DNA of 64,000 bases from Micavibrio sp. UBA2400 (GTDB lineage Bacteria; Pseudomonadota; Alphaproteobacteria; UBA2400). Positions 1 to 64,000 of this stretch are shown one piece after another. The stretch covers positions 5,454 through 69,453 of the forward strand of contig DDSC01000038.1 in NCBI GenBank assembly GCA_002343265.1, in the 5' to 3' direction. Made by a program: the position numbers and the translations under genes. The notes beneath the pieces were generated by a model. That model saw only the letters and a program-made list of their open reading frames with translations. It made no database searches and had not been told where the DNA came from. How positions within the stretch are numbered: position 1 is the first letter of the stretch; each line of letters begins with the position of its first letter.

Positions 1-47
1 TGACCAGCTGACTGGCGCGAGTTATCGACTGTGTTATAGCATGGGCC

Positions 48-626
48 ATGCCTTGTCCTTTGGTTCTTGCATCGGCTTCGCCCCGTCGGCTTGATTTGCT
101 CCGACAGATTGGGATTGTCCCTGACAAAATTGATCCAGCCGATCTTGATGAATCGCCCCGCAAGGCCGAGCTTCCGCGTGATTATGTTCGTCGCGTGACC
201 GCTGAAAAGGCCCAGACGGTAGCGGCCCGCCACCCCGGCTGTTTTGTTCTGGCGGGTGATACAGTGGTTGCTGTCGGGCGGCGTATTCTGCCCAAGGGGG
301 AAACCCGGGCAGATTTCGAGACCTGTTTCAAATTGCTGCCGGGGCGTAAGCACAAGGTTCTTACGGCGCTCACACTCATCACGCCGACTGGCACGGCCCG
401 ACACACACTGGCCGAGGCAAATGTTACATTTGCGCGAATGAGCGCTGCAGAAATCGAAGCCTATTACGCGACGGGCGAATGGAAGGGCAAGGCCGGGGCC
501 TATGGGTATCAGGGTATTAGTGCGTTACATATTCGTGCGGTACAGGGCAATTACAGCACCATTCTGGGTTTGCCATTGTATGAGTTAGGCAAGATGCTCA
601 GGGCAGGAGGGTTTTATGCCAGTTGA
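48..626 (+). CDS. maf: Maf-family nucleoside triphosphate pyrophosphatase (septum formation protein Maf)
   Basis: 192-aa ORF. The N-terminus 'LVLASASPRRLDLLRQIGI' and overall length and pattern match the Maf/Ham1 family. It overlaps the start of the downstream RNase E/G-family gene by 11 nt, a common arrangement in alphaproteobacteria. Confidence 0.8.
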   Translation: MPCPLVLASASPRRLDLLRQIGIVPDKIDPADLDESPRKAELPRDYVRRVTAEKAQTVAARHPGCFVLAGDTVVAVGRRILPKGETRADFETCFKLLPGRKHKVLTALTLITPTGTARHTLAEANVTFARMSAAEIEAYYATGEWKGKAGAYGYQGISALHIRAVQGNYSTILGLPLYELGKMLRAGGFYAS

Positions 627-1509
627 GCTGTGGGCGGATAGCCAGAATGGGTGTACCCGAGTGGCGCTGGTCGATAGCGGCCACCTGATTGGGCTGGAAG
701 TGGACCGGCTCGACTGTCAGCCATTGCATGGCGCGCGCTATATAGCCAAGGTAATGCGTGTCACCCCCAACTTTGGCGGTGCCGAGCTTGATCTGGGTGA
801 GGGACAGACGGCTTTTCTCAACACAAAACGCCAGCCCCTGCAGGCGGGAGATCCGGTCGCGGTCGAGTGGATCGCTCCGCCGATCGGTGACAAGCTGGCT
901 CTGGTTCGGCGTCTGTCTGATGTGGCTGCCGAGGGGGCTCCGCGCCGGTTACAAGCCGGCCCTGATGCGCTGGCCCGTGCTATGGCCTATAAGCCGGTTA
1001 CCGCTCAAGTGAGTAGCGATTCTTTGCGCCTCAAGCTGGCTCCTTATGGTCTAAAAGCCGAAGTCCAGAGTGGCAAGCCGCCGCTGTTCGAGATGATTGA
1101 TCTTGAAAGCCAGATTGAGACGCTTACTGCGCCGCGTGTCAAGTTCCCCGGTGGTTATCTCGTCATTGAGCACACCGAGGCCGCATGCATCATTGATGTT
1201 AATGGTTCGGGCAGTCCGGCAGAAATCAATCGTGCGGCTCTGCAGGAGACCGCTCGGCAAATTCGGCTGCGCAATCTGGGCGGGATCATCCTGATTGATC
1301 TGGTTGGTGACCGCCGGAATATCGGCAAAGCCATTCTCGATCAGTTTCGTACCGCCACACAAGACGATAGCTGCCCCGTGAATATATATGGCATCACGCA
1401 ACTGGGGCTCATTGAATGCACACGGGAGCGGCGCGGGTGGGAGCTAAAGCGGTTGCTCCTGCCGCCGGAAGGACTGGGCATAGCCAAGACCGAGCAGGAT
1501 AGCCAATAA
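616..1509 (+). CDS. Ribonuclease E/G family protein, unusually short form (297 aa)
   Basis: The N-terminal S1-like region 'TRVALVDSGHLIGLEVD' and the DNase-I-like catalytic block 'CIIDVNGSG...IRLRNLGGIILIDLV' match the RNase E/G catalytic core. Typical Rng is about 490 aa. A GGGAGG RBS sits 5 nt upstream of the ATG. Confidence 0.65.
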   Translation: MPVELWADSQNGCTRVALVDSGHLIGLEVDRLDCQPLHGARYIAKVMRVTPNFGGAELDLGEGQTAFLNTKRQPLQAGDPVAVEWIAPPIGDKLALVRRLSDVAAEGAPRRLQAGPDALARAMAYKPVTAQVSSDSLRLKLAPYGLKAEVQSGKPPLFEMIDLESQIETLTAPRVKFPGGYLVIEHTEAACIIDVNGSGSPAEINRAALQETARQIRLRNLGGIILIDLVGDRRNIGKAILDQFRTATQDDSCPVNIYGITQLGLIECTRERRGWELKRLLLPPEGLGIAKTEQDSQ

Positions 1510-2826
1510 CCCAGCATTGGCCGGAATCTGGAAGCTGAAGTCAAGCAGTGAATGCAAAGCTGCCTGTGTCAGGACAACCAGCGCCAGTAGTGGATAAAGC
1601 TGATTTATTCGCCGAGTAGCAACACCAATCAACAGACGGATACCCAGAGCCAGCAACGCGAAGAGCCATAAGGCTGTTGCGGGCAGGCCAAGCTCAGCCG
1701 CCATTTCCAGATAGGTATTATGGGCTTGCGTGTACGTCATCTGCAAATTTTCGCTGCGATAGGTGGGGTAAAGGTGCGCGTAGGTTCCCAGTCCTTGACC
1801 ACTGAGCGGAGCATCTGCGATCATTCGTGCTGTCACATTCCAGATTTCGCTGCGCTCATCACGCGCCATAATACTACCTTCAAGACGAGCAAACAGACGA
1901 TCACCGTGAAATGTGAGAGCTAGCCCGGTCAGCGTTGCCGCCAATAGAGCAAGAGTAAGGAGTAGCCGGCGCGGTAAGAGCCGTGTTGTGTACAGGCCAA
2001 GCCAGTATACAGCGCCTGCAAGCAGGACACTGGCTAGTCCTGCGCGCGCATTGGTGAGCAGCAGGGCGACGAAAATTAGCCCTGCACCTGACAGCAGCAG
2101 CCAGACGCGTGGAAGGACGTAAATAGCTGTTACGTCAGGGCTGCGGGCGGGACGGGTTGTCTCCAGTTCACGGCAGAGTGTGCGGAGAAAGAGAGTTGCG
2201 AGTACAAAGAATCCCATGCCGCAATAGGCCGCAAAAGCGCCGCGATTAACAAATGTGCCTGTGAGACTTCCAACATAATCACGCTTAACAAACCAGAGCA
2301 GGGTTTGATCTCCCAACGCGTAGATTAATAAGCCATAGAGGGCATATCCGCTCGTAGCAACGGCGATCGTCTTTAGTAAATGGGCCGCCTGGTGTGGCGC
2401 GTGTCCGATCTGGACAGCTAGAAAGAAAAGAATGGCGTAGCTCAGAAGTTTCAAAATACCAGCCATCGTCGCGGCTGGATCGATACTTATGGATCCAAGC
2501 GGTGCGCTGTTCATAAGTATGGGAGCGCTCTCCTGCCAGGCCGTATGGGCTAGTGGAGGGGGAAAAGGGACGAGTTGCAGAGCGCTCCACAGCAGGAAAA
2601 GTGAAAACGGAAAGGCCGGAAGAGCCAACTGCCGCCAACCGATCGGCATGCCCTTGTGGGTACGTGCTAGATGAAGGCTCCACAAGAGCAGTGCTATGGC
2701 ACAGGCACAAGCCAGCAAGCCAACAAAGAGAGGACGATTACTAGCTAGCGGCAAGGGCGTAAGCAAAATAATAGCCTGCATAAGCCGGAGAAGCAGAGGG
2801 GGGATATCAGCCGGGGGGGAAATCAT
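1444..2826 (-). CDS. O-antigen ligase (Wzy_C)-like polytopic membrane protein
   Basis: 460-aa ORF that is very hydrophobic with 10 or more predicted TM helices and a large loop, the typical Wzy_C/O-antigen ligase profile. Its ATG overlaps the ridA stop as ATGA. An alternative start exists at 2781. Confidence 0.5.
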   Translation of the reverse strand: MISPPADIPPLLLRLMQAIILLTPLPLASNRPLFVGLLACACAIALLLWSLHLARTHKGMPIGWRQLALPAFPFSLFLLWSALQLVPFPPPLAHTAWQESAPILMNSAPLGSISIDPAATMAGILKLLSYAILFFLAVQIGHAPHQAAHLLKTIAVATSGYALYGLLIYALGDQTLLWFVKRDYVGSLTGTFVNRGAFAAYCGMGFFVLATLFLRTLCRELETTRPARSPDVTAIYVLPRVWLLLSGAGLIFVALLLTNARAGLASVLLAGAVYWLGLYTTRLLPRRLLLTLALLAATLTGLALTFHGDRLFARLEGSIMARDERSEIWNVTARMIADAPLSGQGLGTYAHLYPTYRSENLQMTYTQAHNTYLEMAAELGLPATALWLFALLALGIRLLIGVATRRINQLYPLLALVVLTQAALHSLLDFSFQIPANAGLLAILLGLGYAQSFRRQEQPL

Positions 2827-3287
2827 GGGCTAATGTCAAAGAGGCCTTCAACCTCAACGGCAGCACCTAGCGGGAGCGAGGGTACTCCAATGGTGCTGCG
2901 CGCGTGGCGGCCTGCTTCGCCGAACACGGATTCCATCAGCTCGCTAGCACCGTTCATGACTTTAGCGTGATCCGTAAACTCAGGCGTTGCACTGATGAAG
3001 CCACCCAGCCGGACAACACGGCGAATAAGGTCAAGAGTACCTAGAGCAGCTTGGGCCTGTGATAGTACATTAATGGCGCACTGACGCGCGGCGTTCTGCC
3101 CCTGTTCAAGAGTAAGGCCTGCTCCAAACTGCCCTGTGAGTAGGAGTTTGCCATCCAACAGCGGAAGCTGACCGGAGATAATCAGGAGATTTCCGGCACG
3201 AACGAAAGGAACATAGGCGGCTATGGCCGGAGTTGGAACGGGGAGTGTAATTCCTAACCGATGGAGAGTTTCGCTGGCGGTTGTCAT
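2823..3287 (-). CDS. ridA: RidA/YjgF family reactive-intermediate deaminase
   Basis: The 154-aa C-terminal part of the 298-aa ORF ('AYVPFVRAGNLLIISGQLPL...AAVEVEGLF') is a clear RidA/YjgF signature. The start was moved to the internal ATG at 3285-3287. The upstream part of the ORF is non-conserved leader. Confidence 0.8.
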   Translation of the reverse strand: MTTASETLHRLGITLPVPTPAIAAYVPFVRAGNLLIISGQLPLLDGKLLLTGQFGAGLTLEQGQNAARQCAINVLSQAQAALGTLDLIRRVVRLGGFISATPEFTDHAKVMNGASELMESVFGEAGRHARSTIGVPSLPLGAAVEVEGLFDISP

Positions 3288-3297
3288 TGTGCTCGTC

Positions 3298-4377
3298 CTA
3301 ATATGATGGGATAGCGTCTTGGGCAACCAGCCAGGTCCCGATCTTCTGCCGAAGCTGATAGCTGTTACCCTCCAGATGAAGGCTACTGTAGTCAACATCA
3401 AGATAGTCAATCGTTGCCTCTGGTCCGGCGACGCTAATGGCGGGCTCGGCGGCATAGGTTGCCAGTTCAAAGGAACGACGCGGGATAATAAGATACTTAC
3501 GTGTTGGATGTGTACGGGACAGATGATCGGTGAGCGTAAGGCGGACGTAGAGTGGTGTAAGAACAGTGGCCAGCAATGGGCGTGACCAGCGCGGAGCGGA
3601 CGTGGCATTGTCGCGAATAGCCGAGGCAAGATCGGCCGGTGGATAAACCAGAGTGAGTGTCCGAGCGGGTAGGGCGATGGTGTTGAGTTTGTTCGCCGCC
3701 GCCGCTGCAACCAAGGCACCGGCGCCGATACCGATCAGATTGATGCGCTGGGCGTCGATCGCCAAATAGGAGCGCGCCCAGTCAACAATATCGACAATAT
3801 CTCCGGGGGCCTCGTGCAGCCCCATGTAAACATTATAGCCATAGGTAAGCGGGTTGCTGGTCAGAAAGGTCCAGTAATCTCCGATAGACTTGGCGGAGTG
3901 TAGCTGGTGCAGTGGAAACCAACCTGAGATGAGCATGCGTTTCAGACGGGGGGAGCGATAAATTACTACAGTTTGATTACCCGTAGGCCTGATCTGATCG
4001 ATGAGCCATTCCACAGGCAAGAATCCGGCCACAATAACGGTCAAGGCTTGATTGGCTGCGCTGGAGGTTCCCTGCGGGCGTAGATAGTCAACCTTCAGAG
4101 TGCGATCATCGCTCGTGACAAGAGTAACTTGCTGTGAGGTCCAAGTTTCCCCCGATTCACCCCGTAGGGTCGACCAGCTGGTACTTCCCGCATGTTTGTA
4201 GGTGAGCTTGGCCGATGTCGCATCGTAGCTGAGTGAAGGGGTTAGTAGCTGCAAAATGATGAGGGCTACGCCAACCGGGAGTAAAAAAAACTTAAACGCA
4301 ACAGACCCCAGTTGCGCCATCAACGAGCGGACGGCGTGTAAGGTTCCTTGCGGTTTTGGCGACGTGGACACAACCAT
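3298..4377 (-). CDS. Hypothetical membrane-anchored alpha/beta-hydrolase-fold-like protein with non-canonical nucleophile elbow
   Basis: 359-aa ORF with an N-terminal hydrophobic segment 'FKFFLLPVGVALIILQLL'. The middle region 'INLIGIGAGALVAAAAA' looks like a GxSxG elbow but reads G-I-G-A-G with no Ser. No confident family assignment. Confidence 0.35.
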   Translation of the reverse strand: MVVSTSPKPQGTLHAVRSLMAQLGSVAFKFFLLPVGVALIILQLLTPSLSYDATSAKLTYKHAGSTSWSTLRGESGETWTSQQVTLVTSDDRTLKVDYLRPQGTSSAANQALTVIVAGFLPVEWLIDQIRPTGNQTVVIYRSPRLKRMLISGWFPLHQLHSAKSIGDYWTFLTSNPLTYGYNVYMGLHEAPGDIVDIVDWARSYLAIDAQRINLIGIGAGALVAAAAANKLNTIALPARTLTLVYPPADLASAIRDNATSAPRWSRPLLATVLTPLYVRLTLTDHLSRTHPTRKYLIIPRRSFELATYAAEPAISVAGPEATIDYLDVDYSSLHLEGNSYQLRQKIGTWLVAQDAIPSY

Positions 4378-4428
4378 TATGCCGACAGGTTATCCGCAAA
4401 GAATAGTTCCTACAACCGGCAAACCGAC

Positions 4429-7400
4429 TTAGCTGCAGCCTGTGGTTGCACCGCATGTATCGCATTTCAGGCAGGTGCCGTTGCGCAGCATAGTCAGGTG
4501 ACCACACTCCGGGCAAGCTTCGCCTTCATAGCCCTTGGCGCGTGCGATACTGATGCTCTGCGCTTTGGCACTGGCAACCGCAGAGACGGCACTGACCGTC
4601 TTCGTTGTGCCAGCCGTCGCCGGAATCACCATTGTTTCGGCACCCACCGCCATGGCGAAGTTGCTTTCCACGACTGGGGCTGTCATGTTGGCGGCAACGG
4701 GCTGGCTTTGCTTAGCCAGATTGGTGACCACTTTGAAGTTGGCCCGTACATAGCCGGTTGACGCAACCTTGCGGACGCTTTCCTGCATCGCGGCCTCGGC
4801 TTCCTGCAGTGCGCTTTGCTCATCGCCTTTGCCAACCGTCGAGGGCTGCATATCTTCCGTGGTGACGTGAGCTAGATCGTGACGTCCAAGATACGAAACC
4901 GCCAGTTCACGGAAAATATAGTCGAGCACCGAGGTCGCCATCTTGATGGCATCGTTGCCCTGTACGGCACCCGACGGCTCAAAGCGGGTGAAGGTGAAAG
5001 CATCAACATACTCTTCCAGCGGTACGCCGTACTGCAGGCCCAGCGAAATAGCGATGGCAAAGTTGTTGATGAGCGAGCGGAAGGCGGCTCCCTCCTTATG
5101 CATATCAATGAAAATCTCACCAATACGCCCATCTTCGTACTCACCGGTACGCAGATAGACCTTGTGGCCACCGACAATCGCTTTTTGGGTATAGCCCTTA
5201 CGGCGGTCAGGTAGTTTTTCGCGTTCCGCATGGGTTACGCGCTGGATGATGCGCTCGACAATACGCTCAGCCATCACCGGCGCCTTTAGTGCGTTTGGCA
5301 ACTCGCTGATCGTCTGGGCGACGTCTTCCGCGTCCTCATTGTCATTGGCGATGAGAGCGGCACTGAGAGGTTGGCTGAGCTTGGAGCCATCGCGATACAA
5401 TGCCATAGCCTTCAGGCCGAGCGACCACGCCAGCATGTAGGCGTTCTTGCAGTCATCCACAGTGGCGTGATTGGGCATGTTGATGGTCTTGGAAATAGCC
5501 CCGCTGATAAAGGGTTGTGCGGCCCCCATCATTCGGACATGCGCCTCCCAGCTGAGGTAGCGCTTGCCGATGCGGCCGCACGGGCTGGCGCAGTCGAACA
5601 CCGGGAGATGCTCATCTTTCAGATGTGGCGCTCCCTCAACTGTCATTGCGCCGCAGCAGTAGATGTTGGCGGCATCAATATCCTGCTTGCTGTAGCCCAG
5701 ATGGGCGAGTAGATCGAAGGTTGGGGAATTCAACAGTTCGGCATCAATCTTCAGCGTATCGCGGCAGAACTCCTCGCCGAGCGTATATTTATTGAACGCA
5801 AAGCGGATGTCAAAAGCGCTGGCTAATGCCTGATCGAGCTTTTCAATCGCGGCATCGGTAAAGCCTTTGGTTTTCAGACTTTCGTGGCTGACGCCCGGCG
5901 CATGGCGCAGTGTGCCGTGGCCGACGGCATAGGTCACAATCGCTTCAATTTGGTCATTAATGTAGCCAAGCTTGCGCAGCGCTTCCGGCACCGTGCGGTT
6001 GATGATCTTGAAATATCCGCCACCCGACAGCTTTTTGAACTTCACCAACGCAAAGTCCGGCTCGATGCCTGTGGTGTCGCAATCCATCACTAGACCAATG
6101 GTGCCTGTCGGCGCAATCACAGTGGCTTGCGCATTGCGGTAACCATAGCGCTGCCCCAACTCTACCGCCTGATCCCACGCCATACGCGCAGCAGCAATCA
6201 GGTCGGCCTGTGGGCAATCTTCGGCGTTGAGCGGCATGGGGGCCAGATGCAGCTTCTCATAACCCGCCTTCTGGCCATAGGCCGCACCGCGATGGTTCTT
6301 CATTACACGCAACATATGTTCGGTATTCTCGGTGTAGGCCGGGAAGGGGCCAAGCTCGTCGGCCATTTCGGCGCTGGTCGCATAGGCAACGCCAGTCATG
6401 ATGGCGGCAATGGCACCGGCAATGGCACGGCCCTCATTGCTGTCATAACCAAGGCCCGAGGCCATCAGCAGCGCGCCGAGGTTGGCATAGCCAAGACCAA
6501 GTGTGCGGTACTGGTAGGACAAACGGGCAATTTCAGCGCTCGGGAATTGCGCCATCAGTACGGCAATTTCAAGTGCAATTGTCCATAAGCGGGTAGCATG
6601 GGTGAACGCATCAATATCAAAGCTGCCATCATCATGCCGGAACTGCATGAGGTTGAGCGAGGCCAGATTGCATGCCGTATCATCAAGGAACATGTATTCC
6701 GAGCACGGATTACTGGCATTGATGCGACCACCCATCGGGCAGGTATGCCAGTCGTTAATAGTGGTATCAAACTGAACACCGGGATCCGCACATTGCCAAG
6801 CGGCGCTGGTGACTTTGTCCCACAGATCGCGCGCCTTGAGGGTCTTTGCGACTTTTCCATCGGTACGGCGGATCAGTGACCAAGGGCCATCGGTACGGAC
6901 GGCATGAATGAAGTCATCACTCACGCGAACCGAGTTGTTGCTGTTCTGGCCAGCCACCGTGCGGTAGGCTTCGCTCTCCCAATCCACATCATAGGTCTTG
7001 ACCTCAATGGTCTTGAAACCCTGCTTGGCAAAGCCAAGGACGCGAGCAATCGCCCCATCGGGGATGAATGCCTTACGGGCATCCTTGATGGCCTTCTTCA
7101 GCTCTTTATTCTGTTCAGGGTCGGTACCGCTCTGTGCGGCAGCCATAATGGCGGTCAGATGCTTGGCGCACTGTTTGGAGCCAGCGACCAGCGCAGCGAC
7201 CTTCTGCTCTTCCACCACTTTCCAGTCGATATAGGTTTCGATATCCGGATGGTCGAGATCAACTGTCACCATTTTGGCGGCGCGGCGGGTCGTGCCGCCG
7301 CTCTTGATGGCTCCCGCGGCGGCATCGCCAATCTTTAGCCAGCTCATCAGGCCGGAGGAACGACCGCCACCACCGAGCGGCTCACCTTCGCCGCGCAAGG

Positions 7401-8109
7401 CTGAGAAGTTGCTTCCCGTGCCCGAGCCATATTTGAACAGGCGGGCTTCACGAGTCCACAGATCCATGATGCCGCCTTCATTGACCAGATCATCCTTCAC
7501 GCTCTGGATGAAGCAGGCGTGCGGCTGCGGGTGCTCATAGGCTGTCTCCGACTTCTTCAACTCACCAGTCTGGAAATCAACGTAATGGTGGCCCTGCGCC
7601 GGGCCATCGATGCCATAAGCCCAGTGCAGACCGGTATTGAACCACTGCGGGCTGTTTGGTGCGGCCATTTGCGCTGCCAGCATGTAGCGCATTTCATCAT
7701 AATAGGCGCGGGCGTCCTCTTCGGTATCGAAATATCCACCCTTCCAGCCCCAGTAGGTCCAGCATCCGGCAAGGCGGTCAAATACCTGACGGCTGTCGGT
7801 CTCCCCCCCCATGCGCTCATCTTCAGGGAATGTGGCCAGCATGGCGTCATCAGGCACGCGGCGCCACAGCCAGTTCGGCACGCTGTTTTCTTCAACAGTC
7901 TTGAGGGCGGAGGGCACACCTTTCCGGCGGAAGTATTTTTGCGCCAGCACGTCCACCGCTACCTGCGACCAGTTGCCGGGTACGTTAATATCTTTGGCCG
8001 AGAACACCACTGAACCATCCGGATTGCGGATTTCCGAGCTGGTGGTGCGGAAGGTCAGGCCCGCATAGGCGTCTTGACCGGAAACAGTGAAACGGCGGGT
8101 GATTTTCAT
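4429..8109 (-). CDS. nrdJ: Ribonucleotide reductase class II, adenosylcobalamin-dependent (NrdJ), long alphaproteobacterial form
   Basis: 1226 aa from the internal ATG at 8107-8109 ([11 protein letters not shown]...), which has a GGAGAG RBS. The RNR catalytic core has conserved Cys and a C-terminal zinc ribbon '[22 protein letters not shown]'. The track ORF extends 50 codons upstream without conservation. Confidence 0.9.
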
Positions 8110-8653
8110 GGCGGACTCTCCACATTTGCCAGCCGAGACGGGCTGGCAGGAACTCGTAAACTTGAAACGATACAAGGGACAATGCCAGAAAGTTAATATC
8201 GCGCAATTGATCTTTGCGGTGGAAAAGCGATTAGTAGGTCTTGACTTGATCCTCCTCAATTTCGTACGAATCGGTCAGCGATAACCGCTTGACTTCTGAA
8301 ACTACGAAACAGCTATAGAAACAGGGTAGAGGCAATGGCGAATTTTGATGAGACTGCCTACGCGGGTGAAAGATTACGTAATTTGAATGAAAGCGCTTTA
8401 GTTGCCTTCCGCATCTTGGAGGCAAATGGCATTGCGGCTTTGGTTTGTGATGCCTGACGTTACCCATTCCGAGCAGAAGACGCCGCTGGGTCAGATCATT
8501 GATAGCCCAGAAGGGCATAAGGAGCTGCACGTGCGCCTGAGCAAACTGGCGGCCGCCCGCCTGATCCGAGGGTAAGCGATTAACCTCAATTTCTAATAGA
8601 GAAGCCAAAAAGTTAATAATTCTGTGGGGTTGGCGCAAGAAAGCTGATCTTGC

Positions 8654-8682
8654 TTGCATTTTGGGCGCAAACCCCCTATAAG
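8654..8682 (+). promoter_or_regulatory. Candidate sigma70 promoter for rpmE (TTGCAT-N17-TATAAG)
   Basis: TTGCAT at 8654-8659 and TATAAG at 8677-8682 are separated by a 17-nt spacer, about 45 nt upstream of the rpmE ATG. Confidence 0.35.
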
Positions 8683-8725
8683 CCAGCCCCTAAGACGAAA
8701 TTTTTGAGAGGACGCCGAGGACATC

Positions 8726-8980
8726 ATGGCTAAAGCAGGCATTCACCCCGAGTATCACGAAGTCAACGTCATCATGACGGATGGCACCACATTCAAGACC
8801 CGTTCGACCAAGGGCAAGGCTGGTGACAGCTGGCGTCTGGACATCGACAGCAAGTCGCACCCGGCTTACACCGGTGGCGAGCAGAAGTTGATGCAGAACG
8901 ATCAGGTCGACAAGTTCAGCAAGAAGTTCGGCGCTTTTGGTGTTGGCGTCAAGAAGACCGAGGAGAAGAAGTCGGCCTAA
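8726..8980 (+). CDS. rpmE: 50S ribosomal protein L31
   Basis: 84-aa ORF '[23 protein letters not shown]...' is a typical alphaproteobacterial L31. An RBS-like GAGGA lies upstream. Confidence 0.85.
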
Positions 8981-9005
8981 CCCGTTTTCTCTGCGAGACG
9001 AATTC

Positions 9006-9033
9006 AAGGCGGGCTGAGCGGCCCGCCTTTTTC
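9006..9033. terminator. Bidirectional rho-independent terminator between rpmE and the convergent gene
   Basis: Hairpin AAGGCGGGC-tgagc-GGCCCGCCTT followed by TTTTT, immediately after the rpmE stop and abutting the stop of the minus-strand ORF at 9035. Confidence 0.55.
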
Positions 9034-9034
9034 G

Positions 9035-9484
9035 TTAGGCGGAAATTTTGGCGCGGGCAGCCTGATCGAGCCGCAGGACGCGCATATAAATGCCATGGCT
9101 GCGTTCAAGCAGCTTTTGCATGGACGGTGGCACACGGTTGTCGTTGTGGCCATCCAGATCAGTACAGATATCTTCTGCACCGAGTGAGAAATCACCACCG
9201 CAGGCTTGATGCAAAGTCATCTCCCCGGTCTGTACCGCGCGCTGCGCTAGCAGCCAGGCCATGGCTTGTGTCATGCGGCTGGTCAGGCGCATAGCCTGCA
9301 AGTTTACAAAGACAGCATCCCACACGTTAGGCTGCCGTAGCGCCTGCCGGGCGGAGGGATGATAACTGAGGTAATTGTGTGCCTCTTCCAGCAAATCCAT
9401 CGACTCGCTGTAAAGCTTATTCAAAAATAGTGGTTGGGCTGCGCTCATGTCTAAATTTGAACATATCCGGTCCGCTAATTTCAA
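9035..9484 (-). CDS. Conserved hypothetical cytoplasmic protein (alphaproteobacterial)
   Basis: 149-aa ORF with no recognisable catalytic motif and an alpha-helical composition. The start is uncertain (alternative MSAAQ at 9448). Confidence 0.4.
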   Translation of the reverse strand: MKLADRICSNLDMSAAQPLFLNKLYSESMDLLEEAHNYLSYHPSARQALRQPNVWDAVFVNLQAMRLTSRMTQAMAWLLAQRAVQTGEMTLHQACGGDFSLGAEDICTDLDGHNDNRVPPSMQKLLERSHGIYMRVLRLDQAARAKISA

Positions 9485-9596
9485 GCACTACAGACATCGA
9501 TATGGTTAAGGTTTTTACACTGAATTTAACCATATTTCCGCCGCTCGGTGCAGACAATCAAACGTACATGGGTAGTACTGAGCTGGTTTTCAAGTT

Positions 9597-9627
9597 CTTG
9601 CGTACGCTTGCATCTCTCCCCACATCT
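9597..9627 (+). promoter_or_regulatory. Candidate sigma32 (RpoH)-type heat-shock promoter upstream of hsp20
   Basis: CTTGCGT and CCCCACATCT with a 14-nt spacer match the sigma32 consensus CTTGAAA-N13-15-CCCCATnT. They lie about 55 nt upstream of the Hsp20 ATG, and rpoH is encoded 3 kb away. Confidence 0.4.
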
Positions 9628-9683
9628 GGCTCGTAAGCGGTGCCAGTGTGGGCCGCGCAACTGTGATGCCAAGGAGGATCACC

Positions 9684-10118
9684 ATGCGTACTTATGATTT
9701 TTCCCCAATGTTCCGTTCGGTCGTCGGCTTTGACCGCCTGAACCGGATGATGGAGAGCGCTCTTGAGGTGGAAGAGGGCGGCTATCCGCCCTATAATATC
9801 GAAAAGTCAGGCGAGGATAGTTACCGCATCACTATGGCAGTAGCTGGCTTCGCGCCGGATGACATTGATGTTGTGGTCAAGGAGAATACCCTGACCGTTA
9901 GTGGTAAGGCCAAGGTGTCGGAAGAGGAAAAAGGCAAGACCTTCCTGTACCGCGGTATTGCCAGCCGGGCCTTTGAGCGACGCTTCCAGCTGGCGGATCA
10001 CATCAAGGTTGGTGAGGCCAAGCTGGCGAATGGGTTGCTGTCGATTGATCTGACCCGTGAGGTGCCGGAGGCCAGCAAGCCCCGCACTATTACGGTGAAG
10101 GCGGACACGACCCACTAA
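9684..10118 (+). CDS. Small heat-shock protein, Hsp20/alpha-crystallin family (IbpA-like)
   Basis: 144 aa from the ATG at 9684 with an AAGGAGG RBS. The alpha-crystallin domain motifs 'YPPYNIEKSGEDSYRITMAVAGF' and 'LLSIDL' are present. Confidence 0.85.
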   Translation: MRTYDFSPMFRSVVGFDRLNRMMESALEVEEGGYPPYNIEKSGEDSYRITMAVAGFAPDDIDVVVKENTLTVSGKAKVSEEEKGKTFLYRGIASRAFERRFQLADHIKVGEAKLANGLLSIDLTREVPEASKPRTITVKADTTH

Positions 10119-10130
10119 ATAGGTAAGGCT

Positions 10131-10160
10131 GGGCGGCGGGTGCTGTGGTGCTCGCCGCCT
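10131..10160. terminator. Possible bidirectional terminator hairpin after hsp20
   Basis: GGCGGCG...CGCCGCC inverted repeat followed by a T-rich tract. The T-run is weak. Confidence 0.3.
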
Positions 10161-10722
10161 AGTTCTTTGCGGTGTCCTGACTATCGAGTGAGATCAGATT
10201 GAAGGTTTGGCTGACCGCCAGTCGTTTGAAATCATCAACCGACAGGGGTAGGGCATCAGGGGGTGTCGCGTGATTTCCGCGTCTATCCACGGGGCAACGG
10301 ATTGCCCAGCCATCCTTGAGGGGAATGTAGCTTGGCCAGCTGATCAGCATCAGCGGTAGGGCTGGGTCATCAAAGGGCAGGGCTGGCTGTGCACCAATCA
10401 GCCCGGCAAATTCAGCATCGCCGGGGATATGCAGATCGCTCATGCGGCGGGCATAGCTGATGCCGCGCTTGGTATCGGTATCAGGGATCGCCATGTGCGG
10501 CGCGCTGGCATTGCGAATCCAGCCGAGTGGAGGGCGTCCTGCAAAAATTAAACCGCTGATCTGGGCATTGCCTAGAGCCCGTTCGGCCCCGCAAAGCACG
10601 ACGAAGGACCGGACTTCTTCGACTGCTCTTTCAACGGCGCGTTGATGGGTTTTTATAGCGTCAAGTGAGCGTCCGGCGGCACGAAAGTAATGGCAGGGAG
10701 GTTCATTTGCCTGTAACTGCAT
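10159..10722 (-). CDS. Conserved hypothetical protein (possibly DUF1285-like; contains a 'PPCH' motif)
   Basis: 187-aa ORF with no upstream RBS. The 'EPPCHYF' motif is reminiscent of the 'NPPHCGD' motif of DUF1285. Family assignment is uncertain. Confidence 0.35.
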   Translation of the reverse strand: MQLQANEPPCHYFRAAGRSLDAIKTHQRAVERAVEEVRSFVVLCGAERALGNAQISGLIFAGRPPLGWIRNASAPHMAIPDTDTKRGISYARRMSDLHIPGDAEFAGLIGAQPALPFDDPALPLMLISWPSYIPLKDGWAIRCPVDRRGNHATPPDALPLSVDDFKRLAVSQTFNLISLDSQDTAKN

Positions 10723-10790
10723 TCTTACAGAGTAGCGGGCAGGGGTTAGAAAGCTGTTAAAAGCTGATTAATATCGTGGCTTATCAAGAC

Positions 10791-11096
10791 CTAATCGGCT
10801 TTTCCATGCTCGGTCAGTGCGCCAATTTGGCGGCCATCGCGGGTATCATATACCAGAATTGTTTCCCCGGAGGATGTCTCCAGCCAGACGGAGAGTGTGC
10901 TGCCGCTACTACTGATGGCGCGAATGGACCCGGCCGGGAGCTGCGCGTCCCAGCGTATGGCAGTTTGCATCTTTTCCAGCCCGGCATCGACAGAACGCGA
11001 GTTACGCACCAGCCCGTAGGCCAAAAGGCCGAGCATGGCGACCAGCAAAACCGTCATTCCAATCACAACATTACGGGCGGTATTGTTTTCAGCCAT
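10791..11096 (-). CDS. Small hypothetical membrane protein (single TM, periplasmic tail)
   Basis: 101 aa with an N-terminal TM helix 'VVIGMTVLLVAMLGLLAYGLV'. Its start abuts the rluD region. Confidence 0.4.
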   Translation of the reverse strand: MAENNTARNVVIGMTVLLVAMLGLLAYGLVRNSRSVDAGLEKMQTAIRWDAQLPAGSIRAISSSGSTLSVWLETSSGETILVYDTRDGRQIGALTEHGKAD

Positions 11097-11131
11097 TGCA
11101 TTTTCCCCTTGTTTTGAGGCATAGCACAGGC

Positions 11132-12109
11132 ATGAGCGAAGCGCGATACCAGTTAACTATTCCCTCGGCACTGGCGGGCCAGCGGCTGGATAAAGCCCTG
11201 ACCGAACTGGTGCAACAGCATGCGCCGCTTTCGCGTATGCGGGTGCAAGCCCTTATCAAAGATGGGCAGGTGACTTGTGCCGGTAAACCCCAGGCCAACC
11301 CGGCGTTGGCAGTGGGCGAAGGCACGGTCTATGACCTAACCGTTCCACCGGCTATTGATCATGACCGGATCAAAGCGCAGGAACTACCGCTCGACATCGT
11401 TTATGAGGATGCCGATATTCTCGTTATAAACAAAGCGCCGGGCATGGTGGTGCACCCGGCCGCAGGTAATCACGACGGTACCTTGGTCAATGCTCTGCTG
11501 TGGCACAAGCAGGACGAACTATCCGGCATTGGTGGCGTGATCCGGCCCGGTATCGTGCATCGTCTCGATAAAGACACCAGCGGACTGATGGTAATCGCCA
11601 AGCATGATGAGGCACATCACAAGCTGTCTGAACAGTTTAGCGATCGCAGCCTGTCACGCACATATCTGGCGCTGGTTTGGGGAGTACCCGCGCCGCGCGT
11701 CGGCCGTATTGAGGCTGCAATTGGCCGCAGTCCAACCAACCGCCAGAAGATGGCCGTTACAGCAAAGGGAAAACCAGCGGCTACGCGCTATAAGGTGGAG
11801 CAGGTGTTCGCTGAAGAGTCTCTTGCCCTCTTGCGTTGTGAGTTGGAGACGGGCCGCACCCACCAGATCCGTGTACATCTAACGCACCTTGGGCATCCGC
11901 TCGTGGGTGACCCGGTTTATGGTAGCAACGTGCGGCGCACGGCCAAATTGAAACAGACTTATAAGCCTGCTCTGGACGGATTTACCCGGCAGGCTCTCCA
12001 TGCGGCTGAGCTGAAGTTGATCCACCCACGCATGGGTAAGGCTATGCATTTTAGGTGTAACTTACCCACAGATCTGTCTGAGCTATTAGCAAAGCTGGCT
12101 AGGGTTTGA
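11132..12109 (+). CDS. rluD: 23S rRNA pseudouridine synthase, RluA/RluD family
   Basis: It has an S4-like N-terminus plus the catalytic motif 'HRLDKDTSGLMVIAKHDEAHHKL' and 'GRTHQIRVHL'. The start was set at the ATG at 11132 (the track ORF begins with TTG at 11096). Confidence 0.8.
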   Translation: MSEARYQLTIPSALAGQRLDKALTELVQQHAPLSRMRVQALIKDGQVTCAGKPQANPALAVGEGTVYDLTVPPAIDHDRIKAQELPLDIVYEDADILVINKAPGMVVHPAAGNHDGTLVNALLWHKQDELSGIGGVIRPGIVHRLDKDTSGLMVIAKHDEAHHKLSEQFSDRSLSRTYLALVWGVPAPRVGRIEAAIGRSPTNRQKMAVTAKGKPAATRYKVEQVFAEESLALLRCELETGRTHQIRVHLTHLGHPLVGDPVYGSNVRRTAKLKQTYKPALDGFTRQALHAAELKLIHPRMGKAMHFRCNLPTDLSELLAKLARV

Positions 12110-12566
12110 AGTCCTTAGCTGCTTTTGGCCGGTTAGCTGCGTCATGGGTTCTAAAAGCCTCTTGAGCGCGGGTATACTGTGTCAGATTGCTTTGTCTAAT
12201 GGCTTCTGAACCCCAGTCCGTCTTGGGATCGTTCAGGGCCTTAATGACCTCAGCAATACCTCGCTTTGTGCTGTAGGCAGGCTGCTCAAATGCAATACCA
12301 AGTTCTTTGTTGTAATAGATTTGTTGAAAAATGGCGACATTTTCATGAGGGTCGCCACCACCGGCCTTAACTTGCTGATGTAATTTTTCTGGATACTTTC
12401 CAATCCGGTCAAAAACCTCGAATGTCTTATCAAAGGTAGCAATAGGTCTGGGAATCTCCGAATCACCAAGTTCAACTTTCCTGAGCTTGGAAAAGTCCAC
12501 ATATGGTTCGCCCGGTTGGCGAACATGATTAAAGCTGTTGGTTGGTCCTGTGCTTGAAGTACCCAT
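12099..12566 (-). CDS. Hypothetical protein in a local AT-rich island
   Basis: 155-aa ORF with a strong AGGAGG RBS. GC content is visibly lower than the flanks across 12100-12740. No recognisable family. Its 3' end overlaps the rluD stop. Confidence 0.5.
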   Translation of the reverse strand: MGTSSTGPTNSFNHVRQPGEPYVDFSKLRKVELGDSEIPRPIATFDKTFEVFDRIGKYPEKLHQQVKAGGGDPHENVAIFQQIYYNKELGIAFEQPAYSTKRGIAEVIKALNDPKTDWGSEAIRQSNLTQYTRAQEAFRTHDAANRPKAAKDFKP

Positions 12567-12738
12567 AAAAAGCCTCCTAGTTTTGCTAGACTAAAAATTA
12601 TGTTATTTGAGATTGCGTAAAAAAAACTAATTCGGGTCTAAGTGATAGATAAACAAAGCTAATTATAGCGTCTAGCTGTGTTTTTCTGCGACAAAATCTG
12701 CTGGCTAAATGCCCCCTATCTTATGATATAACCCCAAC

Positions 12739-13617
12739 ATGACCGAAACATCTTCTTTGCCTGTCCTGAGTAGCCCGGATGCGCTCACAGCCTATTTGGC
12801 TCAGATCCGCAGCTTCCCCATGCTGTCGGCAGAGGAGGAGTACATGCTAGCCAAGCGCTGGCGCGAGCATGGCGATCGTGAAGCCGCGCACAAGCTGGTC
12901 ACCAGCCATCTGCGTTTCGTTGCCAAGATTGCCATGGGCTATCGTGGGTATGGCTTGCCGGTTGGCGATCTGATTTCGGAGGGACATATCGGCCTGATGC
13001 AGGCAGTCAAGAAGTACGATCCGGATAAAGGCTTCCGGTTGGCGACATACGCTATGTGGTGGATCCGCGCCGCAATTCAGGAATATATCCTGCACAGCTG
13101 GTCACTGGTGAAGATCGGTACGACCGCTGCGCAGAAGAAACTGTTTTTCAATCTGCGCCGCATGAAGAGCAAGCTAGGCGCACTCGACGATCAGGATTTG
13201 CCACCTCAACAGGTGAAAGACATTGCAGCTGATCTGAAGGTGAGCGAGCGGGAAGTGGTCGAGATGAACCGTCGCCTTGGCGGGCCGGATCACTCGCTGA
13301 ATGCGCCTATGCGCGCGGATGGTGAAAGTGAATGGCAGGATTTTCTGACCGACGATAGTCAGACGATTGAGGCCAAGATTGTTGAAGATAGTGAAAGCAA
13401 CCGCCGCGCCCTGATGCTGACGAACGCGATCGCCAAACTGGACGCCCGTGAGCGGCGCATCATTCAGGCACGCGCCCTGAGTGATGAGCCGATGACGCTG
13501 GATGACTTGAGTAAGGAATTTGGTGTGAGCCGGGAACGCGTTCGCCAAATTGAAACGCGCGCCTTGGCCAAGGTGCAGGACGATGTGCGTGCGCAGGCCA
13601 CAGCCCAAGTCAATTAG
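12739..13617 (+). CDS. rpoH: RNA polymerase sigma-32 heat-shock factor RpoH
   Basis: 292 aa with the sigma70 region 2 'DLISEGHIGLMQAVKKYD' and the RpoH box 'QRKLFFNLRRMK'. Region 4 lies at the C-terminus. Confidence 0.9.
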   Translation: MTETSSLPVLSSPDALTAYLAQIRSFPMLSAEEEYMLAKRWREHGDREAAHKLVTSHLRFVAKIAMGYRGYGLPVGDLISEGHIGLMQAVKKYDPDKGFRLATYAMWWIRAAIQEYILHSWSLVKIGTTAAQKKLFFNLRRMKSKLGALDDQDLPPQQVKDIAADLKVSEREVVEMNRRLGGPDHSLNAPMRADGESEWQDFLTDDSQTIEAKIVEDSESNRRALMLTNAIAKLDARERRIIQARALSDEPMTLDDLSKEFGVSRERVRQIETRALAKVQDDVRAQATAQVN

Positions 13618-13623
13618 ACGAAG

Positions 13624-14091
13624 CTAGCGCCGCTTGGCCGGTGTGTTGACTTCTGTAATAGCAATGCCCCAGTCGTCAGTCAGGGCTTTCTGTCGGCTGC
13701 GGATCTTGTCGAGCTTGGCCTTATCACGGGCGGTAATAAATCCGACTACCATCAACGGTAGTACCTGCGTTAGCATCCAGCCCACACCAGCACCGGCCAG
13801 AATAAGTATCCATGAAAAGGGGGAGAACAGTAGGCTGATCGTGGTGGAGACGCTATTTCCTTTATCCCACAGTCGCATTAAGAGCGGCATCAGGGCCGCA
13901 AGATTGAAGGAGCCAACCGTGATGGCCGTCAGCTTACCTTTGGTGCTATCGGTCAGCCAGGCTACATAAGTCGGGATCAGGCCGGCCAAGATCAGGATGC
14001 TGGTGGGTGGAAAAAAAGCGCCGATGATGAGTACGCTCACCAGCCCAGCTGAGCCTTTTTTTCGAGGAGGTTTTGCTGCGGGCTCGGCCAT
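13624..14091 (-). CDS. Hypothetical polytopic membrane protein (about 4 TM), co-oriented partner of the pseudokinase gene
   Basis: 155 aa with four hydrophobic helices. It starts 3 nt after the stop of the upstream kinase-like gene, so they are probably an operon. Confidence 0.5.
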   Translation of the reverse strand: MAEPAAKPPRKKGSAGLVSVLIIGAFFPPTSILILAGLIPTYVAWLTDSTKGKLTAITVGSFNLAALMPLLMRLWDKGNSVSTTISLLFSPFSWILILAGAGVGWMLTQVLPLMVVGFITARDKAKLDKIRSRQKALTDDWGIAITEVNTPAKRR

Positions 14092-14093
14092 GT

Positions 14094-16103
14094 CTAGAAT
14101 AGCCTCATAAAAACAGTTGTTACGATGGCGGCAGCGGCGGCCATACCTCCAATAAAAGCGGTAATCTGCCGCCCCTGCAGCAATAAAGCTTTGTTCCGGG
14201 ATTCATTTGCGGTGCTGATCTCGCGCGAAAAATGCTCCAACTGCTGCCATTCCATCTGGGCCGCGTTAAACCCGTCTTCATCGGCTTTTTGCATGTTGCC
14301 ATCATCAATAATCGATAGCATCTGATCCAACTCGCCGCGTTTGGATAGCTTAGTGACGTCACGGATAACCTTTTCGCGCAGATTGCGATTGTGGTAGCGC
14401 TCCATTGATGGCTGCAGGAGACGCGCCAGCCATTCTGCCGTGCGTGGCATCGGTTCCGGATGAAATTTGCGCTGAACTTCTGCAAGGATGGAGAGAATGG
14501 CCACAGCCCGCTGGCCAGGCTGGCTATTCGCTGCTAGGAGCGGGAACAGGCGGTCGTTCATGCGCTTGTGATGACTCAGAATATACGCGGCAATATGGCG
14601 GTCCATCGGCTCACTGCGCGTATCGTTATCCTTGACGGTCTCAGCGTAGGCTTCAATAGCGATACATAAAGCCTTAAGTGAGAGCGGGAAATGTTTGGCG
14701 GTAAGGGGGCTAAGGCAGGGGCAGTCCGGATAGAGTTCATACACGACGCGCTCAACGCCAAAGCCATGCTGCGGCCGGTCGAGCAGCATACGAATACCTT
14801 CATATTGCTGCAAGAGTGACGCATGCTCAGCGCCGTAGTTGGACTGGGAGTTAGCCCAGTGAATAATGAACTGGGCGGCGATCAGGTCGGCGACATTACG
14901 GGGGGATTGTCCCTTGATCAGCGTGTCGGCCAGATAGCCACCAAGGCCAGCTGGGAGGGTAGATATGTCCCTGAAACGGATTGGGGCTGGCGGGTCAAGT
15001 GTTATGGCAACGCGGGTAACGGTACGCTCGGCTGGGCTGCCGCCACGTTGAGCAGCTCCCGCGGAGGAGATGGCTTCAACAATTTTTTCCGCTTTGGTTT
15101 CATCACCAAGAGAGCGACGAACCCAGCGGTCCAATGAGCCATCCTCAATACCACGCCCAGCCTGATCGACATTACGAGCCATGGCCTGTGCCAGCAGACG
15201 AACATTATTGTAGGTCTGGCCGGCAATTTCATAGCCACGTTGGGCCTTGGGGATTTGTGCTGCAGGTTTACTACCGGTTCGGCGACCACCCAGCCAGTGG
15301 GTGATATCATCAAGAGCCCAGCGTTGCGCCGGATCGTCGGACAAAAGGCCACGGAAGATTTCACTGTAGGCACTGGGGATTCGGGCTCCTCCGCTCAGTG
15401 CCATCAGGCTGCCTTTTTCAACTTTTGCTGTAATCAGCTCTTCGATCGGTAGATTAATAGCAGGAAGCTTGCCCAGAAGCACACTCAAGAGCGTTACACC
15501 CACGGCGTAGATATCATCACTGGCTGAGGCAATGCCTCGTGCGGCAGGAGCAGCCATCAGCCGTTCAATCGTACAAAAGGCCGGATGCTGGTATTTCCCG
15601 GGAATCGCGCTCAGATAATCGCCAAGCTGGATGCTGCCACTGGAGGCGTCACGCAGGAAGATATTGGTTGGATTGATGCGCCCATGATTGCAGCCGGACA
15701 GATAGATATCGCGAATTCCCTCGGCAAGAGACTCAACCATCTGTCGGAAGAAGAGTTCGTTATTGAGCGGAGCGCGATCCTCGGTCAGCGAGGGGATAAG
15801 TGCAGCACCGGTCGGCCGTTCGTAGAGAAGGACGGGGGTTTGCTGGCCAAAATCGGGCCAATAGGTAATATCAGCCTCAATAAAACGCAGCACAGATGCG
15901 CTATTGATTTTGAGGGCATCTCCCAAAACACTGAAGCGAGGCAACTCGCCCGGCTTGGCAACCAGCGCAAGCAGGTTCGTACTTCCGCGTGCCCCTTGCG
16001 CCATATAGGCCAAGGCACCCGGCGTATTGAGATCGCTCAGGGGATTGCCTGAGAAAATCTCATATTTTCCGGCACAGAGGGTAACGCGCTCGTTGCTGGC
16101 CAT
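14094..16103 (-). CDS. Hanks-type protein-kinase-fold protein with degenerate catalytic motifs (predicted pseudokinase), C-terminal TM anchor
   Basis: The N-terminal 250 aa align to the kinase subdomains. The Gly-loop/VAIK analogue is 'GALAYMA...LVAK'. The catalytic loop reads 'NHGRINPTNIFL' where HRDLKPxN is expected (Asp changed to Arg, Lys changed to Asn). 'LGDYLS' stands in for DFG. 'DIYAVGVTLLSVLLGKLP' matches subdomain IX. There is about 400 aa of unknown C-terminal region and a terminal TM helix 'ITAFIGGMAAAAAIVTTVFMRLF'. Confidence 0.55.
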   Translation of the reverse strand: MASNERVTLCAGKYEIFSGNPLSDLNTPGALAYMAQGARGSTNLLALVAKPGELPRFSVLGDALKINSASVLRFIEADITYWPDFGQQTPVLLYERPTGAALIPSLTEDRAPLNNELFFRQMVESLAEGIRDIYLSGCNHGRINPTNIFLRDASSGSIQLGDYLSAIPGKYQHPAFCTIERLMAAPAARGIASASDDIYAVGVTLLSVLLGKLPAINLPIEELITAKVEKGSLMALSGGARIPSAYSEIFRGLLSDDPAQRWALDDITHWLGGRRTGSKPAAQIPKAQRGYEIAGQTYNNVRLLAQAMARNVDQAGRGIEDGSLDRWVRRSLGDETKAEKIVEAISSAGAAQRGGSPAERTVTRVAITLDPPAPIRFRDISTLPAGLGGYLADTLIKGQSPRNVADLIAAQFIIHWANSQSNYGAEHASLLQQYEGIRMLLDRPQHGFGVERVVYELYPDCPCLSPLTAKHFPLSLKALCIAIEAYAETVKDNDTRSEPMDRHIAAYILSHHKRMNDRLFPLLAANSQPGQRAVAILSILAEVQRKFHPEPMPRTAEWLARLLQPSMERYHNRNLREKVIRDVTKLSKRGELDQMLSIIDDGNMQKADEDGFNAAQMEWQQLEHFSREISTANESRNKALLLQGRQITAFIGGMAAAAAIVTTVFMRLF

Positions 16104-16153
16104 ATTGAGACAGGTCTGCCTTTCCTGAGCTGATATTAACCTTTATTACCCGA

Positions 16154-17734
16154 TTAGGCAAACCGCAGATGTTTCACCTTTACCACACTAGGTATAGCCT
16201 CCAGCTCAAGCAATAATTTGGCGGTGATGCGCTGGTCTACCGAAACCAGCAGGACCGCCTCGGCTCCTGGTTGGGGCCGACCAAGATGAAACGTCGCGAT
16301 ATTGACGCCGCTTTCGCCCAGCTTGGTACCGAGGCGACCGATAAAGCCTGGTTTGTCCTCGTTGCGAATATATAGCATCTCCGGGCTGATCTCGGCCTCA
16401 ATTGCAACACCGTCGACTTCGGTAATGCGGGGTTTACCACCACCGACCAGGGTTCCTTCGACCGTGTGTTCGCCGCTCTCAGTGGCGACACGAACCCGGA
16501 TCAGTGTCTGATAGTCACGCGCTTCATCGCGCCGGGTTTCGGCGATAGAGATGCTGCGCTCTTTGGCAAGGATCGGTGCATTGACCATATTCACACTGTC
16601 CATTTGTGCACTGAGCAGGCCCATGATCACCGTCGCCGTGAGCGGTTTGGTATTGAGCCCAGCCACGTGACCCTCATATTCTAGAGTGACTGATTTGACG
16701 CCCCCCTCCAACACCTGACCAGCAAAGCTACCGAGTTGCTCGGCCAGTTTCAGATAAGGCTTAAGGCGTGGCGCATCTTCGGCAGATACTGACGGACTAT
16801 TAAGGGCATTGGTCACTGCGCCTGTCATCAGATAGTCGCTCATCTGCTCGGCGATTTGTAGGGCGACATTCTCTTGCGCTTCATTGGTGGACGCGCCTAG
16901 ATGAGGGGTACAGATGACGTTCTCCATCCCGAACAACGCGTTGTTTTTGGCTGGCTCCTCCAAAAACACATCAAGTGCAGCCCCTTTGACATGGCCGCTT
17001 TCCAGCGCTGCCTTCAAGGCCATCTCGTCGACCAGCCCCCCACGAGCGCAGTTAATAATACGCACACCTCTCCTCATCTTCGTAATCGCCTGTGCGTTGA
17101 TGATGTTACGGGTCTGTTCGGTAAGAGGAGTGTGCACTGTAATAAAGTCAGCTTTGGTAAAGAGGGTATCAAGGTCGGCTCGCTCGACACCCAGTTTGGT
17201 GGCCCGGTCTTCAGTCAGGAATGGATCATAGGCGACTACCTTCATCTTAAGTCCGATGGCGCGATCAGCTACAATCGAGCCGATGTTACCGCAGCCGACC
17301 ACCCCGAGAGTTTTGCCGGTCAACTCAACGCCCATAAACTTGCTTTTCTCCCACTTGCCGGCATGGGTGGATGCGTTGGCCTGGGGAATATCGCGAGCGA
17401 GGGCAAACATCATGGCCAGCGCATGTTCCGCCGTGGTGATGGAGTTGCCAAAGGGCGTGTTCATCACCACTACACCACGCGCACTAGCGGCAGGAACATC
17501 GACATTATCAACCCCAATGCCCGCTCGCCCCACCACCTTTAGCCGTGTTGCCTTGGCGAGCAGATCTTTGGTAACCTTGGTACTGGAGCGAATGGCCAGA
17601 CCATCATACTGGTCGATAATGGCCGCCAACTCGTCGGGCTTCAGGCCGACTTTCTGATCGACCTCAATACCGCGCTGGATGAAGATAGCGACCGCAGCTG
17701 GGGAGAGGGCGTCACTGATGAGAACTTTTGGCAT
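16154..17734 (-). CDS. serA: D-3-phosphoglycerate dehydrogenase
   Basis: 526 aa with the 2-hydroxyacid dehydrogenase Rossmann motif 'GKTLGVVGCGNIGSIVA', a catalytic His-containing region and C-terminal ASB/ACT domains. Confidence 0.9.
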   Translation of the reverse strand: MPKVLISDALSPAAVAIFIQRGIEVDQKVGLKPDELAAIIDQYDGLAIRSSTKVTKDLLAKATRLKVVGRAGIGVDNVDVPAASARGVVVMNTPFGNSITTAEHALAMMFALARDIPQANASTHAGKWEKSKFMGVELTGKTLGVVGCGNIGSIVADRAIGLKMKVVAYDPFLTEDRATKLGVERADLDTLFTKADFITVHTPLTEQTRNIINAQAITKMRRGVRIINCARGGLVDEMALKAALESGHVKGAALDVFLEEPAKNNALFGMENVICTPHLGASTNEAQENVALQIAEQMSDYLMTGAVTNALNSPSVSAEDAPRLKPYLKLAEQLGSFAGQVLEGGVKSVTLEYEGHVAGLNTKPLTATVIMGLLSAQMDSVNMVNAPILAKERSISIAETRRDEARDYQTLIRVRVATESGEHTVEGTLVGGGKPRITEVDGVAIEAEISPEMLYIRNEDKPGFIGRLGTKLGESGVNIATFHLGRPQPGAEAVLLVSVDQRITAKLLLELEAIPSVVKVKHLRFA

Positions 17735-18154
17735 TTATTCTTCCTTTGCGGTGCAGTGTCTATCGATACAGCGTGCCGTGTATTTGGGCTCGGCTGGCGG
17801 GCTGTCGCACTCAACCCGAGCGGCTGTGTAGTCTTGGGTTTTCTTAAAAGTCTCAACATTTTCAAGGCTGACACTTACTGTCGGACCGCAGGTTCGGCGC
17901 ATGAGTGTGCAGTCACTGTCTTGATCACAAAAGCTGCCAGCCAATGCCCCTCCGCGATCTTGGGCGGCCAAGACCTCATTCAACGTCATCTCACGCTGAC
18001 ATTCAGATTTTTCTGTTTTCCAACGGCCGCCAGCATCAAGGCATTGGTCGATTACGAGAGCATCCCAACCCTTGATGGCGCCATAGGCTAGAAAGCTAAG
18101 CCAGAAAATCCCGGCTGGGATGTAGAGAAACAGAAAACGTGCTATCCGCCCCAT
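17735..18154 (-). CDS. Hypothetical Cys-rich membrane-anchored periplasmic protein between serC and serA
   Basis: 139 aa with an N-terminal TM helix and 8 Cys in the exported part. It abuts serC upstream and serA downstream with no gaps. Confidence 0.45.
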   Translation of the reverse strand: MGRIARFLFLYIPAGIFWLSFLAYGAIKGWDALVIDQCLDAGGRWKTEKSECQREMTLNEVLAAQDRGGALAGSFCDQDSDCTLMRRTCGPTVSVSLENVETFKKTQDYTAARVECDSPPAEPKYTARCIDRHCTAKEE

Positions 18155-18157
18155 AGC

Positions 18158-19324
18158 CTATGCTGCCTTGGTCAGAGATTGCTTTATCTCAGAATATGCC
18201 CAGTCCAGCCACGGGCCGAGGGCAGCGATGTCATTTGCTTCTACTGTTGAGCCACACCAGATGCGTAGTCCTAGCGGTGCGGTGCGATAGGAGGCAATAT
18301 CAAAGGCGACTCCTTCTTTTTCTAGCAAGGATACCAGTTTCTTAGCTATGTCAGCTTGCGTATCAGGGCTGAGTGATAAAAACCATGGGTCAACCATGCG
18401 CAGGCAGACTGAGGTAGTGGAGCGGTGCGCTGGGTCTTTCGTTAGATACTCCACCCAGCCAGCACTCTGTACCCACTTGTCGAGGGCGGCTGCATTAGCG
18501 TTGCAGCGTGCGACCATCGCTTTGGCTCCGCCAATACTCTCAGCCCATTTCAGGCTGTAGAGTACATCCTCGACGCAGAGCAAAGAGGGGGTGTTGATTG
18601 TCTCGCCTTTGAAGAGCCCTTCTATTAGCTTACCCTTGCTGGTCATACGGAACAGCTTGGGCAGAGGCCATGGGGGGGCATAGCTTTCAAGGCGTGCGAC
18701 GGCACGAGGACTAAGGACCAGCATGCCATGCGCGGCCTCACCGCCAAGCACCTTCTGCCACGACCATGTTGTGACATCCAGTTTTTGCCACGGGAGGTTC
18801 ATTGCAAAAACAGCGGATGTCGCATCACAGATGGTTAGGCCTTGGCGGTCGTCCTGAATCCAGTCTCCGTTTGGCACCCGCACCCCCGATGTAGTGCCAT
18901 TCCACGCGAAGACAATATCCGAATGCGGATTAACTTGGCCTAGATCAGGTAGTAGGCCATAGTCGGCCTCCATCACGGTGAGATCCTTAATCTTTAGCTG
19001 CTCTTTAGCGTCAATGGCCCAGTCCTGGCTGAAGTTTTCCCACGCCAGCACGGTGGTGGGGCGCGGACCCAGTAGTGACCACATAGCCATTTCGACCGCA
19101 CCGGTATCCGAAGCTGGGACTATAGCGATACGATAGTCAGCCGGAATATCCAGCACAGCACGGGTACGGTCGATTACGTCCTGCAGCTTGGTTTTACCCG
19201 CGGCCGAGCGATGCGAGCGGCCCAGAAGAGCAGATTTTAATACATCTAGCGACCAGCCGGGTGGTTTGGAGCAGGGGCCACAAGAGAAATTAGGGTTCGC
19301 AGGGCGTTGGGTTAGTTTTGTCAT
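18158..19324 (-). CDS. serC: Phosphoserine aminotransferase (long form)
   Basis: 388 aa from the ATG at 19322-19324 (MTKLTQRPANPNFSCGPC...). It has the class-V aminotransferase fold with the PLP lysine region. The track ORF extends 28 codons further upstream. Confidence 0.85.
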   Translation of the reverse strand: MTKLTQRPANPNFSCGPCSKPPGWSLDVLKSALLGRSHRSAAGKTKLQDVIDRTRAVLDIPADYRIAIVPASDTGAVEMAMWSLLGPRPTTVLAWENFSQDWAIDAKEQLKIKDLTVMEADYGLLPDLGQVNPHSDIVFAWNGTTSGVRVPNGDWIQDDRQGLTICDATSAVFAMNLPWQKLDVTTWSWQKVLGGEAAHGMLVLSPRAVARLESYAPPWPLPKLFRMTSKGKLIEGLFKGETINTPSLLCVEDVLYSLKWAESIGGAKAMVARCNANAAALDKWVQSAGWVEYLTKDPAHRSTTSVCLRMVDPWFLSLSPDTQADIAKKLVSLLEKEGVAFDIASYRTAPLGLRIWCGSTVEANDIAALGPWLDWAYSEIKQSLTKAA

Positions 19325-19452
19325 GGAAAATCCGATTCTTATTACGCCACTGAGGGGGGACGCGGCCCAGCCGCACTGTAAAGTGTGAAAACACTTGGGT
19401 AAAGTCACGAATCAGGTGAATCGAGGACGTTATCTTATCACAAGAGGATTCT

Positions 19453-19926
19453 ATGCGTTACGTTGTCCGAGTTCTGATTCTGGCCCTAATCGTCTTTGCC
19501 CAACCTGCGCAGGCTAGGCTGCCCGCCTGCACGTCTGCGGCGGAGCGCGACGCGATGGCCGTTCGGGCCTTGCAGTCCTTCTTTATGCTGGCTGGTGTTG
19601 CCTGTAATCAGGCCGATTCTTATAATCGCTACATGACACGTTATCAGGCGCAAGTGGCGGCTCATACCGAGCACCTCAAAGGCTATTTTACCCGCGTCTA
19701 TGGACGTAAGGGCGAGACTCACCTGAACGATTTTGTGACGAATTTAGCCAACGCCTGGTCACAAGTTCATCTCGATGGAATGAACACCTACTGCAAGGCA
19801 ACGTGGGATATATTGGTTCAGCTCGAAAAGATGCCAGCCGTTGATGATGCCAAAATGGTTCGTATTGCTCATACATTAGCGCGGCAAAAGCCCGTTGCAG
19901 CTGTCCTCTGTCAGAGCGATAAGTAG
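19453..19926 (+). CDS. Hypothetical secreted protein
   Basis: 157 aa with a signal peptide 'MRYVVRVLILALIVFAQPAQA', four Cys and an AGAGGA RBS. Confidence 0.45.
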   Translation: MRYVVRVLILALIVFAQPAQARLPACTSAAERDAMAVRALQSFFMLAGVACNQADSYNRYMTRYQAQVAAHTEHLKGYFTRVYGRKGETHLNDFVTNLANAWSQVHLDGMNTYCKATWDILVQLEKMPAVDDAKMVRIAHTLARQKPVAAVLCQSDK

Positions 19927-20093
19927 TATATTTCTTAACGCATCTTAAGAATTGAGTGCTCATAAAGGGATTGTATTGACTCAATTGCAACTATCTTGCA
20001 CCGTTTCTTAATTAACAAAGCACTATTCTAAACCAGAATGGCGCAAATGCGGGATTTACAGTAAGGTAACCTTGCTGTGACGGGAGACGCTCA

Positions 20094-22451
20094 ATGATGA
20101 AACTTATTTGCCGCAACACAGGTCTAATCAAGCGCGACCAAGGCGGAGCCATCATGCTGATATTTGCGCTTTTGCTCGTGCCGATGTTGGGGTTGGTCGG
20201 TCTCGCTGTCGATACCGCTCGTGCGTATGCGGTTAAGCAGCGTTTGCAGGAAGCTATTGACTCTGCTTCGCTTGTGGCCGCTAAGAATTTTTCTGCCCCT
20301 AATCGCGATCAATTGATCAAAGACTATTTTGAAGCGAATTGGCGCACCGGCTTTATGAACACGGCAATGCCAACCCTGACCTTTTCAGTTAATCAGGCTC
20401 AGCGCACGGTTACAGTCAATGCGGTGGCCGTAATGCCAACGATTTTTGCGAAATTTATTAATTACCCCACCGTTACAGTGGGGACGCTAACCTCAGCCGT
20501 TAGTTCGCTGACTTATCTTGAGGTCGCGCTTGCGCTAGATAACACTGCGTCTATGCGAAATGAAGTTCTGCCCGGCGTTCGGCGCGTCGATGCGATGAAA
20601 ACGGCGGCAAAAAACTTTATTGATACCCTGTTTACGGTCAATGGCGTGCCGCAGGATACTATCCCTAATATGTGGGTTAGCGTAATTCCCTTCACAAGTA
20701 TGGTCAATGTCGGTGCCCAGCATACCAATTTTCTTAAAGCCAATACTTTAAATGGCATCTTGTGGGACTATCCGCGCAATTCAACTGCGCAGAATAGTTG
20801 GCGTGGATGTGTGTTCGAGCGCTCTTTCTATGAAAATGGTGCATATGCCGGACGCGATCTGACTGATCATTCTCCCGCTGTTGAGGCTTTTTTCCCTTAC
20901 CATGTTGTTCCGGCAGGGTTGCAGGCGTTTAGTCTGTGCGCTGCACCGCCACCATGCCCACCTGGCCAGAAAAAATGCTCTACAGCCCCAAATCTTGGTT
21001 GTGTTCCGCAGCCTTTTGTATGCCCCCCGGCTCCTCCATCGCCGCCACCTGCACCACCGCAGCCACCGCAACCGCCACCGCCGCCGCCGCCGGTGCCCCC
21101 GTGCACGGTTGATGGCTTCCCCTGCAAAGTAGCGCCACCGTCTTTGAAAGGTGTTGGTCTTGAGGCGCCATCTTCCAATCTTCACAATGTTGCCGCTTGT
21201 CGAAGTGCTCCGCCAGCTGCGGGGGTGGCTACATATATCGACTCCTACGCTATGAGTCCGATATCGCTTGTTTTCCAAACGCCAACCGGGATCAAAGTCT
21301 ATTATCCATCACCGGATGGGATGACTCCGATGGCCTTCAATAAGGCTTTTCCGGGCTACGATGATATGTCCGTCAGCGGGCCAAGGAATGTAAGCGGAGA
21401 TAGTATCTGTTGTCATGGTTCCAACGGTGGTGACCGTCTACAAAATATAGTAAGTTGGACAGCGACTGGACGTTGGATTGAGCCGTGGCCGACCAGCGGG
21501 ACGCCTAAGATTGGTGGTTGGGGTAACTCAGGCTGTGGCCTGCCCCTGTTGCCGTTGCAGGATAACCGCATCAAAATCAAAGCCAAGATTGATGAGATGG
21601 ATATTCCTCCACTCAAGTTTCCAGCCCTATCGGCTGGGCACCCGAGTAATCGCCCGGATCTTGGTTATGTCGGAACCTTGATCAATCAGGGACTGATCTG
21701 GGCGTGGCGGTCCTTATCGCCAAACTGGCAGGGCTATTGGAAGGAACCCAGCGGTACACCTTTGCCGAATAACCTTCCGCTGTCGTACACAACCGACGGA
21801 AGCTCGAAGGCCGTCGTTGTGATGACGGATGGGCTGAACTTTTTAGAGGACCCGTTCGCTCGTATTTCCCAGAATGGGGCTCTCTATTTTGGCCAGCTGA
21901 CATTAACTCTTTCGGCCGCAAGCCCCAACCTGAGTCCACATAATGCAGTTATCGATAATAATTATCTGACCGACTCTTCGGCCTACGGCACCTTAGGACG
22001 TGACATGACTCTCGCTCCGGGGGGGCAGTTCCGCGCCTACAACTTCTGTCGCGTCCGCCAGATGGCAAATCTTGAGCCGCATCTCTCGCCAGCACTCTGG
22101 GGCTGTAAAGAGTATGACGGCATGATCCGCAATGCGGCAGGGACGGTTTTGCGTTCCGGGGTTGGCACGTGGGGGCCTTATGATGTAACGTCAGCTCTGA
22201 CCGGGCCGTATTATACCGAGCTGCAAAGCCGACTGCTGAAGACCTGCCAGAACATGGTTGATAAAGGCATTCGGATCTACTTCATCCTGTTCGATATCGA
22301 TGATAATCCGCAGAAGGCTTCGGCTATGGCCGCGTTCAATACCTGTGTATCAAATCTGGGTGGCGTGTATGACGCCAGCAGTCCTGCACAGCTGAACAAC
22401 GCTTTCCAGAACATTGCGATCAGCCTGCGCTCGCTCCGGCTAAAACAATAA
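20094..22451 (+). CDS. TadG-like (TadE/TadG N-terminal motif) von Willebrand factor A domain protein with large Pro/Cys-rich insertion
   Basis: The N-terminal pseudopilin-like segment 'GGAIMLIFALLLVPMLGLVGLAVDTARAY' matches the TadE/G family. The vWA MIDAS motif 'LALDNTASM' lies near aa 147 and the matching 'VVVMTDG' motif near aa 590. Between them is a low-complexity tract 'PPPCPPGQKKC...PPAPPSPPPAPPQPPQPPPPPPPVPPC'. Confidence 0.6.
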   Translation: MMKLICRNTGLIKRDQGGAIMLIFALLLVPMLGLVGLAVDTARAYAVKQRLQEAIDSASLVAAKNFSAPNRDQLIKDYFEANWRTGFMNTAMPTLTFSVNQAQRTVTVNAVAVMPTIFAKFINYPTVTVGTLTSAVSSLTYLEVALALDNTASMRNEVLPGVRRVDAMKTAAKNFIDTLFTVNGVPQDTIPNMWVSVIPFTSMVNVGAQHTNFLKANTLNGILWDYPRNSTAQNSWRGCVFERSFYENGAYAGRDLTDHSPAVEAFFPYHVVPAGLQAFSLCAAPPPCPPGQKKCSTAPNLGCVPQPFVCPPAPPSPPPAPPQPPQPPPPPPPVPPCTVDGFPCKVAPPSLKGVGLEAPSSNLHNVAACRSAPPAAGVATYIDSYAMSPISLVFQTPTGIKVYYPSPDGMTPMAFNKAFPGYDDMSVSGPRNVSGDSICCHGSNGGDRLQNIVSWTATGRWIEPWPTSGTPKIGGWGNSGCGLPLLPLQDNRIKIKAKIDEMDIPPLKFPALSAGHPSNRPDLGYVGTLINQGLIWAWRSLSPNWQGYWKEPSGTPLPNNLPLSYTTDGSSKAVVVMTDGLNFLEDPFARISQNGALYFGQLTLTLSAASPNLSPHNAVIDNNYLTDSSAYGTLGRDMTLAPGGQFRAYNFCRVRQMANLEPHLSPALWGCKEYDGMIRNAAGTVLRSGVGTWGPYDVTSALTGPYYTELQSRLLKTCQNMVDKGIRIYFILFDIDDNPQKASAMAAFNTCVSNLGGVYDASSPAQLNNAFQNIAISLRSLRLKQ

Positions 22452-22467
22452 TGGATGTCATTTGCAA

Positions 22468-22497
22468 AAGCCCTCACCAACTGGTGAGGGCTTTTTA
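22468..22497. terminator. Bidirectional rho-independent terminator between the tadG-like gene and gltX
   Basis: GCCCTCACC-aact-GGTGAGGGC hairpin followed by TTTTT. Confidence 0.6.
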
Positions 22498-22511
22498 TTG
22501 CAGTGAATTGA

Positions 22512-23918
22512 CTAGGCGCTGACCGAGGCTTTGATACGATGGATGACAACCTCACGATCGAGGTGCTCCATCACTTCAAAAATAGGCGGGGTGACGGTCA
22601 AGCCGGTGACCGCCGCCCGCAGCGGCTGGGCGAGGGCACCCAGTTTAATACCTTTCTCCTCAGTAAAGCTGCGTACGCTGGCTTCCAGCGCTGTAGCTGT
22701 CCAGTCGTTTTGGGCTGCAAGTCGGGGCAGGAAGCTTTCTAACAGTGCTTTATTGCCTTCGTCAGCGAGCAACGCTCGCGCTTTGCTGTCGTTCGTTGCC
22801 GCGTGCTCCATCACGTAGACCATGGCGGCATCGGCCAGCTCAATGAGTGTTTCGGCGCGTGTCTTCAGGCTGTTCATCCCACGCAAGACTTTTTGCTGAG
22901 CCATCTCACCAACCGTAAAGCTCGCCTTTTCGCTTAGGAGCGGGAGAATAAGCGAGAGGAGCCGCGCATTGTCAGCCTGACGTATATAATGAGCATTGAG
23001 GCTGCGTAGTTTTTTGGTATCGAACCGGGCTGGCGACTTTTGCAAGCCATCTGTATCAAACCACTCTATCGCTTGTGCATCGGAGATGATCTCATCATCG
23101 CCATGTGCCCAGCCCAAGCGCAGCAGATAGTTGCGCACGGCCTCCGGCAGATAGCCCATGAACTGATATTCGTGCAAACCTACAGCGCCATGGCGCTTAG
23201 AAAGTTTCTTGCCATCCTCACCGTTAATAAGCGGAATATGGCCAAACTTCGGCACATCCCAACCCATTGCCTTGTAAATCTGAACTTGGCGGAAGGTGTT
23301 GGTCATGTGATCCTGACCACGCAGCACATGGGTAATGCCCATGTCGTGATCGTCCACTACAACAGCCAACATATAGGTGGGGGTGCCATCGGAGCGTAAT
23401 AACACCATGTCATCAAGTTCAGTGTTGTTGACGCTGATTTCTCCTAGCACGAGATCCCTCACCACGGTCGCCCCGACCTGTGGCGCCTTCAAGCGGATGA
23501 CGGGCTTGGCGCCAGCCGGAGCATCTTTCGGGTCACGGTCGCGCCAGCGGCCATCATATTTCTGGGGTAAGCCTTTGGCCTTCTGCTCCTCGCGCATCTG
23601 CTCAAGTTCAGCGGGCGTGGCATAGCAATAATAGGCATGGCCCTTAGCCAGCATTTCGCGCGCGATTTCGGCATGACGAGGCGAGCGCTCAAACTGGAAC
23701 GTGACATCCTCATCCCAGTTCAGGCCCAGCCATTTCATACCGTCAATCAGGGCGGTGACTGCCTCTGGCGTCGAACGCTCGCGGTCCGTATCCTCTATCC
23801 GCAGGAGAAACTGGCCCTTATGATGCTTGGCATAGAGGTAATTGAACAGCGCTGTGCGCGCCGTACCAATGTGCATATAGCCCGTGGGCGAGGGGGCGAT
23901 GCGAACGCGGACGGTCAT
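22512..23918 (-). CDS. gltX: Glutamyl-tRNA synthetase
   Basis: 468 aa with the class I HIGH motif 'PSPTGYMHIGTARTA' and the KMSKS-like 'KLSKRHG'. Confidence 0.9.
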   Translation of the reverse strand: MTVRVRIAPSPTGYMHIGTARTALFNYLYAKHHKGQFLLRIEDTDRERSTPEAVTALIDGMKWLGLNWDEDVTFQFERSPRHAEIAREMLAKGHAYYCYATPAELEQMREEQKAKGLPQKYDGRWRDRDPKDAPAGAKPVIRLKAPQVGATVVRDLVLGEISVNNTELDDMVLLRSDGTPTYMLAVVVDDHDMGITHVLRGQDHMTNTFRQVQIYKAMGWDVPKFGHIPLINGEDGKKLSKRHGAVGLHEYQFMGYLPEAVRNYLLRLGWAHGDDEIISDAQAIEWFDTDGLQKSPARFDTKKLRSLNAHYIRQADNARLLSLILPLLSEKASFTVGEMAQQKVLRGMNSLKTRAETLIELADAAMVYVMEHAATNDSKARALLADEGNKALLESFLPRLAAQNDWTATALEASVRSFTEEKGIKLGALAQPLRAAVTGLTVTPPIFEVMEHLDREVVIHRIKASVSA

Positions 23919-23924
23919 GGTCGG

Positions 23925-24377
23925 TTACGCTGCCTTTTTCTTCTCAGCCCGACCTTCACCGCTCTTACCAAGGCCAATTTTTTTGGCGAAGTCCGAGCGC
24001 TGGGCGGCGTATTTGGGGGCTACCATCGGGTACTCGGCCGGCAGACTCCACTTGGCGCGGTACTGCTCTGGGGTCATGTTGTAAACGGTGCGCAAGTGGC
24101 GCTTGAGCATCTTGAGCTTTTTGCCATCCTCCAGACAAATAATATATTCAGGCGTGATGGACTTTTTAACCGGAACCGCAGGCTTGCCAGCTTCAACCTT
24201 CTCTGGCGCGGTGTTGGTGTGGTTACGGCTCAGGCTGCCCAAGGAACTGTGCACGGTACGGATCAGCTCGGGCACCTGATTAACCGGCACCGTGTTTTTA
24301 GCCAGATAGGCCGACACAATATCGCTCGTCAGCTTGATGAGGTCGGACTTCTTGTTATCGGTATTGACGTCAGACAT
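23925..24377 (-). CDS. mucR: MucR/Ros family zinc-finger transcriptional regulator
   Basis: 150 aa from the ATG at 24375-24377, which has an AGGAG RBS. It carries the Ros/MucR C2H2 region 'PEYIICLEDGKKLKMLKRHLRTVYNMTPEQYRAKW'. Confidence 0.8.
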   Translation of the reverse strand: MSDVNTDNKKSDLIKLTSDIVSAYLAKNTVPVNQVPELIRTVHSSLGSLSRNHTNTAPEKVEAGKPAVPVKKSITPEYIICLEDGKKLKMLKRHLRTVYNMTPEQYRAKWSLPAEYPMVAPKYAAQRSDFAKKIGLGKSGEGRAEKKKAA

Positions 24378-24498
24378 GGAAAACTCCTGAATCGGAAAAT
24401 TCGCTTCTTTTGTCACTGTGGCGCTATCAAGTCAAGCTGTGAGTAAAATAAAGTAATGAATACTTGCCGATTCTTTAAATTCAGGCCAAAGTGACTGC

Positions 24499-24933
24499 AT
24501 GACTGAAAAAAACATTGCCATCGCCAGCGACCATTCCGGTATCGAATTACGCGCTGTTTTGCGAGATTTGATTGGCCAATTGGGGTATACCGCGCTTGAT
24601 CTGGGGCCGGAATGCACTGATTCTGTCGATTACCCGGATTATGCTGCTAAAGTTGTACAGGCGGTTGCTGCCAAACACGCCCGCTTTGGTGTCCTGATAT
24701 GCGGGACAGGCATTGGCATGAGTATCGCTGCCAACCGCCACAGCGGAATTCGTGCGGCTATGTGTCATGATGTCACCACCGCACGGCTTGCCCGCCAGCA
24801 CAATGATGCGCAAGTCCTTTGTTTGGGTGCTCGTGTGGTGGGAACAGAAGTCGCACGGGATTGTCTGGTGACTTTTCTGGAGGCTAGCTATGAAGGTGGT
24901 CGGCACCAGCGCCGGGTGGACAAGCTCGGCTAA
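24499..24933 (+). CDS. rpiB: Ribose-5-phosphate isomerase B
   Basis: 144 aa in the RpiB/LacAB family with 'IAIASDHSGIELR' and the 'LICGTGIGMSIAANR' motif. Confidence 0.85.
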   Translation: MTEKNIAIASDHSGIELRAVLRDLIGQLGYTALDLGPECTDSVDYPDYAAKVVQAVAAKHARFGVLICGTGIGMSIAANRHSGIRAAMCHDVTTARLARQHNDAQVLCLGARVVGTEVARDCLVTFLEASYEGGRHQRRVDKLG

Positions 24934-24970
24934 GCCATTATAACGGGTGTCTAACCATATGAGGCCCGCC

Positions 24971-26275
24971 ATGACCGCCGCACACGCCAAGTTAATCGAT
25001 ACTGGATATTTTTCGCAGGATGTGGCCAGCCGCGATCCCGAGCTGTTCGCCGCATTACGTAATGAGCTGAAGCGTGAGCAGGATCAAATCGAGCTGATCG
25101 CCTCCGAGAATATCGTCAGCCGCGCGGTGCTGCAGGCGCAGGGCAGTGTGCTGACCAACAAATACGCCGAGGGTTATCCGCACAAGCGATACTACGGTGG
25201 CTGCGAGGCGGTCGATATCGCTGAGGAACTGGCGATCACCCGCGCCAAGCAGCTTTTTAACTGCGCGTTTGCCAATGTGCAGCCGCACAGTGGCGCACAG
25301 GCTAATCAGGCCGTTTTTATGGCGTTGCTCCAGCCTGGCGATACCTTTATGGGTCTTGATCTGGCCTGTGGCGGACACCTGACGCACGGTTCGCCCGCCA
25401 ACCAGTCCGGCAAATGGTTCAAGGCGATCGGCTATGGCCTGACGGCGGATGGCACGATTGATTATGACCAGGCGCTAAAGCTGGCGCAGGAGCATAAACC
25501 GAAACTTATTATTACAGGGGGGTCGGCCTATTCCCGCATCATTGACTTTGTCCGCTTCCGCAAAATTGCCGACAGCGTGGGGGCACTGCTGATGGTGGAT
25601 ATGGCGCATTTTGCCGGTTTGGTAGCGGGCGGCGTCTATCCCAGTCCGCTGCCGCATGCGCATGTGGTGACCACGACGACCCACAAAACCCTGCGTGGCC
25701 CGCGCGGTGGCATGATTTTGTGTAACGACGAAGCTTTGGGCAAGAAAGTCAACTCGGCTGTATTTCCCGGTTTGCAAGGTGGCCCGTTGATGCATGTGAT
25801 TGCCGCCAAGGCGGTGGCATTTGGCGAGGCGCTCCGGCCTGAGTTTAAGGGTTACGCCAGCGCTGTCGTTGAAAATGCCAAAGCACTGGCGGCGAGTATG
25901 GTCGAGCAAGGCTTTGCTATCGTTTCGGGCGGCACGGATAGCCATTTGATGCTGGTCGATTTGCGGCCCAAGGGTGTAACAGGCCGTGCGGCCGAGTTGA
26001 GCCTTGATAAGGCAGGTATCACCTGCAACAAAAACAGCATTCCGAATGATCCAGAAAAACCGATGGTGACTTCGGGCATTCGCCTTGGCTCGCCTGCAGG
26101 CACCACGCGCGGCTTTGGCGTAGCTGAGTTCCGCCTGATCGGCCAGTATATTGGCGAAGTTCTTACCGCTCTGGCGCAAAACCCTGAGGATAACAGCAAG
26201 ACAGAAGCAGCGGTACGCGCCAAGGTGCGGGAGCTGTGTGCCCGTTTCCCGATTTATATTGAGGCGAATGTGTAA
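24971..26275 (+). CDS. glyA: Serine hydroxymethyltransferase
   Basis: It has the PLP-binding '[16 protein letters not shown]' motif. The start was moved to the ATG at 24971, which has a GAGG RBS. Confidence 0.9.
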
Positions 26276-26733
26276 TGCGCTGTCCCTTTTGTAATCACGA
26301 CGATACCCAAGTGAAAGATAGCCGCCCAACCGAGGATAACTCGGCCATACGGCGACGTCGGCAATGCCCAAATTGCAACGGTCGCTTTACTACGTTTGAA
26401 CGCGTCCAACTGCGCGAACTGACTGTGGTTAAAGCCAATGGTACGCGTCAGCCGTTTGACCGTGAGAAGCTCTTGCGTTCCCTCAAACTTTGTCTGCGCA
26501 AGCGCCCAGTGAGCGAGGAGCGCATTGAGCAAGTGGCAAATTCACTGGTCCGTCAGCTCGAAACTTCGGGAGAGAGCGAAATTACGTCGGCGCAAATTGG
26601 CGCGATGGTGATGGACGTCTTGGTTGATCTCGATCAGGTGGCGTTCGTTCGCTATGCGTCAGTCTACAAGGATTTTCGCGAAGCCAAAGACTATAACGAG
26701 TTTATCCGGCAGTTACAAAGCCGCGAGCGCTAA
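26275..26733 (+). CDS. nrdR: Transcriptional repressor NrdR
   Basis: 152 aa with an N-terminal zinc ribbon '[18 protein letters not shown]...[17 protein letters not shown]' followed by an ATP-cone. Its ATG overlaps the glyA stop (TAATG). Confidence 0.9.
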
Positions 26734-27230
26734 TAAACTGTTACAGTCAGTTTGACCTTCTCGCCACCACCCTTTTCAGGTGAGGCGACCCAGACATTAT
26801 AGCCGCCCGCTTCGGTGTTCCTGAAAACAAGGCGCGGATTGCTATCGCTGTCGCTGGTATCATCAGCACAAAGCCATTCACTGTTAGATGTATAAACCAC
26901 TAAACTGGTATCGGCGGTCGCCTGCGCCGCGATCGTCAGAGTTTTGTTGGTCTTGTCCCCCGGCTCGCTATCCTCGGCAAAATTGATATCAACATCCGGT
27001 TTCTCAAAATTGACAAATCCGGCGCAGTTATGACCAAGCCCGTTCACTTCACGGTCACCGCCAGCTTCGATAGTGGTAAAACGCTCGGTGGGGGCGTTTG
27101 GCAGCCTGAGAACACCATAGAGGGCATCAGCTTCCCAATTCGGCTGGGTGTTATTCTCCTTAGAAACGGCTGCTGTACAAGGCGTGGAAAGGATCAAGGC
27201 AGTGAGAAGAAGAAAAGGGAGTTTGTTCAT
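26730..27230 (-). CDS. Hypothetical secreted protein occupying the position where ribDEH usually lie
   Basis: 166 aa with a signal peptide '[20 protein letters not shown]' and no recognisable domain. Confidence 0.45.
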
Positions 27231-27328
27231 AGTCGCATTTTACGTCTCATTTCCTTTCGGGCAAGCAGTAAGAGCTTGCTAAGACAAGGCATTATAGGCT
27301 ATGAGAGCCGCCGGATAAGGATACACCC

Positions 27329-27814
27329 ATGGCCAGCCCTAGTTCTGCTAAAGCTCGTCGCACCGCTGCCCGTCTGGCCGCAGTTCAGGCGCTTTATCAG
27401 CTCGATATGGGAGAGGGGCCATCGCGCAAAGCTGTCTATGATTTGATGCAACTCCGTCAGGACGACATCCCCGAAGCCCTAGTCGAGCCTGACGAAACGT
27501 TACTTAAGAGTATTTCCGAGGGTGTACCTAATCGCCTGGGTGATATTGACGGGTTGCTGACTAGCGCCTTGTCGCAAAGTCGCTCACTCAGCCGTGGCGA
27601 GATTGTATTGCGCGCCGTGCTACGGGCGGGGACGTATGAGCTGCTGACCGATGGCGAAACCGCGCCCGGCATCATCATCAACGACTACGTCAATGTGGCT
27701 CACGCATTCTTTACCGACAATGAGCCAGCCAAGGTCAATGGCGTACTGAATGCGGTGGCACAAGCTCTAGGGCGGGGGCGCGAGGCTTCCGCCGTGGGCG
27801 GGTCCAAGGCGTAG
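27329..27814 (+). CDS. nusB: Transcription antitermination factor NusB
   Basis: 161 aa with 'ARRTAARLAAVQALYQLDM' and a helical NusB profile. Confidence 0.8.
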   Translation: MASPSSAKARRTAARLAAVQALYQLDMGEGPSRKAVYDLMQLRQDDIPEALVEPDETLLKSISEGVPNRLGDIDGLLTSALSQSRSLSRGEIVLRAVLRAGTYELLTDGETAPGIIINDYVNVAHAFFTDNEPAKVNGVLNAVAQALGRGREASAVGGSKA

Positions 27815-28205
27815 GCTCGGCGCATGTAAAGTAGCGCCCATTAGCGTAGCCACTGAGTTCAATTCCATATTGATGGAGCCGGTTAAAAATGGTGGTCGCT
27901 TCGGTCATAGCTTCCTTCCGACTGAGCGCGTCAATGGCCAGATAATCGGGAGCCTCGCCATACATGCGACTGCGCCGTACATACTCAATCCTCGTTACAT
28001 CCTCAGCCAGCTTTTTTATGCAGCCGAGATCGGAATGGCCGGGCCAACTTGGGTAGGGGCGTGGATCCTGCCAGTCGACCGGAATGTCAAGAAGTCGGGC
28101 GCGCTCAACCAGATATTGACCCTCTGGTACATGGCTCATGAGATGGCAGAGCACACGGTGCCGGCTTTGTGCGATGGCGATATCAAGATGTTGTCCACGG
28201 ATCAT
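27735..28205 (-). CDS. Hypothetical protein (unassigned), ATGA-coupled to the upstream ORF
   Basis: 156-aa ORF. Its 3' end overlaps the nusB 3' end by 80 nt in a convergent arrangement. No confident family. It shows only a weak, unconvincing resemblance to pyrimidine-dimer glycosylase-type N-termini. Confidence 0.35.
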   Translation of the reverse strand: MIRGQHLDIAIAQSRHRVLCHLMSHVPEGQYLVERARLLDIPVDWQDPRPYPSWPGHSDLGCIKKLAEDVTRIEYVRRSRMYGEAPDYLAIDALSRKEAMTEATTIFNRLHQYGIELSGYANGRYFTCAEPTPWTRPRRKPRAPALELVPPHSVRH

Positions 28206-28621
28206 GGCATGACCTCCAGAGCCCGAATGGCCTTGCGGGGCTGAGTTTGAACAACAGGCTCGGCAAAGATGGTGCGATTGGCGGTGCGGATCAGGTCCTG
28301 CGCGATTCTAGACGACCGGTCATAATGGGAAGTCTGTGGGGCATCCGGTCGAACCTGAGCACAGAGTGCATAAACATCCTGAATCATGAAGAGAGCCGTA
28401 GAACTGAGATGCAAAGGACTAGCCTGCTGTGGAAGACGGCTGCTACCGCCGACATCAATTCCGCGCATTCGGGCTTCTTCAAGCAGTTTCCGACCTTCGT
28501 GGCATTGCATCAGAGCGCCGGTTAGCCGGGCTTTACGCGCTGTTTCTGCTGCTTTTTCAAGGATTGGGGCTTGCGTGGTCATCCGAAAGTCCTTCCTGCC
28601 TGATTTTTTGTTCCAGTTCAT
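28202..28621 (-). CDS. Hypothetical protein (unassigned)
   Basis: 139-aa ORF with an alternative start MTTQAPIL at 28583. Its stop overlaps the start of the ORF at 27735-28205 (ATGA). Confidence 0.35.
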   Translation of the reverse strand: MNWNKKSGRKDFRMTTQAPILEKAAETARKARLTGALMQCHEGRKLLEEARMRGIDVGGSSRLPQQASPLHLSSTALFMIQDVYALCAQVRPDAPQTSHYDRSSRIAQDLIRTANRTIFAEPVVQTQPRKAIRALEVMP

Positions 28622-28720
28622 ACCGACTGGTAAGCTCTCCTTTGCAGTATAGTTAAAGCAAGTTAAGCTTGCCAGATTTTAATGATTCGATTTCCCTCAA
28701 ATTGCGGCTATATCAGAGGC

Positions 28721-29131
28721 ATGACGACTCTCGCGCACCTACTTGATGATTTCGAGTTCCTGACGGATTGGGAGGATCGTTATCGCCACCTGATTGAACT
28801 TGGACATACTTTGCCGGGGCTAGCGGAGGACGAGCACACCGAGGCAAATAGGGTCACTGGTTGTATGAGCCAGGTTTGGCTTGTCGCGGATCAGCAGCCG
28901 GATGGACGGTATATTTTTCGGGCGGATAGCGATGGGATCATTGCCAAGGGCCTTATTGCCATTGTGTTGCTCGCCTACTCCGGCAAAACTTCAGCTGAGA
29001 TTGCAGCGGTTGATATTGATACAATCTTCAAACAGCTTGGCCTTGATCAGCACTTGGTCGTCAACCGACGCAATGGATTTTTTGCCATGGTGGCCCGGAT
29101 CAAGGCTTTGGCGCAGGTTCCGGCGCACTAA
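28721..29131 (+). CDS. sufE: SufE-like cysteine desulfuration sulfur acceptor
   Basis: 137 aa from the ATG at 28721. The SufE family motif is 'ANRVTGCMSQVWL' with a conserved Cys. Confidence 0.7.
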   Translation: MTTLAHLLDDFEFLTDWEDRYRHLIELGHTLPGLAEDEHTEANRVTGCMSQVWLVADQQPDGRYIFRADSDGIIAKGLIAIVLLAYSGKTSAEIAAVDIDTIFKQLGLDQHLVVNRRNGFFAMVARIKALAQVPAH

Positions 29132-30113
29132 GCCCCGCTTCAGCCATATACTTGGCAACACCAGCATGGATCGGAATGCCAAAGCCATCCGCCTTCATAT
29201 CAGGCGCAGTAAGACGTGCGAGCGATGGATGCAGGCTGTTAAGGGTAGCCGTGTTACCCAAAACAGCTTTGGCGATACCATAACCCGCTTGGTCCGGTAG
29301 ACGGGTCGTCCCCAGTAATAGCGCTCGTACGCCAAAACTGGGGATATCCGCGCTAATTCCCGTATAGCTGCCACCAGGGATCATGCTTTTGCTGTAAAAC
29401 GGGTTGGTTGTTACCAGCGTGTCAACGGCACGTCCCGTCAGTGGCAGTAAACGGGTCGGACAGCGGCCAAGCGCCTCCTGCACAGCAGCGTTGGGGTGCG
29501 GAACGAGGAAAACAATTGCGTCAACGCGGCCATCGCATAAAGCCGCACTCTGCTCGGCAAAGGGCAGATCAAGGATACTGCCCATTTCATTGATCCCCCA
29601 GTTCAGGGTCGCAAAGACAGCCGTCATGATGGTGCGCGGGCCTGAGGCGGATGGGCCAAGATTGATTTTTTTTCCTTTGAGACCATCCAGATCCTTGATG
29701 TCGCTGTCGGCTTTGACGATCATGGCGAGCAGTTCGCCATGCAAGGCGAGCAGGGTACGCAATTCACTATTAGGCCTCAGAAAGGGGGCCTGTCCGCCTT
29801 TGGCCGCGTAATAAGCCCAATCCGATTGGGCCACCGCGAGGGCGAGGGTACCGCTTTCCAGAGCCTGCAGATTGCTGATTGATCCATTGGTGCTTTCAAT
29901 CGCAAGATGAACGCCAGCTTTCTGATCATTGACCAGACGTTGTACGGCCCCAGCTGCCGGAAAATAGATGCCCGTTACAGCCCCTGTACCAATAACAAGG
30001 GGCTGTGAAATTTCCCTTACGGAAGATTGGGTGGTTTTGGTAATCGGGTTAGCGAAAACTGAGGTTGCCGCTAGTGTTAAGATCAGGGCAATCGCGGGAA
30101 GGCGGGGAAGCAT
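29100..30113 (-). CDS. TAXI-family TRAP transporter solute-binding protein (orphan, no permease adjacent)
   Basis: 337 aa from the ATG at 30111-30113 with a signal peptide 'MLPRLPAIALILTLAATSVFA'. 'VIGTGAVTGIYFPAAGAVQRL' and 'TLALAVAQSDWAYYA' are typical of TAXI/Imp-type binding proteins. The upstream part of the track ORF is spurious. Confidence 0.7.
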   Translation of the reverse strand: MLPRLPAIALILTLAATSVFANPITKTTQSSVREISQPLVIGTGAVTGIYFPAAGAVQRLVNDQKAGVHLAIESTNGSISNLQALESGTLALAVAQSDWAYYAAKGGQAPFLRPNSELRTLLALHGELLAMIVKADSDIKDLDGLKGKKINLGPSASGPRTIMTAVFATLNWGINEMGSILDLPFAEQSAALCDGRVDAIVFLVPHPNAAVQEALGRCPTRLLPLTGRAVDTLVTTNPFYSKSMIPGGSYTGISADIPSFGVRALLLGTTRLPDQAGYGIAKAVLGNTATLNSLHPSLARLTAPDMKADGFGIPIHAGVAKYMAEAGLSAPEPAPKP

Positions 30114-30280
30114 GATTTTTCCTTTGAAATCAGTGGACACGGCAAAATCTGCCGCACTATGGCGGGAGATCGGGGGGAGGTCAATAACCCTGTGCATAAC
30201 CGCGAAATAGACTCGCATTGGCGTAGTCAGCTTGCTAATCTGCGCCACCGATTTTTCACCTGTAGCGGCCGAGGCCAGAC

Positions 30281-33200
30281 ATGACCGAACATCCGGACAC
30301 CCAGACCCTGCATCGCGAGGGTACAACTGAGACGGGGGCTGTTCCGCCCAAGACAGGAGCGCACCCTGTACGGGCAAGTGTCGGAACATCAACCGTTGGT
30401 CGAGCTGGGGCGCCGGTACGAACCTCAGCGCCTGCGCCAGTTCACGCGCTACCCTCGCTTCCGGCTTGGGCGATTGTCGCGTCGGTTGTCTGGGTGGCGG
30501 TTGCCGTTGGTTATCTGTTTGCCGTTGGCGGCTGGTCCTCATCACCGGGGGCAATCGGCGCCATCATTGCCGGTCTGGCCGCGCCACTGGTGGTGGTGTG
30601 GCTGGTGGCGTTCATGCAGCAGCGCGCGCTTGAAGTTGATATCATAACCGGCCCGATCCGCCGTCAGTTGACAGCTCTGCTCTCTCCGGGAGCAGCTGCT
30701 GATGTGCGTATTCGCCGCATTACCGAGGCTTTAGCCGAACAGACCGAAATGTTGCGCAATGCCGCTAACGTGGCGCTTGAAGACTCTAGCGCAGCCATGA
30801 CGGCGATCACTCGTCAAAGTGGTGAGTTGCGCCGGTTGTCCGCTGAAGCCATGCTCGATATCGGTAAGGTCGGTAAAACAGCAGAGCAGACATTAACGCA
30901 TTTGCGCGAAACACTTAGTCATCTTGGCACTCAAACGGGAGATGAACGAGAAAAAGCGCTCAAGATGGTCGCTGAGTTGGAGAAGAATTTTACCAGCGTA
31001 CTGGGGCAACTTGATAAAGTTTCACAGCATTATGAGGGGCGTCTGGGCAAACTGAATGAAACCTCTCTTCAGCTGGAGGATCGCACCAAGTCCTTGATCG
31101 GCCTGACCGATGGTCTTAATGCCAAGGTTGACGATTCCGCTGGTGAAGTGATGGGTGATATTGCCCGCCTTGAATCCGCTGTAGCAGAACTTAGTCAGCG
31201 CAGTGCGGCCATTGCGCACCTGCTAGAACGCCCCGTTGAATCACTGGAACGGGCTGCTGGTCAGCTTGATGGGCAGCTGCGTCAGTCGCATAGCCTGCTG
31301 CAAAGTGCGACCAATAATCTTGAAAAAATTGGTGATGTTGTTATGGGGCGCGCTAACGCACTGGTTGCGAACTTGTCGGATCGCCTCAGCAGCATGGAAC
31401 TCGTTGGTGCTAAGCTAGTTTCTCTAGGTGTAGCGGCGCAAAATGATACAGGCCGGTATGTCGGACAGATCGAAGAAGTGGCGGAGCGGATCCGGGACTA
31501 TGGCGCGGAAAGTGAGCAACGCCTTCGGTCTGTAATTTCCGAACTGACAGCCGCCACTGAGGCTGGGTTAAGTCGTGGCGATGCTGTTATTGACCGATTG
31601 CAGGATGGCACCAATGCTCTCAAGCTGGCGGTTAGTGGGCATGATGATCGCTTTGCCGCGCTGGCCGATGATATCGAAGAGCGCACACAACGACTGCGTG
31701 AGTTAGGGCGCGATGCACGTGGACAGCTGGAAGACGTCCAGCTCTCGCTGTCTTCGGCCCAGGATAGTGTTGAAAGTCAACTTGAACGCCTGAATCATGT
31801 CAGTGACAAGCTGAGTACCGAGCTGCAGCGCAGCGCCAGCAGTGCCTCCACGCTCTCGGAAGCGACCCAGTTGGCGGGCGAGCGGGCACAGGCACTCTTC
31901 AACCTGAATGACAAGACCAGTGATGTCATGAACATGATTGCCGCGCGTTTGGTCGAGCAGCGTGAGGAGGTTGAGGCGCTGGCAGGAAATCTGACAACGC
32001 AGATCGAATCCATGCAGGCGGCACTGGTTAGCCAGCGTATGGAGCTGCAGCGCACCGGGCAGGATGCCAGCCGTCAAAGTGAAGTGGTCCAAGCGGCTCT
32101 GCGCGAGCAGGTCGGGGCGATCGCTGCCGCGGGCATGGATGTTGCTGCCCGTATTGATGTGCTGCAGCAGCGGGTGCGCAACGAAGTGGGCTCGTTGACA
32201 GAACTGGGAGATGTGCTGGAAGGCAAACTGGCAGCGCTGGCGCAGACAGCCCAGCAACAGGCGGGAACTTTTACCACGGCTAATGCGGAGATGAGCCGTG
32301 AGCAGAAGGCTTTGCAGGCGCTGACCGACCGCTCGCGACAGGATTTGACCGGTCTTCTCACGCATCTGAGTGAAACTCGTGCTGCTGCTGAAACGGCACT
32401 CGGAGGAGTAAACGAGCAATTAGTACAGCTTTCGGCCCAGCTTTCGGCTGCCGAGGATGATCTGCATCGTATGGCAGGTGATGTGAGCACCGAGCAGCTC
32501 CGCTTGCGCGATCAAGGTCAGGGTATGAATGAGGCTTTGGCCGCTGCCTTGCAGCGACTGGAGACACTCGACAAATCTCTGCACACCACAGGTGAGCATG
32601 TGGCTCATCAGGGCGATAAGGCCGAGGCACAGCTTGCGCGCGTCCGCACGGAACTGAATAGCAGCCGAGAGCTTTTGGTCGCTGAGAATAGCGAGGTTCA
32701 ATCTCTTCTGACCCAGCTTTATGCGCAAATGCGAGACGGGCAGGAGCAACTGGAGCAAGTAAAAGTAGAAGCGACTGAGGCCAGCCGTCTGTGGGCACTG
32801 GCGCAAAGCCAGTTGCAGCAGAGCCAGTCGGCACTCACGCAGAGCCGTGAGCAGGCTCAGCAGGATATTCGTGCAGTTGACGCCAGCGTCCACGAGGCCA
32901 CACGCTCACTGACGCAGGCTCGTGCCGAAGCGGAATTGGCGCACGAAACTCTACACCAGCAAAGTGAACGGGCGCAGGCACGCATCCATGAGCTTGAGCA
33001 GGATATGGCTTCGTTGCAGGATGTAATTGCTCGCCTCACCGAGCGGTCGGATTTACTCTCGCGGTCGTTGGCTGATCAGGCCGCCCAAGCCGAGATCGCG
33101 GGGGGTCGTCTGCAAAGCGCCACCCGGATTGCCGATCAGTCGGCTGCTGTGTTGGTCGAGCGAAATAAAGACCTGCAAGCGAGTGCCCACGCACAGGAGC

Positions 33201-36200
33201 AAGCCCTTGTTAGTTTGCGCGCCGAGTTGGATCGGGCGAGCGGCGAGCTGGCACAGCGAGGGGAGCTGAGCCAAGAGCGCCTCGAAAGTGTCGTCGCCGC
33301 CATTCTCTCCGCCTCGAGTAACTTGCAAGAACAGACGCGCCAGAGCAGTGCGGCATTGGCACAGGGCGAGCATAACTTTATTGCCGTGCGCAGTGCCTTG
33401 GCGACACACACGGCATCCGTATCGGACGACCTGAGCCGCCTTGGCAGTCAGGTCTCAGATTTGCAAGCTGACCTGACCGCCACGGGACAGCAAGCTCAAT
33501 CGGTCGGAATGCAATTGGCGCACCAGGCTGAGCAGAGTGAGGCGGTCCGTGCCGGTATCGAATCTGTCGCTGCCCGTGCTGATAAGGCTGCTCTGTTGTT
33601 GACAGAACGGCTAAGTGAAATGGATATGGCCTCGACCAGTCAGATGGCCGCGTTTGTACGATTAACCAGTCAACTGGAGCAACTTGGTCAGCAACTTGAG
33701 TCCAGCAGTGACTCAAGTCAGTCGCATCTTCAGGTCTTACTGGCCCAGCTAGCCCAAACAAGCGCAGCGCTCACTGCCAGCAGCCAACAAAATGGCGAGC
33801 TGGTGACTTTGGCTCAGGATCGCCTGCAGGAAAGCGGCTTGGTCCTCGACCGGCAGGCCCAGCAGGTACAGACATATTTGGCAGCTCTGGAAACCCGCAG
33901 CCAGCAGGTTGAAGCGAGTTTGCGCCAGGCCCGTTCACAGGTTGGTGAGCTGACCAGCCAGCTCGAAGCGCAACAGTCGCGTAGTGAGCAGCTGGGCGAA
34001 AGCACAGCCGCTTTGACGCAGAATAGCATATCTGCCCTGAGTGATCTTGAGCAGCGCTATGAACAGATGGAAGCTGCGGCCCGCAGTCAACAAGATGAAG
34101 TACAGCGTCTGACTTTGCAGCTTGAAGATGCCACAGCGTCGTTGCAAGCTGATGCCAGCCGCTCTGCCAAGGCGTTTGAGACCCTGCTGTCAGGTATCGA
34201 GACGATAGCCAACGCGGCTGACCATTCGTTCACATCTGTGTTACAGCAAATGGAGAAGGCTGGCTCGACCCTGCAGCAGCAAGGAACAGTCAGTCGGGAT
34301 GAATTGACCAATCTGCAACTCCAGATTGTTCACGCCACGCAAGAGCTGGCCGAGCAGGTTGAGAGTGCTCAGCAGTCAATCCGCAAGGTGCTCGGCGAAA
34401 ATGGTGCCCGTTTCATGCAGGCATTGCAAGCCGCGCAGGAGGGCTTGAGCGGCCAGCTGGAAAATTCCCGCCAACAGGTCAGCGTATTCCTGACTGAGGC
34501 CAGCAGCCAGTTCTCGTCTACTGCCATGCTAACAGAGCAGAGTTTGGCTACTCGTCTTGGCGATCTCGACTCGATCAAGAGCAAGCTTGAGGCTGTCAGC
34601 CTGAGCGCCGCGCACGGTGTGGATGCGCTGACCAGCAGCAGTAACCGTGCTAGCGAGCAGATGGCTAGCCAGCACGAACACGTTCAGGCTCTGGCCGTTC
34701 AGTCCAGCCAACTGGCAAGCCAGTTGCTAGATGCAATGCAGCAGCTACGCAGCATTGGCGGTGAGCATACTAGCGGACTGGAGCAATTGTCCGGCCAGCT
34801 CAGCGAGCAGTTGGAACAGCTTCGACTAAGTGGCCAGCAGGCGCGCAGTGAGCAAGAACAGCTCTTGGCGCGGACCAGTCAGGCACAGGCTACCGTGAAG
34901 GAAATGTCCGAGCAGATCAGCACGGCCCGCTCTTTGGTTGATGCCGCAGCCGACTATACGGCTGCTCGTCTGGCCGATGTTTCAGCAGACTTTGCCAATC
35001 GTGTGCGCGAAGGCGAGGGCTTGGTTACTACCGCGACAACCCGTTTGCGCGAAGTCGAGCAGCGCATGGCTGAGACCGGCTCCCTCATGGAGCAGCGCCA
35101 AACCGAGTTGCTGGCGTCAACACGTACGATCATGCAGCAGCTGGAGGTGCTCGACAGTGGGTTCCGCACAGCGTTGGGTAACAGCAGCGCGGTTCAGTCG
35201 CAGTTGTCAGCACAAGCGGAGCATAATCAGCGACTGCTCACAGGGTTGACCCAGTTGAGCGAGATGGGCACAGCCTCACTGGAGGAACAGACTCAGCGTC
35301 TGGCACGTCTAGCCCAGCAGGCTGCCAGTGATACCCAGCGTATGCTGGACATGGGTGACCGGATTGAAGGCCAGCAGGCTAGTGTTCGCCAGGAGGCGCA
35401 AGCCGCTGTTACGGTCTTGCAGGCAGTACAAGCCCAGTTACAGCGTGCTGGCCAAGAGGGGAGCGAACAGCTGTCGGCGACCGAGGCGCAACTCAGCGCA
35501 GCTCTGGTCGGCATGATGCAACGTGTACAGGAGCTGGCTGCATCAAATACCGGACTGACCAATCAATTGCGGACATCTATGGGCCAGATGGGGCAAGCCT
35601 TGGTCCTGCTTCAGGACAGCGGGCGCAAGCTGGGAGCTGAGTTGAGTGCGACCGGTGACCAGTTGCAAGGTAAGGCTGCCGGGTTAGTGGTGAGCGGGCA
35701 ACAGCTTGACCGCGAGCTTAAGTCTCGCCTTGAAACCATGCAGGAATCGCAGCGGCGTATTGATGGCATTTATACGCACCTCAGTCAGCGTCTGGCCGAG
35801 CTGGATAGTCGCACCTCACACTATCTGATCGATCTCGATCAGCGTAGTGAATCGTCATTCGCGCGTCTTAATGATGGCGTTAGCAATCTGGAAAAGCTAC
35901 CGGATCGCGTCCAAGAGGCGGAAAGTCTCTTGAGCGCCCAAGTGGATATTGCTCGCCGCGAAATTCTAAGGCTACGTAGCGATCTGGTGGAGCTAGGGCA
36001 GACTGTACTCGCGCAGAGCGATCAGGCAGGAGCTAGTACTGCTCAGGTGTTGGCAAATCTGCAGCAGATGAGTGCGCATAGCCGTGCCATGGCTGAGCAG
36101 ATCGAGGTATCGAGCCAAGGCATGGCTACAGCAGCGCAGTCGGCCTGGCAGACAATTCACGCTGCGGTTAGTGAAAGCACCTCCGGTGTGGCGGGGCTTA

Positions 36201-37741
36201 CAGACCATCTGAAGGGGGCAGAAAACCGGACACAATCGCTGGTCGAACTGGCGCGGAGTGGTGTGGATGGGCTGTTGGATCGTGTCAACGACATGGGTAG
36301 CTTGCTGGATAGCGCTCTGAGCAAGGCGAATGGTGCCTATGCGACTCTGGCTGCAGGCGGGTTGCAGCAGATTGAAACGCTAAGCCAAACTCTGGCGGAT
36401 AACGCCGCGCGGCTCGATCACAGCACAGCGCAAGCGCACGCGCGAATTCAGGAAGCTGATGTCTTGGTGCAGCAGCATCAATCAGCCGTGCAGGGTGTTG
36501 CTGAAGCTATGCTTCCGCAGTTGACCAATGTTCGGCAGGAGTTAGAGCAGATTCGGGAAGGTTTGAGCGGCCTTGATAGTCGGTTGCATTCGCTACCTGC
36601 GTCCTTGGGCGGCCAGCAGCAGCAGCTGGAAAGCTTTACCTCTGCAATCGATCGCACGTTGAATCAAGTTGCGGCGCTGCAGATGCTCTCACGTGATATG
36701 GCGCAAGAGCATTTCGCGCTGGCTGAACAACTGCAATCGCATGAAACAGCACTGACGACTGGCCTCGGCGAGCTTGAACAAAGCCTCACCAAGTTGGATG
36801 CCCAAATTCACTCGGGCGTCGTTAGTCATATGTTGAGCGCGGCAACGCAAGCTCAGGCTGTGGAGCGGACATTGGCGCAACTTCTCAATCAGTCGGCTGG
36901 GCTGGATCAGGCGATTGCCAGCATTCGTCAATCGGTGCTGCGCGAAACACAGACGCTTGAGCAGGCAAAAGATACAGTGGGCAGTGTCGCGCAAAAGGCT
37001 GTGAGTGATCTCCAGGCTGCTGGTTCAGCTCTTGCGGAGAGTTATGGCCAGTTACAGCGTGGCACCCAGCTCTCGCAAACAGGGTTGTTACAGACTCAGG
37101 AAGAAAGCCAGCGCTTGGCTGTGCGTCTTGAGCAGATGCGTACACTGCTCAAAGGACTGACGAGTGCCATCTCGAATGATCTCACCGAATGGCAGACCGA
37201 AATGCGCAAACAACTGACCGGCGTAGCAGCTGACCTTGCTAGTCCGGCCGTACGGGCGCAGTTGCCGCTTCTCTCACCTTCGCCTACGCCTGTGCGTGCC
37301 ACTCTTCCGGCAGCCGGATCCAGCTCGACGCAATTGACAACGGAGGCCTTACAGGCAGTGGCTATTGATCTGTACCGTCTGCTGCGCAATGAGATGCCTG
37401 ATCTTCTTAAGTCCTTACCCACTCCGGCGGCCCGCCGTGCACCTATGGGACCGGGGGAAGCACGGGCATACACCCAGGCCTTACTCGAGGTAACTGGCGC
37501 GCCGTTTGCCACGGCAGCAAAGCAGCTTTATGCAAACAACGCTGAGTTCCGCTTGTATGTTGATCGCTATTTAACCCGCTTTGAGGCACATTACGACGTT
37601 TTGGCCCGTAACCCGGCAGGCCTAGACGAAGCGAAGGCCTATCGGGCCTCAGATGTCGGACGCCTCTATAGCCTGTTCAGTGGAGCGATTGAGCGTCGCG
37701 GGAATGTAAGCGCAGGGCAGCCGGAGAGCAGCCGTACATGA
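30281..37741 (+). CDS. Giant (2486 aa) inner-membrane-anchored coiled-coil protein: two N-terminal TM helices followed by about 2300 aa of Q/A/L/E/S-rich predicted coiled coil and a short non-repetitive C-terminal domain
   Basis: A single uninterrupted 7.46-kb ORF; every antisense ORF across it is short. The TM hairpin is 'LPAWAIVASVVWVAVAVGYLFAVGG' then 'AIGAIIAGLAAPLVVVWLVAFMQ'. The rest is a heptad-like pattern rich in Gln, Ala, Leu, Glu and Ser with no enzymatic motif. There is no MCP signalling-domain motif. The stop overlaps the next ATG as ATGA. Confidence 0.8.
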   Translation: MTEHPDTQTLHREGTTETGAVPPKTGAHPVRASVGTSTVGRAGAPVRTSAPAPVHALPSLPAWAIVASVVWVAVAVGYLFAVGGWSSSPGAIGAIIAGLAAPLVVVWLVAFMQQRALEVDIITGPIRRQLTALLSPGAAADVRIRRITEALAEQTEMLRNAANVALEDSSAAMTAITRQSGELRRLSAEAMLDIGKVGKTAEQTLTHLRETLSHLGTQTGDEREKALKMVAELEKNFTSVLGQLDKVSQHYEGRLGKLNETSLQLEDRTKSLIGLTDGLNAKVDDSAGEVMGDIARLESAVAELSQRSAAIAHLLERPVESLERAAGQLDGQLRQSHSLLQSATNNLEKIGDVVMGRANALVANLSDRLSSMELVGAKLVSLGVAAQNDTGRYVGQIEEVAERIRDYGAESEQRLRSVISELTAATEAGLSRGDAVIDRLQDGTNALKLAVSGHDDRFAALADDIEERTQRLRELGRDARGQLEDVQLSLSSAQDSVESQLERLNHVSDKLSTELQRSASSASTLSEATQLAGERAQALFNLNDKTSDVMNMIAARLVEQREEVEALAGNLTTQIESMQAALVSQRMELQRTGQDASRQSEVVQAALREQVGAIAAAGMDVAARIDVLQQRVRNEVGSLTELGDVLEGKLAALAQTAQQQAGTFTTANAEMSREQKALQALTDRSRQDLTGLLTHLSETRAAAETALGGVNEQLVQLSAQLSAAEDDLHRMAGDVSTEQLRLRDQGQGMNEALAAALQRLETLDKSLHTTGEHVAHQGDKAEAQLARVRTELNSSRELLVAENSEVQSLLTQLYAQMRDGQEQLEQVKVEATEASRLWALAQSQLQQSQSALTQSREQAQQDIRAVDASVHEATRSLTQARAEAELAHETLHQQSERAQARIHELEQDMASLQDVIARLTERSDLLSRSLADQAAQAEIAGGRLQSATRIADQSAAVLVERNKDLQASAHAQEQALVSLRAELDRASGELAQRGELSQERLESVVAAILSASSNLQEQTRQSSAALAQGEHNFIAVRSALATHTASVSDDLSRLGSQVSDLQADLTATGQQAQSVGMQLAHQAEQSEAVRAGIESVAARADKAALLLTERLSEMDMASTSQMAAFVRLTSQLEQLGQQLESSSDSSQSHLQVLLAQLAQTSAALTASSQQNGELVTLAQDRLQESGLVLDRQAQQVQTYLAALETRSQQVEASLRQARSQVGELTSQLEAQQSRSEQLGESTAALTQNSISALSDLEQRYEQMEAAARSQQDEVQRLTLQLEDATASLQADASRSAKAFETLLSGIETIANAADHSFTSVLQQMEKAGSTLQQQGTVSRDELTNLQLQIVHATQELAEQVESAQQSIRKVLGENGARFMQALQAAQEGLSGQLENSRQQVSVFLTEASSQFSSTAMLTEQSLATRLGDLDSIKSKLEAVSLSAAHGVDALTSSSNRASEQMASQHEHVQALAVQSSQLASQLLDAMQQLRSIGGEHTSGLEQLSGQLSEQLEQLRLSGQQARSEQEQLLARTSQAQATVKEMSEQISTARSLVDAAADYTAARLADVSADFANRVREGEGLVTTATTRLREVEQRMAETGSLMEQRQTELLASTRTIMQQLEVLDSGFRTALGNSSAVQSQLSAQAEHNQRLLTGLTQLSEMGTASLEEQTQRLARLAQQAASDTQRMLDMGDRIEGQQASVRQEAQAAVTVLQAVQAQLQRAGQEGSEQLSATEAQLSAALVGMMQRVQELAASNTGLTNQLRTSMGQMGQALVLLQDSGRKLGAELSATGDQLQGKAAGLVVSGQQLDRELKSRLETMQESQRRIDGIYTHLSQRLAELDSRTSHYLIDLDQRSESSFARLNDGVSNLEKLPDRVQEAESLLSAQVDIARREILRLRSDLVELGQTVLAQSDQAGASTAQVLANLQQMSAHSRAMAEQIEVSSQGMATAAQSAWQTIHAAVSESTSGVAGLTDHLKGAENRTQSLVELARSGVDGLLDRVNDMGSLLDSALSKANGAYATLAAGGLQQIETLSQTLADNAARLDHSTAQAHARIQEADVLVQQHQSAVQGVAEAMLPQLTNVRQELEQIREGLSGLDSRLHSLPASLGGQQQQLESFTSAIDRTLNQVAALQMLSRDMAQEHFALAEQLQSHETALTTGLGELEQSLTKLDAQIHSGVVSHMLSAATQAQAVERTLAQLLNQSAGLDQAIASIRQSVLRETQTLEQAKDTVGSVAQKAVSDLQAAGSALAESYGQLQRGTQLSQTGLLQTQEESQRLAVRLEQMRTLLKGLTSAISNDLTEWQTEMRKQLTGVAADLASPAVRAQLPLLSPSPTPVRATLPAAGSSSTQLTTEALQAVAIDLYRLLRNEMPDLLKSLPTPAARRAPMGPGEARAYTQALLEVTGAPFATAAKQLYANNAEFRLYVDRYLTRFEAHYDVLARNPAGLDEAKAYRASDVGRLYSLFSGAIERRGNVSAGQPESSRT

Positions 37742-38814
37742 TGCATTGTCTTTACCTGACATTGGTACTTGTACTGCTGGCTCCCCCTGTTTGGGCGTGT
37801 AGTTGTCCGGATATCCCGCTCGCGGACAAGGTCAAGGCAGCGAGTTTCATATTTCAAGGTACTGTTGTTTATCCGCGACCGGATATGCCGCCTGAACAGA
37901 CATCGTTTCGGATTGATGCCCATCTGAAAGGGCGGGACGGTGCGTCGGCGAATATTCTTCGGCTATCTGTACATTCGCCCCCGGCTTGCGCCGCGACGTT
38001 CGAGCTGGGCAAGACGTATCTTGTCCTAGCCGAGGGGACTTATGAAAGCGGCTATACAACGGATGCCTGTCATAGTTTTCCAGCACAGATAACAGATGAC
38101 CCGCGAGCGCTTGAGGTGCGTGATTTACGCCTCAAGACAGGTCAATCCATTCTTCACGGAAATCAGATCGAAGTTCCTCAGTCCCGCCTCACACTTGAAA
38201 AAATCCGGACACAGGCGAAGACCTTCTACTTGCTTGATGATAACGAATTGGCTTTACGTCTTTACGTCACCGCTGCGGCGCGGTCCCACAACTCGCCTGT
38301 TGATTTATTGGGTCAGGGTCATGCTTACTTGCGTCTTATGATGGCAGATTTGGCGTTGCAGAGATTTGATGATGTGCTGGAAAAAGATAGCCAGCGGGCG
38401 CAGGCGTGGTCTGGACGCTATCAGGCACTCGCGCTGCTTGGTCGTTGGTCGGAGATCCCTGAGAAAGCGAATCTTTCCGGCCTGTGGCTTCGGTATGCCC
38501 GCATACCAGTAGTTCCAGTTGCTGCTGATTTCTCGACAGTCTGGTGGAGAGAAATTGATGCTGCCGGGTTGCACTTTAAGGATGTTTCGTTCCGCGGTGC
38601 GACGTTATCCGATGTAAATTTCTCTAAAAGCAACTTAGAGAATGTGGACTTCACGGAGGCTGTTTTGCACCGCGTCGATTTTTCAGGAGCTAAGCTCAGC
38701 GGTGTAAAATTGCCAAGCAATCTGAATACAATTATCTGGGACGAGACGACGCAGTGGCCAAAGGGCTTCGACCCGGCTATTCTGGCCATTAGCAGGCCGA
38801 GTCAGGCTAAGTAG
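37738..38814 (+). CDS. Secreted protein with an N-terminal TIMP/NTR-like domain, a central helical region and C-terminal pentapeptide repeats
   Basis: The signal peptide 'MMHCLYLTLVLVLLAPPVWA' is followed by a mature N-terminus 'CSCPDIPLADKVKAASFIFQGTVV'. Further Cys residues sit at mature positions about 64 ('PPACAATF') and about 91 ('TTDACHSFPA'), reproducing the TIMP N-domain C1-C70/C3-C99 disulfide spacing and the 'TCSFVAP' motif. C-terminal tandem pentapeptide repeats are 'LHFKDVSFRGATLSDVNFSKSNLENVDFTEAVLHRVDFSGAKLSGVKL'. Confidence 0.6.
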   Translation: MMHCLYLTLVLVLLAPPVWACSCPDIPLADKVKAASFIFQGTVVYPRPDMPPEQTSFRIDAHLKGRDGASANILRLSVHSPPACAATFELGKTYLVLAEGTYESGYTTDACHSFPAQITDDPRALEVRDLRLKTGQSILHGNQIEVPQSRLTLEKIRTQAKTFYLLDDNELALRLYVTAAARSHNSPVDLLGQGHAYLRLMMADLALQRFDDVLEKDSQRAQAWSGRYQALALLGRWSEIPEKANLSGLWLRYARIPVVPVAADFSTVWWREIDAAGLHFKDVSFRGATLSDVNFSKSNLENVDFTEAVLHRVDFSGAKLSGVKLPSNLNTIIWDETTQWPKGFDPAILAISRPSQAK

Positions 38815-38840
38815 CTCTTTGACGTCTGGAGTGCCCACTC

Positions 38841-39851
38841 ATGTCGATAACCCAAAAAATTCTGATGGGCCTACTGACTTGTGCCCTTCTGGCTGGGCTT
38901 TGGTATAGCTACGTCATGGCCATCCCGCGTGTAGCGGTAACACAGGTTGTACGCGGGTCGGCTGTTGAATTGGTGTATGCTACAGGAACAGTTGAACCTG
39001 CGGTTCAGGCCACGGTGTCCCCTGAAGTTAATGGGCGTATTGCAGAGTTCTATGCCCAAGAAAACGATATTGTTAACCTTGGTGGGCCGTTGGCTCGCCT
39101 ATTTGACGCGGAGCAGTACGCCGAAGTGTCAGAGTTGATGATCCGTGTGGCCAATGAAGAAACCGCTCTGCGGCGCGATGAAGATCTGCTCAAGCGAAAA
39201 GTCGGCAGCCGCGAGGAGTATGATAACTCAAAGTCTGCACTTGAGCAGTCAAAGGCTCGCTTGGCCGCCGCTCAAGTGCGCTTGCAACAGAGGACGTTAC
39301 GTTCTCCGATTTCTGGTGTTGTTCTCCGTCGTGATCATGAAATAGGCGAAACTGTAACGCCCGGTATGCGCTTGTTTGTGGTGGGACAGCTAAAGCCATT
39401 GCGCGTTACTATGGAGATCGATGAGGAAGATATTCCTCGTGTGCAGATCGGACAAAAAGTCTTATTAAGCAACGATGCCTTTCCGGAGCAGGTTTTTACA
39501 GCTGCCGTGAGTGAGATCACGCCTTTAGGTGACAGCAGTAGCAAAACTTACCGCGTGCGTGCGCAGTTGCCGGAAGAGACGGTATTGCCGGTTGGGATGT
39601 CAGTAGAGGCTAATGTTGTTTTAACAGAGAGAACGAATGCTTTGCTTATACCGGCAACCGCTATGCAGGATAGTCATGTCTATCTTGTGGGGTCCGATCA
39701 CCGCGTTAAAAAAGTATCTATAAAAGTAGGCTTAAGTGGAATTGAAAATATTGAGGTAATTCAAGGCCTGTCTGATGGGGATCTCATTGTGAGAGGGCCA
39801 TCTGTAGATCTGCGGGATGGGCAGCGTGTGAAAGTACGCCGGGAGCCATGA
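38841..39851 (+). CDS. HlyD/MacA/DevB-family periplasmic adaptor (membrane fusion protein)
   Basis: 336 aa with an N-terminal TM anchor, coiled-coil hairpin, lipoyl and beta-barrel segments ('VSPEVNGRIAEF', 'LRSPISGVVLRRDHEIGETVTPG'). A CTGGAG RBS is present. The stop overlaps the next ATG. Confidence 0.8.
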   Translation: MSITQKILMGLLTCALLAGLWYSYVMAIPRVAVTQVVRGSAVELVYATGTVEPAVQATVSPEVNGRIAEFYAQENDIVNLGGPLARLFDAEQYAEVSELMIRVANEETALRRDEDLLKRKVGSREEYDNSKSALEQSKARLAAAQVRLQQRTLRSPISGVVLRRDHEIGETVTPGMRLFVVGQLKPLRVTMEIDEEDIPRVQIGQKVLLSNDAFPEQVFTAAVSEITPLGDSSSKTYRVRAQLPEETVLPVGMSVEANVVLTERTNALLIPATAMQDSHVYLVGSDHRVKKVSIKVGLSGIENIEVIQGLSDGDLIVRGPSVDLRDGQRVKVRREP

Positions 39852-41098
39852 TCCTCCCGCTTGCCGCCCGTATTGCCTTTCGTCATCTGGTCTACCGTAA
39901 GAGGCAATCTCTTGTCTCCATCCTTGGTGTTGCTTTGGGGGTCGGTTTCTTTATTGCCCTCGCGGCCATGATGCAGGGGTTTCAAAGCTATTTTTTACAA
40001 ACTGTGGTCGATGTCTCGCCCCATATAATAATTAATGATGATTATCGGGCCCCGCTTCGGCAACCTGCTGAGGTGCACTATCCAGCAGCCATCTTGACTA
40101 TTCATGGCTTGAAGCCGAAGGAGGAACGACGGGGTATTCGTGGCTATGAGGCAATCACGAATTATCTACATGGGCTGCCCGGGATTCAGGTTTCACAAGC
40201 TTTGGAAGGACAGATTTTTCTGACTTTTGGCAGCACGGATCGCAATGCAACAGTGCAAGGCATTGTTCCGGCCGATGAGCGTCGGGTTATTAAGCTGGAT
40301 GATGATCTGATTGCAGGAAGCTTCGATAATCTTGAAACAGTTCCCAATGGGATTATCGTTGGTATCGGACTGGCGGAGCGTCTTGGGGCTGGCATGGGAG
40401 ACCGCCTGACTGCTGTATCGACATCCGGCGTCATAATGCAGGTCAAGATCGTTGGGCTCATTGAGACGGGTATTACCGCCATAGATCGCGGCCGTGCCTA
40501 CATGTTGCTCAAAAAAGTCCAGGTTTTACAAGGACTGAATAACCGGGTAAGTCGGATCAACATTCGGTTACCCGACCCCGAGAGAGCACAGGATTTAGCC
40601 TCCCAACTTGAGCAGAAATTCCGCTATCGAGCGGAGAGCTGGCAGGAGGCCAATGCCGGCATATTCGGTGTGTTTGTTGTTCAGAACATCGTCATGTACT
40701 CGACGGTTACAGCGATCATGATCGTGGCGGCCTTTGGTATATTTAATATCATTTCGACGATTATCCATGAAAAAGTCAAGGATATCGCCATTTTACGGTC
40801 GCTTGGCTTTTACGAAAAAGACATCCGGGCAATCTTTATTCTGCAGGGTGTCGCTTTAGGTTTGCTTGGCGCACTGCTGGGTTGGTTGGTCGGGTATGGT
40901 CTTACATCGGCGCTGGCCGCAGTTCGTGTAAATATCAAAGGCGAGATTAAAACCGACCATCTAATGATTCTCTGGTCTTTTAATCACTATCTCTTGGCGG
41001 CTCTGTTTTCCCTTGCCGCGGCAATAGTGGCAGCGTGGATACCCGCGCGCAAGGCGGCATCAGTGCAGCCGGTTGAGATCATCCGGGGTGTTTCATGA
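39848..41098 (+). CDS. ABC transporter permease, FtsX/MacB/DevC/LolC-like (4 TM with large periplasmic domain)
   Basis: 416 aa with an N-terminal TM 'LVSILGVALGVGFFIALAAMMQGFQSY', a roughly 220-aa periplasmic domain and three C-terminal TM helices with the FtsX-like motif region. ATGA coupling occurs at both ends. Confidence 0.8.
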   Translation: MILPLAARIAFRHLVYRKRQSLVSILGVALGVGFFIALAAMMQGFQSYFLQTVVDVSPHIIINDDYRAPLRQPAEVHYPAAILTIHGLKPKEERRGIRGYEAITNYLHGLPGIQVSQALEGQIFLTFGSTDRNATVQGIVPADERRVIKLDDDLIAGSFDNLETVPNGIIVGIGLAERLGAGMGDRLTAVSTSGVIMQVKIVGLIETGITAIDRGRAYMLLKKVQVLQGLNNRVSRINIRLPDPERAQDLASQLEQKFRYRAESWQEANAGIFGVFVVQNIVMYSTVTAIMIVAAFGIFNIISTIIHEKVKDIAILRSLGFYEKDIRAIFILQGVALGLLGALLGWLVGYGLTSALAAVRVNIKGEIKTDHLMILWSFNHYLLAALFSLAAAIVAAWIPARKAASVQPVEIIRGVS

Positions 41099-41766
41099 GT
41101 ACGCTACTGGAGGCACGAGGGCTTACCCGTATCATAGAGGGCGAGGTCTCGACCACCTTGATTGAGGATATTAGTTTTTCCATAGCATCTGGAGAATTTG
41201 TATCTGTAACGGGGCCTTCTGGTGGGGGCAAGTCATCCTTGCTATATTTGTTGGGTCTGATTGACCGGCCAACACGAGGTACCGTCCTGATAGAGGGGCT
41301 GGATACCGGCACGCTGGAAAGTGATGCGCTGGCACATTTACGCCTGACAACTCTTGGTTTTGTGTTTCAGTTTCATTTTTTGCTAGAAGAATTCACAGCA
41401 TTAGATAACGTTATGCTGCCCATGCGCAAGTTGGGGGTTCTGTCTAATCAGGCTATGATTGAGCGCGCATCGGAGCTGCTTGCTCAGTTCGATCTGGCGC
41501 CACACATTCATAAACGCCCCGGCCAGCTCTCTGGCGGACAGCGACAACGGGTCGCTATTGCGCGGGCACTCGCCAATCAGCCCAAACTGATTCTGGCGGA
41601 TGAACCGACTGGCAATTTGGATACCCGCAATGCAGACAGTGTCTTTGCAGCCTTTCGCGATATCGTAAATAATTTTAACGCTTCTGTTATGGTCGTGACT
41701 CACGACCCCGATCTAGCCGCAAGGGCAGACCGGCACCTGAAGATCATTGATGGCCATCTCGCCTGA
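41095..41766 (+). CDS. ABC transporter ATP-binding protein (MacB/LolD/DevA-type)
   Basis: 223 aa with Walker A 'GPSGGGKSS', the ABC signature 'LSGGQRQRVAIARAL' and Walker B 'LILADEPTGNLD'. Confidence 0.85.
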   Translation: MSTLLEARGLTRIIEGEVSTTLIEDISFSIASGEFVSVTGPSGGGKSSLLYLLGLIDRPTRGTVLIEGLDTGTLESDALAHLRLTTLGFVFQFHFLLEEFTALDNVMLPMRKLGVLSNQAMIERASELLAQFDLAPHIHKRPGQLSGGQRQRVAIARALANQPKLILADEPTGNLDTRNADSVFAAFRDIVNNFNASVMVVTHDPDLAARADRHLKIIDGHLA

Positions 41767-41814
41767 CTTTAGTGTATACTAAGAGTAGGTGCCGGGCCGA
41801 CAGGAGGCAAAGCC

Positions 41815-42138
41815 ATGACTGATGATCCAAACAAAATCCGCCAGCAGCGCATGCTGTTCGACCAGATTGATCAGGCAATCGGCGAAACCAATCGTGATGT
41901 CATTCACGGCCTTATTCCTAAACTGGATAAGGCGGTTTTCCTGAAAATGGCCAAAGGTGTCGCCCAATTGCGCGTGAAGTACATCGCTGCAGGCATTCAG
42001 CTCGCACAGACGGACGGCCTTAAGGAGCCACAGTTGCAGCAGCTTAAGAGCCTGCGGGAGCAATTTGAGGAGGCCCGCGCTGCGTTTGATGCCGTTAAAC
42101 GCGCTGTGAGCCGTGGCTATATCGATATCTCGGAGTAG
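41815..42138 (+). CDS. Hypothetical small helical cytoplasmic protein immediately downstream of the ABC operon
   Basis: 107 aa with a strong CAGGAGG RBS and no family assignment. Confidence 0.45.
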   Translation: MTDDPNKIRQQRMLFDQIDQAIGETNRDVIHGLIPKLDKAVFLKMAKGVAQLRVKYIAAGIQLAQTDGLKEPQLQQLKSLREQFEEARAAFDAVKRAVSRGYIDISE

Positions 42139-42472
42139 AGCGCCTAGCTGTCATATTTCTGTCACTTGCCTAGGGGTGTCTCTGCGCCATAATGATGGGC
42201 AGGAGGGACTGCCATGAGACAGAACACAGGTAATAGAATGCCGCACGAAACTAGGATGATTCTTGAGGAGCAAATCTTGGGTATTCGGCCGATTGGCAAG
42301 GCTGCTGATTTTGCTGGCCACGGACCCGCTCAGGCTTTTCCGCCCGGCATGCAGATAAATTACGCAGAGTGCTCGGAGTTGATTGGCCGACCTGGCCGTT
42401 CGAACGTATTAAGGCTGTAGCTCACGCGTAGTACTGGGCATTTTGTAATAGGGTAGTAAAGTAAGGCGTGTG

Positions 42473-43489
<1,017 letters not shown>

Positions 43490-43603
43490 TTATACAGGGG
43501 GGCATCGCTACTTCCGTTGGCTCAGACTGAGGCAAAACGGCAATTTTGGCAAGATTATTAAGTAGTTAATTGGGCATTAAGTCAAATCTGCCATACTTTT
43601 TCC

Positions 43604-44146
43604 ATGTCTGATGAAAACAGCCCAAAGGCGGCAGAACCTCTTAAACTCGGCCCGTTTGTGGGTTTCAATAAGTTTGCCAAGCCGTCCGCCGCTATGGCGT
43701 TGAACCTGCAACGTGCTCCTCAGCCTGTCTCTGGCAGGATGGGCAGTCTAAACCTATCCTTTGAGTCAAATGGCGTTCAGCGGCCGGATTTCTATGCGGT
43801 GTCGTCTTTTAGTCCTAACGCCGCCATGGGGATTAATGTCCCCTTTGAGGGAGGCAATAGCGGGATGGCCTCTGGCTCAATGGTCATTAACGGGCAGTCA
43901 ACCTGGTTTACGGGTCTCTACCAGACCGTTGATCTGGGGGGATTGCGGATAGGTGCTTATGGTGGGCGGATGACCGATCTGGTTACGCAGGCAAATGGCA
44001 TCGCGCGCAAAGACAATGACCGCTTTATGTATGGCGTTTACGCCAGTCTAGACCGGCCCGACTATGGCGTAGAGGCCAAGTGCATTGACTCGCGCAAAGA
44101 CAACATTCCACCTGTCTGCGGTGTATCCTACAAATTCAAGTTCTGA
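43604..44146 (+). CDS. Hypothetical Gly/Ser/Asn-rich protein with an OMP-like C-terminal 'YKFKF' but no detectable signal peptide
   Basis: 180 aa. The upstream frame is closed by stops, so there is no alternative start. The C-terminal aromatic-x-aromatic ending and alternating beta-strand-like pattern are typical of beta-barrel proteins. Confidence 0.4.
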   Translation: MSDENSPKAAEPLKLGPFVGFNKFAKPSAAMALNLQRAPQPVSGRMGSLNLSFESNGVQRPDFYAVSSFSPNAAMGINVPFEGGNSGMASGSMVINGQSTWFTGLYQTVDLGGLRIGAYGGRMTDLVTQANGIARKDNDRFMYGVYASLDRPDYGVEAKCIDSRKDNIPPVCGVSYKFKF

Positions 44147-44749
44147 TTAGCCAGCGGTGGCTAGGCGTTCGGCCGCAAATTCCCAATTCGCCATGTTTTC
44201 AAGAAAGGCCTTCAGGAAGTCCGCCCGACGGTTTTGATAGTCGAGGTAATAGGCGTGTTCCCATACATCGCAGGTCAGCAGAGCATGCTGGCCCTTGGTA
44301 AGCGGAAGGTCGGCATTTCCCGTCTTGGTGACTTTCAGTTTGCCACCCTCTAGCACTAACCACGCCCAACCAGAGCCAAACTGCGTCAGACCGGCTTGCG
44401 TGAAGGCTTCCTTGAACGCTTCGATAGAGCCAAAGTCGGCCTTGATCTTGTTTTCCAGCTCACTGGGCATGGCTCCGCCACCCTTTGGCTTTAATGACTT
44501 CCAGAAAAAGTCATGATTCCAGATCTGGGCAGAGTTATTAAATAGGCCCGCTTTATCAGCATGGCCTGCGCTGTCCTTGATGATCTGTTCCAGCGTTTGG
44601 GAAGCCTCAGGCCTATCCTTGGTTAAATTGTTCAGGTTCGTCACATAAGTCTGGTGATGCTTGCCGTGGTGAATTTCCAGATGCTGGACCGACATATAGG
44701 GAACCAATGCATCCTTGGCATAGGGCAGGGGGGCGAGTTCAAACGGCAT
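44147..44749 (-). CDS. sodB: Fe/Mn superoxide dismutase
   Basis: 200 aa with 'HHGKHHQTYV', 'FNNSAQIWNHDFFW' and 'DVWEHAYYLDYQNRR'. Confidence 0.9.
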   Translation of the reverse strand: MPFELAPLPYAKDALVPYMSVQHLEIHHGKHHQTYVTNLNNLTKDRPEASQTLEQIIKDSAGHADKAGLFNNSAQIWNHDFFWKSLKPKGGGAMPSELENKIKADFGSIEAFKEAFTQAGLTQFGSGWAWLVLEGGKLKVTKTGNADLPLTKGQHALLTCDVWEHAYYLDYQNRRADFLKAFLENMANWEFAAERLATAG

Positions 44750-44804
44750 TAGTATCTCCTTGGTTGGCAGTCAAATTAGTGTGGTTAAGAAAATTGGCAA
44801 GTCC

Positions 44805-45710
44805 TTAGCGCCGCCGTGCCGCCAGCCAGCCGCGAAAATGGGCCAGAATTCGCGCGCGGCGCGATGTCCTGAGGTATCGCCTAAGGGGGTCATGCTGTCT
44901 CAATTGCGATAGTTGATAGTTGGCGAGGTATAGCAGGCGTGTGGCTTCTCCCACCATTCGAGGGTCAGCTAGCTGTTGCGGTAAATCGCGGGCGACATGC
45001 AAAAGCTGTTCGGTACGATCGAGAACGCGCTGAATGACGGCACGCACTGCCGGGCTACTCTTGCGTTCAACCAGTTGCTCGGGCGTACCGCCCGCCTCGG
45101 TGAACCAGTCCGTTGGCAGATAGCAGCGCCCATGTAACCGCCAATCCTGCCCGCAGCGCCGGGTCAGGCGCAGCAGGAGCAGACTAGCACACAGTGCATC
45201 CGTCGATCGCTGTAGCTCGGGCTGCTCAAGGTGATGCAATTGCAAAATGGCGCGGCCAATTGGCTCAGCGGCGTAGCGGCAGTAAAGCAGCAGATCTGGC
45301 CATGTGGCGCAGACTGGTCGGCTGATATCCCGTCGCGCTGCTTGCACAAGGCGCAGAGCCCACTGCGGATCTAGCCGCCCTTGTGCCTGTATCCGGAGCA
45401 GACGCAAAGCAGCAAGAGTAAAGACGGTTGGTTCCTGATCACCCGCCGGGAGCGATCCACCTAAAGCCAGTTCAATCCGCTCCAATAGGAAACCACGTGT
45501 TTCCTCTACAAAATCTGGTATGTCGGCGATGTGGCGGATCGCAGCCAGTGTATCAAAAAAGATCTGGATATCTGGGCGAACAAAGGGGGCGAAGAAGGAG
45601 GAAGCCACCAGTCCCGAAAAGGCCGAGTGATGAGCCGGGACAGCGATCTGTCGACTCGTTGCCGCAGACTGAAGTTTTGTAGTCGGAACAGGGGGTTGCT
45701 CTCGATTCAT
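44805..45710 (-). CDS. Squalene/phytoene synthase-fold (SQS_PSY family) protein with degenerate Asp-rich motifs
   Basis: 301 aa. 'YCRYAAEPIGR' matches the YxYxVAGxVG motif and 'RLHGRCYLP' matches the GRxYLP motif. The first DDxxD motif is reduced to 'RHIAD' and the second Asp-rich motif is absent, so the protein is probably non-catalytic. Confidence 0.55.
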   Translation of the reverse strand: MNREQPPVPTTKLQSAATSRQIAVPAHHSAFSGLVASSFFAPFVRPDIQIFFDTLAAIRHIADIPDFVEETRGFLLERIELALGGSLPAGDQEPTVFTLAALRLLRIQAQGRLDPQWALRLVQAARRDISRPVCATWPDLLLYCRYAAEPIGRAILQLHHLEQPELQRSTDALCASLLLLRLTRRCGQDWRLHGRCYLPTDWFTEAGGTPEQLVERKSSPAVRAVIQRVLDRTEQLLHVARDLPQQLADPRMVGEATRLLYLANYQLSQLRQHDPLRRYLRTSRRARILAHFRGWLAARRR

Positions 45711-46475
45711 TGCGGCATAATATGTCAGAAATTCCAGACTGGCGAGGTTATTATCTTACAGATATTCCAGCATATTCGCGATTATTGCCGTCATAGCGAC
45801 TCGGAGTCTTTTCTGGCTGCGCTTTTTCTGCCGGATCCCGGGCGCCATTATGTCTTTACTCTTATCGCACTTAACCATGAGCTAGCCGAAATAGCCAAGA
45901 AAGTTTATGAGCCGTTATTAGCGCAAATGCGCTTGCAATGGTGGCGGGAGCAACTGGAGGCCGGGGCACGGTCCAATTCTCCTGTTGTGCAGGCACTACA
46001 GGCTACAATCGAAGCACAGCCGCTCTCTCGTGAGTTGTTTTTGACGTTGATCGACGCCTATGGCTCAGCCTATACAGACGCCGTTCAGGATATAAGTTCT
46101 GATGATTTTTCTGCCATTCGCCAAGCCTATTGGTATTGCAAACTGGGTTTGGTAGGCCAAGCTTACACACCACAGATTAGCGATCTAATACAGCAGGCGA
46201 TCAGACTGGAATGCTGGGAGCGCAGTTGTTTGTCTGATATGGCGAGTATCCCAACTTCTATGGAGATTGAGGCTGAGCGGAATAAAGCGCGGCAACTCTT
46301 TCGGTACGCGCATAAAGCTGGATTCGGCCCACTCTTTGCTGATTTGGTTCTTCTGCGCTTACGTCTTGGGCAGTTACTGTCACCAAAGTGGCGAAAATGC
46401 CAGTCTGGCCAGCTATCCCCGAAGCAGCATCCGTGGCGTGGAGTCGCGCTGGTCTATGAATTAATACTGCGTTAG
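45696..46475 (+). CDS. Squalene/phytoene synthase-fold protein, NDUFAF6-like (second, divergently transcribed paralogue); start codon unresolved
   Basis: 'DYCRHSDSESFLAALFLP', 'RLQWWREQL' and 'YWYCKLGLVGQ' match conserved SQS_PSY/NDUFAF6 blocks. Asp-rich motifs are absent ('NHELAE' where ADDIxD is expected). The only upstream ATG (45722) is in the +2 frame. The in-frame TTG at 45696 was used provisionally, so a frameshift or non-canonical start is possible. Confidence 0.5.
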   Translation: MLSIHCGIICQKFQTGEVIILQIFQHIRDYCRHSDSESFLAALFLPDPGRHYVFTLIALNHELAEIAKKVYEPLLAQMRLQWWREQLEAGARSNSPVVQALQATIEAQPLSRELFLTLIDAYGSAYTDAVQDISSDDFSAIRQAYWYCKLGLVGQAYTPQISDLIQQAIRLECWERSCLSDMASIPTSMEIEAERNKARQLFRYAHKAGFGPLFADLVLLRLRLGQLLSPKWRKCQSGQLSPKQHPWRGVALVYELILR

Positions 46476-46506
46476 TATATTCAGGTCAGTCTGATTTGAG
46501 GTGTCT

Positions 46507-47181
46507 ATGCGTTTCCTTATCGTTCTCCTTTGTGTTTTTGTGGCTGGAACGACTTCAGCCAACGCGGCTGTGTCTCCTGAGGGCTTTTTTACGCGGGCGC
46601 AGCCACTTGTTATTCCTGTCTCTTCGGCCGACCCACCCTACTATACATCTCAAAATCCAGATCCGGTTACGAGCGGCCAGGCCGGGCAGTCCCCGTATGC
46701 ATTGCCGCGGGAGCCTTTGCCTGATGCCTTGTTAGAGCGCCAATTGACCGAGGCCATGCGACCGATGGTTAGCGCGGCTTGGGCGCGCCCAGCGGCTATT
46801 GGAGCGACAACAGCGGTTTATTTTACCCTGCGTGGTGCCAATAAACGGGACGATCGCTTGATTTCAGTTTCAACGCCTTGGGCCAAGACCGTTCAGGTGC
46901 ATGACACGATTATTGATGATAACGGCGTCGCGCGTATGCGGGAAATTGAAGGACTTCTGGTGAGCGCAAACGCTAAACTGGTGTTCGAGCCCAATGGCCG
47001 CCATGTCATGCTGATTGGCCTTAAGCGTAACCTGCGGCGCGGCACTATGTTCCCGGTGACCCTGACATTCAAGAATAGCGGTCCGATCCGGGCCATGGTC
47101 GAGGTGCGTGGACCGTCACCGCTTGAGGTTACCGGAGATGCGACCGAGGGTAGCTCCGACCCTCATCATGAGGGCCATTAA
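46507..47181 (+). CDS. PCu(A)C-type periplasmic copper chaperone with long N-terminal extension and His-rich C-terminal tail
   Basis: It has a signal peptide. The motif H-x11-M-x21-H-x-M ('VHDTIIDDNGVARM...GRHVM') matches the PCuAC Cu(I) site H(M)x10Mx21HxM. The C-terminus ends 'PHHEGH'. Confidence 0.65.
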   Translation: MRFLIVLLCVFVAGTTSANAAVSPEGFFTRAQPLVIPVSSADPPYYTSQNPDPVTSGQAGQSPYALPREPLPDALLERQLTEAMRPMVSAAWARPAAIGATTAVYFTLRGANKRDDRLISVSTPWAKTVQVHDTIIDDNGVARMREIEGLLVSANAKLVFEPNGRHVMLIGLKRNLRRGTMFPVTLTFKNSGPIRAMVEVRGPSPLEVTGDATEGSSDPHHEGH

Positions 47182-47190
47182 CACCGCCTC

Positions 47191-48531
47191 TTAGGCGGCT
47201 TGCGCAAGCTGGCACCAGTTCTGTAAGTCTGCAAGAGCGCGTTGACTATAGAGTTTCTTGCGCTCTCGTGCACCGAGGCGAGGCGGGACATCGGTCAAGG
47301 GCGGAAATAGGCCGAAATTTATGTTCATGGGCTGGAACGTCTCGGCATTCGCGCCCGTTGTAATGTGATTGAGCAACGCACCAAAGGCAGTTGTCAGCGG
47401 CGGAATTTGCTCATATCCAGCGGCAAAACGGCCCGCAAGCAATCCGATCGCGGCTGACTCAACATAGCCCTCACACCCGGTAATCTGCCCCGCAAAGCGT
47501 ATATGCGGCATAGCCTTAAAACGCAGAGTTGGATCCAGCAGTTTGGGGCTATTAAGGAAAGTATTGCGGTGAATGCCACCCAGACGGGCAAATTCGGCCT
47601 GCTCCAAGCCGGGGATCATGCGAAAAATGCGCTGCTGCTCGCCATACTTCAGTTTTGTCTGAAAACCAACGATATTATAGAGGGTGCCAAGGGCATTGTC
47701 TTGCCGCAGCTGAACCACGGCATATGGGCGCTTGTCCGAATGCGGATTGGTTAAACCGACTGGCTTCATTGGCCCATAGCGCAGCGTATCCGGGCCGCGC
47801 TCTGCCATGACTTCAATAGGCAAGCAGCCCTCAAAATAGGGCGTGCTCTTTTCCCATTCCTTGAACTCCGTTTTTTCGCCGGTGCAGAGGGCGTCAATGA
47901 AGGCAAGATACTGCTCTTTGTCCATGGCACAGTTGATATAGTCTTTACCGGTGCCACCAGGGCCTTCCTTGTCATAACGCGACTGAAACCAAGCTTTGGA
48001 AAGGTCAATGCTGTCGAAGTGGACAATTGGTGCGATCGCATCAAAGAAAGCCAGTGAATCTTCAGCGCTGGCCTTACGAATATCTTCCGCAAGCTCAGGG
48101 GTCGTCAGTGGGCCGGTAGCCAGGATACAGTTTTCCCACGCCGGTGGCGGGAGGATCTTCAATTCAAGCGGTGCAAAGGTAATCAGGGGGTGGGCCCGCA
48201 AGGCTGCCGTTACCGCTTGACTGAATCCATCTCGATCCACCGCGAGTGCACCGCCAGCGGGGACTTTATGACGATCCGCGATGGTCATGATAATCGAGTT
48301 GCAGCGGCGCATTTCCTCATGGAGCAGACCGACAGCGTTATAGTCCGCATCATCCGAGCGGAATGAATTGGAGCAGACAAGCTCAGCGCAGTTTCCGCTT
48401 TGGTGAGCTTCGGTCATCCGCAAAGGGCGCATTTCATGCAGAAGGACCGGGATCCCGGCTTGCGCGAGTTGCCACGCAGCCTCCGATCCGGCCATACCCG
48501 CACCAACAACATGAACAGGGGAGTGTGTCAT
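47191..48531 (-). CDS. trmFO: Methylenetetrahydrofolate--tRNA-(uracil54-C5)-methyltransferase TrmFO
   Basis: 446 aa with an FAD-binding N-terminus '[18 protein letters not shown]' and a GidA-like fold of the TrmFO size class. Confidence 0.85.
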
Positions 48532-48573
48532 GGCGCTATCAATACGCCATTTTTATAGGCAGAAGCAACAATA

Positions 48574-50175
48574 TTAACGCCCGGTGGCGCTAAACATTTT
48601 GCTGAGTTCTGAAGCAGACTGGAAGTATTTCTTGGTCTCGTCTTTGGCGATCATAAGCTCATCGGCGATGGTTTTCCCGGGTTCGATAGCCGGGATGGCT
48701 TTGCCACGCGCGATCAGGCGCTCGGTGTCACGTATGATTTTGCCCCAGATGCCGTTAATGATGTTTTCGTCACCGCGTACGAAGCGCATCGCCTGGGAGG
48801 CCTCAATCAGTAAGGTACACAGGCGGTCGGCATTTGCCTTCATTCGCTCGAAAGCTTCGCGTAATTTGGGGTCCTGTTCCAGAGTGTGATCAAAGTCCCA
48901 GCGCAAGCCGACCTGTTCGTCTTTGGGCTGCATCTGACGGATGATCTTATCAACCGGCTGCTTGGAACGGTTAACGGCAGACTCTACCTGAATACGAAGC
49001 AGGGAGAAGTCCTGAGCCTGCTCATACCATTTAAAGTCCTCAGCGAGCAATGTCATCTGATTCTGCATGGCTTTAATGGGTTCTGCCGCATCACCCAGAG
49101 TTGTGGCTTCGACCTCGGCCCCCTTGAAGATGGAGACCTCTTCAATGATTTCGCCTTTGGCATCATAGACGATTTTGGCCGGCCCCTCATCAGGCTGGCG
49201 GCTAATGACGCCATTTTCATACCACACTTCCAGCCAGCCTCCCTCTGGGGTTGGGCAGGCAACGGCGGGGGCACCCTCGCGGTGACGTTTGCCGTTGACA
49301 AAGTATTCCTCACCCCCATCCGGGCGGATAATGGCAGGACGTGAGCGGTTATGCAGAAGATTCTCGACCTGATCAGGCTGCGTCAGGTCAGGAGGTGGGC
49401 TCCCTTGTGCGTGGAGATAATAATAAACCACCCCGGTAGGGGCGAGGGCGAACTCCCCGATCGCCTGTGTACCAGCCATCAGACTTCCCATGTCTCGTTC
49501 AGCCGCAAGCTGATCGAAGGTACCATACCAACTATGTAGCGCGGCTTCCATCTGGCGGGTCATATGAAAGACCCGGTCCTGCGCTTCAGGCTCAAGGCTA
49601 TTGAAATTTTCCCGCATCATGCGTTTGGCGGCAATGATCTGGTTGGGTGTCGCTAAAAAGACGTGACGGTCCCAGTAATCGCGGTTGGCCATGCGCTGAG
49701 CCTCGGGTTGATAACGGCTCGGAAAAACCTGACGCTTAGGGCCGGGGTGAATAGAGAAAATCCGGTAGTCGCCGCTCTGGCGGCGATCCGGGCCACAGAA
49801 AAAAGTGATATCCCGAGTCTTTTTAAGCTGGCTTGGCGCAACAATGGCGGCTGAAACAATGGTTTCGCGGGGGCTGTCAAAATAGCGATAGACAGGAACA
49901 ACGACCGATTTTTCAGGCAGCTCGGAGACAGGAAGCAGGCAATCAAACCCAATCGGGGTGCCCGCATCGATCGTAATACACTCCACCTCAGCCGGACGTT
50001 TTTTTTCAACGTTCTCGTCATAGGCTTTTTTCGCTGCTTCATCGCACATTTTGAGCACGCGATTGACCAGTTGCGAGCTGGGCAGAAGGAATGCCGAACC
50101 TATGGTCAAGCCTGACAGGTCGCCCATAAGTTCGGCGCGAACAACATCATCTGTAACAGCACTGACATAACGCAT
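48574..50175 (-). CDS. Large hypothetical cytoplasmic protein (533 aa), unassigned
   Basis: There are no TM helices and no nucleotide-binding motif. The central segment 'YFVNGKRHREGAPAV...GGWLEVWYENGVISRQPDEGPAKIVYDAKGE' weakly resembles MORN/YwqK-type repeats. Confidence 0.45.
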   Translation of the reverse strand: MRYVSAVTDDVVRAELMGDLSGLTIGSAFLLPSSQLVNRVLKMCDEAAKKAYDENVEKKRPAEVECITIDAGTPIGFDCLLPVSELPEKSVVVPVYRYFDSPRETIVSAAIVAPSQLKKTRDITFFCGPDRRQSGDYRIFSIHPGPKRQVFPSRYQPEAQRMANRDYWDRHVFLATPNQIIAAKRMMRENFNSLEPEAQDRVFHMTRQMEAALHSWYGTFDQLAAERDMGSLMAGTQAIGEFALAPTGVVYYYLHAQGSPPPDLTQPDQVENLLHNRSRPAIIRPDGGEEYFVNGKRHREGAPAVACPTPEGGWLEVWYENGVISRQPDEGPAKIVYDAKGEIIEEVSIFKGAEVEATTLGDAAEPIKAMQNQMTLLAEDFKWYEQAQDFSLLRIQVESAVNRSKQPVDKIIRQMQPKDEQVGLRWDFDHTLEQDPKLREAFERMKANADRLCTLLIEASQAMRFVRGDENIINGIWGKIIRDTERLIARGKAIPAIEPGKTIADELMIAKDETKKYFQSASELSKMFSATGR

Positions 50176-50249
50176 GGCGATACTCCGACGCTCTAGAGTA
50201 CAGCCTAATGGTTAACAAAAACTAGCCAATTATTAAGAAATTTTCCTGC

Positions 50250-51833
50250 CTAATGGCTCACAGGCTTTTCGGCGCCCAAGCCTGTTTGTGCACGAATGTA
50301 CTGGGCATCAAACGCTTCGCGTTCCTGTTTAGCTGAGGCACTGTTGTCTGTTCGTGAAAAGAACCAGATGCCGAAAAAGGCAAGCGGCATGGAGAACAGC
50401 GCCGGATACTCATATGGGAATAGGGCCTGATCAAAACCAAGTACATTCACCCATATGGTTTTACTCAAGACCATCAGAATGATTGTCGAGAGTAGGCCCA
50501 AGGTCCCGCCAATAACCGCCCCGCGCGTTGTCATTTTTTTCCAATACATGGACAGGAGCAAGACTGGGAAGTTGGCGCTCGCGGCAATAGCAAAGGCCAA
50601 GCCTACCATAAAAGCTACATTCTGGTGTTCGAATGCAATACCGAGCAGCATGGCGAGGATACCAAGGAGCACAGTCGCCCCCTTGCTGACACGGATTTCT
50701 TCTGCCTCACTGGCTTGTCCGTGGCGGAACACGCGTGCGTAGAGATCATGTGAGATCGCTGATGCTCCGGCCAAGGTTAGGCCGGAGACCACAGCCAGGA
50801 TTGTGGCAAAGGCCACAGCCGAAATAAAGCCCATGAGCACATCGCCGCCGAGCGCATGCGCCAGTTGAATCGCGGCCATATTACTACCGCCAAGCAGGGC
50901 ACCTTTTTCGTCAGTGTACGCGGGTGAACCCGTGAGGAATATGATGGCGCCAAAGCCGATGATAAAGGTAAGAATATAGAAGTAGCCAATAAACCCGGTT
51001 GCATAAAGAACCGAGCGGTTGGCCTGTTTGGCGTCTTTCACGGTAAAGAAGCGCATCAGGATATGAGGCAAACCCGCTGTACCAAACATAAGCGCAAGTC
51101 CAAGAGAGACGGCGGAGATCGGGTCTTTAACCATGCCGCCCGGCTCCATGATGGTGCTGCCTTTAGGGTGTGTAGCCGTAGCCTGGGCAAATAAGGCTGT
51201 CATGTCAAAGTTGAAGCTAGCCAATACGGAGAGGGCAATAATTGTGGCCCCCGCCAGCAGAAGGACGGCTTTGATGATCTGCACCCATGTTGTGGCCAAC
51301 ATGCCGCCGAACATGACATACGAAATCATCAAAACACCAACGATTGCAATAGCGCTCGTGTAGGGGAGGTGGAACAGAACCTCGATCAGTTTACCCGCCC
51401 CAACCATTTGTGCAATCAGGTACAGGAGAACGGTCGCGAGGGACCCACAGGCAGCCAGAACACGGATTGGTTTTTGCTGAAAACGGAAGCTGACAACATC
51501 CGAGAAATTGTAACGCCCTAGATTTCGTAACGGTTCTGCAATCAGCAAGAGGATAATGGGCCAACCAACCAGAAAACCGATGGAATAAAGCAAGCCATCA
51601 AAGCCGGATAAAAACACCATGCCGGAAATGCCGAGAAAGGAAGCCGCCGACATGTAATCGCCAGCGATGGCTAGACCATTTTGAAATCCTGTGATTTGAC
51701 CGCCGGCAGAGTAGAAATCACGTGTAGTGCGTGTGCGCTTGGCCGCCCAGCGGGTAATCATCAGGGTTACGAGAACAAAGCCAATAAATATCAACGCAGC
51801 CGTTAGATTAAGTTGGGTAAAAAATGTGCTCAT
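50250..51833 (-). CDS. actP: Cation/acetate symporter ActP (SSS family)
   Basis: About 527 aa with 13-14 TM helices in the sodium:solute symporter family. The ATG at 51831-51833 was chosen, lying 2 nt after the DUF485 gene stop. Confidence 0.8.
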
Positions 51834-51835
51834 GA

Positions 51836-52141
51836 TCAAAGCCCCCGGTCATGGATAGTGGCTACGAGATCTTCCAGATATCGGTTCGCATACCAGACAT
51901 AATAGGCCGTCATGCCGATCGTCAGCAGGATCAGGCCTAGCCCGGCTAGTATGCCAACACTGGTGATGCCATCGCCAAGGCGGATGGCAAGAAGGTGGGG
52001 GGTGTATCCAACCATCAGGATAAAGCTAAAATAGGCCGTCAGAATTATGGCTGTAAGCAGCCAGCCAACACGGCGACGACGGCGCAGAAGCTCCTGATAT
52101 TCGGGCATGGCTTTGATATCAGCGATCGGTATTTTAGTCAT
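51836..52141 (-). CDS. DUF485 (YjcH-like) small membrane protein, canonical ActP partner
   Basis: 101 aa with two TM helices, encoded immediately upstream of actP. Confidence 0.7.
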
Positions 52142-52291
52142 AAGGCCCCCAGTCTGGCTTGACCCTGTTCGTTATATTTATCGCTTCATCATATCAGCTC
52201 CGGACAGCCACTTCAGGCAAAATCGTCGCTGCATTGCATTGTGCAATGTGCGCTAAAATGACGATAAATCATTGATAATAAATCTGTACGT

Positions 52292-52717
52292 TTATAGAGA
52301 TCTAGTTGGGCGTGGGGCTGGCGGTAAGGCGGCAGGTGGATAAAATCCATTTCTAATTGTCGGGTCGAAGGGGGCAGGATTGCTGCCGGCTTGTGCCATT
52401 TGAAGCATTCTCGACATGTGTTGGCTATAGCGAGCCTGATCTCGCGCTAGCAAGCCAGTGAAAGCAGCGAGCGGTGCCAGAATTGGCCCATAGGGAGTTG
52501 CAAGTGCAGCAAATGTCACAAGGCATGAGGTAGTGCCAAATGCGCAGGCACTTCTCTGAGCCTGTTGGCGCTGAAGAGTAAGATGCCATTGCGCTGGCTT
52601 CTTGCCGTACCGACGCACATTCTCACGGTAGATGCGTTCCACTTCTTTGGGCTCAAGGTAACCCTCAATCGGGTAACGCAGAACTGCAAGCAAACCCATA
52701 AAAATCTCCTTCGCCAT
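52292..52717 (-). CDS. Hypothetical protein (weak)
   Basis: 141-aa ORF with a poor RBS. It lies between the actP operon and uvrA. Confidence 0.25.
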   Translation of the reverse strand: MAKEIFMGLLAVLRYPIEGYLEPKEVERIYRENVRRYGKKPAQWHLTLQRQQAQRSACAFGTTSCLVTFAALATPYGPILAPLAAFTGLLARDQARYSQHMSRMLQMAQAGSNPAPFDPTIRNGFYPPAALPPAPRPTRSL

Positions 52718-52755
52718 AAAAACTGCTGCAGATTAGGCTCGGGGACAAACTAAGA

Positions 52756-55623
52756 TCAAGCTTTTTTGCGGGCAGAAGTCTTAACGGCTTTATTAATGCC
52801 CAGCAGCGGGGCCAGATATTGCCCGGTATAACTGCGCTTGATCTCACAAATAGCCTCCGGGGTGCCTTGGCCGACCAGTTCGCCACCGCCATCACCACCT
52901 TCAGGGCCGAGATCAATGATCCAGTCAGCGGTTTTGATAACCTCAAGGTTATGTTCAATCACCACCATCGTGTTGCCATTCTCAACTAGCTCATGCAAAA
53001 CCTCGAGCAACTTGCGGACATCTTCGAAGTGCAGGCCGGTGGTTGGCTCATCAAGGATATACAGCGTACGGCCGGTGGCGCGTTTGCTCAATTCCTTGGC
53101 CAGCTTGATACGCTGGGCCTCGCCGCCGGAGAGGGTCGTTGCTTGCTGACCGATATGAATATAGCCAAGGCCAACCCGGCGCAGGGTTTCCAGCTTCTCA
53201 TGAATGAGGGGCTGTGCCTTGAAGAAGGCAGCACCTTCTTCCACAGTCATTTCCAGCACATCGGCAATGCTCTTGCCTTTGTACTGAATTTCCAACGTCT
53301 CGCGGTTGTAGCGCTTACCGTGGCATTCCTCACAGGTTACATACACATCCGGCAGGAAGTGCATTTCTATTTTGATAGTGCCATCGCCCTGGCAAGCCTC
53401 ACAGCGACCGCCCTTGACGTTAAAACTGAAGCGGCCGACATCATAGCCGCGGGCCTTTGACTCGGGTAGTCCGGCGTACCAGTCGCGGATGGGAGTGAAT
53501 GCGCCCGTATATGTCGCCGGATTACTGCGCGGGGTACGACCAATCGGTGACTGATCGATATCAATCACCTTGTCGAGATGCTCGAGACCCAGAATTTCAT
53601 CATGTAGCCCGGCATGTTCACGTGCTCCGTTCAGCTTACGAGCAAGGGCCTTGTAGAGGGTGTCGATAACAAGGGTAGATTTACCACCACCCGAGACACC
53701 CGTCACACAGGTGAGGGCACCGACCGGTATCTTGGCCGTCACGCCTTTAAGGTTATGCGAGCGGGCGTTCTTGATAGTGATCTGCTTGGCGTTCTTGGTC
53801 TCGCGGCGCTTTTTCGGTAAGGGAATACTGCGCTTGCCAGAGAGATACTGACCGGTCAGAGATGCCGGGTTCTTCATGATCTCGTCCGGTGTGCCTTCGG
53901 CAATAATTTTTCCACCGTGAATACCGGCACCGGGGCCCATATCCACCACATAGTCAGCGGTGCGGATCGCGTCTTCATCGTGTTCAACCACAATCACGGT
54001 ATTGCCGATGTCGCGCAGACGCTCCAGTGTTGCCAACAAGCGATCATTATCGCGCTGATGCAGACCAATGGACGGCTCATCCAAGACATACAACACGCCG
54101 GTCAGGCCGGAGCCAATCTGTGAGGCTAGTCGAATACGCTGGCTCTCACCACCCGATAAGGTGCCGGAATTGCGGTTTAGGGCGAGGTACGACAAACCAA
54201 CGTTATTGAGGAAGCCGAGACGCTCATTGATTTCTTTAAGAATACGCGCAGCAATATCATTATCTTTTTTGCCTAGTTTTTTGGGTAGGCTGGTAAACCA
54301 GTCTCCTGCAGCAAGAATGGAGAGCGAAGACACCTCCGCGATATTTTTCCCACCGACCTTGATGGCCAGAGCTTCCGGTTTCAGGCGGGCACCGCCACAC
54401 TCATCACACGGGTGCTCGGCCATAAACCGCGCCAGATCCTCGCGGATCATGTTGCTGTCCGTTTCTTTGTAGCGACGCTCGAGGTTGGGAATCACGCCTT
54501 CAAACGGGCGACGGCTTTCATAGGTGCGATGGCTGTCTTCAAATTTGAGGGTCACATCCTTGCTGCCGGTGCCCCACAGGATCATTTTTTGCAGTTGTTC
54601 AGGCAGTTCGCGCCATGGCGTGTGTGTGCTCGCCTTGAACTGGCGGCAGAGGTTTTCCAGAATCTGCAAAGCATGCATGCTCTTGGTACCAGCCCACGGC
54701 GCAATCGCTCCCTCATGCAAGCTGAGCGTGTCTACCGGAACCACCAGCTCAGCGTCGAAAACCTGCTTAAACCCAAGACCGTCGCAGATCGGGCAAGCGC
54801 CGTGCGGGCTGTTAAAGGAGAAGAGGCGAGGTTCAATTTCCTCAATCGTAAAGCCGCTGACCGGGCAGGCAAATTTGCTCGAGAGTGTCAACCGATCTCC
54901 ACTCTCGGCTTTTTCGACGATAATCAGCCCTTCGGTGAGTTTAAGGGCGTTCTCAACACTATCGGCTAGGCGGTTGCCCAGATCATCTTTCAAAACCAAG
55001 CGATCAACCACAACTTCAATCTCGTGTTTCTTCATCTTGTCGAGTTTGGGGACTTCGTCGATTTCGTAAAACGTTCCATCAACTTTTACCCGCTGATAGC
55101 CTTTGGCGCGTAGATCCAGCAACTCCTTGCGGTATTCTCCCTTACGGCCACGAACAATGGGAGCGAGAATATACAGCTTGGCTCCGTCCCCAAGGGCTTT
55201 GATACGATCAACCATCTGGCTAGGCGTTTGGGCCTCAATGGGTAGCCCGGTCGCTGGCGAGTAGGGCTTGCCGATGCGGGCATAGAGCAGACGCAGATAG
55301 TCGTAAATCTCGGTCACGGTGCCAACTGTCGAGCGTGGATTGCGGCTGGTGGTTTTCTGCTCGATTGAAATAGCGGGCGAGAGACCTTCGATGGTGTCGA
55401 CGTCCGGCTTTTGCTGCATCTCCAGGAACTGACGGGCATAGGCCGACAGGCTCTCGACATAGCGACGCTGGCCTTCTGCATAGATCGTATCAAAGGCGAG
55501 GGATGATTTACCTGATCCTGACAGGCCGGTGATCACCACCAGTTGATCACGTGGCAGATCAACGCTGATGTTCTTGAGATTGTGCTCACGGGCGCCCCGT
55601 ATTGATATAGCTTTGTTCGACAT
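52756..55623 (-). CDS. uvrA: Excinuclease ABC subunit A
   Basis: 955 aa with two ABC modules, '[10 protein letters not shown]' and '[10 protein letters not shown]', and zinc-finger Cys clusters. Confidence 0.95.
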
Positions 55624-55809
55624 TGTCTAAAATCCCATGCATTTAAGGTCGAAAGAGTAACAGGATATGCTGCGTTTTTGACTTAAAGTCGAGTCAAAAA
55701 CAGATGTCTTGAATTCATCATTAAACTGGAAAGATACCATTTCTGATGCTATAATCACTGCAGTGTAGTCGGACTAAAATCCGAGCTGTCGTTTGCGGGA
55801 GTGCCGGTC

Positions 55810-56700
55810 ATGACACATACTGTTTTTGCTTTACGCACACTGTTTTTTGCAGTTGTTGGTCTGGCGGTCGTTACTGCGGCCTCAGAGAGCGTGGCTCAGA
55901 CCGTGTCTATTCCTTACGAGCAAAAATCCGGGGGTGTTACCGCGCCAACTGAACCGAGCCCCGCAGCGCCAGATGTCATTTCGGTAACGCCAACTGCCCC
56001 TGCGGTTGCCGCCAAACCGATTGTAAGCGCACGCCCATCTGTTGCACCGAATATCGCAACCAATAGCGAAAGCCGTGCGCCAGCGATTTTGTCAACTGAC
56101 CCCGTTGTCCCCGGTATGACTCCCGAGGATGTTGCCCGGACGCGTCAAGCCTACGATGAACTCGTGGCGCGTAACCCGGCTGCTTCAGGTGAGGGGCCGT
56201 ATGCCCTATTACAATCTCTGCGACCGCGGCGTGAACTCCAAAAGAGTATTTCGGATCGGGTTCGTAAGGCTTGCAAACTGGATTATTTTAATGTGTTGAT
56301 CCCATTTGATATGCCTTACAACCTGACCGCCTTTGCCAACCTCAAGAACAATGGCGCTGATGCAATTGTCGGTGCCATTACATCCGTCTGCAATGACAAG
56401 GATGTTCGCAAAGGCCTCCTGCTGGGTGTCGGTATCTTCACGATCAATCAGGCTGGAGGGCAGGCTACACCCGTAGTGAGTAATGGTAACCTCAGCGTTT
56501 CATTATCTTACGATTTTCAGAATCCAGCGCCTTTCCCACAGAGTTTGTTGCAGGCTCAGTTGCTAAAAGCATTTCGCGTCTCGGATGATAAAGCCGTCCC
56601 AGTGTACCAGCGTTATGAAAACTCGGACCAAGACAAAATGTACGAGAATTTTGCCCAAGAACTGGGCTATAAGCCAGGTAACGCTGATAAAGTCCAATAA
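55810..56700 (+). CDS. Hypothetical secreted protein with Pro/Ala-rich linker
   Basis: It has a signal peptide 'MTHTVFALRTLFFAVVGLAVVTAASES' and a low-complexity linker followed by a globular C-terminal domain. It lies between the divergent uvrA and ssb. Confidence 0.45.
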   Translation: MTHTVFALRTLFFAVVGLAVVTAASESVAQTVSIPYEQKSGGVTAPTEPSPAAPDVISVTPTAPAVAAKPIVSARPSVAPNIATNSESRAPAILSTDPVVPGMTPEDVARTRQAYDELVARNPAASGEGPYALLQSLRPRRELQKSISDRVRKACKLDYFNVLIPFDMPYNLTAFANLKNNGADAIVGAITSVCNDKDVRKGLLLGVGIFTINQAGGQATPVVSNGNLSVSLSYDFQNPAPFPQSLLQAQLLKAFRVSDDKAVPVYQRYENSDQDKMYENFAQELGYKPGNADKVQ

Positions 56701-56781
56701 ATACGGGCGCAAATTTTTTCCACGACAGCTGCCCGATTTCGGCTAAAGTGCTCCTGTGCAACCCCCAACAGGTGAGAGACT

Positions 56782-57240
56782 ATGGCTGGCAGTGTGAATA
56801 AGGTTATTCTCGTGGGCAATCTCGGGCGCGATCCGGAAGTGCGCAGTTTTCAAAGTGGTGACAAGGTGTGTAACCTTTCAATCGCGACCACCGAAAGCTG
56901 GAAAGATAAGGCCACTGGTGAGCGCAAGGATAAGACCGAGTGGCACCGCGTCTGCATCTATAATCAAAATCTGGTCAGTGTGGCCGAGCGTTTCCTGAAT
57001 AAAGGGTCTCGCGTCTATATTGAGGGCAAGCTGGAAACCCGTAAGTACACAGACAAGGATGGCGCGGAGAAATACACTACCGAGATCGCTCTGCGCAATT
57101 TTGGTGGCGAGCTTGTTCTGCTGGATGGTCGTGGGGGTGGCGAGTCAGCCGTGCCGATGGAGGATATGGCGGCCAGCCGTCCGGCTTTAGCGGGCGCCGG
57201 TGGCAAGAGCTCTACTCTGGACGATGATATTCCGTTCTAG
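56782..57240 (+). CDS. ssb: Single-stranded DNA-binding protein
   Basis: 152 aa with an OB-fold N-terminus 'NKVILVGNLGRDPEVR' and an acidic C-terminal tail 'DDDIPF'. The uvrA-ssb divergent arrangement is classic. Confidence 0.9.
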   Translation: MAGSVNKVILVGNLGRDPEVRSFQSGDKVCNLSIATTESWKDKATGERKDKTEWHRVCIYNQNLVSVAERFLNKGSRVYIEGKLETRKYTDKDGAEKYTTEIALRNFGGELVLLDGRGGGESAVPMEDMAASRPALAGAGGKSSTLDDDIPF

Positions 57241-57256
57241 TTAGCCTAGGCCGTCT

Positions 57257-57673
57257 TTAGCGGTCGCGGTCAAAAGTCATAACGATTTGCGGGCCGTAGG
57301 TGCGGTTACTGCCGCGGCGGACCGCACCGACGCGCACTTGGCTCTTGCTGCTGTGCAAGTCAAAGCTTAGACGCATTCCAAAAATTGTTGGACCCTTATC
57401 GGTACCGCGCACGAAGCGCCAGTCTTTGTCGCTTGGGGCATACCGATTGACGGGCGCTAGTAATTCTTCGCGAAGTTTGGCGGCTTTGGACTCTGGTGTG
57501 AAATTCGGTGTTGGGATCGCTGTTTCGCCAAGATTCTGTTCAACCGGTCCCCAGAGGAAGGCTGTTTTCGTCTGTATAGACTCCGATGCCGCGCAGCCAC
57601 TAACCGTGCAAAGGGTCAAGCTTAGTATGCCTACTTGGCTAAGGTGGGCAATGCGATTGAACATCCTGTTCAT
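57257..57673 (-). CDS. Hypothetical lipoprotein
   Basis: It starts at the ATG at 57671-57673 with a GGAGG RBS 6 nt upstream. Signal peptide plus lipobox 'LTLCTVSGC'. Confidence 0.5.
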   Translation of the reverse strand: MNRMFNRIAHLSQVGILSLTLCTVSGCAASESIQTKTAFLWGPVEQNLGETAIPTPNFTPESKAAKLREELLAPVNRYAPSDKDWRFVRGTDKGPTIFGMRLSFDLHSSKSQVRVGAVRRGSNRTYGPQIVMTFDRDR

Positions 57674-58144
57674 TCTACGCCTCCATTGTTTAGGCCCTGA
57701 TTGTCGTACAAGTGGGCCATAAATCATGTTCTTAATACATTATAAATAATCATTACATTGCATCGTCTTATCTCACGTATTCATTATTACAGATTATTTC
57801 ATTTGAAGTATACAACAATCGTTAATGCAGTGCAGCGCAAGTAAATAGAAGATATCAGAAATTCGCGCTAAACTACGGTAAACAGACTGATTTTGTCCCT
57901 TCAACTATTTCGGTTTTGTTCCTGAGCGCTATGGGCTGCGTTAGAAAGAGTCGTCTGGTGATAGCGCGAAGCAAAAATGAGCACTCCATAAAGTCAAGTA
58001 AAAGTGACAATCCCATGCTAGGACGGAGCTATGTAAATCATTGTTATCACTATCTAAAACGACATCTGAATACGGTTCTTTTCCCTATACGAATCACTTG
58101 CCAAATGCTAGAAAAGATCTCGTTTTTCTAAGGATTTGATTCGC

Positions 58145-60853
58145 ATGTCTGACACCGCTACTCCGCTGCCTCCCGCCCTGTCTCCGCAGGTGACAATCGA
58201 AGAGGAAATGCGCCGTTCCTACCTCGATTACGCCATGAGCGTGATTGTGTCGCGCGCACTGCCCGATGCGCGTGATGGCCTCAAGCCGGTGCATCGCCGT
58301 ATCCTGTTCGCCATGAAAGAAGGTGGCTATACTAGCGACAAGCCCACCCGTAAATCCGCCCGTATCGTCGGTGAAGTGCTCGGTAAATTTCATCCGCATG
58401 GTGACGCGGCGGCTTATGAAGCCATGGTGCGTATGGCGCAGGATTTCTCCATGCGCCTCACCCTCATCGATGGGCAGGGTAACTTTGGTAGCATTGATGG
58501 CGACCCTCCTGCCGCCATGCGCTATACCGAATCCCGCCTGACCAAGGCGGCGGAAGCGCTGCTGGAGGATATTGATAAAGAAACCGTGCTGTTCCAACCC
58601 AACTATGACGGGCAGGAACAAGAGCCGACCGTGCTGCCGGCGCGTATTCCCAATCTACTGGTTAATGGTGCGGGCGGTATTGCTGTGGGTATGGCCACCA
58701 ATATCCCGCCGCATAATTTGCATGAGGTGGTTCAGGCTTGCCTTGCCTATATTGATAACCCCGACATCGGCATCGATCACCTGATGGAATTTGTGCCGGG
58801 ACCAGACTTCCCGACCGCCGGCCTGATCCTCGGTAAAGGCGGCATCCGTCAGGCCTATCACACCGGGCGTGGTAGCGTCATGATGCGTGGCCGCACACAC
58901 ACCGAGGAAAGTCGTGGGCGTGATGCCATCATCATCACCGAGATTCCGTATCAGGTGAACAAGCAGCGCCTGATTGAGCGTATGGCTGAGCTGGTGCACG
59001 ACAAGACCATCGAAGGGATTGCCGATCTGCGCGATGAATCCGACCGTGATGGTATGCGTATTGTTGTAGAGTGCAAACGTGACGCGGTAACCGACGTTGT
59101 TCTGAACCAGCTATACAAGCACACGCCGTTGCAAAGTAGTTTTGGCATCAACATGCTGGCGCTCAACCACGGCAAGCCGCAAACCATGACTTTGCGGGAT
59201 ATGATCGCGGCGTTTGTCGAGTTCCGCGAAGAGGTTATTACCAAGCGCACCATTTATGATCTCGCGCGCGCCCGTGAGCGTGCACATATCTTGATCGGCT
59301 TGGCTGTGGCTGTTGCTAATCTTGATCCCGTTATTGAGCTGATCCGTAAAGCGCCGGACCCCGGCACCGCACGTGAGCAGCTCCTCGCGACGGCATGGCC
59401 AGCAAGTGATATTCGTCCGATCATTGAGCTGATAAACGAGCCGGATAGTAAGATCGACGCCAACGGCAACTATTACCTGACCGAAGCCCAAGCTAAGGCC
59501 ATTCTCGATCTGCGCTTGCATCGCCTGACTGGGCTTGAACGCCACAAGATCGTGGATGACCTTAAAGAGATCGCGCTGAACATTGAGGAGTATATCGCCA
59601 TTCTCAACTCTCGCGAGAAACTTCTGGAAATCATGCGGGCCGAGCTGATTGAAGTACGCGAAAAGTTTGGCACACCTCGCCGTACCGAGCTGGTTGAGAG
59701 TGAATTCGAAGAAGATATCGAGGAGTTGATCGCCCGTGAAGACATGGTGGTGACGGTCACCAGCAGCGGCTATGTCAAGCGTACGCCACTGGCAACCTAT
59801 CGTGCACAGCGCCGCGGTGGCAAAGGCCGGACCGGTATGGCGATGAAGGATGAGGATGCCATCCACGATATGTTCGTAGCCAATACCCATACGCCTATCC
59901 TGTTCTTCTCCACGCGCGGCATCGCCTACAAGCTCAAGGTCTGGAAGCTCCCACTGGGTACCCCGCAGGGGCGCGGCAAAGCGCTAGTGAATATCTTTCC
60001 GTTGCAGGAGGGTGAGACGATATCCACCGTCTTGGCGCTACCCGAGGATGAAAACAGCTGGGACAAGCTGCACCTGATGTTTGCCACCTCAACGGGCAAC
60101 GTTCGTCGCAACCTGCTGTCCGACTTTGTCGATGTCCGGGCCAATGGCAAGATCGCCATGAAGCTGGACGAGGAGGGCGAGCGCCTGATTGGTGTGGCCG
60201 TCTGCCGTGAGGACCAGGACGTGATGCTGGCTGCGCGTGATGGCAAAGCCATCCGGTTTGCCGTGAGCGATGTCCGTGTGTTCGCCTCGCGTAATTCGAC
60301 TGGTGTGCGCGGCATCAAACTGGGCGCCAATGATGAGGTGGTGTCCCTCTCGATTGTTGATCATGTTGATGCCGACGCGGAAGAACGCAGTGCGTACCTC
60401 AAGCGTGCCAGCGCCGAGCGCCGCGCTGGTGATGAAGCCGAGGACGTGGCCAGCGATGATGAGGCCACAGCAGCGATCACGCTTAGCGAAGATCGTTATG
60501 CTGAACTGGCCGCACGTGAGCAACTTATTCTGACCGTGACCAGCAAGGGCTTTGGCAAGCGCAGCTCGGCCTACGACTACCGTATTACCGGGCGCGGTGG
60601 TCAGGGCATTGTGAATAACAAGGACAGCAAGCGTAATGGCACTGTCGTGGCTACTCTGCCGGTAACTGATGCGCACCAGATCATGCTGGTGACCAGCGGC
60701 GGTCAGGTGATCCGCTGTGCGGTGACCGATATCCGCATCTGCTCGCGCAGCTCGCTCGGTGTCACCATCTTCCGCGTTGGTGACGGGGAGGAAGTGGTGA
60801 GTGTAGCGGCGATAACCGATGGGGACGTGACCCAGGACGACATTGAAAATTAG
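58145..60853 (+). CDS. gyrA: DNA gyrase subunit A
   Basis: About 902 aa with the active-site region 'AAMRYTE', a QRDR-like segment and an acidic tail. It starts at the ATG at 58145 with an AAGGA RBS. Confidence 0.95.
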
Positions 60854-60865
60854 GGAGATTCGTTG

Positions 60866-61423
60866 ATGCGCATCGGCATCTATCCCGGCACATTCGACCC
60901 GCCAACCAAAGGACATATGGATTTAGTCATCCGTTCGGCACGGCTGGTTGATCGGCTGGTGGTGGGCGTGGCCACCAACGCGGGTAAGGGGCCGATGTTC
61001 AGCCCGGCTGAGCGGGTCGCCATGGTGCAGGCCGAGATTATCCGCATTGACCGTGAGGAGCCAACGCTCAAACTGGCCGAGCGGGTCCAGGTGGTGCCGT
61101 TTGCTGATCTGCTGATTGAATTTGCCCGTAAGCACAATGCCAGTGTCATCTTGCGCGGTTTGCGCGCGGTCAGCGACTTTGAGTATGAATTCCAGATGGC
61201 GGGGATGAACCGCAATCTCAACAGTGCGATTGAAACCGTATTTTTAATGGCCTCGGACAAACACCAGTTTGTCAGCTCCCGTTTTGTTAAGGAAATTTGC
61301 CGTTTGGGTGGTGACGTAACGCCATTTGTCTCGGCCGAAGTGTTGTCGCAGCTTAAAGGCAAGATCGCGGCCGGGGTGGAGCCGAATATTGAGCCACGCC
61401 TTGCGGGCACTGACCCGCCGTGA
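60866..61423 (+). CDS. coaD: Phosphopantetheine adenylyltransferase
   Basis: 'MRIGIYPGTFDPPTKGHMD' carries the HxGH-type nucleotidyltransferase motif. An AGGGAG RBS is present. Confidence 0.85.
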   Translation: MRIGIYPGTFDPPTKGHMDLVIRSARLVDRLVVGVATNAGKGPMFSPAERVAMVQAEIIRIDREEPTLKLAERVQVVPFADLLIEFARKHNASVILRGLRAVSDFEYEFQMAGMNRNLNSAIETVFLMASDKHQFVSSRFVKEICRLGGDVTPFVSAEVLSQLKGKIAAGVEPNIEPRLAGTDPP

Positions 61424-63120
61424 CGCGTGCTGCGCCTTATCTTCTCGTTGTTCTTCTCCTTGTTGCCATTCACACGGCGTTGGTGTTTGGGGGGCTGTCG
61501 CCTATTCTAAAAGGTGAGTTAGGCGATACCGACAGCTATACCCGCCTACTGCGCGTTGAAGTACTAGTAGAGGATGGCGCATGGTTTGATAGTCGCCTGT
61601 CGCAGTTCAATGCGCCCTTTGGCGATACGCTGAATTGGACACGCCCCCTTGATATGCTCATCCTCGCGGGCGCTTTACCGCTGGTGACTGAGCTTGGCTA
61701 TAGCTGGCGGGAGGCCATTTACTGGAGCGGCGCACTTCTCCCACTAATCCTGCATATTTTGGTCGCGCTGGCGCTGGCTTGGGCGGCAGCGCCGCTCCTA
61801 CCTGTGTCAGCCCGGCCTATGGTGGCGTTGCTGGCCGCTGTTACGCCCATTATGCTGGCCTATAATCTTGCGGGTAAGCCCGATCAGCAAACCCTGTTGT
61901 TTCTGTCTCTGGTTATGGCGCTAGGCTGGGTCACGCGCGGCCTAAGCAACGGAGATTCACCCTCGCGCTTGGGGCTCTATGCGGGTTTGTGGCTTGGCTT
62001 CGGGCTGTGGGTTACGGTTGAGGCGCAGTTTGCCTTTGCCATACTGCTGGGCGTGATCGGCCTCGTCTGGCTCTGGCGTGGTGAGGAGAGGGCGCTGGAG
62101 CTAGGCGAGTGCCTGGCACTTGGTTTTTTTGTCATGGTTGCCGTGGGTCTACTCGTCGAGCGCGGGCCGCTATGGCCCACCCTTCGCGAACTCGATAAAA
62201 TCTCGCTGTTGCATGCCCTCGCGGCGGCCGTTATCGCCGGATGCTGGGGGCTGATGGCCGCCATTGCCCGGCACGGCGGCCGGACAAAACGCTATTTTAC
62301 TGCGGCGGGGGGGGGCGCTTTGGCCCTGACTGCGCTCTCCTTTTTTACGCCTGAGCTTTTTCTGGGTCCCGCCGGGCAAATCGAACCTCGGGTATATACG
62401 GAATTTTTTCTCAAGATCCGCGAGATGCGTCCGCTCTGGCCATCGGATACCGAGAGTACGGGGCTGTTGCTACTCTGGCTGGCGCAACCACTCATCGCCA
62501 TGCCGCTATGGATATTGCGCCGCCCGCCTTCATTGCAAATCTGGCTACCGACACTTGCTTTGACGGTGGCCTTCACACTCATGGCGTTATTACACGCCCG
62601 CTTTGCGCAAGTGGCCGCGCCCTTAGCTGCCATATTGCTGGTGTATGCCGCGCATGAACTCAGGCTGCATGCGAGCGCGCTGGCTCTGCTGGCGCCGCTG
62701 TTTCTTGGCTTTGGGGCGGTGCTGCTGATCCCGCCTGATGACTCGGTGCGCCCCACCTGTGACCTTGGCACCATCAAGGCCGAGTTGGCGGCATTACCTC
62801 AGGGCATTGTTCTCGCTCCGCTCAACTATGGGCCTCAGCTGGCGTATCAGACCGGGCACGTGGTGGTAGGCGGGCCATATCATCGCAATACCGCGGGCAT
62901 CCTCGATACGCTTGATTTCTTTGGTGATGCGCCCGACTCCCGGGCGCGGGAGATCCTCACAGCGCGTGGTATTTCTTATGTCTTGGCCTGTCCGGTCGGG
63001 CCGGAAAAAGTCGGGCTGGAGCGGCAAAAGGCGCTGGGCAGCGGGCAGGGGCCAAGCTGGCTTGAGCCGCTAGAATTGCCTCCCGGACAGGATTTCAGGC
63101 TTTATCGTGTTCGCGGTTGA
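61420..63120 (+). CDS. Hypothetical polytopic membrane protein (possible GT-C-like glycosyltransferase)
   Basis: 566 aa with about 12 or more TM helices and an extracytoplasmic loop 'DTDSYTRLLRVE'. Its GTG start overlaps the coaD stop. Confidence 0.45.
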   Translation: MTRAAPYLLVVLLLVAIHTALVFGGLSPILKGELGDTDSYTRLLRVEVLVEDGAWFDSRLSQFNAPFGDTLNWTRPLDMLILAGALPLVTELGYSWREAIYWSGALLPLILHILVALALAWAAAPLLPVSARPMVALLAAVTPIMLAYNLAGKPDQQTLLFLSLVMALGWVTRGLSNGDSPSRLGLYAGLWLGFGLWVTVEAQFAFAILLGVIGLVWLWRGEERALELGECLALGFFVMVAVGLLVERGPLWPTLRELDKISLLHALAAAVIAGCWGLMAAIARHGGRTKRYFTAAGGGALALTALSFFTPELFLGPAGQIEPRVYTEFFLKIREMRPLWPSDTESTGLLLLWLAQPLIAMPLWILRRPPSLQIWLPTLALTVAFTLMALLHARFAQVAAPLAAILLVYAAHELRLHASALALLAPLFLGFGAVLLIPPDDSVRPTCDLGTIKAELAALPQGIVLAPLNYGPQLAYQTGHVVVGGPYHRNTAGILDTLDFFGDAPDSRAREILTARGISYVLACPVGPEKVGLERQKALGSGQGPSWLEPLELPPGQDFRLYRVRG

Positions 63121-63162
63121 CCTTTGCCGGTAAAATCACTATTTTGCGGCCCACGTTGGTTT

Positions 63163-63238
63163 GACTGCGTAGCTCAGCCGGTAGAGCATCGGACTTTTAA
63201 TCCGCAGGTCGTGGGTTCGATCCCCACCGCAGTCACCA
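63163..63238 (+). tRNA. tRNA-Lys (anticodon TTT)
   Basis: 76-nt cloverleaf. The acceptor stem is GACTGCG/CGCAGTC, the D-arm is 'tagctcagccggtagagca', the anticodon loop is 'cggacTTTTAAtccg', the T-arm is GTGGG-TTCGATC-CCCAC and the 3' end is CCA. Confidence 0.85.
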
Positions 63239-63309
63239 GCCTCCTTCTAACAGATTCATATATTGCCGCGCGAGCGCGGCTGGCTCCACCACAGTCACCA
63301 GTCTTCCTT
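63224..63309. repeat. Imperfect direct repeat of the tRNA-Lys 3' end (candidate attL/attR-like integration scar)
   Basis: 'ccaccgcagtcaccagcctcctt' (63224-63246, tRNA 3' end) recurs as 'ccaccacagtcaccagtcttcctt' (63286-63309). A GCCGCGC-ga-GCGCGGC hairpin (63265-63280) lies between them. Confidence 0.5.
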
Positions 63310-63456
63310 TGCCGCTGCAAAATTAAGGTTAATTAAGTTAACTTTGATCGGTATTCTATCTATTTCACACTAGCGCCTGTCGGAATTTCATTGAAATTGG
63401 GTAGGGCAGTTCGCTACAACTCTGCCCATCACTCACCTCAGGAGGTTTTTTAAACT

Positions 63457-64000
63457 ATGTCCAAGCTTATTAACTCAGCCGTTTCTGCTCTGGCCCTTAT
63501 GGCCGCCAGTCAGGCTTTCGCGACTTGTACCGGTGGCAACGCTTGCCCGCCGACTACGCCAACAAACCCAGCAGCAGGTAGTGCTGCTGCAACAGCGGCA
63601 ACGGGTCCTGTTACGGCTAACCCTGTCGCGGGTGCTACAGCGGCAACGGGAGCCGTTAACGCGGCTGGTACAGGCACTGCTACGCTTACTGCTCCTATTA
63701 CGGTGAACCCCGACCTTCGCACAGGAGATCAGGAGCAGCGTAATGACCAGCAACAACGCAATGATCAGCAGCAGCGCAATGACCAGCAACAACGCAATGA
63801 TAATAACCAGCGTCAGCAGGTGACGAATCAGGCTGGCGGCGGTGTGTCTGGTGCAAGTTCCACAGGTTCACCGGTTACCATTACGTCGAAGGGCTCGGTT
63901 ATTCCCGTTAATGTGGGGACCACCTCATCTGACATTGTTACAAATCCGGCTTATGTACAGCTCTGCCAGCAGGTAGATTCCAAGACTGGTGGTCAGATTG
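63457..64000 (+). CDS. Secreted low-complexity repeat protein (5' partial; runs off window end)
   Basis: ATG at 63457 with an AGGAGG RBS at 63441-63446. The signal peptide is 'MSKLINSAVSALALMAASQAFA', followed by a Cys/Pro/Thr/Ala/Gly-rich region and a QQRNDQ tandem repeat. There is no stop before 64000. Confidence 0.55.
   Translation, partial: MSKLINSAVSALALMAASQAFATCTGGNACPPTTPTNPAAGSAAATAATGPVTANPVAGATAATGAVNAAGTGTATLTAPITVNPDLRTGDQEQRNDQQQRNDQQQRNDQQQRNDNNQRQQVTNQAGGGVSGASSTGSPVTITSKGSVIPVNVGTTSSDIVTNPAYVQLCQQVDSKTGGQI
63733..63804 (+). repeat. Tandem 18-bp (two 36-bp units) coding repeat, QQRNDQ x4
   Basis: 'cagcgtaatgaccagcaacaacgcaatgatcag' is followed by 'cagcgcaatgaccagcaacaacgcaatgataat'. 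Confidence 0.6.

What the first reader, a model, noticed from the sequence alone, without database searches (positions are those of the whole stretch)
20094..22451. Stand-alone TadG-like vWA protein with a roughly 400-aa insertion containing a Pro/Cys-rich tract
It has the N-terminal TadE/TadG pseudopilin-like hydrophobic segment. The MIDAS motif DxTxS (LALDNTASM) and the 'VVVMTDG' motif are separated by about 440 residues, against about 100-150 in a normal vWA domain. The insert contains 'PPPCPPGQKKCSTAPNLGCVPQPFVCPPAPPSPPPAPPQPPQPPPPPPPVPPCTVDGFPC'. No other tad/cpa pilus genes are nearby. The polyproline plus spaced Cys pattern looks like an extended adhesive or cell-wall-spanning stalk.
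Basis: partly seen in the sequence, partly recalled or inferred. Interest (0 to 1): 0.55.

Follow-up and report, generated by a model that had tools for sequence, protein, structure and literature searches.

The report
Orphan TadG/CpaL-type pilus adhesin, expanded
This is a real gene for a TadG/CpaL-type pilus-tip-like adhesin whose metal-binding vWA domain is split by a large, lineage-specific excursion carrying a variable proline/cysteine-rich cassette; it is an unusual variant of a known kind of protein, not a new kind.

Summary
ORF 20094-22451 (+) encodes 785 aa with a significant Tad N-terminal domain, an intact MIDAS (D149/T151/S153...T528...D579, 430 residues apart) and the quoted Pro/Cys tract (residues 285-344). 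The identical protein occurs in four independent assemblies, so it is not an artefact.

A split vWA domain and a position outside the pilus cluster are already described for Caulobacter CpaL (MIDAS D160...D515). Canonical TadG-vWA relatives already have a median spacing of 218 residues, not 100-150.

What is unusual is a rare long-form subfamily: about 25 clusters in 5.8 billion proteins, and 2 of about 185,000 species genomes, labelled Micavibrio or Bdellovibrionales. In it, the excursion between strands beta2 and beta3 has a conserved cysteine frame around a hypervariable cassette. The cassette is poly-Pro of 10-45 aa here and in close relatives, and five Cys-rich repeats in others. The model gives pLDDT below 50 for the tract, and its length varies, which argues against a fixed envelope-spanning stalk.

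Best reading: a Tad-pilus tip or priming subunit and adhesin with a variable specificity or spacer loop. Whether the host has Tad machinery, or is a predator, was not testable.

The parts
20082..20087 (+). Shine-Dalgarno-like GGGAGA, 6 nt upstream of the ATG
   Evidence: Read directly from the sequence. A weak sigma-70-like site lies at 20012-20039, but such sites are no more frequent here than in shuffled sequence.
20094..22451 (+). Whole gene: 785-aa TadG/CpaL-class pilin-like vWA protein, including the stop codon
   Evidence: The identical protein occurs in four independent assemblies.
20094..20147 (+). Residues 1-18: short positively charged leader ending in GG, the putative class-III (prepilin-type) leader with G18 at position -1
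   Evidence: G18 is conserved in 23/25 sequences (Ala in the other 2) and F24 (+6) in 21/25. This fits the G/A-X4-F/E site described for CpaL. Cleavage itself is inferred, not shown.
20148..20285 (+). Residues 19-64: hydrophobic alpha1 helix, the Tad (PF13400) domain
   Evidence: Pfam E=4.7e-12. Hydropathy peaks over residues 16-40. The model shows a helix at 16-64 with pLDDT about 77-90.
20286..20507 (+). Residues 65-138: beta-sheet of the pilin-like module
   Evidence: The model shows strands 94-100, 105-115 and 126-136 with pLDDT 81-93. Foldseek matches the PilB minor pilin 7b7p at E=1.6e-4.
20508..20693 (+). Residues 139-200: vWA segment 1 (beta1-alpha1-beta2) with MIDAS D149-x-T151-x-S153
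   Evidence: D149, T151 and S153 are invariant in 25/25 sequences. Pfam VWA_2 covers residues 145-208. The profile matches the Mfa5 vWA domain.
20694..20936 (+). Residues 201-281: conserved base of arm 1, including WRGCVFER (236-243) and SFY...PYHV
   Evidence: W236 and C239 are conserved in at least 90% of the 42-sequence alignment, which includes the short forms. Mean identity is 49-60%.
20937..21125 (+). Residues 282-344: hypervariable cassette bounded by the conserved C282 and C337/C344. In this protein it is the Pro/Cys-rich tract, with C288, C295, C303 and C310 specific to this lineage.
   Evidence: The alignment has 39% gaps here, and the flanking cysteines are present in 24/25 sequences. 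Cassette content differs between members. pLDDT is below 50. The coding DNA has only degenerate CCN repeats.
21126..21458 (+). Residues 345-455: distal part of arm 1. It is a poorly conserved linker (345-384) followed by a small beta unit (about 385-455) ending in the CC439/440 pair.
   Evidence: Mean identity is 16-25%. pLDDT is 25-73, with strands at 390-395, 401-405 and 448-454. There are no homologues outside the family.
21459..21542 (+). Residues 456-483: conserved return of arm 1 (WT..GRWIxPWP...GGWGNSGCG), including C481
   Evidence: Mean identity is 69%, the highest of any region. C481 is present in 25/25 sequences and in at least 90% when short forms are included.
21543..21845 (+). 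Residues 484-584: vWA segment 2 (beta3, alpha2, alpha3, beta4) with MIDAS T528 and D579
   Evidence: T528 and D579 are invariant in 25/25 and in the 42-sequence alignment. pLDDT is 90-97.
21846..22193 (+). Residues 585-700: arm 2, a second excursion after beta4 with the conserved C652 and C671
   Evidence: It is about 100 aa longer than in the short forms. Mean identity is 31% and pLDDT is 53-81.
22194..22448 (+). Residues 701-785: vWA segment 3 (C-terminal helices and strands) with the invariant C718 and C751. There is no LPXTG motif.
   Evidence: pLDDT is 86-97. The segment aligns to the C-terminal half of the Mfa5 vWA domain. The C-terminus reads ...LRSLRLKQ.

Best explanation
The gene encodes a member of the TadG/CpaL class of large 'minor-pilin-like' proteins of Tad (Flp, type IVc) pili. 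These have an N-terminal prepilin-type leader, a hydrophobic alpha1 helix and a small beta-sheet (the pilin module), fused to a MIDAS-containing vWA domain.

Proposed mechanism, by analogy with CpaL, TadG and KilN; none of these steps is shown here:
1. The protein inserts into the inner membrane through alpha1.
2. It is probably cleaved after G18 by the Tad prepilin peptidase.
3. It nucleates pilus assembly and ends up at the pilus tip.
4. There the MIDAS metal site binds an acidic ligand on a target surface.

What distinguishes this protein is that the two excursions ('arms') that leave the vWA fold are greatly enlarged. Arm 1 runs between beta2 and beta3; arm 2 follows beta4. Arm 1 consists of a conserved cysteine frame, presumably disulfide-bonded, that holds a hypervariable cassette. 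In this protein the cassette is a tract of about 60 residues rich in Pro and Cys, most likely an extended, semi-rigid loop or spacer rather than a folded domain. It would project the distal beta unit of the arm, or tune what the tip can reach or bind.
For: Shown here:
- Tad PF13400 matches above the curated cutoff.
- All five MIDAS residues are invariant in 25/25 family members.
- The family profile scores canonical TadG proteins that carry Pfam VWA domains at E=1e-77 to 1e-18.
- The profile matches solved vWA tip proteins across both halves of the split domain: Mfa5 at 6.8e-10 and the PilB minor pilin at 1.7e-4, plus RrgA and GBS104.
- The AlphaFold2 model (pTM 0.72) is confident for the helix-plus-sheet pilin module and the vWA core.
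- Its best PDB fold matches are pilus tip adhesins: PitA at 9.5e-6 and PilB at 1.6e-4, then the weaker matches Mfa5, SpaC and GBS104 at E=2.5e-3 to 6e-2.
- G at -1 occurs in 23/25 sequences and an aromatic residue at +6 in 21/25.
- The cassette site is hypervariable while its flanking cysteines and return segment are conserved.
- The insert has no homologues outside the family among 1.84 billion representative proteins.

From the literature:
- CpaL has the same layout: pilin module, then a vWA domain split at 203/384 by a beta-rich insert, MIDAS D160...D515, and a gene outside the main pilus cluster. It affects piliation and surface sensing (PMC11870444).
- TadG/KilN-type large minor pilins form the backbone of Tad pilus tips. 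They carry variable distal modules and many predicted disulfides (PMC12075869).
Against: - No Tad machinery, Flp pilin or TadE/F gene lies within the 64-kb window.
- None lies within 10 kb of the gene in any of six distinct long-form contexts, whereas 42 of 78 other (mostly short-form) loci have a TadE-like neighbour (Fisher p=0.026). The long forms may therefore act without the usual minor-pilin partners.
- Whether the host genome has a Tad system is unknown.
- Position +5 is hydrophobic, not Glu, and cleavage is untested.
- Pfam vWA models do not reach their cutoffs on the single sequence.
- The cassette and much of arm 1 are modelled with low confidence, so any statement about their shape is inference.
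- Pilus-tip localisation is itself only modelled, not demonstrated, for CpaL.
Confidence: 0.6

Rival explanations
1. It is a stand-alone, membrane-anchored surface or periplasmic vWA adhesin or scaffold that is never incorporated into a pilus. The Tad-type N-terminus would serve only as a signal-anchor, and the long arms would reach across the periplasm or contact envelope components.
For: - The long-form genes are consistently orphaned: 0 of 6 contexts have TadE-like or tad neighbours, against 42 of 78 other loci (contexts).
- There is no Glu at +5.
- The role of the archetype TadG is itself unsettled. The CpaL paper cites it as a constituent of pilus fibre preparations.
Against: - The pilin-like helix-plus-sheet module and the G(-1)/F(+6) signature are conserved across the family. 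That conservation would be unnecessary for a simple anchor.
- CpaL is also encoded away from the pilus cluster, yet it affects piliation.
- In one relative the gene follows three large genes with the prepilin N-terminal methylation motif, 48 nt away on the same strand.
Confidence: 0.25
2. One reading: the polyproline and spaced-Cys tract is an extended adhesive or cell-wall/envelope-spanning stalk of defined length.
For: - The tract is extremely Pro-rich; 21 of the 26 residues between C310 and C337 are Pro.
- It is predicted to be non-globular, with pLDDT below 50.
- A polyproline-II rod of this length would span roughly 8 nm (my estimate at about 3.1 A per residue).
Against: - Tract length is not conserved. 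Pro-rich spans range from about 10 to 45 residues, and P0005-P0009, P0018 and P0024 have none.
- In P0005-P0009 the site holds about 230 aa of Cys-rich repeats instead.
- The tract lies within a domain excursion whose two ends return to the same vWA fold, and it is bracketed by conserved cysteines. It therefore behaves as a loop, not a linear connector.
- The host is a diderm alphaproteobacterium with no thick wall to span.
Confidence: 0.07
3. It is an artefact: a chimeric or mis-assembled ORF, a pseudogene, or low-complexity DNA translated by chance.
For: The Pro-rich tract is low-complexity sequence, and the single-sequence Pfam vWA hit is below threshold.
Against: - The identical 785-aa product occurs in four independent assemblies.
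- Full-length homologues have 36-58% identity with E-values down to 6e-251.
- Conserved motifs lie on both sides of the tract, in frame.
- The tract uses mixed Pro codons.
Confidence: 0.01

Closest known systems
CpaL (CCNA_0199) of Caulobacter crescentus, the TadG-type minor-pilin-like protein of Tad pili (PMC11870444)
   Same: - N-terminal leader with a G/A-X4-F/E-type site.
- Pilin-like helix plus beta-sheet of about 120 aa.
- A single vWA domain split after its first ~55 residues (beta1-alpha1-beta2) by a large non-vWA insert.
- A complete MIDAS (DxTxS, T, D).
- A gene located outside the main pilus cluster.
   Different: - CpaL's insert is about 180 aa, predicted as two six-stranded beta-barrels. 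Here arm 1 is about 280 aa, with a cysteine frame, a Pro/Cys-rich low-complexity cassette and only a small beta unit.
- This protein also has a second enlarged excursion of about 115 aa after beta4.
- MIDAS D-to-D spacing is 430 residues here against 355 in CpaL.
Canonical short TadG-vWA proteins of Alphaproteobacteria (435-660 aa; P0026-P0044 and loci L014-L091; COG4961 'Flp pilus assembly protein TadG')
   Same: They are homologous over the Tad module, all three vWA segments and the base of arm 1 (WxGCVxxR ... C..PL ... GT..GLxWxW). The family profile scores them at E=1e-77 to 1e-18.
   Different: - Their DxTxS-to-TDG spacing has a median of 218 residues, against 430 here.
- They have 4-8 cysteines, against 17 here.
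- Pfam VWA models detect them.
- 42 of 78 such loci sit next to a TadE-like gene, against none of the long forms.
KilN/TadG large minor pilins of the Myxococcus Kil Tad pilus 'Tips' (PMC12075869)
   Same: - A large pilin-like protein proposed as the backbone of a Tad pilus tip.
- A variable distal module thought to confer target specificity.
- Numerous predicted disulfides.
- Tip genes dispersed around the genome.
   Different: - The KilN distal domain has no PDB structural homologue and is not described as vWA/MIDAS.
- KilN is always encoded together with KilL and KilM partners.
- No sequence relationship to KilN was tested here.
vWA tip adhesins of other pili: PilB (S. sanguinis type IV pilus, 7b7p), RrgA, GBS104, SpaC and PitA (sortase pili), and Mfa5 (type V pili)
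   Same: They have a MIDAS vWA domain at a pilus tip. They are the best sequence-profile and fold matches. From published structures (my knowledge, not checked here), the sortase-pilus adhesins also carry two 'arms' inserted into the vWA fold.
   Different: - Their anchoring and assembly chemistry differs. This protein has no LPXTG sortase signal and no Mfa-type lipoprotein processing.
- Sequence identity is only 10-16%.
- Their arms are unrelated in sequence.

Membership tests
TadG/CpaL-class Tad minor-pilin-like vWA proteins | N-terminal Tad/TadE-G-like hydrophobic segment (Pfam PF13400) | tested here: met
   E=4.7e-12, 46.5 bits against a cutoff of 22.3, residues 18-64. The same domain is found in all long-form relatives scanned.
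TadG/CpaL-class Tad minor-pilin-like vWA proteins | Pilin-like fold: a long alpha1 helix followed by a small beta-sheet | tested here: met
   The AlphaFold2 model has a helix at 16-64 and strands at 94-100, 105-115 and 126-136, with pLDDT 77-93. Foldseek matches the PilB minor pilin at E=1.6e-4. This is a prediction only.
TadG/CpaL-class Tad minor-pilin-like vWA proteins | Prepilin-peptidase recognition site (a hydrophilic leader, then G/A-X4-F/E) and actual cleavage | tested here: inconclusive
   The motif is present...KRDQGG|AIMLIF, with G18 in 23/25 and F24 in 21/25 sequences. Cleavage itself cannot be tested with these tools.
TadG/CpaL-class Tad minor-pilin-like vWA proteins | vWA fold with a complete MIDAS (DxS/TxS/T, T, D) | tested here: met
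   D149, T151, S153, T528 and D579 are invariant in 25/25 sequences. The profile matches the Mfa5 vWA domain at E=6.8e-10 over both halves. The model is confident for the core.
TadG/CpaL-class Tad minor-pilin-like vWA proteins | vWA domain interrupted after beta2 by a non-vWA insert | tested here: met
   Strand 193-200 is followed by an excursion, and the fold resumes at strand 486-489. In CpaL the split is at residues 203/384.
TadG/CpaL-class Tad minor-pilin-like vWA proteins | A Tad/Cpa pilus machinery and an Flp pilin in the same genome | not testable with these tools
For a labelled relative's genus, Micavibrio ARL-13 has a highly expressed flp pilin gene (PMC3189940).
TadG/CpaL-class Tad minor-pilin-like vWA proteins | Incorporation into, or priming of, the Tad pilus | not testable with these tools
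   This needs an experiment.
Generic vWA domain (Pfam PF00092 / PF13519) | A score above the curated Pfam gathering threshold | tested here: not met
   VWA_2 scores 18.9 bits against a cutoff of 27 and covers only profile positions 2-53 of 107. PF00092 is not reported. The failure is explained by the split, since the fold and MIDAS are supported.
Sortase-assembled pilus tip adhesins (RrgA, SpaC, GBS104, PitA) | A C-terminal LPXTG sorting signal and Ig-like/CnaB stalk domains | tested here: not met
   The C-terminus is ...AISLRSLRLKQ with no LPXTG. There are no Cna or Ig domain hits in Pfam. The resemblance is limited to the vWA domain.
BatA/BatB-type membrane-anchored vWA proteins | An N-terminal transmembrane segment plus vWA, within a bat/MoxR operon | tested here: not met
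   BatB appears only as a weak match to the N-terminal vWA segment (E=7.8e-6). There are no MoxR or Bat neighbours. The N-terminus is Tad-type.
Anti-phage defence systems containing vWA proteins | A match to a PADLOC model | tested here: not met
   No PADLOC family matches at E<=0.01.

The most novel reading that the evidence does not exclude
The long-form family could be a lineage-specific tip adhesin of Micavibrio-like epibiotic predators. In that reading, the hypervariable cassette in arm 1 (poly-Pro, Cys-rich repeats or a lectin-like module, depending on the lineage) determines which prey surface the Tad pilus or cell pole latches onto. That would make it an alphaproteobacterial counterpart of the 'adaptable tips' of the Myxococcus Kil pilus, encoded as a single orphan gene.

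Supporting hints:
- The only taxonomically labelled full-length genomes carrying the long form are a Micavibrio sp. MAG and a 'Bdellovibrionales bacterium' MAG.
- Window GC is 54.6%, against 54.7% for M. aeruginosavorus ARL-13.
- The flp pilin of ARL-13 is among the most expressed attack-phase genes.

Against:
- The window's GyrA has no named Micavibrio hit among the 120 best listed hits, and its nearest named relatives are Rhodospirillales at 68-69%.
- Not all Micavibrionales are predators.
- Nothing functional was tested.
Probability: 0.15. Interest if true: 0.7.

Novelty: new variant of a known kind. Interest (0 to 1): 0.4.

Why it matters
TadG/CpaL-type proteins have only recently been recognised as probable tip and priming subunits of Tad pili, where they would set what the pilus binds or senses. 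This family shows that the beta2-beta3 excursion of their vWA domain can act as an insertion hot-spot. It accepts very different cassettes inside a conserved cysteine frame.

If the hosts are Micavibrio-like predators, the cassette is a candidate determinant of prey attachment, which is an open question for epibiotic predators. Even if they are not, the protein is a tractable natural example of modular engineering of a MIDAS adhesin. It also warns that Pfam vWA models miss such split domains: every long-form member is annotated with PF13400 only.

Tried and rejected
- **NCBIfam** on the protein and on relatives gave no family.
- **PADLOC** gave nothing for the protein.
- **Insert-only search** (residues 268-480) against 1.84 billion representative proteins returned family members only, plus poly-Pro and RTX-like repeat noise. 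The insert is therefore not a domain borrowed from elsewhere.
- **Cys-rich repeat cassette of P0009** against PDB sequences gave no hit.
- **Discoidin / F5-8-type-C idea** for the extra module in P0004 and P0011 stayed inconclusive. Pfam gave E=2.4e-4, 22 bits, below the 27.8 cutoff, and only for P0011. The profile search against the PDB found nothing. The AlphaFold2 model of P0011 has low confidence there. Foldseek returned no discoidin hit.
- **Metagenome scan** returned mostly short forms and no new close long-form member.
- **Organism identification** failed by three routes. Cluster names carried none. The closest GyrA homologues are unnamed, and named ones start at 69% in Rhodospirillales. 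Sample accessions are absent from the literature library.
- **Promoter and terminator scan** found nothing above the shuffled expectation.
- **My TadG-derived N-module profile** does not detect TadE genes; it missed the two in L093. I therefore redid neighbour detection with TadE queries.
- **A coordinate error of mine**: the minus-strand ORFs were passed with the stop-codon end trimmed on the wrong side. Each lost its first residue. The domain assignments are unaffected, but this caused the exact-sequence look-ups to fail.
Full report
**1. The observation**

ORF 20094-22451 (+) is real and encodes 785 aa. A GGGAGA Shine-Dalgarno-like element lies 6 nt upstream of the ATG.

- LALDNTASM at residues 146-154.
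- VVVMTDG at residues 574-580.
- The Pro/Cys tract PPPCPPGQKK...DGFPC at residues 285-344 (nt 20946-21125).

The first and last MIDAS aspartates (D149, D579) are 430 residues apart.

The tract is not an assembly artefact. Exactly the same 785-aa product is encoded on contigs from four independent assemblies (ENA, two JGI metagenomes, Logan). The tract is encoded by mixed CCN codons, with only 68-73% repeat matches. Conserved in-frame motifs lie on both sides of it.

**2. Domain identity**

Pfam gives a significant Tad (PF13400) hit at residues 18-64 (E=4.7e-12). The VWA_2 hit is sub-threshold: 18.9 bits against a cutoff of 27, covering only the first half of the model. NCBIfam and PADLOC give nothing.

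The vWA assignment nevertheless stands on four independent lines:
- **Homology.** The protein is homologous to shorter proteins in which Pfam does call PF00092/PF13519 and which sources name 'Flp pilus assembly protein TadG'.
- **Solved structures.** A 42-sequence profile matches solved vWA domains of pilus tip proteins across both halves of the split domain. Hits include Mfa5 at E=6.8e-10 and the S. sanguinis PilB minor pilin at 1.7e-4, plus RrgA, GBS104 and BatB.
- **Predicted structure.** The AlphaFold2 model (mean pLDDT 73, pTM 0.72) is confident for a 49-residue N-terminal helix, a small beta-sheet and a Rossmann-like vWA core. Its best PDB fold matches are PitA (9.5e-6) and PilB (1.6e-4), followed by the weaker matches Mfa5, SpaC and GBS104 at E=2.5e-3 to 6e-2. 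All are pilus tip adhesins.
- **MIDAS conservation.** All five MIDAS positions (D149, T151, S153, T528, D579) are invariant in 25 of 25 family members.

**3. Anatomy of the 'insert'**

Aligning long and short relatives shows two excursions from the vWA fold, not one 400-aa block.

*Arm 1 (residues 201-483)* leaves after strand beta2 (193-200) and returns at strand 486-489. It has five parts:
- Its base, WRGCVFER...SFY...PYHV, is shared even with 435-aa canonical TadG proteins. W236 and C239 are conserved in at least 90% of 42 sequences.
- Its return segment, WT..GRWIxPWP..GGWGNSGCG, has 69% mean identity, the most conserved stretch of the protein, although the short forms do not carry that motif. 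The cysteine C481 within it is conserved in at least 90% of the 42 sequences.
- Residues 282-344 form a cassette bounded by cysteines present in 24/25 sequences (C282, C337, C344). The alignment is 39% gaps here.
- Residues 345-384 are a poorly conserved linker (16% identity).
- Residues 385-455 form a small beta unit ending in a CC pair.

*Arm 2 (residues 585-700)* follows strand beta4 and is about 100 aa longer than in short forms.

The cassette is hypervariable in content:
- In P0001 and its closest relatives it holds poly-Pro runs of about 10 to 45 residues.
- In P0005-P0009 it holds about 230 aa made of roughly five 45-aa Cys-rich repeats (34 Cys in the insert). These have no Pfam or PDB match.
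- P0004 and P0011 additionally carry a beta-rich module of about 150 aa further along arm 1. It gives a sub-threshold F5/8-type-C signal (E=2.4e-4, 22 bits, cutoff 27.8). I could not confirm this structurally.

The four cysteines inside the window protein's cassette (C288, C295, C303, C310) are specific to this lineage. The model gives pLDDT below 50 for residues 283-384. A search with residues 268-480 alone against 1.84 billion representative proteins found only family members plus low-complexity noise. The insert is therefore family-specific, not a domain imported from elsewhere.

**4. How unusual is it?**

Among 71 TadG-vWA genes recovered from reference genomes, the DxTxS-to-TDG spacing has a median of 218 and a 90th percentile of 312. 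Only two genes exceed 400:
- L012, a 'Bdellovibrionales bacterium' MAG, at 465.
- L013, a Micavibrio sp. MAG, at 619.

The published archetype CpaL has its MIDAS spread over 355 residues because two beta-barrels are inserted at the same topological point.

The long-form family itself is rare. Two searches of 5.8 billion protein clusters found about 25 clusters. It appears in two of roughly 185,000 species-representative genomes.

**5. Genomic context**

The 64-kb window contains no tad, cpa, flp or tadE gene. This rests on:
- Pfam scans of about 45 ORFs.
- A Tad N-module profile and an Flp motif over 986 stop-to-stop segments.
- TadE phmmer and a TadE motif.

The gene sits among housekeeping genes: serA and serC upstream, and gltX convergent downstream.

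Orphan status is a family trait. None of six distinct long-form contexts has a tad or TadE-like neighbour within 10 kb. By contrast, 42 of 78 other (mostly short-form) loci do, and in 28 of these the TadE-like ORF lies within about 1.5 kb (Fisher p=0.026). The sample is small and TadE detection rested on two query sequences.

[quoted passage not shown] An orphan position therefore does not exclude a pilus role, but it keeps the non-pilus rival alive.

Two context details are worth recording:
- In L006 the family member follows, 48 nt downstream on the same strand, three tandem paralogues of 734-751 aa that carry the prepilin N-terminal methylation motif.
- In L012 the gene directly follows homologues of the window's 669-aa kinase-like gene and its 155-aa membrane-protein gene. 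In the window that pair lies 4 kb away on the other strand.

**6. Host**

The window's GyrA has unnamed MAG homologues at 75-93% identity. Its nearest named relatives are Rhodospirillales at 68-69%. Ros/MucR and other alphaproteobacterial markers are nearby. Window GC is 54.6%.

Micavibrio is phylogenomically an alphaproteobacterium, sister to Rhodospirillales, with 54.7% GC. NCBI nevertheless files it under Bdellovibrionales, which explains the MAG labels.

The link between this window and predatory Micavibrio-like bacteria is thus suggestive, not established.

**7. Mechanism**

I commit to the TadG/CpaL model. In it, the protein inserts into the membrane through alpha1 and is probably cleaved after G18. 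G at -1 occurs in 23/25 sequences and F at +6 in 21/25, which fits the G/A-X4-F/E site of CpaL. It then assembles at the start, and hence the tip, of an Flp pilus, and binds a ligand through the MIDAS metal site.

The enlarged arms, held by a conserved cysteine frame, would present a variable cassette. In this protein the cassette is best read as an extended Pro-rich loop or spacer.

What is shown: the domain identities, the conservation pattern, the variability and the context. What is inferred: processing, tip location, disulfide pairing and ligand binding.

The envelope-spanning stalk reading is disfavoured for three reasons. Tract length is not conserved. Other cassette types can replace it. 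It is also a loop within a domain.

**8. Verdict**

This is a genuine and somewhat unusual member of a known class: a new variant, not a new kind. Interest is moderate. It would rise substantially if the family proved to be a prey-attachment determinant of epibiotic predators.

Noticed in passing
window 30281-41766 (+): A 2486-aa ORF (30281-37741) has no Pfam hit and only far-sub-threshold SMC/Rad50-like coiled-coil matches in NCBIfam. It is followed on the same strand, with overlapping stops and starts, by a pentapeptide-repeat protein, an HlyD-type membrane-fusion protein, a MacB/FtsX permease and an ABC ATPase. It looks like a giant coiled-coil protein coupled to a MacAB-like exporter.
   Followed up: partly
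window 13624-16103 (-); L012 7277-9844 (+): This is a two-gene unit. The first gene encodes a 669-aa protein with a weak Ser/Thr-kinase-like domain (Pfam Pkinase 25.8 bits, below cutoff; weak PADLOC MkoA / PD-T4-6 / MAD6 kinase matches) and a hydrophobic C-terminus. The second encodes a 155-aa protein with several hydrophobic segments. In L012 the homologous pair (49% and 39% identity) sits directly upstream of the long-form TadG-like gene on the same strand. In the window it lies 4 kb away on the other strand. The significance is unknown.
   Followed up: partly
L006 3251-9952 (+): Three tandem paralogues of 751, 735 and 734 aa (45-49% identical) carry a prepilin N-terminal methylation motif (GFSLLE; Pfam N_methyl at about 20-22 bits) and Gly/Asn-rich repeats. 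They lie immediately upstream of family member P0002, on the same strand with a 48-nt gap. They are unusually large type-IV-pilin-like proteins.
   Followed up: partly
proteins P0005-P0009 (e.g. L005/L013 10001-12976), arm-1 cassette: The cassette holds about five tandem Cys-rich repeats of roughly 45 aa (pattern ...C.VNG.CG....G.C.SGT...DN..TAC.TTRTW.C.G..GG...SC...). There are 34 cysteines in the insert and no Pfam or PDB sequence match.
   Followed up: partly
L048 549-9668; L079 8765-13341; also L014, L017, L073, L084, L086, L089: Some alphaproteobacterial genomes carry tandem arrays of two to five TadG-vWA paralogues. This suggests diversification of these proteins by local duplication.
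   Followed up: no
window 19453-19926 (+): The 157-aa upstream neighbour has a signal-peptide-like N-terminus (MRYVVRVLILALIVFAQPAQA) and no Pfam family. It is 168 nt from the TadG-like gene on the same strand. It was seen next to the gene only in contigs of the same genome.
   Followed up: partly
L119 1293-3404 (+): A distant TadG-vWA protein from a metagenome (25% identity over the N-terminal part, 704 aa as a stop-to-stop segment) also has an expanded DxTxS-to-TDG spacing of 410 residues and 11 cysteines. Enlargement of this region has therefore happened more than once.
   Followed up: no

Follow-up and report, generated by a model that had tools for sequence, protein, structure and literature searches.

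The five linked genes at 30281-41766 of the window (the whole 64,000-nucleotide stretch of Micavibrio sp. UBA2400 DNA that was analysed) probably represent two unrelated units lying side by side: a GPR/RgsE-type scaffold with a periplasmic partner (30281-38814), and a MacB-type exporter cassette (38841-41766). The first two genes form a conserved, translationally coupled pair and the exporter is a separate unit. The sequence places the giant protein encoded by the first gene in the GPR/RgsE family of Alphaproteobacteria, as a remote member with homology at both ends. What the analysis shows directly is the structure of the genes, their homology, the predicted folds and the conservation of the neighbourhood.

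The five co-directional ORFs with three ATGA stop/start overlaps (at 37738, 39848 and 41095) that the initial annotation described are present in the window sequence. They are genuine genes and not chance ORFs, since identical calls were obtained on independent metagenome contigs and diverged homologues of all of them occur elsewhere. Together with two neighbours given for context, they are:

28682-29131, + strand: SufE gene (PF02657), a conserved upstream neighbour of the giant gene (context only)
30281-37741, + strand: giant gene, 2486 aa, a GPR/RgsE-family protein, membrane-anchored and predicted cytoplasmic
37738-38814, + strand: partner gene, 358 aa, a predicted periplasmic NTR/TIMP-like, TPR and pentapeptide-repeat protein
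38841-39851, + strand: adaptor (membrane fusion protein) gene, 336 aa, outside the conserved giant and partner module
39848-41098, + strand: MacB-type permease gene, 416 aa, type VII ABC with four TM segments
41095-41766, + strand: ABC ATPase gene, 223 aa, resembling LolD and the MacB nucleotide-binding domain (MacB-NBD)
41815-42138, + strand: 107-aa ORF downstream of the exporter (context only)

SufE lies 5' of the giant in the window and in loci L004, L007, L010, L011, L043, L044, L046 and L047, and the surroundings of the giant are of a housekeeping kind (SufE, NusB, NrdR, SHMT, GAPDH). The relatives of the giant gene come from Micavibrio-like MAGs, two of them labelled Micavibrio or Bdellovibrionales. 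A Pfam search with the 107-aa ORF gave no match; its counterpart in L003 (89% identity) stands directly after the partner gene, and a 45% homologue follows the exporter triad in L021.

The partner gene was found directly 3' of the giant gene in 10 of the 11 lineages carrying a giant homologue, at a spacing of -4 to +14 nt, and this adjacency stays while the flanking genes vary from lineage to lineage. In a search of 5.8 billion proteins, the full-length partner homologues all adjoin a giant wherever context was examined. One lineage, L011, has a giant and lacks the partner; there the next genes are ftsE-ftsX, and FtsEX likewise belongs to the MacB class of ABC systems, although its family and gene order differ from those of the triad. 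The notion that the partner is a stable neighbour of the giant gene with no functional connection to it could draw on L011 and on the different compartments predicted for the two products. We regard it as very unlikely, as the overlapping or near-abutting codons persist despite changing flanks and a divergence of the partners to 28-44% identity across lineages, and the association of full-length partners with giants argues against it as well.

The same neighbourhood comparison, which the initial annotation had proposed as a check on a five-gene system, separates the exporter from the pair. The triad follows the pair in the window's own lineage alone (1 of 11) and is absent from all 10 other giant loci, among them L003, the closest syntenic relative, which matches the window on both sides. 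Conversely, the triad occurs as a three-gene cassette of the same gene order in 29 other metagenome loci, and neither giant nor partner stands upstream of it in the about a dozen loci with at least 1.2 kb of sequence before the adaptor gene. Upstream of the adaptor gene in L018 and L020 there is no abutting co-directional ORF, and the closest long ORFs on that side overlap one another on both strands. Since the pair occurs in other lineages without the triad, and triad relatives are never found beside the pair, we reject the five-gene unit; homologues of the giant and TIMP-like genes next to these ABC genes, on which that proposal depended, did not appear at any of the 10 other giant loci. It is thus highly improbable that the five genes are one system whose exporter would work for the giant scaffold or carry the TIMP-like protein through the outer membrane. 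Such a system would find some support in the co-directional order, in a partner-to-adaptor gap of only 26 nt (38815-38840) that holds a Shine-Dalgarno-like GGAG and no terminator-like hairpin, in the MacB-class FtsEX behind the giant of L011, and in the predicted periplasmic location of the partner, MacB-type pumps such as MacAB-TolC taking their substrates from the periplasm. The partner, however, has its own Sec signal peptide and, folded at 36 kDa, lies far above known MacAB substrates, the triad is a complete cassette on its own, and no outer-membrane factor gene adjoins it. Since the short gap lacks a terminator, co-transcription is allowed and read-through from the partner into the triad is possible in this genome, although it would be a lineage-specific juxtaposition and not a conserved system.

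The exporter genes on their own appear, from profile matches, to be an ordinary and self-contained MacB-type tripartite cassette comprising permease, ATPase and adaptor. The adaptor matches HlyD_D23 (PF16576) and TIGR01730, both above cut-off and the latter at 201 bits against a cut-off of 94.9, and its relatives in the PDB are MacA and RND adaptors. The permease matches the MacB_PCD periplasmic domain (PF12704) and FtsX (PF02687) above their cut-offs and resembles LolC/E/F, with LolF, LolE and LolC as the nearest solved structures; the ATPase matches ABC_tran (PF00005), also above cut-off. The earlier assignment to a MacB/DevBCA-class tripartite ABC exporter in adaptor-permease-ATPase order is therefore borne out by Pfam and NCBIfam profiles at the level of the class, while the specific models of its members are all missed. 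For DevBCA/HgdBCD the scores were 57.8 against 129 (DevB), 16.8 against 290 (DevC) and 168 against 295.8 (DevA); for MacAB, the permease and ATPase reached 25.6 and 193 bits with MacB (cut-off 966) and the adaptor 42.8 with MacA (cut-off 342). The permease scored 180 bits with the lolCE model TIGR02212 (cut-off 362) and the ATPase 238 bits with the LolD model TIGR02211 (cut-off 307.75); on these sub-cut-off scores, and given the presence of an adaptor, the triad was rejected as the organism's Lol system. Horizontal insertion was also considered on compositional grounds and set aside, there being no clear GC break (0.49-0.53 versus 0.51-0.54 downstream).

The giant protein is organised as follows:

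30458-30616, + strand: TM hairpin, TM1 at about aa 60-82, loop GGWSSSPGA, TM2 at about aa 90-112
30578-31480, + strand: juxtamembrane region (aa 100-400), the best-conserved part of the giant among Micavibrio-like homologues
30689-37243, + strand: predicted helical rod (aa 137-2321), nearly proline-free, rich in Ala, Gln, Leu and Ser, with a 25-residue (7-turn) hydrophobic periodicity
37244-37309, + strand: proline-rich linker (aa 2322-2343), placed by its proline positions
37328-37705, + strand: C-terminal helical domain (aa 2350-2475), conserved, the family signature

Arg and Lys residues flank the hairpin on both sides and are lacking from its loop, which predicts a cytoplasmic position for both termini. 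The hairpin alignment among giants has a conserved P-x-A-x-G-G and AP..(V/I)WL pattern. Homologues in the 10 other lineages measure 1934-2389 aa and giants are 28-51% identical among lineages. Taken in 50-residue bins, identity to the window giant over aa 100-400 extends to 46-73% of the other 11 giants, with conservation peaks of 63-73% at aa 101-200 and 301-400, compared with 2-30% in the central rod. Sequence searches of the PDB with the juxtamembrane region (aa 100-400) found no relative of solved structure, and with the C-terminal domain profile nothing; Pfam returned noise only for 25 C-terminal domains of the family. With just four prolines in its 2185 residues, a power spectrum peak at 3.56 residues, a strong amphipathic periodicity and an autocorrelation at lag 25 (z=14.9) still present at lags 50, 75 and 100, the rod is predicted to contain more than 1700 residues of continuous alpha-helix. 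Its family matches are limited to sub-threshold SMC and apolipoprotein hits, and an SMC/Rad50 identity was rejected, as these are coiled-coil noise and the protein is without an ATPase head.

A membrane-anchored, helical giant agrees with the initial annotation. It is not a protein of an unknown kind: its TM hairpin and C-terminal domain relate it to the growth-pole ring protein GPR (Atu1348) of A. tumefaciens and to the rhizobial growth-and-septation protein RgsE (SMc00190) of S. meliloti. A family search with the C-terminal domain included a protein (P0041) matching a 2089-aa 'kinesin' gene of S. meliloti, and 2089 aa is the reported length of RgsE, which is 42% identical to GPR (PMC7327166). 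When aligned by hhalign, the C-terminal domain of the giants matched the RgsE C-terminus at 97.7% (E 1.7e-12, 112 columns), and the N-terminal profile matched RgsE at 86% (E 4.8e-6). In BLASTP of the window giant against RgsE, the C-terminal domain reached E 1e-8 and the hairpin E 8e-7; composition could have inflated the hairpin match. Homology to RgsE is limited to the two ends of the giant, where about 90 and 112 columns align with roughly 30% identity. RgsE was verified by PhoA fusions to be cytoplasmic and membrane-anchored (PMC7327166), and by analogy we infer the same topology for the giant. In GPR, two N-terminal TM segments are followed by a continuous helix of great length and by a proline-rich region ahead of the C-terminus, which is needed for function (PMC8262873).

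The partner is made up of these parts:

37738-37797, + strand: signal peptide (aa 1-20), predicted cleavage VWA|CSC, with Cys as the first mature residue
37798-38097, + strand: predicted NTR/TIMP-like OB-fold domain (aa 21-120), with Cys21, Cys23, Cys84 and Cys111
38182-38436, + strand: TPR-like helical region (aa 149-233), with the partner's best-conserved motif, FDDVLEKD..AW.GRY.AL
38470-38727, + strand: pentapeptide-repeat right-handed beta-helix (aa 245-330), PF00805

These features agree with the earlier description of the second gene as encoding a TIMP-like/pentapeptide periplasmic protein. Its tandem A(D/N)LXX repeats match PF00805 at 50.7 bits (cut-off 20.2), as expected for a right-handed beta-helix, and the N-domain is predicted to be NTR/TIMP-like, an OB-type beta-barrel with flanking helices; neither Pfam TIMP (PF00965) nor NTR (PF01759) matches the partner at E<=0.01. 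Signal peptides are present in all 10 of the 10 orthologues. A CxC at the predicted mature +1 position occurs in six of these and a single Cys behind an extension in three. An N-terminal extension in TIMPs abolishes inhibition. No candidate protease gene occurs in the conserved neighbourhood, and the TPR region matched nothing in the rhizobial replicons of PLSDB (e.g., RgsF). Only the Micavibrio-like subfamily has the partner; short or apolipoprotein-type family members are without it.

From these data we infer a localisation, an assembly, a giant-partner contact and perhaps a peptidase inhibition. The N-terminal TM hairpin would anchor the giant in the inner membrane, leaving the rod of about 2200 residues and the C-terminal helical domain in the cytoplasm, and by analogy with GPR/RgsE the giant would most likely assemble with itself into a scaffold at the membrane, with a role in organising envelope growth or a cell pole. 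The partner would be exported by Sec into the periplasm, where its NTR/TIMP-like domain with a free N-terminal Cys, its TPR helices and its pentapeptide beta-helix may act as interaction modules. Giant and partner are presumably made in fixed proportion and placed on opposite faces of one membrane site. With the giant cytoplasmic and the partner periplasmic, any direct contact is limited to a loop of about 8-13 residues. The two proteins could be linked via this conserved hairpin loop or via shared partners, e.g., Tol-Pal or enzymes of the cell wall. A possible target of the NTR domain, for binding or inhibition, is a periplasmic zinc peptidase. The homology to GPR/RgsE fits the initial guess of a polarity or cytoskeletal scaffold, the accompanying idea of an exporter dedicated to that scaffold having fallen with the five-gene system.

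Whether shared ends mean a shared role deserves consideration. In the probably predatory Micavibrio-like bacteria, a giant sharing only its end-domains with GPR/RgsE could have taken on another role as a membrane tether or ruler, a lipid- or membrane-remodelling coat, or a part of a prey-attachment pole, with the partner acting on the prey or envelope side. We think this rather unlikely, though several observations lean towards it. As the rod is different in kind from that of RgsE and is without above-threshold apolipoprotein matches, function may have diverged; the partner is confined to the Micavibrio-like subfamily and is missing from S. meliloti; and two relatives carry Micavibrio or Bdellovibrionales labels. 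Krol et al. noted that orders with distant RgsE homologues had no other Rgs proteins and suggested a different role there. Against it, the conserved ends are the likeliest carriers of function, as the essential C-terminus of GPR illustrates, the giant resides among housekeeping genes and not among genes of predation or secretion, and there is no direct evidence for an alternative role. A bolder extension of the scaffold reading, a two-sided polar module in which a cytoplasmic GPR-like scaffold is joined to a periplasmic TIMP-type regulator whose free N-terminal Cys would either chelate and inhibit a zinc peptidase or position it, we hold to be clearly unlikely as it stands. That peptidase could be a peptidoglycan endopeptidase of the M23/M15 type (RgsM, for example) or a protease directed at prey. 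If true, TIMP-like control of envelope growth or of predation would be seen for the first time in a Gram-negative bacterium, and there would be a mechanistic way into the question of how scaffolds of the GPR family act on the far side of the membrane.

Under the preferred reading of two separate units, the locus reveals a diverged GPR/RgsE branch in Micavibrio-like bacteria, whose gene is coupled in 10 of 11 lineages to that of a single secreted protein of three domains, and this secreted partner is previously undescribed for a scaffold of the family. Our literature search found no earlier description of Micavibrio with polar growth or of RgsE with pentapeptide repeat proteins, and Micavibrio-like bacteria are not known for polar growth. 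GPR/RgsE proteins are very large and difficult to work with, and studies of them have so far been confined to Rhizobiales that grow from a pole. The partner is a concrete and testable candidate, and suggests that such a scaffold communicates with the periplasm. That the ends are conserved while the period of the rod differs suggests that the ends carry the function and that the rod serves as a spacer. The ABC exporter next to the pair can be dropped as a false lead.

Among known systems, the triad was compared with its relatives in the type VII ABC superfamily, namely MacAB-TolC, DevBCA/HgdBCD, YknXYZ and LolCDE/LolDF. In common with this group it has a permease of four TM helices with a MacB-type periplasmic domain, alongside a separate ATPase and a periplasmic adaptor. 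Its adaptor-permease-ATPase order is that of devBCA, and of the DevBCA characters this order alone is matched. In MacB the ATPase is fused to the permease, whereas here it is a separate gene, and Lol systems are without an adaptor, in contrast to the adaptor gene that is translationally coupled upstream in the triad. Set against the TIMP/NTR modules N-TIMP-3, TIMP-1, the PCOLCE NTR and the agrin laminin-binding domain, the partner differs in being bacterial and predicted periplasmic, and in having its domain fused to TPR and pentapeptide domains. Its pentapeptide kin include the lumenal or periplasmic Rfr proteins of cyanobacteria and At2g44920; the array of the partner is short and placed at the C-terminus of a three-domain protein.

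TipN, the new-pole marker of Caulobacter crescentus, has two N-terminal TM helices and a long cytoplasmic coiled coil, and the giant resembles it in this layout of TM helices and rod. With about 880-890 aa, TipN is by far the smaller protein, and its layout is also that of short members (670-900 aa) of the family defined by the C-terminal domain. The closest counterparts are GPR and RgsE. Compared with these, the giant is of similar size (2486 aa versus 2115 and 2089 aa, respectively), is found in a Micavibrio-like host rather than in Rhizobiales, and has a coupled gene for a periplasmic partner, whereas S. meliloti rgsE is without such a downstream gene. The hydrophobic period of its rod is 25, in contrast to the apolipoprotein-type peaks at 11, 22 and 33 in RgsE, and while multiple apolipoprotein A1/A4/E domains (PF01442) extend over most of a GPR/RgsE protein, the giant has one sub-threshold match (17.4 bits, cut-off 90). 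Common to all three are two N-terminal TM helices, a predicted cytoplasmic helix of about 1700-2200 residues, a stretch rich in proline and, at the C-terminus, a conserved domain some 120 residues long.

The five co-directional open reading frames (ORFs) described in the initial annotation are present on the forward strand, together with all three of its ATGA stop/start overlaps, at 37738, 39848 and 41095:

30281-37741, + strand, giant gene (2486 aa)
37738-38814, + strand, partner gene (358 aa)
38841-39851, + strand, adaptor gene (336 aa)
39848-41098, + strand, permease gene (416 aa)
41095-41766, + strand, ABC ATPase gene (223 aa)

The partner and adaptor genes are separated by a 26-nt spacer containing GGAG and no terminator-like hairpin. 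The window is part of a metagenome-assembled chromosome, its proteins are also called on JGI and Logan contigs, and the genes around the five ORFs are housekeeping genes (class II RNR, SHMT, NusB, SufE, GAPDH, SOD, UvrA, GyrA). SufE was seen 5' of the giant gene in every locus with a readable upstream flank, and a divergent NMT1_3 (TAXI/TRAP-type solute-binding) gene lies between the two in the window and in L010, L043, L044 and L046; NMT1_3 is also the upstream neighbour of the giant in L003. The SufE-to-giant stretch of the window is 28682-30248; here the longest NMT1_3 ORF (29100-30554) overlaps the giant's start, and gene callers place the NMT1_3 start at 30248 or 30113. Elsewhere in the window, the class II (B12-dependent) ribonucleotide reductase (4429-8259, - strand, 1275 aa, with a TSCPD domain) has its barrel matched in two stretches and carries within the barrel region a stray TACO1/YebC_N-like match at aa 345-406, which may be an insertion. 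A 785-aa protein whose N-terminal domain is TadE/G-like (Flp pilus assembly) is encoded at 20094-22451, and a 668-aa protein with only a weak, sub-threshold protein-kinase match at 14094-16103.

That the giant, the TIMP-like gene and the adaptor-permease-ATPase triad act as one five-gene unit is contradicted by the comparison of loci that the initial annotation itself named as refuting: among the loci compared, the triad lies 3' of the giant-partner pair in the window only. Locus L003 has in common with the window the order NMT1_3, giant, partner, 107-aa ORF, GAPDH, SOD, SQS_PSY, with flanking genes 80-91% identical, and despite this synteny has no triad. Relatives of the triad in adaptor-permease-ATPase order were found at 29 metagenome loci, and tblastn gave no match to giant or partner upstream in the ~12 of these with at least 1.2 kb 5' of the adaptor gene. 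A homologue of the 107-aa ORF follows the triad in L021, and GAPDH is nearby in L014 and L023, so the triad associates, if with anything, with its downstream neighbourhood. The 107-aa ORF itself (window 41815-42138; L003 10721-11062; L021 2614-2859) has no Pfam match. Its L003 counterpart, directly 3' of the partner and behind a promoter-like TTGACA-17-TAAGAT, shows 89% conservation, and the homologue 3' of the triad in L021 is at 45%; the ORF may have a link to the triad or to GAPDH. Further downstream in the window (44805-46475) are two divergently oriented squalene/phytoene-synthase-family (SQS_PSY) genes, and in L003 an amine-oxidase-type FAD protein is encoded ~3.8 kb past SQS_PSY with three other genes between; these resemble an HpnCDE-type squalene synthesis set.

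The adaptor matches TIGR01730 at 201 bits and has MacA and RND adaptors as solved relatives, the permease has MacB_PCD and FtsX domains with LolF, LolE and LolC as nearest solved relatives, and gene 5 encodes an ABC ATPase. Scores fell below every NCBIfam cut-off for LolCE, LolD, DevB, DevC, DevA, MacA and MacB. Judged by sequence, the triad is of the MacB-type (type VII) class, outside its named families; as an exporter it is an ordinary representative of a class that is very common, and it forms a separate cassette.

The pair is by comparison well conserved. Partner homologues are rare, with five full-length clusters among 5.8 billion proteins, and all those whose context was examined lie directly 3' of a gene for a giant of 2258-2389 aa. 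Six further long giants, from a MAG labelled Micavibrio sp. (L010) and five metagenome contigs (L043-L047), have a pentapeptide gene immediately downstream in every case (6/6). Overall the pair is kept in 10 of 11 lineages, at a giant-partner spacing of -4 to +14 nt, with giants 28-51% and partners 28-44% identical. Only L011, a MAG labelled Bdellovibrionales, departs from this: downstream of its giant come a 130-aa ORF and next ftsE-ftsX-plsC-xerD, with no pentapeptide partner; NCBI taxonomy still places Micavibrio under Bdellovibrionales. At this locus (10583-12551) the 130-aa ORF is low-complexity with a signal anchor, ftsE and ftsX encode 226 and 300 aa, and the last two genes are plsC-like and xerD-like; FtsEX is likewise a MacB-class ABC system, though its family and gene order differ from those of the window triad. 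The partner is absent beside S. meliloti rgsE and beside shorter family members. All relatives of the window genes are from metagenome contigs or MAGs, and their 'Micavibrio-like' assignment rests on two labelled MAGs plus synteny.

The giant has two hydrophobic segments (~aa 60-82 and 90-112), after which there are four prolines in 2185 residues, then a proline-rich linker (aa 2322-2343) and a C-terminal domain of ~125 residues. Pfam and NCBIfam gave sub-threshold coiled-coil noise only (SMC, Rad50, apolipoprotein and ATG17 models), with no above-threshold Pfam apolipoprotein domain. All Micavibrio-like giants tested (the window giant, at 30689-37243, with L003, L004, L010, L011 and P0025) show a repeat in the helical rod, with a hydrophobic autocorrelation peak at lag 25 (z 10-15) and echoes at 50, 75 and 100; seven turns per repeat gives 25/7 = 3.57 residues per turn. 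Conservation among giants is highest in the membrane-proximal aa 100-400, the centre (aa 1000-1450) being variable. The C-terminal domain is modelled as a helical bundle (pLDDT 84), and has no Pfam family and no informative PDB relative by structure or sequence. A word-indexed protein search missed two parts of the giant, the identical database protein included; empty results from such an index are unreliable for low-complexity helical proteins. The family was recovered by exhaustive HMMER search with the C-terminal domain, giving 38 representative clusters ranging from fragments to 3840 aa. The domain is at the protein's C-terminus in 36 of these and internal or fragmentary in 2; the full-length members, 13 proteins that end in the domain and have one or more hydrophobic segments near the N-terminus, all fall within 670-2486 aa.

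Using tblastn with a short family member, P0041, against PLSDB, which includes some mislabelled rhizobial chromosomes, we arrived at an S. meliloti gene of 2089 aa that carries the annotation 'kinesin'. The replicon, CP090106.1, is 3.7 Mb and labelled 'plasmid pSymB', yet carries the chromosomal folP, petA-cytochrome bc1 and rgsE, the last being the gene annotated 'kinesin'. The adjacent cytochrome bc1 genes fit the locus number SMc00190. The giants' C-terminal domain, as an 11-sequence profile, aligns with the RgsE C-terminus by hhalign (97.7%, E 1.7e-12, 112 columns), and their hairpin plus juxtamembrane profile does so with RgsE at 86% (E 4.8e-6); BLASTP of the window giant against RgsE gave E 1e-8 for the C-terminal domain and E 8e-7 for the transmembrane hairpin. 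On this sequence evidence the giant can be placed in the known GPR/RgsE family as a new and distant member, with homology confined to the protein ends. Krol et al. give RgsE a length of 2,089 aa and 42% identity with GPR of A. tumefaciens, and had previously reported remote homologues from Emcibacterales and Rhodospirillales (PMC7327166).

For the partner, signal peptide cleavage is predicted at VWA|CSC, and both signal peptide and conserved Cys residues are found in all orthologues. The AlphaFold model, built on six homologues, has three domains (pLDDT 77), and the pentapeptide repeats match PF00805 above threshold. The Pfam TIMP and NTR profiles do not match, and the 'TIMP-like' call made from the CSC motif is upheld as a predicted fold. 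The predicted mature NTR domain starts exactly at Cys-x-Cys in six of the ten orthologues, as it does in TIMPs, an analogy which suggests that it might bind or inhibit a periplasmic zinc peptidase. Three of the ten carry just one Cys, preceded by an extension, and a TIMP-like Cys-x-Cys mechanism therefore cannot be general.

The analysis itself shows how the genes are built, what they are homologous to, which folds they are predicted to have and how far their neighbourhood is conserved; beyond this, we propose the following arrangement. The giant would be held by its hairpin with both termini cytoplasmic and, like GPR/RgsE, probably forms a membrane-associated scaffold organising envelope growth or the pole. 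For RgsE, cytoplasmic location and membrane anchoring were shown by PhoA fusions, and it interacts with TolQ, RgsA and RgsS (PMC7327166). The partner, given the signal peptide and conserved Cys residues of all orthologues, would be exported and reside in the periplasm; translational coupling would imply that the two are made in fixed proportion, and any contact across the membrane would have to run through the hairpin's short, conserved loop or through partners that both have in common. The ABC exporter is removed from this picture.

The pair gives the GPR/RgsE scaffold family a candidate partner that is open to experiment. Within the searchable literature we met no earlier account of the NTR-TPR-pentapeptide partner. 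GPR combines two N-terminal transmembrane helices with an uninterrupted helix of ~1700 residues, a proline-rich stretch and a C-terminus that it needs for function (Zupan et al., PMC8262873), a layout that the window giant matches. The rod period is 25 in the Micavibrio-like giants, whereas the RgsE rod peaks at lags 11, 22 and 33, and the family has kept its ends and changed the repeat type of its rod. Unlike S. meliloti rgsE, the window giant is accompanied by a gene for a periplasmic NTR-TPR-pentapeptide partner.

Follow-up and report, generated by a model that had tools for sequence, protein, structure and literature searches.

What might a Micavibrio-like bacterium do with a protein of 2,486 residues in which no enzymatic domain can be recognized, and does such a protein have relatives of known function? 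The gene in question occupies 30281..37741 on the + strand of the 64-kb window (the whole stretch of DNA analyzed here) as a single intact ORF of 2,486 codons (stop codon included in the coordinates), with an ATG start, a GAGG 7 nt 5' of it and no internal stops. Its product is rich in Ala (14.5 %), Leu (13.3 %), Gln (10.9 %), Ser (10.0 %) and Glu (8.0 %), with just 1.7 % Lys and no Cys at all. The original prediction, made from the DNA itself, took it for a coiled-coil protein held in the membrane by an N-terminal TM hairpin and compared its topology with that of the Caulobacter polarity landmark TipN. To see how far this comparison carries, and whether a closer relative exists, it is useful to consider the ends of the protein separately from the long helix that joins them.

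At the very N-terminus lies a Pro-rich, poorly conserved tail (aa 1-58; 30281..30454, +) that is predicted to be disordered; the AF2 model of aa 41-460 begins there with a pLDDT <50, and the first 100 residues share a mean identity of 29 % with their counterparts in homologs. The tail had been described as basic as well as Pro-rich: its Pro content (7 Pro within 55 aa) bears this out, whereas its net charge is only +1. It leads into the TM hairpin (30455..30616, +), composed of TM1 (aa 59-81), a loop (aa 82-89, VGGWSSSP) and TM2 (aa 90-112). Hydropathy detects exactly these two TM segments, and in the AF2 model one helix spans aa 62-81 while helical structure resumes at aa 89, confirming the predicted pair of TM helices with an 8-residue loop. 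Six columns of the hairpin (S68, W71, Y78, G98, P102 and W107) are invariant across homologs, and invariant polar and aromatic residues are located within the TM helices themselves. The helical juxtamembrane region that follows (aa 113-400; 30617..31480, +) is the best-conserved part of the whole protein, with a mean identity of 50-70 % to 14 homologs. The hairpin and the first ~85 residues of this region constitute an N module (profile spanning aa 61-199) with the motifs S..W in TM1, P....W in TM2 and R-x-x-[DE] after TM2; the module and its S..W and P....W motifs are common to the superfamily discussed below. The helix is broken in the AF2 model at aa 135-138, 216-220 and 373-387, although with a pLDDT of 64 and a low pTM of 0.26 this model is useful only for helix boundaries.

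From aa 113 to 2320 (30617..37240, +) the protein is a helical rod, acidic (net charge -102) and with a helical periodicity of z >30 along aa 130-2300. Only three Pro residues occur in all of aa 200-2200, and both segments that were modeled with AF2 (aa 41-460 and aa 2240-2486) are all-helical. Hydrophobic periodicity has its main peak at 3.55-3.57 (mean 3.56) and a second one at 2.28, which fits heptads interrupted by frequent stutters. The heptad-like register proposed originally is therefore real as far as heptad character goes, but it is not continuous: breaks are frequent and the longest in-register run is 71 aa. The middle of the rod (aa ~1000-1500; 33278..34780, +) is variable, with an identity of 6-14 % among homologs, many indels and a gap fraction of up to 0.6.

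The last ~150 residues had been singled out as non-repetitive. The end of the protein is distinct indeed, but it is more precisely a Pro-rich linker (aa 2321-2345; 37241..37315, +; 6 Pro in 25 aa; pLDDT <50 at residues 85-108 of the C-terminal AF2 model) followed by a conserved, compact helical domain of ~125 aa, the C module (aa 2346-2470; 37316..37690, +), for which AF2 predicts six helices with a pLDDT of 76-91. The C-terminal string quoted in the original prediction begins at aa 2426, i.e. inside this module. The giant protein displays the C-module pattern E-S-L-x-S-L-S-V-D ... EFR-x-Y-V-x-RY ... SDxGK-LY. It lacks the middle stretch W..Y..G[DE]..FTRRL that other aligned members possess; in its subfamily this stretch is replaced, and a subfamily-specific insert is located there (aa ~2372-2390).

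This succession of parts resembles that of two proteins of the Rhizobiales which are the closest characterized relatives and are not named in the original prediction. GPR of Agrobacterium tumefaciens (Atu1348; 2,115 aa) consists, in this order, of a TM hairpin, a helical rod, a Pro-rich linker and a C module; at the growth pole it assembles into a ring of 200 nm, its loss results in round cells, and its C-terminal region is functionally essential (PMC8262873). RgsE of Sinorhizobium meliloti (SMc00190; 2,089 aa), the GPR ortholog with 42 % identity to it, resides at the growing pole, where its partners are TolQ, RgsA and RgsS; experiments have confirmed that it is anchored in the membrane and located in the cytoplasm (PMC7327166). 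The RgsE protein of Brucella is located at the new pole. The giant protein and GPR have the same domain order, Pro-rich regions near both ends and ~1,700-2,200 residues of continuous helix without any enzymatic domain, and RgsE likewise shares this architecture. Of the traits by which the literature describes GPR and RgsE, two can be pointed out in the giant protein: a two-TM anchor (aa 59-81 and aa 90-112), its sidedness being taken from RgsE, and Pro-rich ends flanking >1,700 aa of helix, as judged from the helical periodicity and from AF2 models that cover aa 41-460 and 2240-2486.

Is this likeness merely architectural, or does it reflect common descent? For the C-terminal end, the searches speak for the latter. 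BLASTP aligns aa 2321-2472 of the giant protein with GPR 1962-2097 of Agrobacterium at an E of 1.7e-5, and the comparison with the Rhizobium GPR ortholog gives 3.1e-8. A C-module HMM built from the subfamily only scores 29.2 bits with Agrobacterium GPR and 41.6 bits with Rhizobium GPR; none of ~950 shuffled controls reaches either score, the best ones standing at 11.4 and 6.5 bits. Conversely, a profile begun from Rhizobium GPR retrieves aa 2348-2472 of the giant protein with an E of 4.6e-13 (scaled to 1.84e9 sequences) before any member of the subfamily is included. A word-indexed protein search with a 247-aa C-terminal alignment returned only one fragment, probably because words from the Pro/Ala-rich linker filled the candidate list. 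By these scores, the C module and the C-terminal end of GPR are homologous, direct similarity being limited to ~125 C-terminal residues with 26-28 % identity.

The N-terminal end is connected to GPR in a more roundabout way. Applied directly to the two GPRs, the N-module HMM gives marginal scores of 7.2 and 9.5 bits, which 17/998 and 3/998 shuffles, respectively, attain. In an exhaustive library search, the query of which was a single chimeric sequence from the window, the N region matched the proteins P0156 and P0160 at ~1e-5 and the C module matched P0087 (7e-9) and P0138 (2e-6). The N region of GPR in turn matches all four of them (P0156, 1.7e-8; P0138, 2.2e-8; P0087, 3e-8; P0160, 4e-5), and iterated N-module profiles arrive at GPR aa 102-245 with an E of 1.9e-13, the matches being collinear and correctly placed; the S..W motif, too, is found in GPR. 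The TM hairpin and the juxtamembrane stretch would therefore be linked to GPR only via intermediate sequences. Both modules were found in 88 of the proteins fetched, with lengths of 415-2,545 aa, including members of just 700-920 aa that bear both of them, and it is by these two terminal modules that the superfamily is defined here. The giant protein is no orphan; it is a distant relative of GPR/RgsE and probably belongs, as a divergent member, to a GPR/RgsE-type superfamily of the alphaproteobacteria made up of giant cytoplasmic scaffolds that are anchored in the inner membrane.

How divergent it is becomes apparent when the differences are considered together. The rods of GPR and the giant protein cannot be aligned, and that of GPR is of hendecad type (peaks at 3.65/2.2) as opposed to 3.56/2.28; the TM loop measures 8 residues compared with ~20 in GPR; and the C module differs from that of GPR by an insert of ~9 residues in addition to the motif lost. 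The genomic context differs as well: the Rhizobium GPR locus (L008) and that of P0138 (L009) share an Hpt - gene - Mla-like synteny that the window does not have, its own neighborhood comprising, upstream of the giant gene, sufE and a gene for a binding protein of the NMT1 type and, on the downstream side, a pentapeptide gene. An Rfam scan of the 64-kb window found one tRNA and no rRNA. RgsE acts in the Rgs/Tol-Pal network of polar-growing Rhizobiales, and none of its Rgs/Tol-Pal partners was seen within the window. In this respect, Krol et al. reported distant RgsE homologs outside the Rhizobiales that are not accompanied by other Rgs proteins, none of which they found in the non-Rhizobiales orders examined, and that may differ in role (PMC7327166). 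The literature describes GPR and RgsE as having several Pfam apolipoprotein domains (PF01442) along most of the rod; because the giant protein has just one match to this domain, below the cutoff, and lacks the hendecad signature, it is placed in the wider superfamily and not among the GPR orthologs.

And what about TipN? The Caulobacter crescentus protein counts 882 aa (PMC13170164). It has two N-terminal TM helices, then a helical, coiled-coil-rich cytoplasmic region, as well as disordered termini, and serves as a new-pole landmark. The giant protein is built on the same plan, with a pair of TM helices at its N-terminus and a coiled-coil-rich region behind them. GPR is itself said in the literature to resemble TipN, and the superfamily includes the members of 700-920 aa mentioned above, so that the likeness may go beyond the analogy first suggested, homology being putative. 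The accompanying remark that the protein is three times larger than TipN holds insofar as TipN is ~2.8 times shorter, but the size is normal for the family, considering the lengths of GPR and RgsE.

What, then, would such a protein do? By homology, its function is most likely that of a self-assembling inner-membrane scaffold at the pole or the division site. The hairpin would serve as an inner-membrane anchor that leaves both ends on the cytoplasmic side; the cytoplasmic placement of the entire coil, already predicted from topology, gains support from RgsE, for which it was established experimentally within the same superfamily (PMC7327166). The rod could self-associate, building a higher-order assembly at one particular place in the envelope, either the new pole or the site of division, with its variable middle serving as a spacer. 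The 300 strongly conserved juxtamembrane residues, like the C module, might dock partners that direct envelope growth or polarity. In this lineage the protein might serve Rhizobiales-style polar growth or some other polar function.

It is also conceivable, though less likely, that the giant protein shares with GPR only its inherited end modules and acts as a polar or envelope tether particular to its lineage, in a role unrelated to polar growth of the Rhizobiales type. In an epibiotic predator resembling Micavibrio it might, for instance, organize cell division, the pole that attaches to prey or the one that carries the flagellum. The nearest genomes are MAGs labeled Micavibrio or Bdellovibrionales, and gene context, C-module motif and rod periodicity are all unlike those of GPR. 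Such a tether would act together with the product of the downstream gene (37738..38814, +; 358 aa), whose start overlaps the stop codon of the giant gene (ATGA) and which is found directly 3' of it in 6/7 informative loci. This partner is a periplasmic TIMP-like/TPR/pentapeptide protein. It carries a signal peptide as well as pentapeptide repeats, has a C-x-C start and a weakly TPR-like middle, and four of its Cys are invariant. Both proteins evolve fast, with an identity of 35-45 % as compared with 64-87 % for their housekeeping neighbors. However, adjacency of genes is no proof of interaction, the partner is missing beside the most divergent member of the subfamily (L004/L012), and direct contact is hard to picture because the giant protein exposes just 8 residues to the periplasm.

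Taking these thoughts one step further, an ancient landmark of the GPR/TipN type could have been rebuilt in the Micavibrio-like lineage, maybe without Rhizobiales-style polar elongation, into a stutter-rich coiled-coil tether of ~300 nm which, with its co-transcribed and fast-evolving periplasmic partner, would make up a trans-envelope organizer of a lineage-specific polar structure, e.g. the prey-contact pole. More broadly, the end modules would then define one alphaproteobacterial superfamily of pole landmarks with rod length (415 to ~2,500 aa) as its evolvable variable. This scenario is offered as a speculation that has the odds clearly against it.

Returning to the scaffold related to GPR and RgsE, does its rod have to be a coiled coil? 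For GPR, the literature stresses the similarity to apolipoproteins (PMC8262873), and the Pfam Apolipoprotein domain has been used to classify it. Amphipathic 11-mer helices that coat membranes or lipid bodies, as proposed for the GPR rod, or phasin-like behavior might thus be envisaged for the giant protein too, the more so as the same Pfam model gives one sub-threshold match at aa 1210-1413 and another protein of the set, P0005, weakly matches both Apolipoprotein and Phasin. This is nevertheless very unlikely: GPR passes the Pfam threshold whereas the giant protein reaches 17.4 bits, far short of the cutoff of 90, its periodicity does not show the 3.67/2.2 hendecad signature of GPR, and its rod is strongly acidic.

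Less probable again, to the point of being nearly negligible, is an SMC-like chromosome-segregation ATPase. JGI labels two homologs, P0002 and P0022/P0023, 'chromosome segregation ATPase', and NCBIfam SMC models match the giant protein at an E of 1e-21. Yet these matches amount to 73-76 bits where the cutoffs stand at 567-729, and nothing but the coiled-coil arms is covered in the models (positions 228-524 and 253-886); the long helical segments of SMC/Rad50 arms yield weak, compositional profile matches of this sort. SMC proteins have ATPase heads and a hinge, and the giant protein has neither; Walker A motif, SMC_N and ABC head domain are all absent from it, and an N-terminal TM hairpin is alien to SMC. 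It is the absence of ATPase heads that refutes this reading. Pfam reported nothing on the giant protein beyond the sub-threshold ATG17_like and Apolipoprotein matches. An MCP was rejected likewise, PF00015 (MCPsignal) being unmatched at E values up to 1. The original statements that the protein carries no enzymatic motif or MCP signature accordingly agree with what was found, and the clear SMC or MCP homology named there as a refutation was not seen.

Finally, that the ORF could be a frameshift-free accident or the product of a collapsed repeat in the assembly, an idea based solely on its unusual length, is rejected, since the self-comparison for internal repeat units suggested originally gave no hits at the DNA or protein level, the identical protein is present on six contigs, each from a separate assembly, and fourteen further full-length homologs of similar length (1,934-2,545 aa) are collinear with it from the N- to the C-terminus with patterned conservation. 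The claim of a single ORF stands.

What is new here, as far as the predicted protein tells, is a giant protein of the GPR/RgsE kind, in a variant form, in a Micavibrio-like bacterium. GPR and RgsE are the sole candidate scaffolds for unipolar growth in the Rhizobiales. The subfamily described above retains the C module together with the hairpin and the juxtamembrane region, but has a different type of rod, a partly altered C module and other neighboring genes, and comparison with GPR therefore indicates in which parts the conserved function most likely resides and which are free to vary. Because Pfam and NCBIfam offer no model for either end module, genome annotation lists proteins of this kind as 'chromosome segregation ATPase', 'kinesin' or simply 'hypothetical'; profiles of the two modules would correct such annotation and permit a direct check of whether TipN belongs to the superfamily. 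And should the host be an epibiotic predator, the giant protein would offer a handle on how the pole is organized in such cells.

The gene for the giant protein (30281..37741, forward strand) is a single open reading frame (ORF) of 2,486 codons which, just as the original prediction had it, runs uninterrupted from an ATG start, with a GAGG 7 nt 5' of it. It is real, and an artefactual ORF is ruled out, because self-comparison found no self-similarity or internal repeats at either the DNA or the protein level, because the identical protein is encoded on six contigs of separate assemblies, and because 14 homologues of 1,934-2,544 aa are collinear with it end to end. The composition agrees with the described dominance of Gln, Ala, Leu, Glu and Ser (A 14.5, L 13.3, Q 10.9, S 10.0 and E 8.0 %, with K at 1.7 %); Cys is absent from the whole sequence, and aa 200-2200 contain only three Pro. 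The expected lack of an enzymatic motif was upheld, with no Walker A motif and only sub-threshold Pfam matches (ATG17_like and Apolipoprotein); identities as an SMC, an MCP or an apolipoprotein/phasin were rejected or are unlikely.

Kyte-Doolittle hydropathy detects exactly two hydrophobic segments, TM1 (aa 59-81) and TM2 (aa 90-112), separated by the 8-residue loop VGGWSSSP; the predicted hairpin therefore stands, and the helix boundaries of an AlphaFold2 (AF2) model of aa 41-460 lie close by (aa 62-81, then aa 89 onward, with breaks at aa 135-138, 216-220 and 373-387). The N-terminal tail is Pro-rich as stated but hardly basic, its net charge being +1. Since residues invariant among the 14 homologues (S68, W71, Y78, G98, P102 and W107) sit inside the TM helices, the hairpin arguably makes specific intramembrane contacts and is not a passive anchor. 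Mean identity to the same homologues is 29 % over the tail and hairpin (aa 1-100), highest in the juxtamembrane region (50-70 %, aa 101-400), 16-35 % over aa 400-1000, 6-14 % with many indels over aa about 1000-1500, and 28-45 % across aa 1600-2486. The acidic rod (aa 113-2320, net charge -102) has a main hydrophobic periodicity peak at 3.55-3.57 and a second at 2.28, both more than 20 standard deviations over shuffled sequences, and these periods fit 25/7 and 25/11, as heptads broken by frequent stutters would produce. A heptad signal is thus present, with 27 % of 28-residue windows above the 99th percentile of shuffles in a scan of a/d occupancy, but the supposed register is not continuous, the longest in-register run being 71 residues. 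The end, described as some 150 non-repetitive residues, is indeed distinct, but consists of a Pro-rich linker (aa 2321-2345) and a compact helical C module (aa 2346-2470; AF2 pLDDT 76-91); the C-terminal string quoted in the original prediction starts at aa 2426.

We took this architecture to resemble that of the growth pole ring protein (GPR, Atu1348) of Agrobacterium tumefaciens, a lead that was then tested by sequence. GPR itself was taken from Fig. S3 of PMC8262873 as an OCR copy (2,099/2,115 residues), and a clean Rhizobium ruizarguesonis orthologue (2,382 aa; 42.6 % full-length identity to GPR; locus L008, 3390..10538) served as a second GPR; public gene calls break this continuous 2,382-codon ORF into pieces. 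BLASTP aligned the giant with the OCR copy at the C-termini only (aa 2321-2472 versus GPR 1962-2097; 28 % identity, E 1.7e-5), and with the Rhizobium orthologue at E 3.1e-8. A hidden Markov model (HMM) built solely from the giant's subfamily scored 29.2 and 41.6 bits on the GPR and Rhizobium C-termini, where the best of ~950 shuffles reached 11.4 and 6.5 bits. In the reverse direction, a profile seeded from the Rhizobium GPR matched giant aa 2348-2472 at E 4.6e-13, a value scaled to 1.84e9 sequences and obtained before any subfamily member had entered the profile. The remote-homology search proposed for the C-terminal end finds the GPR C-terminus both ways. Support for the N module (hairpin plus ~85 juxtamembrane residues) is weaker, since, of 998 shuffles, 17 and 3 also reach the direct HMM scores on the two GPRs (7.2 and 9.5 bits). 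With a query made by fusing giant aa 50-420 to aa 2240-2486, phmmer was run exhaustively over 1.84 billion representatives and yielded 215 proteins with E no higher than 1e-3; in most of them the similarity is to the hairpin and juxtamembrane stretch and lies at the N-terminus of the matched protein. Among these relatives, P0156 and P0160 are matched by the N regions of both the giant (~1e-5) and GPR (1.7e-8 and 4e-5), while for P0087 and P0138 the links run from the giant to their C modules (7e-9 and 2e-6) and from the GPR N region to their N-termini (3e-8 and 2.2e-8). When profiles are started from the giant and iterated, they reach GPR aa 102-245 at 1.9e-13 and aa 1986-2097 at 4.2e-23. That the giant is homologous to the superfamily of GPR and its Sinorhizobium and Brucella counterpart RgsE is very probable.

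Both modules occur in 88 fetched proteins of 415-2,545 aa, and no Pfam or NCBIfam model covers either. A C-module profile search retrieved at least 900 proteins with E no higher than 1e-6; the top matches, annotated as 'hypothetical protein' or 'kinesin', are for the most part fragments at contig ends from Agrobacterium, Rhizobium, Sinorhizobium, Mesorhizobium and further Rhizobiales. Upstream of both the Rhizobium GPR gene and the gene for the 775-aa P0138 (L009, 8001..10328) lies a small, oppositely oriented Hpt-domain gene, and downstream of both an Mla-like ABC operon (MlaE, ABC, MlaD, ABC_trans_aux), neither of which is found in the window; this common neighbourhood points to positional orthology between the short and giant forms. 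The N module occurs without the C module in a separate class of proteins (1,815-3,478 aa; P0045, P0050, P0054, P0058, P0073, P0111, P0121 and others); this class is marked by the TM hairpin plus ...QRA.DV....EPLRRQL..I.GE.G.AE.RIRRFN.A..EQL.LL... and by a C-terminal ...LQQQA...L.KIS, and one member is flanked by mutS and an Fe-ADH gene (L010). The giant's own subfamily is small: eight full-length clusters at 50 % identity among the 1.84 billion representatives, and only two matches among GTDB species representatives, in MAGs labelled 'Micavibrio sp.' and 'Bdellovibrionales bacterium'.

How far does the likeness to GPR extend? Rod periodicity has its peaks at 3.65 and 2.2 (hendecad 11/3 and 11/5) in GPR and the Rhizobium orthologue, against 3.55-3.6 in the giant's subfamily and in the other superfamily members tested. 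Between the C module's first helix and EFR-x-Y-V-x-RY, GPR reads P...W..Y..G[DE]....FTRRL (the OCR copy is one R short), as do most other superfamily members aligned, but the giant's subfamily has a longer, Pro-containing ...PAARRxPMxPxxAR.YT... instead, unstructured in the AF2 model. The giant's TM loop is also much shorter than that of GPR, its Pfam Apolipoprotein match differs from GPR in being sub-threshold, and its loci carry a conserved partner gene.

GPR combines two N-terminal TM helices and Pro-rich ends with 1,700 aa of continuous helix, and assembles at the growth pole as six foci in a 200-nm ring; cells that lose it become round, and it cannot function without its C-terminal 221-332 residues (PMC8262873). 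RgsE, whose membrane anchoring and cytoplasmic location are experimentally verified, occupies the growing pole and has TolQ, RgsA and RgsS as two-hybrid partners (PMC7327166); Brucella RgsE is found at the new pole. The Caulobacter polarity landmark TipN is described as similar to GPR in one paper and as its analogue in another. For the giant, the sequence work establishes the architecture, the C-module homology, the conservation pattern and the lack of enzymatic domains. By extension from these relatives, the hairpin would hold the giant in the inner membrane with both ends cytoplasmic, the rod (~2,200 helical residues, ~300 nm if fully extended) would associate with itself to build a higher-order structure at a pole or division site, partners steering envelope growth or polarity would dock on the juxtamembrane region and C module, and the variable middle would act as a spacer. 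We lean towards superfamily homology combined with such a scaffold-at-a-pole function; the specific function by itself, argued from these relatives, is tentative.

The main rival keeps the inherited end modules but assigns the protein a lineage-specific polar role together with a periplasmic neighbour, which we consider rather unlikely. That neighbour, the 358-aa partner (37738..38814, forward strand), has an ATG overlapping the giant's stop codon and lies directly downstream in 6/7 informative loci. It is predicted to be periplasmic, with a signal peptide ending ...VWA|CSC, four invariant Cys at mature positions 1, 3, 64 and 91, a middle part (aa 162-239) weakly resembling TPR and, at the C-terminus, pentapeptide repeats; the Cys spacing resembles the C1-C70/C3-C99 pattern of TIMP/NTR domains. 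The locus of the most divergent subfamily member (L004 / L012; giant at L012 10001..17053) carries a 130-aa ORF in the partner's place, then an FtsE/FtsX-like pair (a 226-aa ABC protein and a 300-aa FtsX-domain protein). In the window, an HlyD-type adaptor, a MacB/FtsX-type permease and an ABC ATPase follow the partner directly (38841..41766, forward strand); since this trio is not conserved at the same position in homologous loci, its link to the giant is probably coincidental.

The region is otherwise ordinary chromosome, with class II ribonucleotide reductase, rpmE, a sigma factor, gltX, ros/mucR, rpiB, glyA, nrdR, nusB, sufE and a reverse-strand NMT1-type binding protein gene before the giant, and, after it, the pentapeptide-repeat gene and the trio, then gap, sodB, two SQS_PSY genes, uvrA, ssb and gyrA. 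Gene order is conserved for nrdR - nusB - sufE - binding protein - giant - pentapeptide gene. In comparison with the Micavibrio-labelled MAG and two metagenome contigs, the housekeeping neighbours show 64-87 % identity, the giant only 35-40 %. The reductase (4429..8259, reverse strand; about 1,226-1,276 aa) matches Ribonuc_red_lgC in two halves with a weak unrelated match between them, a split that may be an insertion or intein. A 785-aa protein has a Tad (pilus-assembly TadG-like) domain (20094..22451, forward strand), a 669-aa protein has a weak protein-kinase match only (14094..16103, reverse strand), and several adjoining ORFs, 140-570 aa long, lack any Pfam match. Genome phylogenies place Micavibrio in the Alphaproteobacteria, a position that both the window's Ros/MucR gene and the family's taxonomic spread fit; NCBI taxonomy lists it under Bdellovibrionota.

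This kind of protein is already known, and distant homologues outside Rhizobiales were previously in print. What is new is a small subfamily whose C module is altered, whose rod has another periodicity and whose downstream partner is conserved, within a superfamily in which two un-modelled end modules unite proteins of 415 to about 2,500 aa.

Follow-up and report, generated by a model that had tools for sequence, protein, structure and literature searches.

The genes hpnD, hpnC and hpnE encode a three-step squalene route, and in the Azospirillaceae shc is present and hopanoids are made (PMC12583986). NDUFAF6 (C8orf38), a mitochondrial complex I assembly factor, represents another family within the squalene/phytoene-synthase fold, and it is already known that NDUFAF6 and its orthologues are without DxxxD motifs (PMC8007014). 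Neither orphan HpnC nor NDUFAF6 is mentioned by Santana-Molina (2020), and our literature searches found nothing relevant on Micavibrio and hopanoids, or linking NDUFAF6 to alphaproteobacteria. In a 64,000-nucleotide stretch of Micavibrio sp. UBA2400 DNA (the window) members of these two families stand head to head next to sodB (Table 1). Taken as a whole, it is probable that the plus-strand gene is an NDUFAF6 orthologue read from a near-cognate start codon, that its minus-strand neighbour is an hpnC turned pseudoenzyme, and that a shared control region serves both.

Table 1. Features of the divergent locus, in window coordinates
Feature	Position	Strand	Basis or remark
sodB (Fe/Mn superoxide dismutase)	44147..44749	-	Pfam Sod_Fe_N and Sod_Fe_C
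HpnC-derived orphan protein	44805..45710	-	301 aa, start ATG 45710
Degenerate second Asp-rich motif RLTRRCGQD, residues 181-189	45144..45170	-	family alignment
Degenerate first Asp-rich motif RHIADIPD, residues 59-66	45513..45536	-	family alignment
Putative compact bidirectional control region	45696..45747	.	predicted function
TTGCTC, -35-like for plus-strand gene	45696-45701	+	putative
CATAATATG, palindromic -10 element	45716-45724	both	putative
Out-of-frame ATG (proposed frameshifted start)	45722..45724	+	inside conserved -10-like box
TCGCCA, -35-like for minus-strand gene	45745-45740	-	promoter scan
GAGG, Shine-Dalgarno-like	45744-45747	+	putative
NDUFAF6-like protein	45750..46475	+	best-supported start ATT 45750 (241 aa) or ATC 45753 (240 aa)
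NHELAE, first Asp-rich motif position of catalytic members	45873..45890	+	alignment
RLQWWRE, most conserved NDUFAF6-like block	45930..45950	+	aligns to MRMQFW of NDUFAF6

A diverged NDUFAF6-like gene

The locus consists of two divergent open reading frames, the minus-strand frame of 301 codons and a plus-strand frame that is open over 45531-46475. One assembly each from ENA and Logan and a JGI contig carry identical bases, which with the window makes four sources; assembly error or sequencing artefact is therefore disfavoured, including the sequencing error that had been suspected around 45720-45780. The initial annotation assigned both products to the squalene/phytoene-synthase fold, and this is borne out by Pfam SQS_PSY (PF00494, gathering cut-off 26 bits), which the minus-strand protein matches at 106.4 bits and the plus-strand protein at 64.9 bits, the latter over profile positions 2-103 only. 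The strings it quoted (YCRYAAEPIGR, YWYCKLGLVGQ, RLQWWRE, SFLAALFLP, RHIAD and NHELAE) are all present, and family and pairwise alignments agree with it that neither protein has intact Asp-rich motifs. Its further reading of the pair as NDUFAF6-like holds for the plus-strand gene and fails for the minus-strand gene, which is a derivative of HpnC, so that the two genes belong to different families within the fold.

On profile comparison, the plus-strand gene is an NDUFAF6 orthologue. Aligned with HHalign to vertebrate sequences that carry NDUFAF6 names from their source records, the profile of the plus-strand protein and its bacterial relatives reached a probability of 99.94% (E 5.3e-37, 244 columns), as against 94.5% (E 7.9e-8) with the HpnC-like profile. 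The family aligns to NDUFAF6 end to end and is likewise without DxxxD: at the NHELAE site bacterial relatives have AFN(L/H/Q)E(V/I/L)A and vertebrate NDUFAF6 has AFNVELAQ, and the region of the second motif is deleted or degenerate in the window protein. R61, L62, Q63 and W65 are invariant in the family alignment. The plus-strand model resembles CrtM-like folds (E about 1e-3, TM 0.64), and a PDB sequence search with the protein gave a spurious match only. The 64-kb window contains no nuo genes. A DUF498 (NDUFAF3-family) gene is syntenic with the NDUFAF6-like gene in some genomes. The order trmFO, NDUFAF6-like, HpnC-like, sodB is conserved from Azospirillum through the clade of the window; in Acetobacteraceae-type loci sodB itself is directly divergent from the NDUFAF6-like gene, and this weakens the case for functional coupling of the NDUFAF6-like gene with hpnC from adjacency.

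Compared with its orthologues, the window gene has no canonical start and is the fastest-evolving member among those examined, and it is possible, though doubtful, that it is a young pseudogene, silenced by start loss and with its frame not yet broken. Its product is the most diverged of the clade (23-31% identity, compared with 35-60% between other members), its Pfam match is confined to the N-terminal 100 profile positions, and all five substitutions seen in a 99.6%-identical strain (L091) fall in this gene and are nonsynonymous, with none synonymous. High divergence and all-nonsynonymous differences of this kind would fit relaxed constraint or incipient decay. However, the 5:0 split is not significant alone (P about 0.27), two of the substitutions sit at the end of a contig, and five are too few for a selection test. 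The 241 codons remain open, with neither stop nor frameshift, despite a divergence at which several stops would roughly be expected in an untranslated sequence. The protein keeps its N-terminal block and, at the C-terminus, PWRGVALV; ahead of the gene the promoter box and the GAGG are also kept, at the 33-nt spacing. The best-scoring AF2 model forms a complete helical bundle (pLDDT 79.6; the other four 59-64).

Start codons and the putative control region

The plus-strand gene does have an in-frame ATG, contrary to the initial annotation: ATG 45630 opens the frame with no intervening stop. It is not where a start would be expected. Some 65 orthologues examined start 59-64 aa before the QWW motif, two outliers reaching as far as 83 aa, and ATG 45630 stands 102 aa before it, about 40 codons upstream of every orthologue start. 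In the interval where these orthologues start, 45697-45926 on the plus strand, there is no in-frame ATG, GTG or TTG, and ATT and ATC sit at the expected position, so that the earlier claim of a start site lacking a canonical codon survives the comparison.

It is unlikely that the public annotation is nevertheless correct, with starts at ATG 45630 (281 aa) and at GTG 45608 (267 aa) and a divergent gap of 21 nt. ATG 45630 was chosen by the gene callers in four sources, and AAGG lies 8 nt upstream of it. However, the additional 40 aa are encoded antisense to the neighbour's N-terminus and have no conserved counterpart in relatives, ATG 45630 precedes the conserved -10 box, and a scan found no promoter-like site upstream of that ATG. 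Since ATG 45710 and the N-terminus M..(E/G/K)Q of the minus-strand protein are conserved among relatives, and since stops lie two codons upstream of the corresponding start in L003 and L086, a start at ATG 45630 would impose a head-to-head overlap of 81 nt. In the N-terminal part of the minus-strand gene pN is lower than pS. The public start at GTG 45608 is thus probably 34 codons too short, and neither public gene model at this locus is likely to begin at the right codon. With the start preferred here, the NDUFAF6-like protein is about 40 aa shorter than its Azospirillaceae orthologues (241 compared with 281-284 aa).

In gapless alignment the starts of the relatives L094 and L093 fall on 45750 and that of L092 on 45753, and ATC 45753 sits 5 nt after GAGG. 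Such starts are rare, but from this alignment we infer that ATC 45753 or ATT 45750 would initiate at a low level behind the retained promoter and GAGG, and the NDUFAF6-like gene may thus depend on a near-cognate start codon. TTG 45696, which had been offered as a start, is conserved in most close relatives, yet in L092 and L005 it is followed by stops and a downstream ATG or GTG is used, so that it is unlikely to serve as one. It lies antisense to the codon for Gln5 of the neighbour, which is conserved, and it would suit a -35 element; we rejected it as the primary start.

The roughly 50 bp at 45696-45747 would constitute a shared control region driving both genes. On the minus strand a promoter scan predicts TCGCCA-17-TATTAT, ending at 45717, so that transcription would begin at or near the A of ATG 45710 and the hpnC-like mRNA would be leaderless. 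An AT-rich TA..AT box is present at a constant offset from the neighbour's ATG in 9/9 loci compared, as TAATATG proper in four of them (the window, L003, L004 and L086) and as variants in the other five. Exactly 33 nt separate the neighbour's ATG from GAGG in the window, L092, L083, L093 and L094; conservation of GAGG may reflect its place in the neighbour's -35 element rather than a role as ribosome-binding site.

The stranded hpnC

The minus-strand gene is a derivative of HpnC and the positional orthologue of hpnC. Its best NCBIfam match is HpnC (TIGR03464), the hydroxysqualene synthase that acts on presqualene diphosphate, at 127.2 bits, about half the curated equivalog cut-off of 250.45 bits; other orphans score 93-121 bits and HpnC of Azospirillum brasilense 249.3 bits. 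The closest PDB structure to its AF2 model (pLDDT 88.3) is HpnC 4hd1 (Foldseek E 4.5e-9, TM 0.74), with which it shares the fold, and it occupies the same genomic slot as the Azospirillaceae-type hpnC. It differs from HpnC in having some 30 disordered aa added at the N-terminus, in the absence of both Asp-rich motifs and of ENFPVAS, and in having no hpnD or hpnE adjacent. It shares a DW...GRCY signature only with HpnC proteins adjacent to NDUFAF6-like genes. In the neighbour-joining tree, rooted at its midpoint, the orphan clade sits on a long branch, and the derivation of the orphans from an Azospirillaceae-type hpnC rests mainly on synteny together with this signature.

In Azospirillaceae-type relatives the NDUFAF6-like gene diverges from hpnC-hpnD-hpnE-sodB, and the Asp motifs are intact, whereas in the Micavibrio-like clade of the window hpnC abuts sodB with neither hpnD nor hpnE between them. 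No HpnD or HpnE match at E <= 1 was found in the 64-kb window or across 17 loci of the clade. Where the motifs are intact and the contig suffices, nearly all loci have hpnD downstream, and hpnE where the sequence allows (exception L075); in L035, for example, the genes 3' of hpnC score 280.4 bits for HpnD (cut-off 278.6) and 377.8 bits for HpnE (cut-off 283). None of the motif-less loci has either gene downstream. One locus, L079, is intermediate, being without hpnDE and having the motifs AHGIADD and RDCRSD. The loss of squalene synthesis is shown at the level of the locus only, since beyond the 64 kb of the window the genome could still carry hpnD, hpnE or shc. In the window sodB starts 55 nt downstream of the orphan hpnC, a simple scan of this gap found neither a promoter-like nor a terminator-like site, and judging from this arrangement sodB is probably co-transcribed with hpnC.

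The (A/G)DDIADD of hpnDE-linked HpnC is replaced by RAVAD, RVIAQ or RTVAE in relatives from the clade of the window. In the family alignment DDIAD pairs with R59-H60-I-A-D63 of the window protein, and in an alternative register, from pairwise alignment to 4hd1, DDLGD pairs with A62-D-I-P-D66; the acidic triad is broken in both. At the second motif, NHxQDxxxD in hpnDE-linked HpnC, QDxxxD pairs with R184-R185-C-G-Q-D189, and among the orphans Q has become R in 83% and the first D has become R in 62%, with the last D kept in 97%. Positions conserved at >=90% in hpnDE-linked HpnC number 75, and 33 of these remain in the orphans; the motif Asp residues are among the losses, and the N-terminal K.ENFPVAS motif is gone. 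What survives is the helical bundle, together with many residues of the pocket (RRD, YCR, GR, D171, GRCYLP) and some acidic residues (D63, D66 and D189). Among orphan pairs dN/dS is 0.07-0.14 where unsaturated and 0.20 in one pair at dS 1.1, the estimate on the window's own branch being saturated. This purifying selection argues for a pseudoenzyme rather than a pseudogene. Given also the loss of the Asp residues and of K.ENFPVAS from a protein whose bundle and pocket are kept, the stranded HpnC is most likely a pseudoenzyme.

Its history may be pictured as follows. Ancestrally, hpnC would have headed an hpnC-hpnD-hpnE squalene operon ahead of sodB, as in hopanoid-producing relatives (the Azospirillaceae and their allies). 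In the window's lineage of uncultured bacteria hpnD and hpnE would then have gone, so that hpnC was left on its own with the NDUFAF6-like gene on one side and sodB on the other. Its product would have lost the Asp residues that bind Mg2+ and diphosphate, several of them to Arg, and presqualene diphosphate would no longer be ionised. It would have taken on a non-catalytic role, perhaps in isoprenoid or lipid binding or as a scaffold. Non-catalytic members of prenyl-synthase folds are familiar from the small subunits of heteromeric prenyl diphosphate synthases. The window protein is like such pseudoenzymes and non-catalytic subunits in its kept fold, its lost Asp-rich motifs and its ongoing selection, although the analysis gave no sign of a catalytic partner or of heteromer formation.

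The remaining acidic residues and the Arg-for-Asp swaps leave room for an altered catalytic or diphosphate-binding function. We nevertheless consider it improbable that the orphan is an enzyme or a specific diphosphate binder in which R59, R184 and R185 replace the Mg2+ cluster. We give equally little weight to the broader proposal of a newly selected function for the motif-less HpnC derivative, as a metal-independent binder of isoprenoid, quinone or diphosphate with Arg in place of Mg2+, maybe acting with the NDUFAF6 orthologue. The change from Asp to Arg does recur at both motifs across the clade (62-83%), many pocket residues and D189 are invariant, and purifying selection is strong. However, the locus has neither hpnD, which would supply the substrate, nor hpnE, which acts downstream; the N-terminal ENFPVAS is lost; and at the third acidic position of motif 1 members of the clade carry D, E, Q or N. 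A pseudoenzyme derived from hpnC thus remains the preferred reading of the minus-strand gene.

It is very improbable that both genes are NDUFAF6-like non-catalytic paralogues, the reading of the initial annotation: neither has intact Asp motifs and both match PF00494, but against NDUFAF6 the minus-strand family reaches only 55% (E 1e-4) where the plus-strand family reaches 99.94%, and HpnC is the better assignment for the minus-strand gene in sequence, fold and position. Hardly any probability attaches to a frameshift separating a true start at ATG 45722 from the conserved block, or to a pair of ordinary HpnC and HpnD enzymes. ATG 45722 is the closest ATG to the expected start, but its frame closes at TAG 45794-45796, the four sources are identical, and the same out-of-frame ATG, within the conserved -10-like box, is found in L003, L004, L086 and L088, each with its own in-frame ATG 8 nt later, so that the earlier suggestion of a +1 shift falls away. 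HpnD is the top NCBIfam match of the plus-strand protein, but at only 51.7 bits (cut-off 278.6), and with HpnC likewise below its cut-off, the Asp motifs missing and no hpnD or hpnE nearby, we rejected the pair as genuine enzymes.

Consequences for the two families

The automated annotation of orphan HpnC proteins as "hydroxysqualene synthase" is argued against by the evidence presented here, which is of use wherever hopanoid or squalene capacity is inferred from hpnC matches. The locus would offer a clean natural case of the passage from enzyme to pseudoenzyme after loss of pathway partners, in which both an intermediate (L079) and purifying selection are visible. The synteny of NDUFAF6-like genes with sodB, and sometimes with DUF498, provides a modest lead towards bacterial complex I assembly factors. 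Should the motif-less HpnC derivative, against the odds, have gained a newly selected function, perhaps exercised together with the NDUFAF6 orthologue, the compact, co-regulated pair would make the biochemical activity of NDUFAF6 tractable in bacteria.

The HpnC-like gene and its locus

The minus-strand gene of the divergent pair represents a motif-less subfamily of HpnC, not remarked on before, that the lack of hpnDE has left stranded and that selection has kept; its plus-strand neighbour is an NDUFAF6 orthologue of the ordinary motif-less kind and has an unusual problem at its start. The sequence strings quoted for both proteins in the initial annotation were all found in the window, and its assignment of both to SQS_PSY was borne out by Pfam alignment, at 106.4 bits for the minus-strand protein and 64.9 bits for the plus-strand protein, the latter match being confined to the first ~100 profile positions. 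Neither protein has intact Asp-rich motifs, which speaks against the alternative of ordinary HpnC/HpnD enzymes.

For the minus-strand protein the best NCBIfam model is HpnC (TIGR03464, 127 bits against a cut-off of 250.45), and the best PDB sequence match is HpnC 4hd1 (E 7e-18), also the best match of its AF2 model (E 4.5e-9, TM 0.74; pLDDT 88.3, residues 1-29 mostly disordered). Synteny was sampled through the HpnC-like family in 80 genome loci and 8 metagenome loci, plus five loci for the closest homologues; loci of relatives carry L-numbers. Loci of the Azospirillaceae type (Azospirillum, Skermanella, Niveispirillum, Rhodocista and allied MAGs) have the order trmFO ... NDUFAF6-like <-> hpnC-hpnD-hpnE-sodB, and all their HpnC proteins contain (A/G)DDIADD and QDxxxD, the Mg2+/diphosphate-binding motifs 1 and 2 of catalytic HpnC. 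In A. brasilense (L035) HpnC scores 249.3 bits, and the following genes encode HpnD (280.4 bits, cut-off 278.6) and HpnE (377.8 bits, cut-off 283). Members of the Azospirillaceae possess shc and are hopanoid producers; the three-step route to squalene consists of hpnD, hpnC and hpnE (PMC12583986). The window's clade (the window, L003-L005, L083-L090 and L092-L095) has the same neighbours, with hpnD and hpnE missing, sodB directly after hpnC, the Asp motifs replaced and HpnC scores down to 93-127 bits. A Rhodospirillales MAG locus (L079) looks like an intermediate stage of this loss, as sodB directly follows hpnC without hpnDE, motif 1 is half-decayed (AHGIADD) and motif 2 is intact (RDCRSD). 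A DW...GRCY signature after motif 2 is common to the HpnC-like proteins of the window's clade, hereafter orphans, and to NDUFAF6-adjacent HpnC proteins, in contrast to HpnC of Acetobacteraceae, Sphingomonadales, Caulobacterales and Hyphomicrobiales, from which it is missing.

Table. Positions of features in the window and in loci of relatives
Feature	Locus	Position	Strand	Description
Ribonucleotide reductase, class II (B12-dependent)	window	4429-8259	-	1276 aa, unusually long; C-terminal TSCPD domain
Sigma-70-family factor gene (at 12739), trmFO, uvrA	window	12714-12741, 48531-48556, 55623-55648		regions without Shine-Dalgarno motif
2486-aa ORF	window	30281-37741	+	no Pfam match
Pentapeptide-repeat protein	window	37738-38814
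MacB/RND-adaptor-type efflux set	window	38841-41766		three genes
HpnC-like gene	window	44805-45710	-	ATG start, 301 aa
Gln5 codon of HpnC-like gene	window	45696-45698		CAA
NDUFAF6-like frame	window	45531 to stop codon 46473-46475	+	open frame
533-aa protein	window	48574-50175	-	no Pfam match
Acetobacteraceae-type order	window	44147-60853
Acetobacteraceae-type loci	L097; L098	4228-5810; 4303-5744, 6601-10744
hpnC-sodB	L079	681-2145
Strain comparison	L091; window	3-431; 46047-46475		strain of 99.6% identity
DUF498/PF04430 gene	L004	7084-7461	-	84 bits
DUF498/PF04430 gene	L099	3680-4057

The NDUFAF6-like gene and its start

A bacterial alignment (the window protein, syntenic relatives and database homologues) was compared as a profile with nine vertebrate proteins named NDUFAF6 by their sources, which were reached with a human NDUFAF6 query and matched it at 95-100% identity. 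The two profiles matched with a probability of 99.94% (E 5.3e-37, 244 columns); the bacterial profile matched the HpnC-like family at 94.5% (E 7.9e-8), and the HpnC-like family matched vertebrate NDUFAF6 at 55% (E 1.2e-4). On these profiles the plus-strand gene is an NDUFAF6 orthologue, and of the NDUFAF6-like pair initially proposed this half stands, the minus-strand gene being HpnC-derived. AFNVELAQ of NDUFAF6 is the counterpart of the NHELAE stretch of the window protein. Because the two DxxxD motifs are absent from NDUFAF6, NDU1 and their orthologues (PMC8007014), the missing motifs of the plus-strand gene are the ordinary condition of the family. In the hpnDE-less clade these proteins are 219-247 aa long, as against 281-284 aa in the aligned Azospirillaceae orthologues, and ~40 residues around the second-motif region are missing.

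The start codon of the window's gene is lost, and its protein is the most diverged in the clade (23-31% identity to relatives, versus 35-60% among those relatives), in contrast to its HpnC-like neighbour, whose divergence barely exceeds that of its relatives. A near-identical strain (L091) shows 5 nonsynonymous and 0 synonymous differences, all in this gene, and 0 differences in the adjacent 706 nt; 2 of the 5 lie near a contig end and could be errors. These features point to decay, which would make the gene a young pseudogene in the window's genome; we consider this unlikely: the 241-codon frame is unbroken despite high divergence, the N-terminal block and C-terminal PWRGVALV motif are still present, the promoter and GAGG layout is kept, the top AF2 model shows a helical bundle that is complete (pLDDT 79.6), and relatives in the clade have dN/dS of 0.09-0.25.

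The initial annotation found no in-frame ATG, but ATG 45630 lies in the gene's frame without an intervening stop and begins the 281-aa product in NCBI, JGI, ENA and Logan. The underlying problem is nonetheless real, as in-frame ATG, GTG and TTG are absent between 45697 and 45926. Among ~65 orthologues examined, the start was taken as the closest Met located 55 or more residues upstream of the QWW motif, and starts lie 59-64 residues before that motif (two outliers at 74 and 83). In a gapless alignment on the Y.R..DS..FL block, the ATG of L094 and the GTG of L093 fall on window ATT 45750, and the ATG of L092 on ATC 45753. This ATC follows GAGG after 5 nt, a spacing identical to that at the neighbouring PCuAC gene (GAGG, 5 nt, ATG) and within the 5-7 nt commonest among window genes with a Shine-Dalgarno motif. 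Near-cognate initiation is the route that we favour tentatively. The annotated ATG 45630, 102 residues before the QWW motif, appears an improbable start; TTG 45696 and other routes share the remaining probability, and in L092 and L005 stops come after this TTG, contrary to its proposed use. A frameshift from ATG 45722 was rejected, since this codon lies inside TAATATG and L003, L004, L086 and L088 share the out-of-frame ATG, 8 nt before an in-frame ATG of their own. Across the start region (45640-45830) the ENA and Logan assemblies have the same bases as the window, and the JGI contig matches it without a difference for 6,804 nt.

The proposed shared control region and the neighbourhood

The layout of the control region is conserved. 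All 9 loci compared have a TA..AT box 7-15 nt away from the HpnC-like ATG, and a GAGG stands exactly 33 nt from this ATG in the window, L092, L083, L093 and L094. TTG 45696, kept in most close relatives but not in L005, is antisense to the conserved Gln5 codon of the HpnC-like protein and lies 16 nt upstream of the -10 box; TTGCTC at this position would suit a -35 element of the plus-strand promoter, though below the scanner threshold. Gln5 is conserved although the HpnC-like N-terminus is otherwise variable and disordered, and as its antisense TTG fits the divergent -35, this coding position may be under regulatory constraint. On the minus strand the promoter scan gave TCGCCA-17-TATTAT, ending at 45717, so that the predicted first transcribed base is the A of ATG 45710, which implies a leaderless HpnC-like mRNA. 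Several window genes, among them those listed in the Table, lack a Shine-Dalgarno motif, the sigma-70-family factor gene at least having an AT-rich -10-like box a few bases 5' of its ATG. The organism may commonly produce leaderless mRNAs.

Only 2 codons of open frame precede the HpnC-like ATG in L003 and L086, and pN < pS in the first 32 codons of the gene; ATG 45710 is the conserved start. Given this and the orthologue starts, both public models are probably mis-started, the HpnC-like protein at GTG 45608 (267 aa) and the NDUFAF6-like protein at ATG 45630 (281 aa). In the public gene calls on this locus (L001, L002 and L096) the HpnC-like model is 34 codons short and the NDUFAF6-like model ~40 codons long; the gene caller apparently picked these starts to avoid a head-to-head overlap.

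The local order is gapA (-), a 180-aa hypothetical (+), sodB (-), HpnC-like (-), NDUFAF6-like (+), a PCuAC copper chaperone (+), trmFO (-), the 533-aa hypothetical (-), a sodium:solute symporter (-), uvrA (-), ssb (+) and gyrA (+). Loci of the Acetobacteraceae type have sodB immediately beside the NDUFAF6-like gene in divergent orientation, with uvrA-ssb-gyrA coming next, and the window shares this large-scale order; the deeper linkage is therefore that of the NDUFAF6-like gene with sodB. This linkage is older than the adjacency to hpnC, and hpnC(DE) lies between the two in some lineages only. No further isoprenoid-metabolism genes were found within the 64-kb window, and a functional partnership of the two proteins is possible but unsupported.

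L004 and L099 have a DUF498/PF04430 gene within a few kb of the NDUFAF6-like gene, adjoining secDF (with yajC too in L099). The complex I assembly factor NDUFAF3 belongs to this family, and the two genes may form a cluster of assembly-factor homologues. The 533-aa protein occupies the same trmFO-adjoining place in L005 (54% identity) and L092 and may be a family peculiar to the window's clade. The pentapeptide-repeat gene and then the efflux set lie downstream of the 2486-aa ORF. The ribonucleotide reductase has a sub-threshold TACO1/YebC-like stretch (residues 346-407) inside its barrel domain and may carry an insertion. The window has a G+C content of ~54%, and the nearest loci in genome collections are MAGs labelled Micavibrio sp. 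and Bdellovibrionales.

Selection and residue conservation in the orphans

Within the orphan clade, dN/dS was computed for pairs with usable dS, giving 0.14 for L093-L094 (dS 0.67), 0.07 for L004-L003 (dS 0.66), 0.10 for L083-L085 (dS 0.09) and 0.20 for L004-L086 (dS 1.1). The orphan HpnC-like gene is not a pseudogene. When 75 alignment positions at least 90% conserved in hpnDE-linked HpnC were taken as reference, 33 were retained in at least 80% of orphans, including (window numbering) R126-R127-D128, W137, Y143-C-R145, P150, G152-R153, D171, D189, R195 and P199; Y197 is retained in 76%. Among the lost positions are K.EN of the N-terminal K.ENFPVAS motif, the Arg preceding motif 1, both leading Asp of motif 1 and Q-D of motif 2. 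The register of motif 1 depends on the alignment, RH-IAD in MAFFT family alignments and ADIPD with phmmer against 4hd1, and its acidic triad is restored in neither. Arg now occupies several of the lost acidic positions (R59 in 76% of orphans, R184 in 83% and R185 in 62%), and altered chemistry, with Arg standing in for the metal, is conceivable. Our reading of these residues is that the orphan HpnC is most likely a pseudoenzyme, in which the cavity is kept and the Mg2+/diphosphate site is gone.
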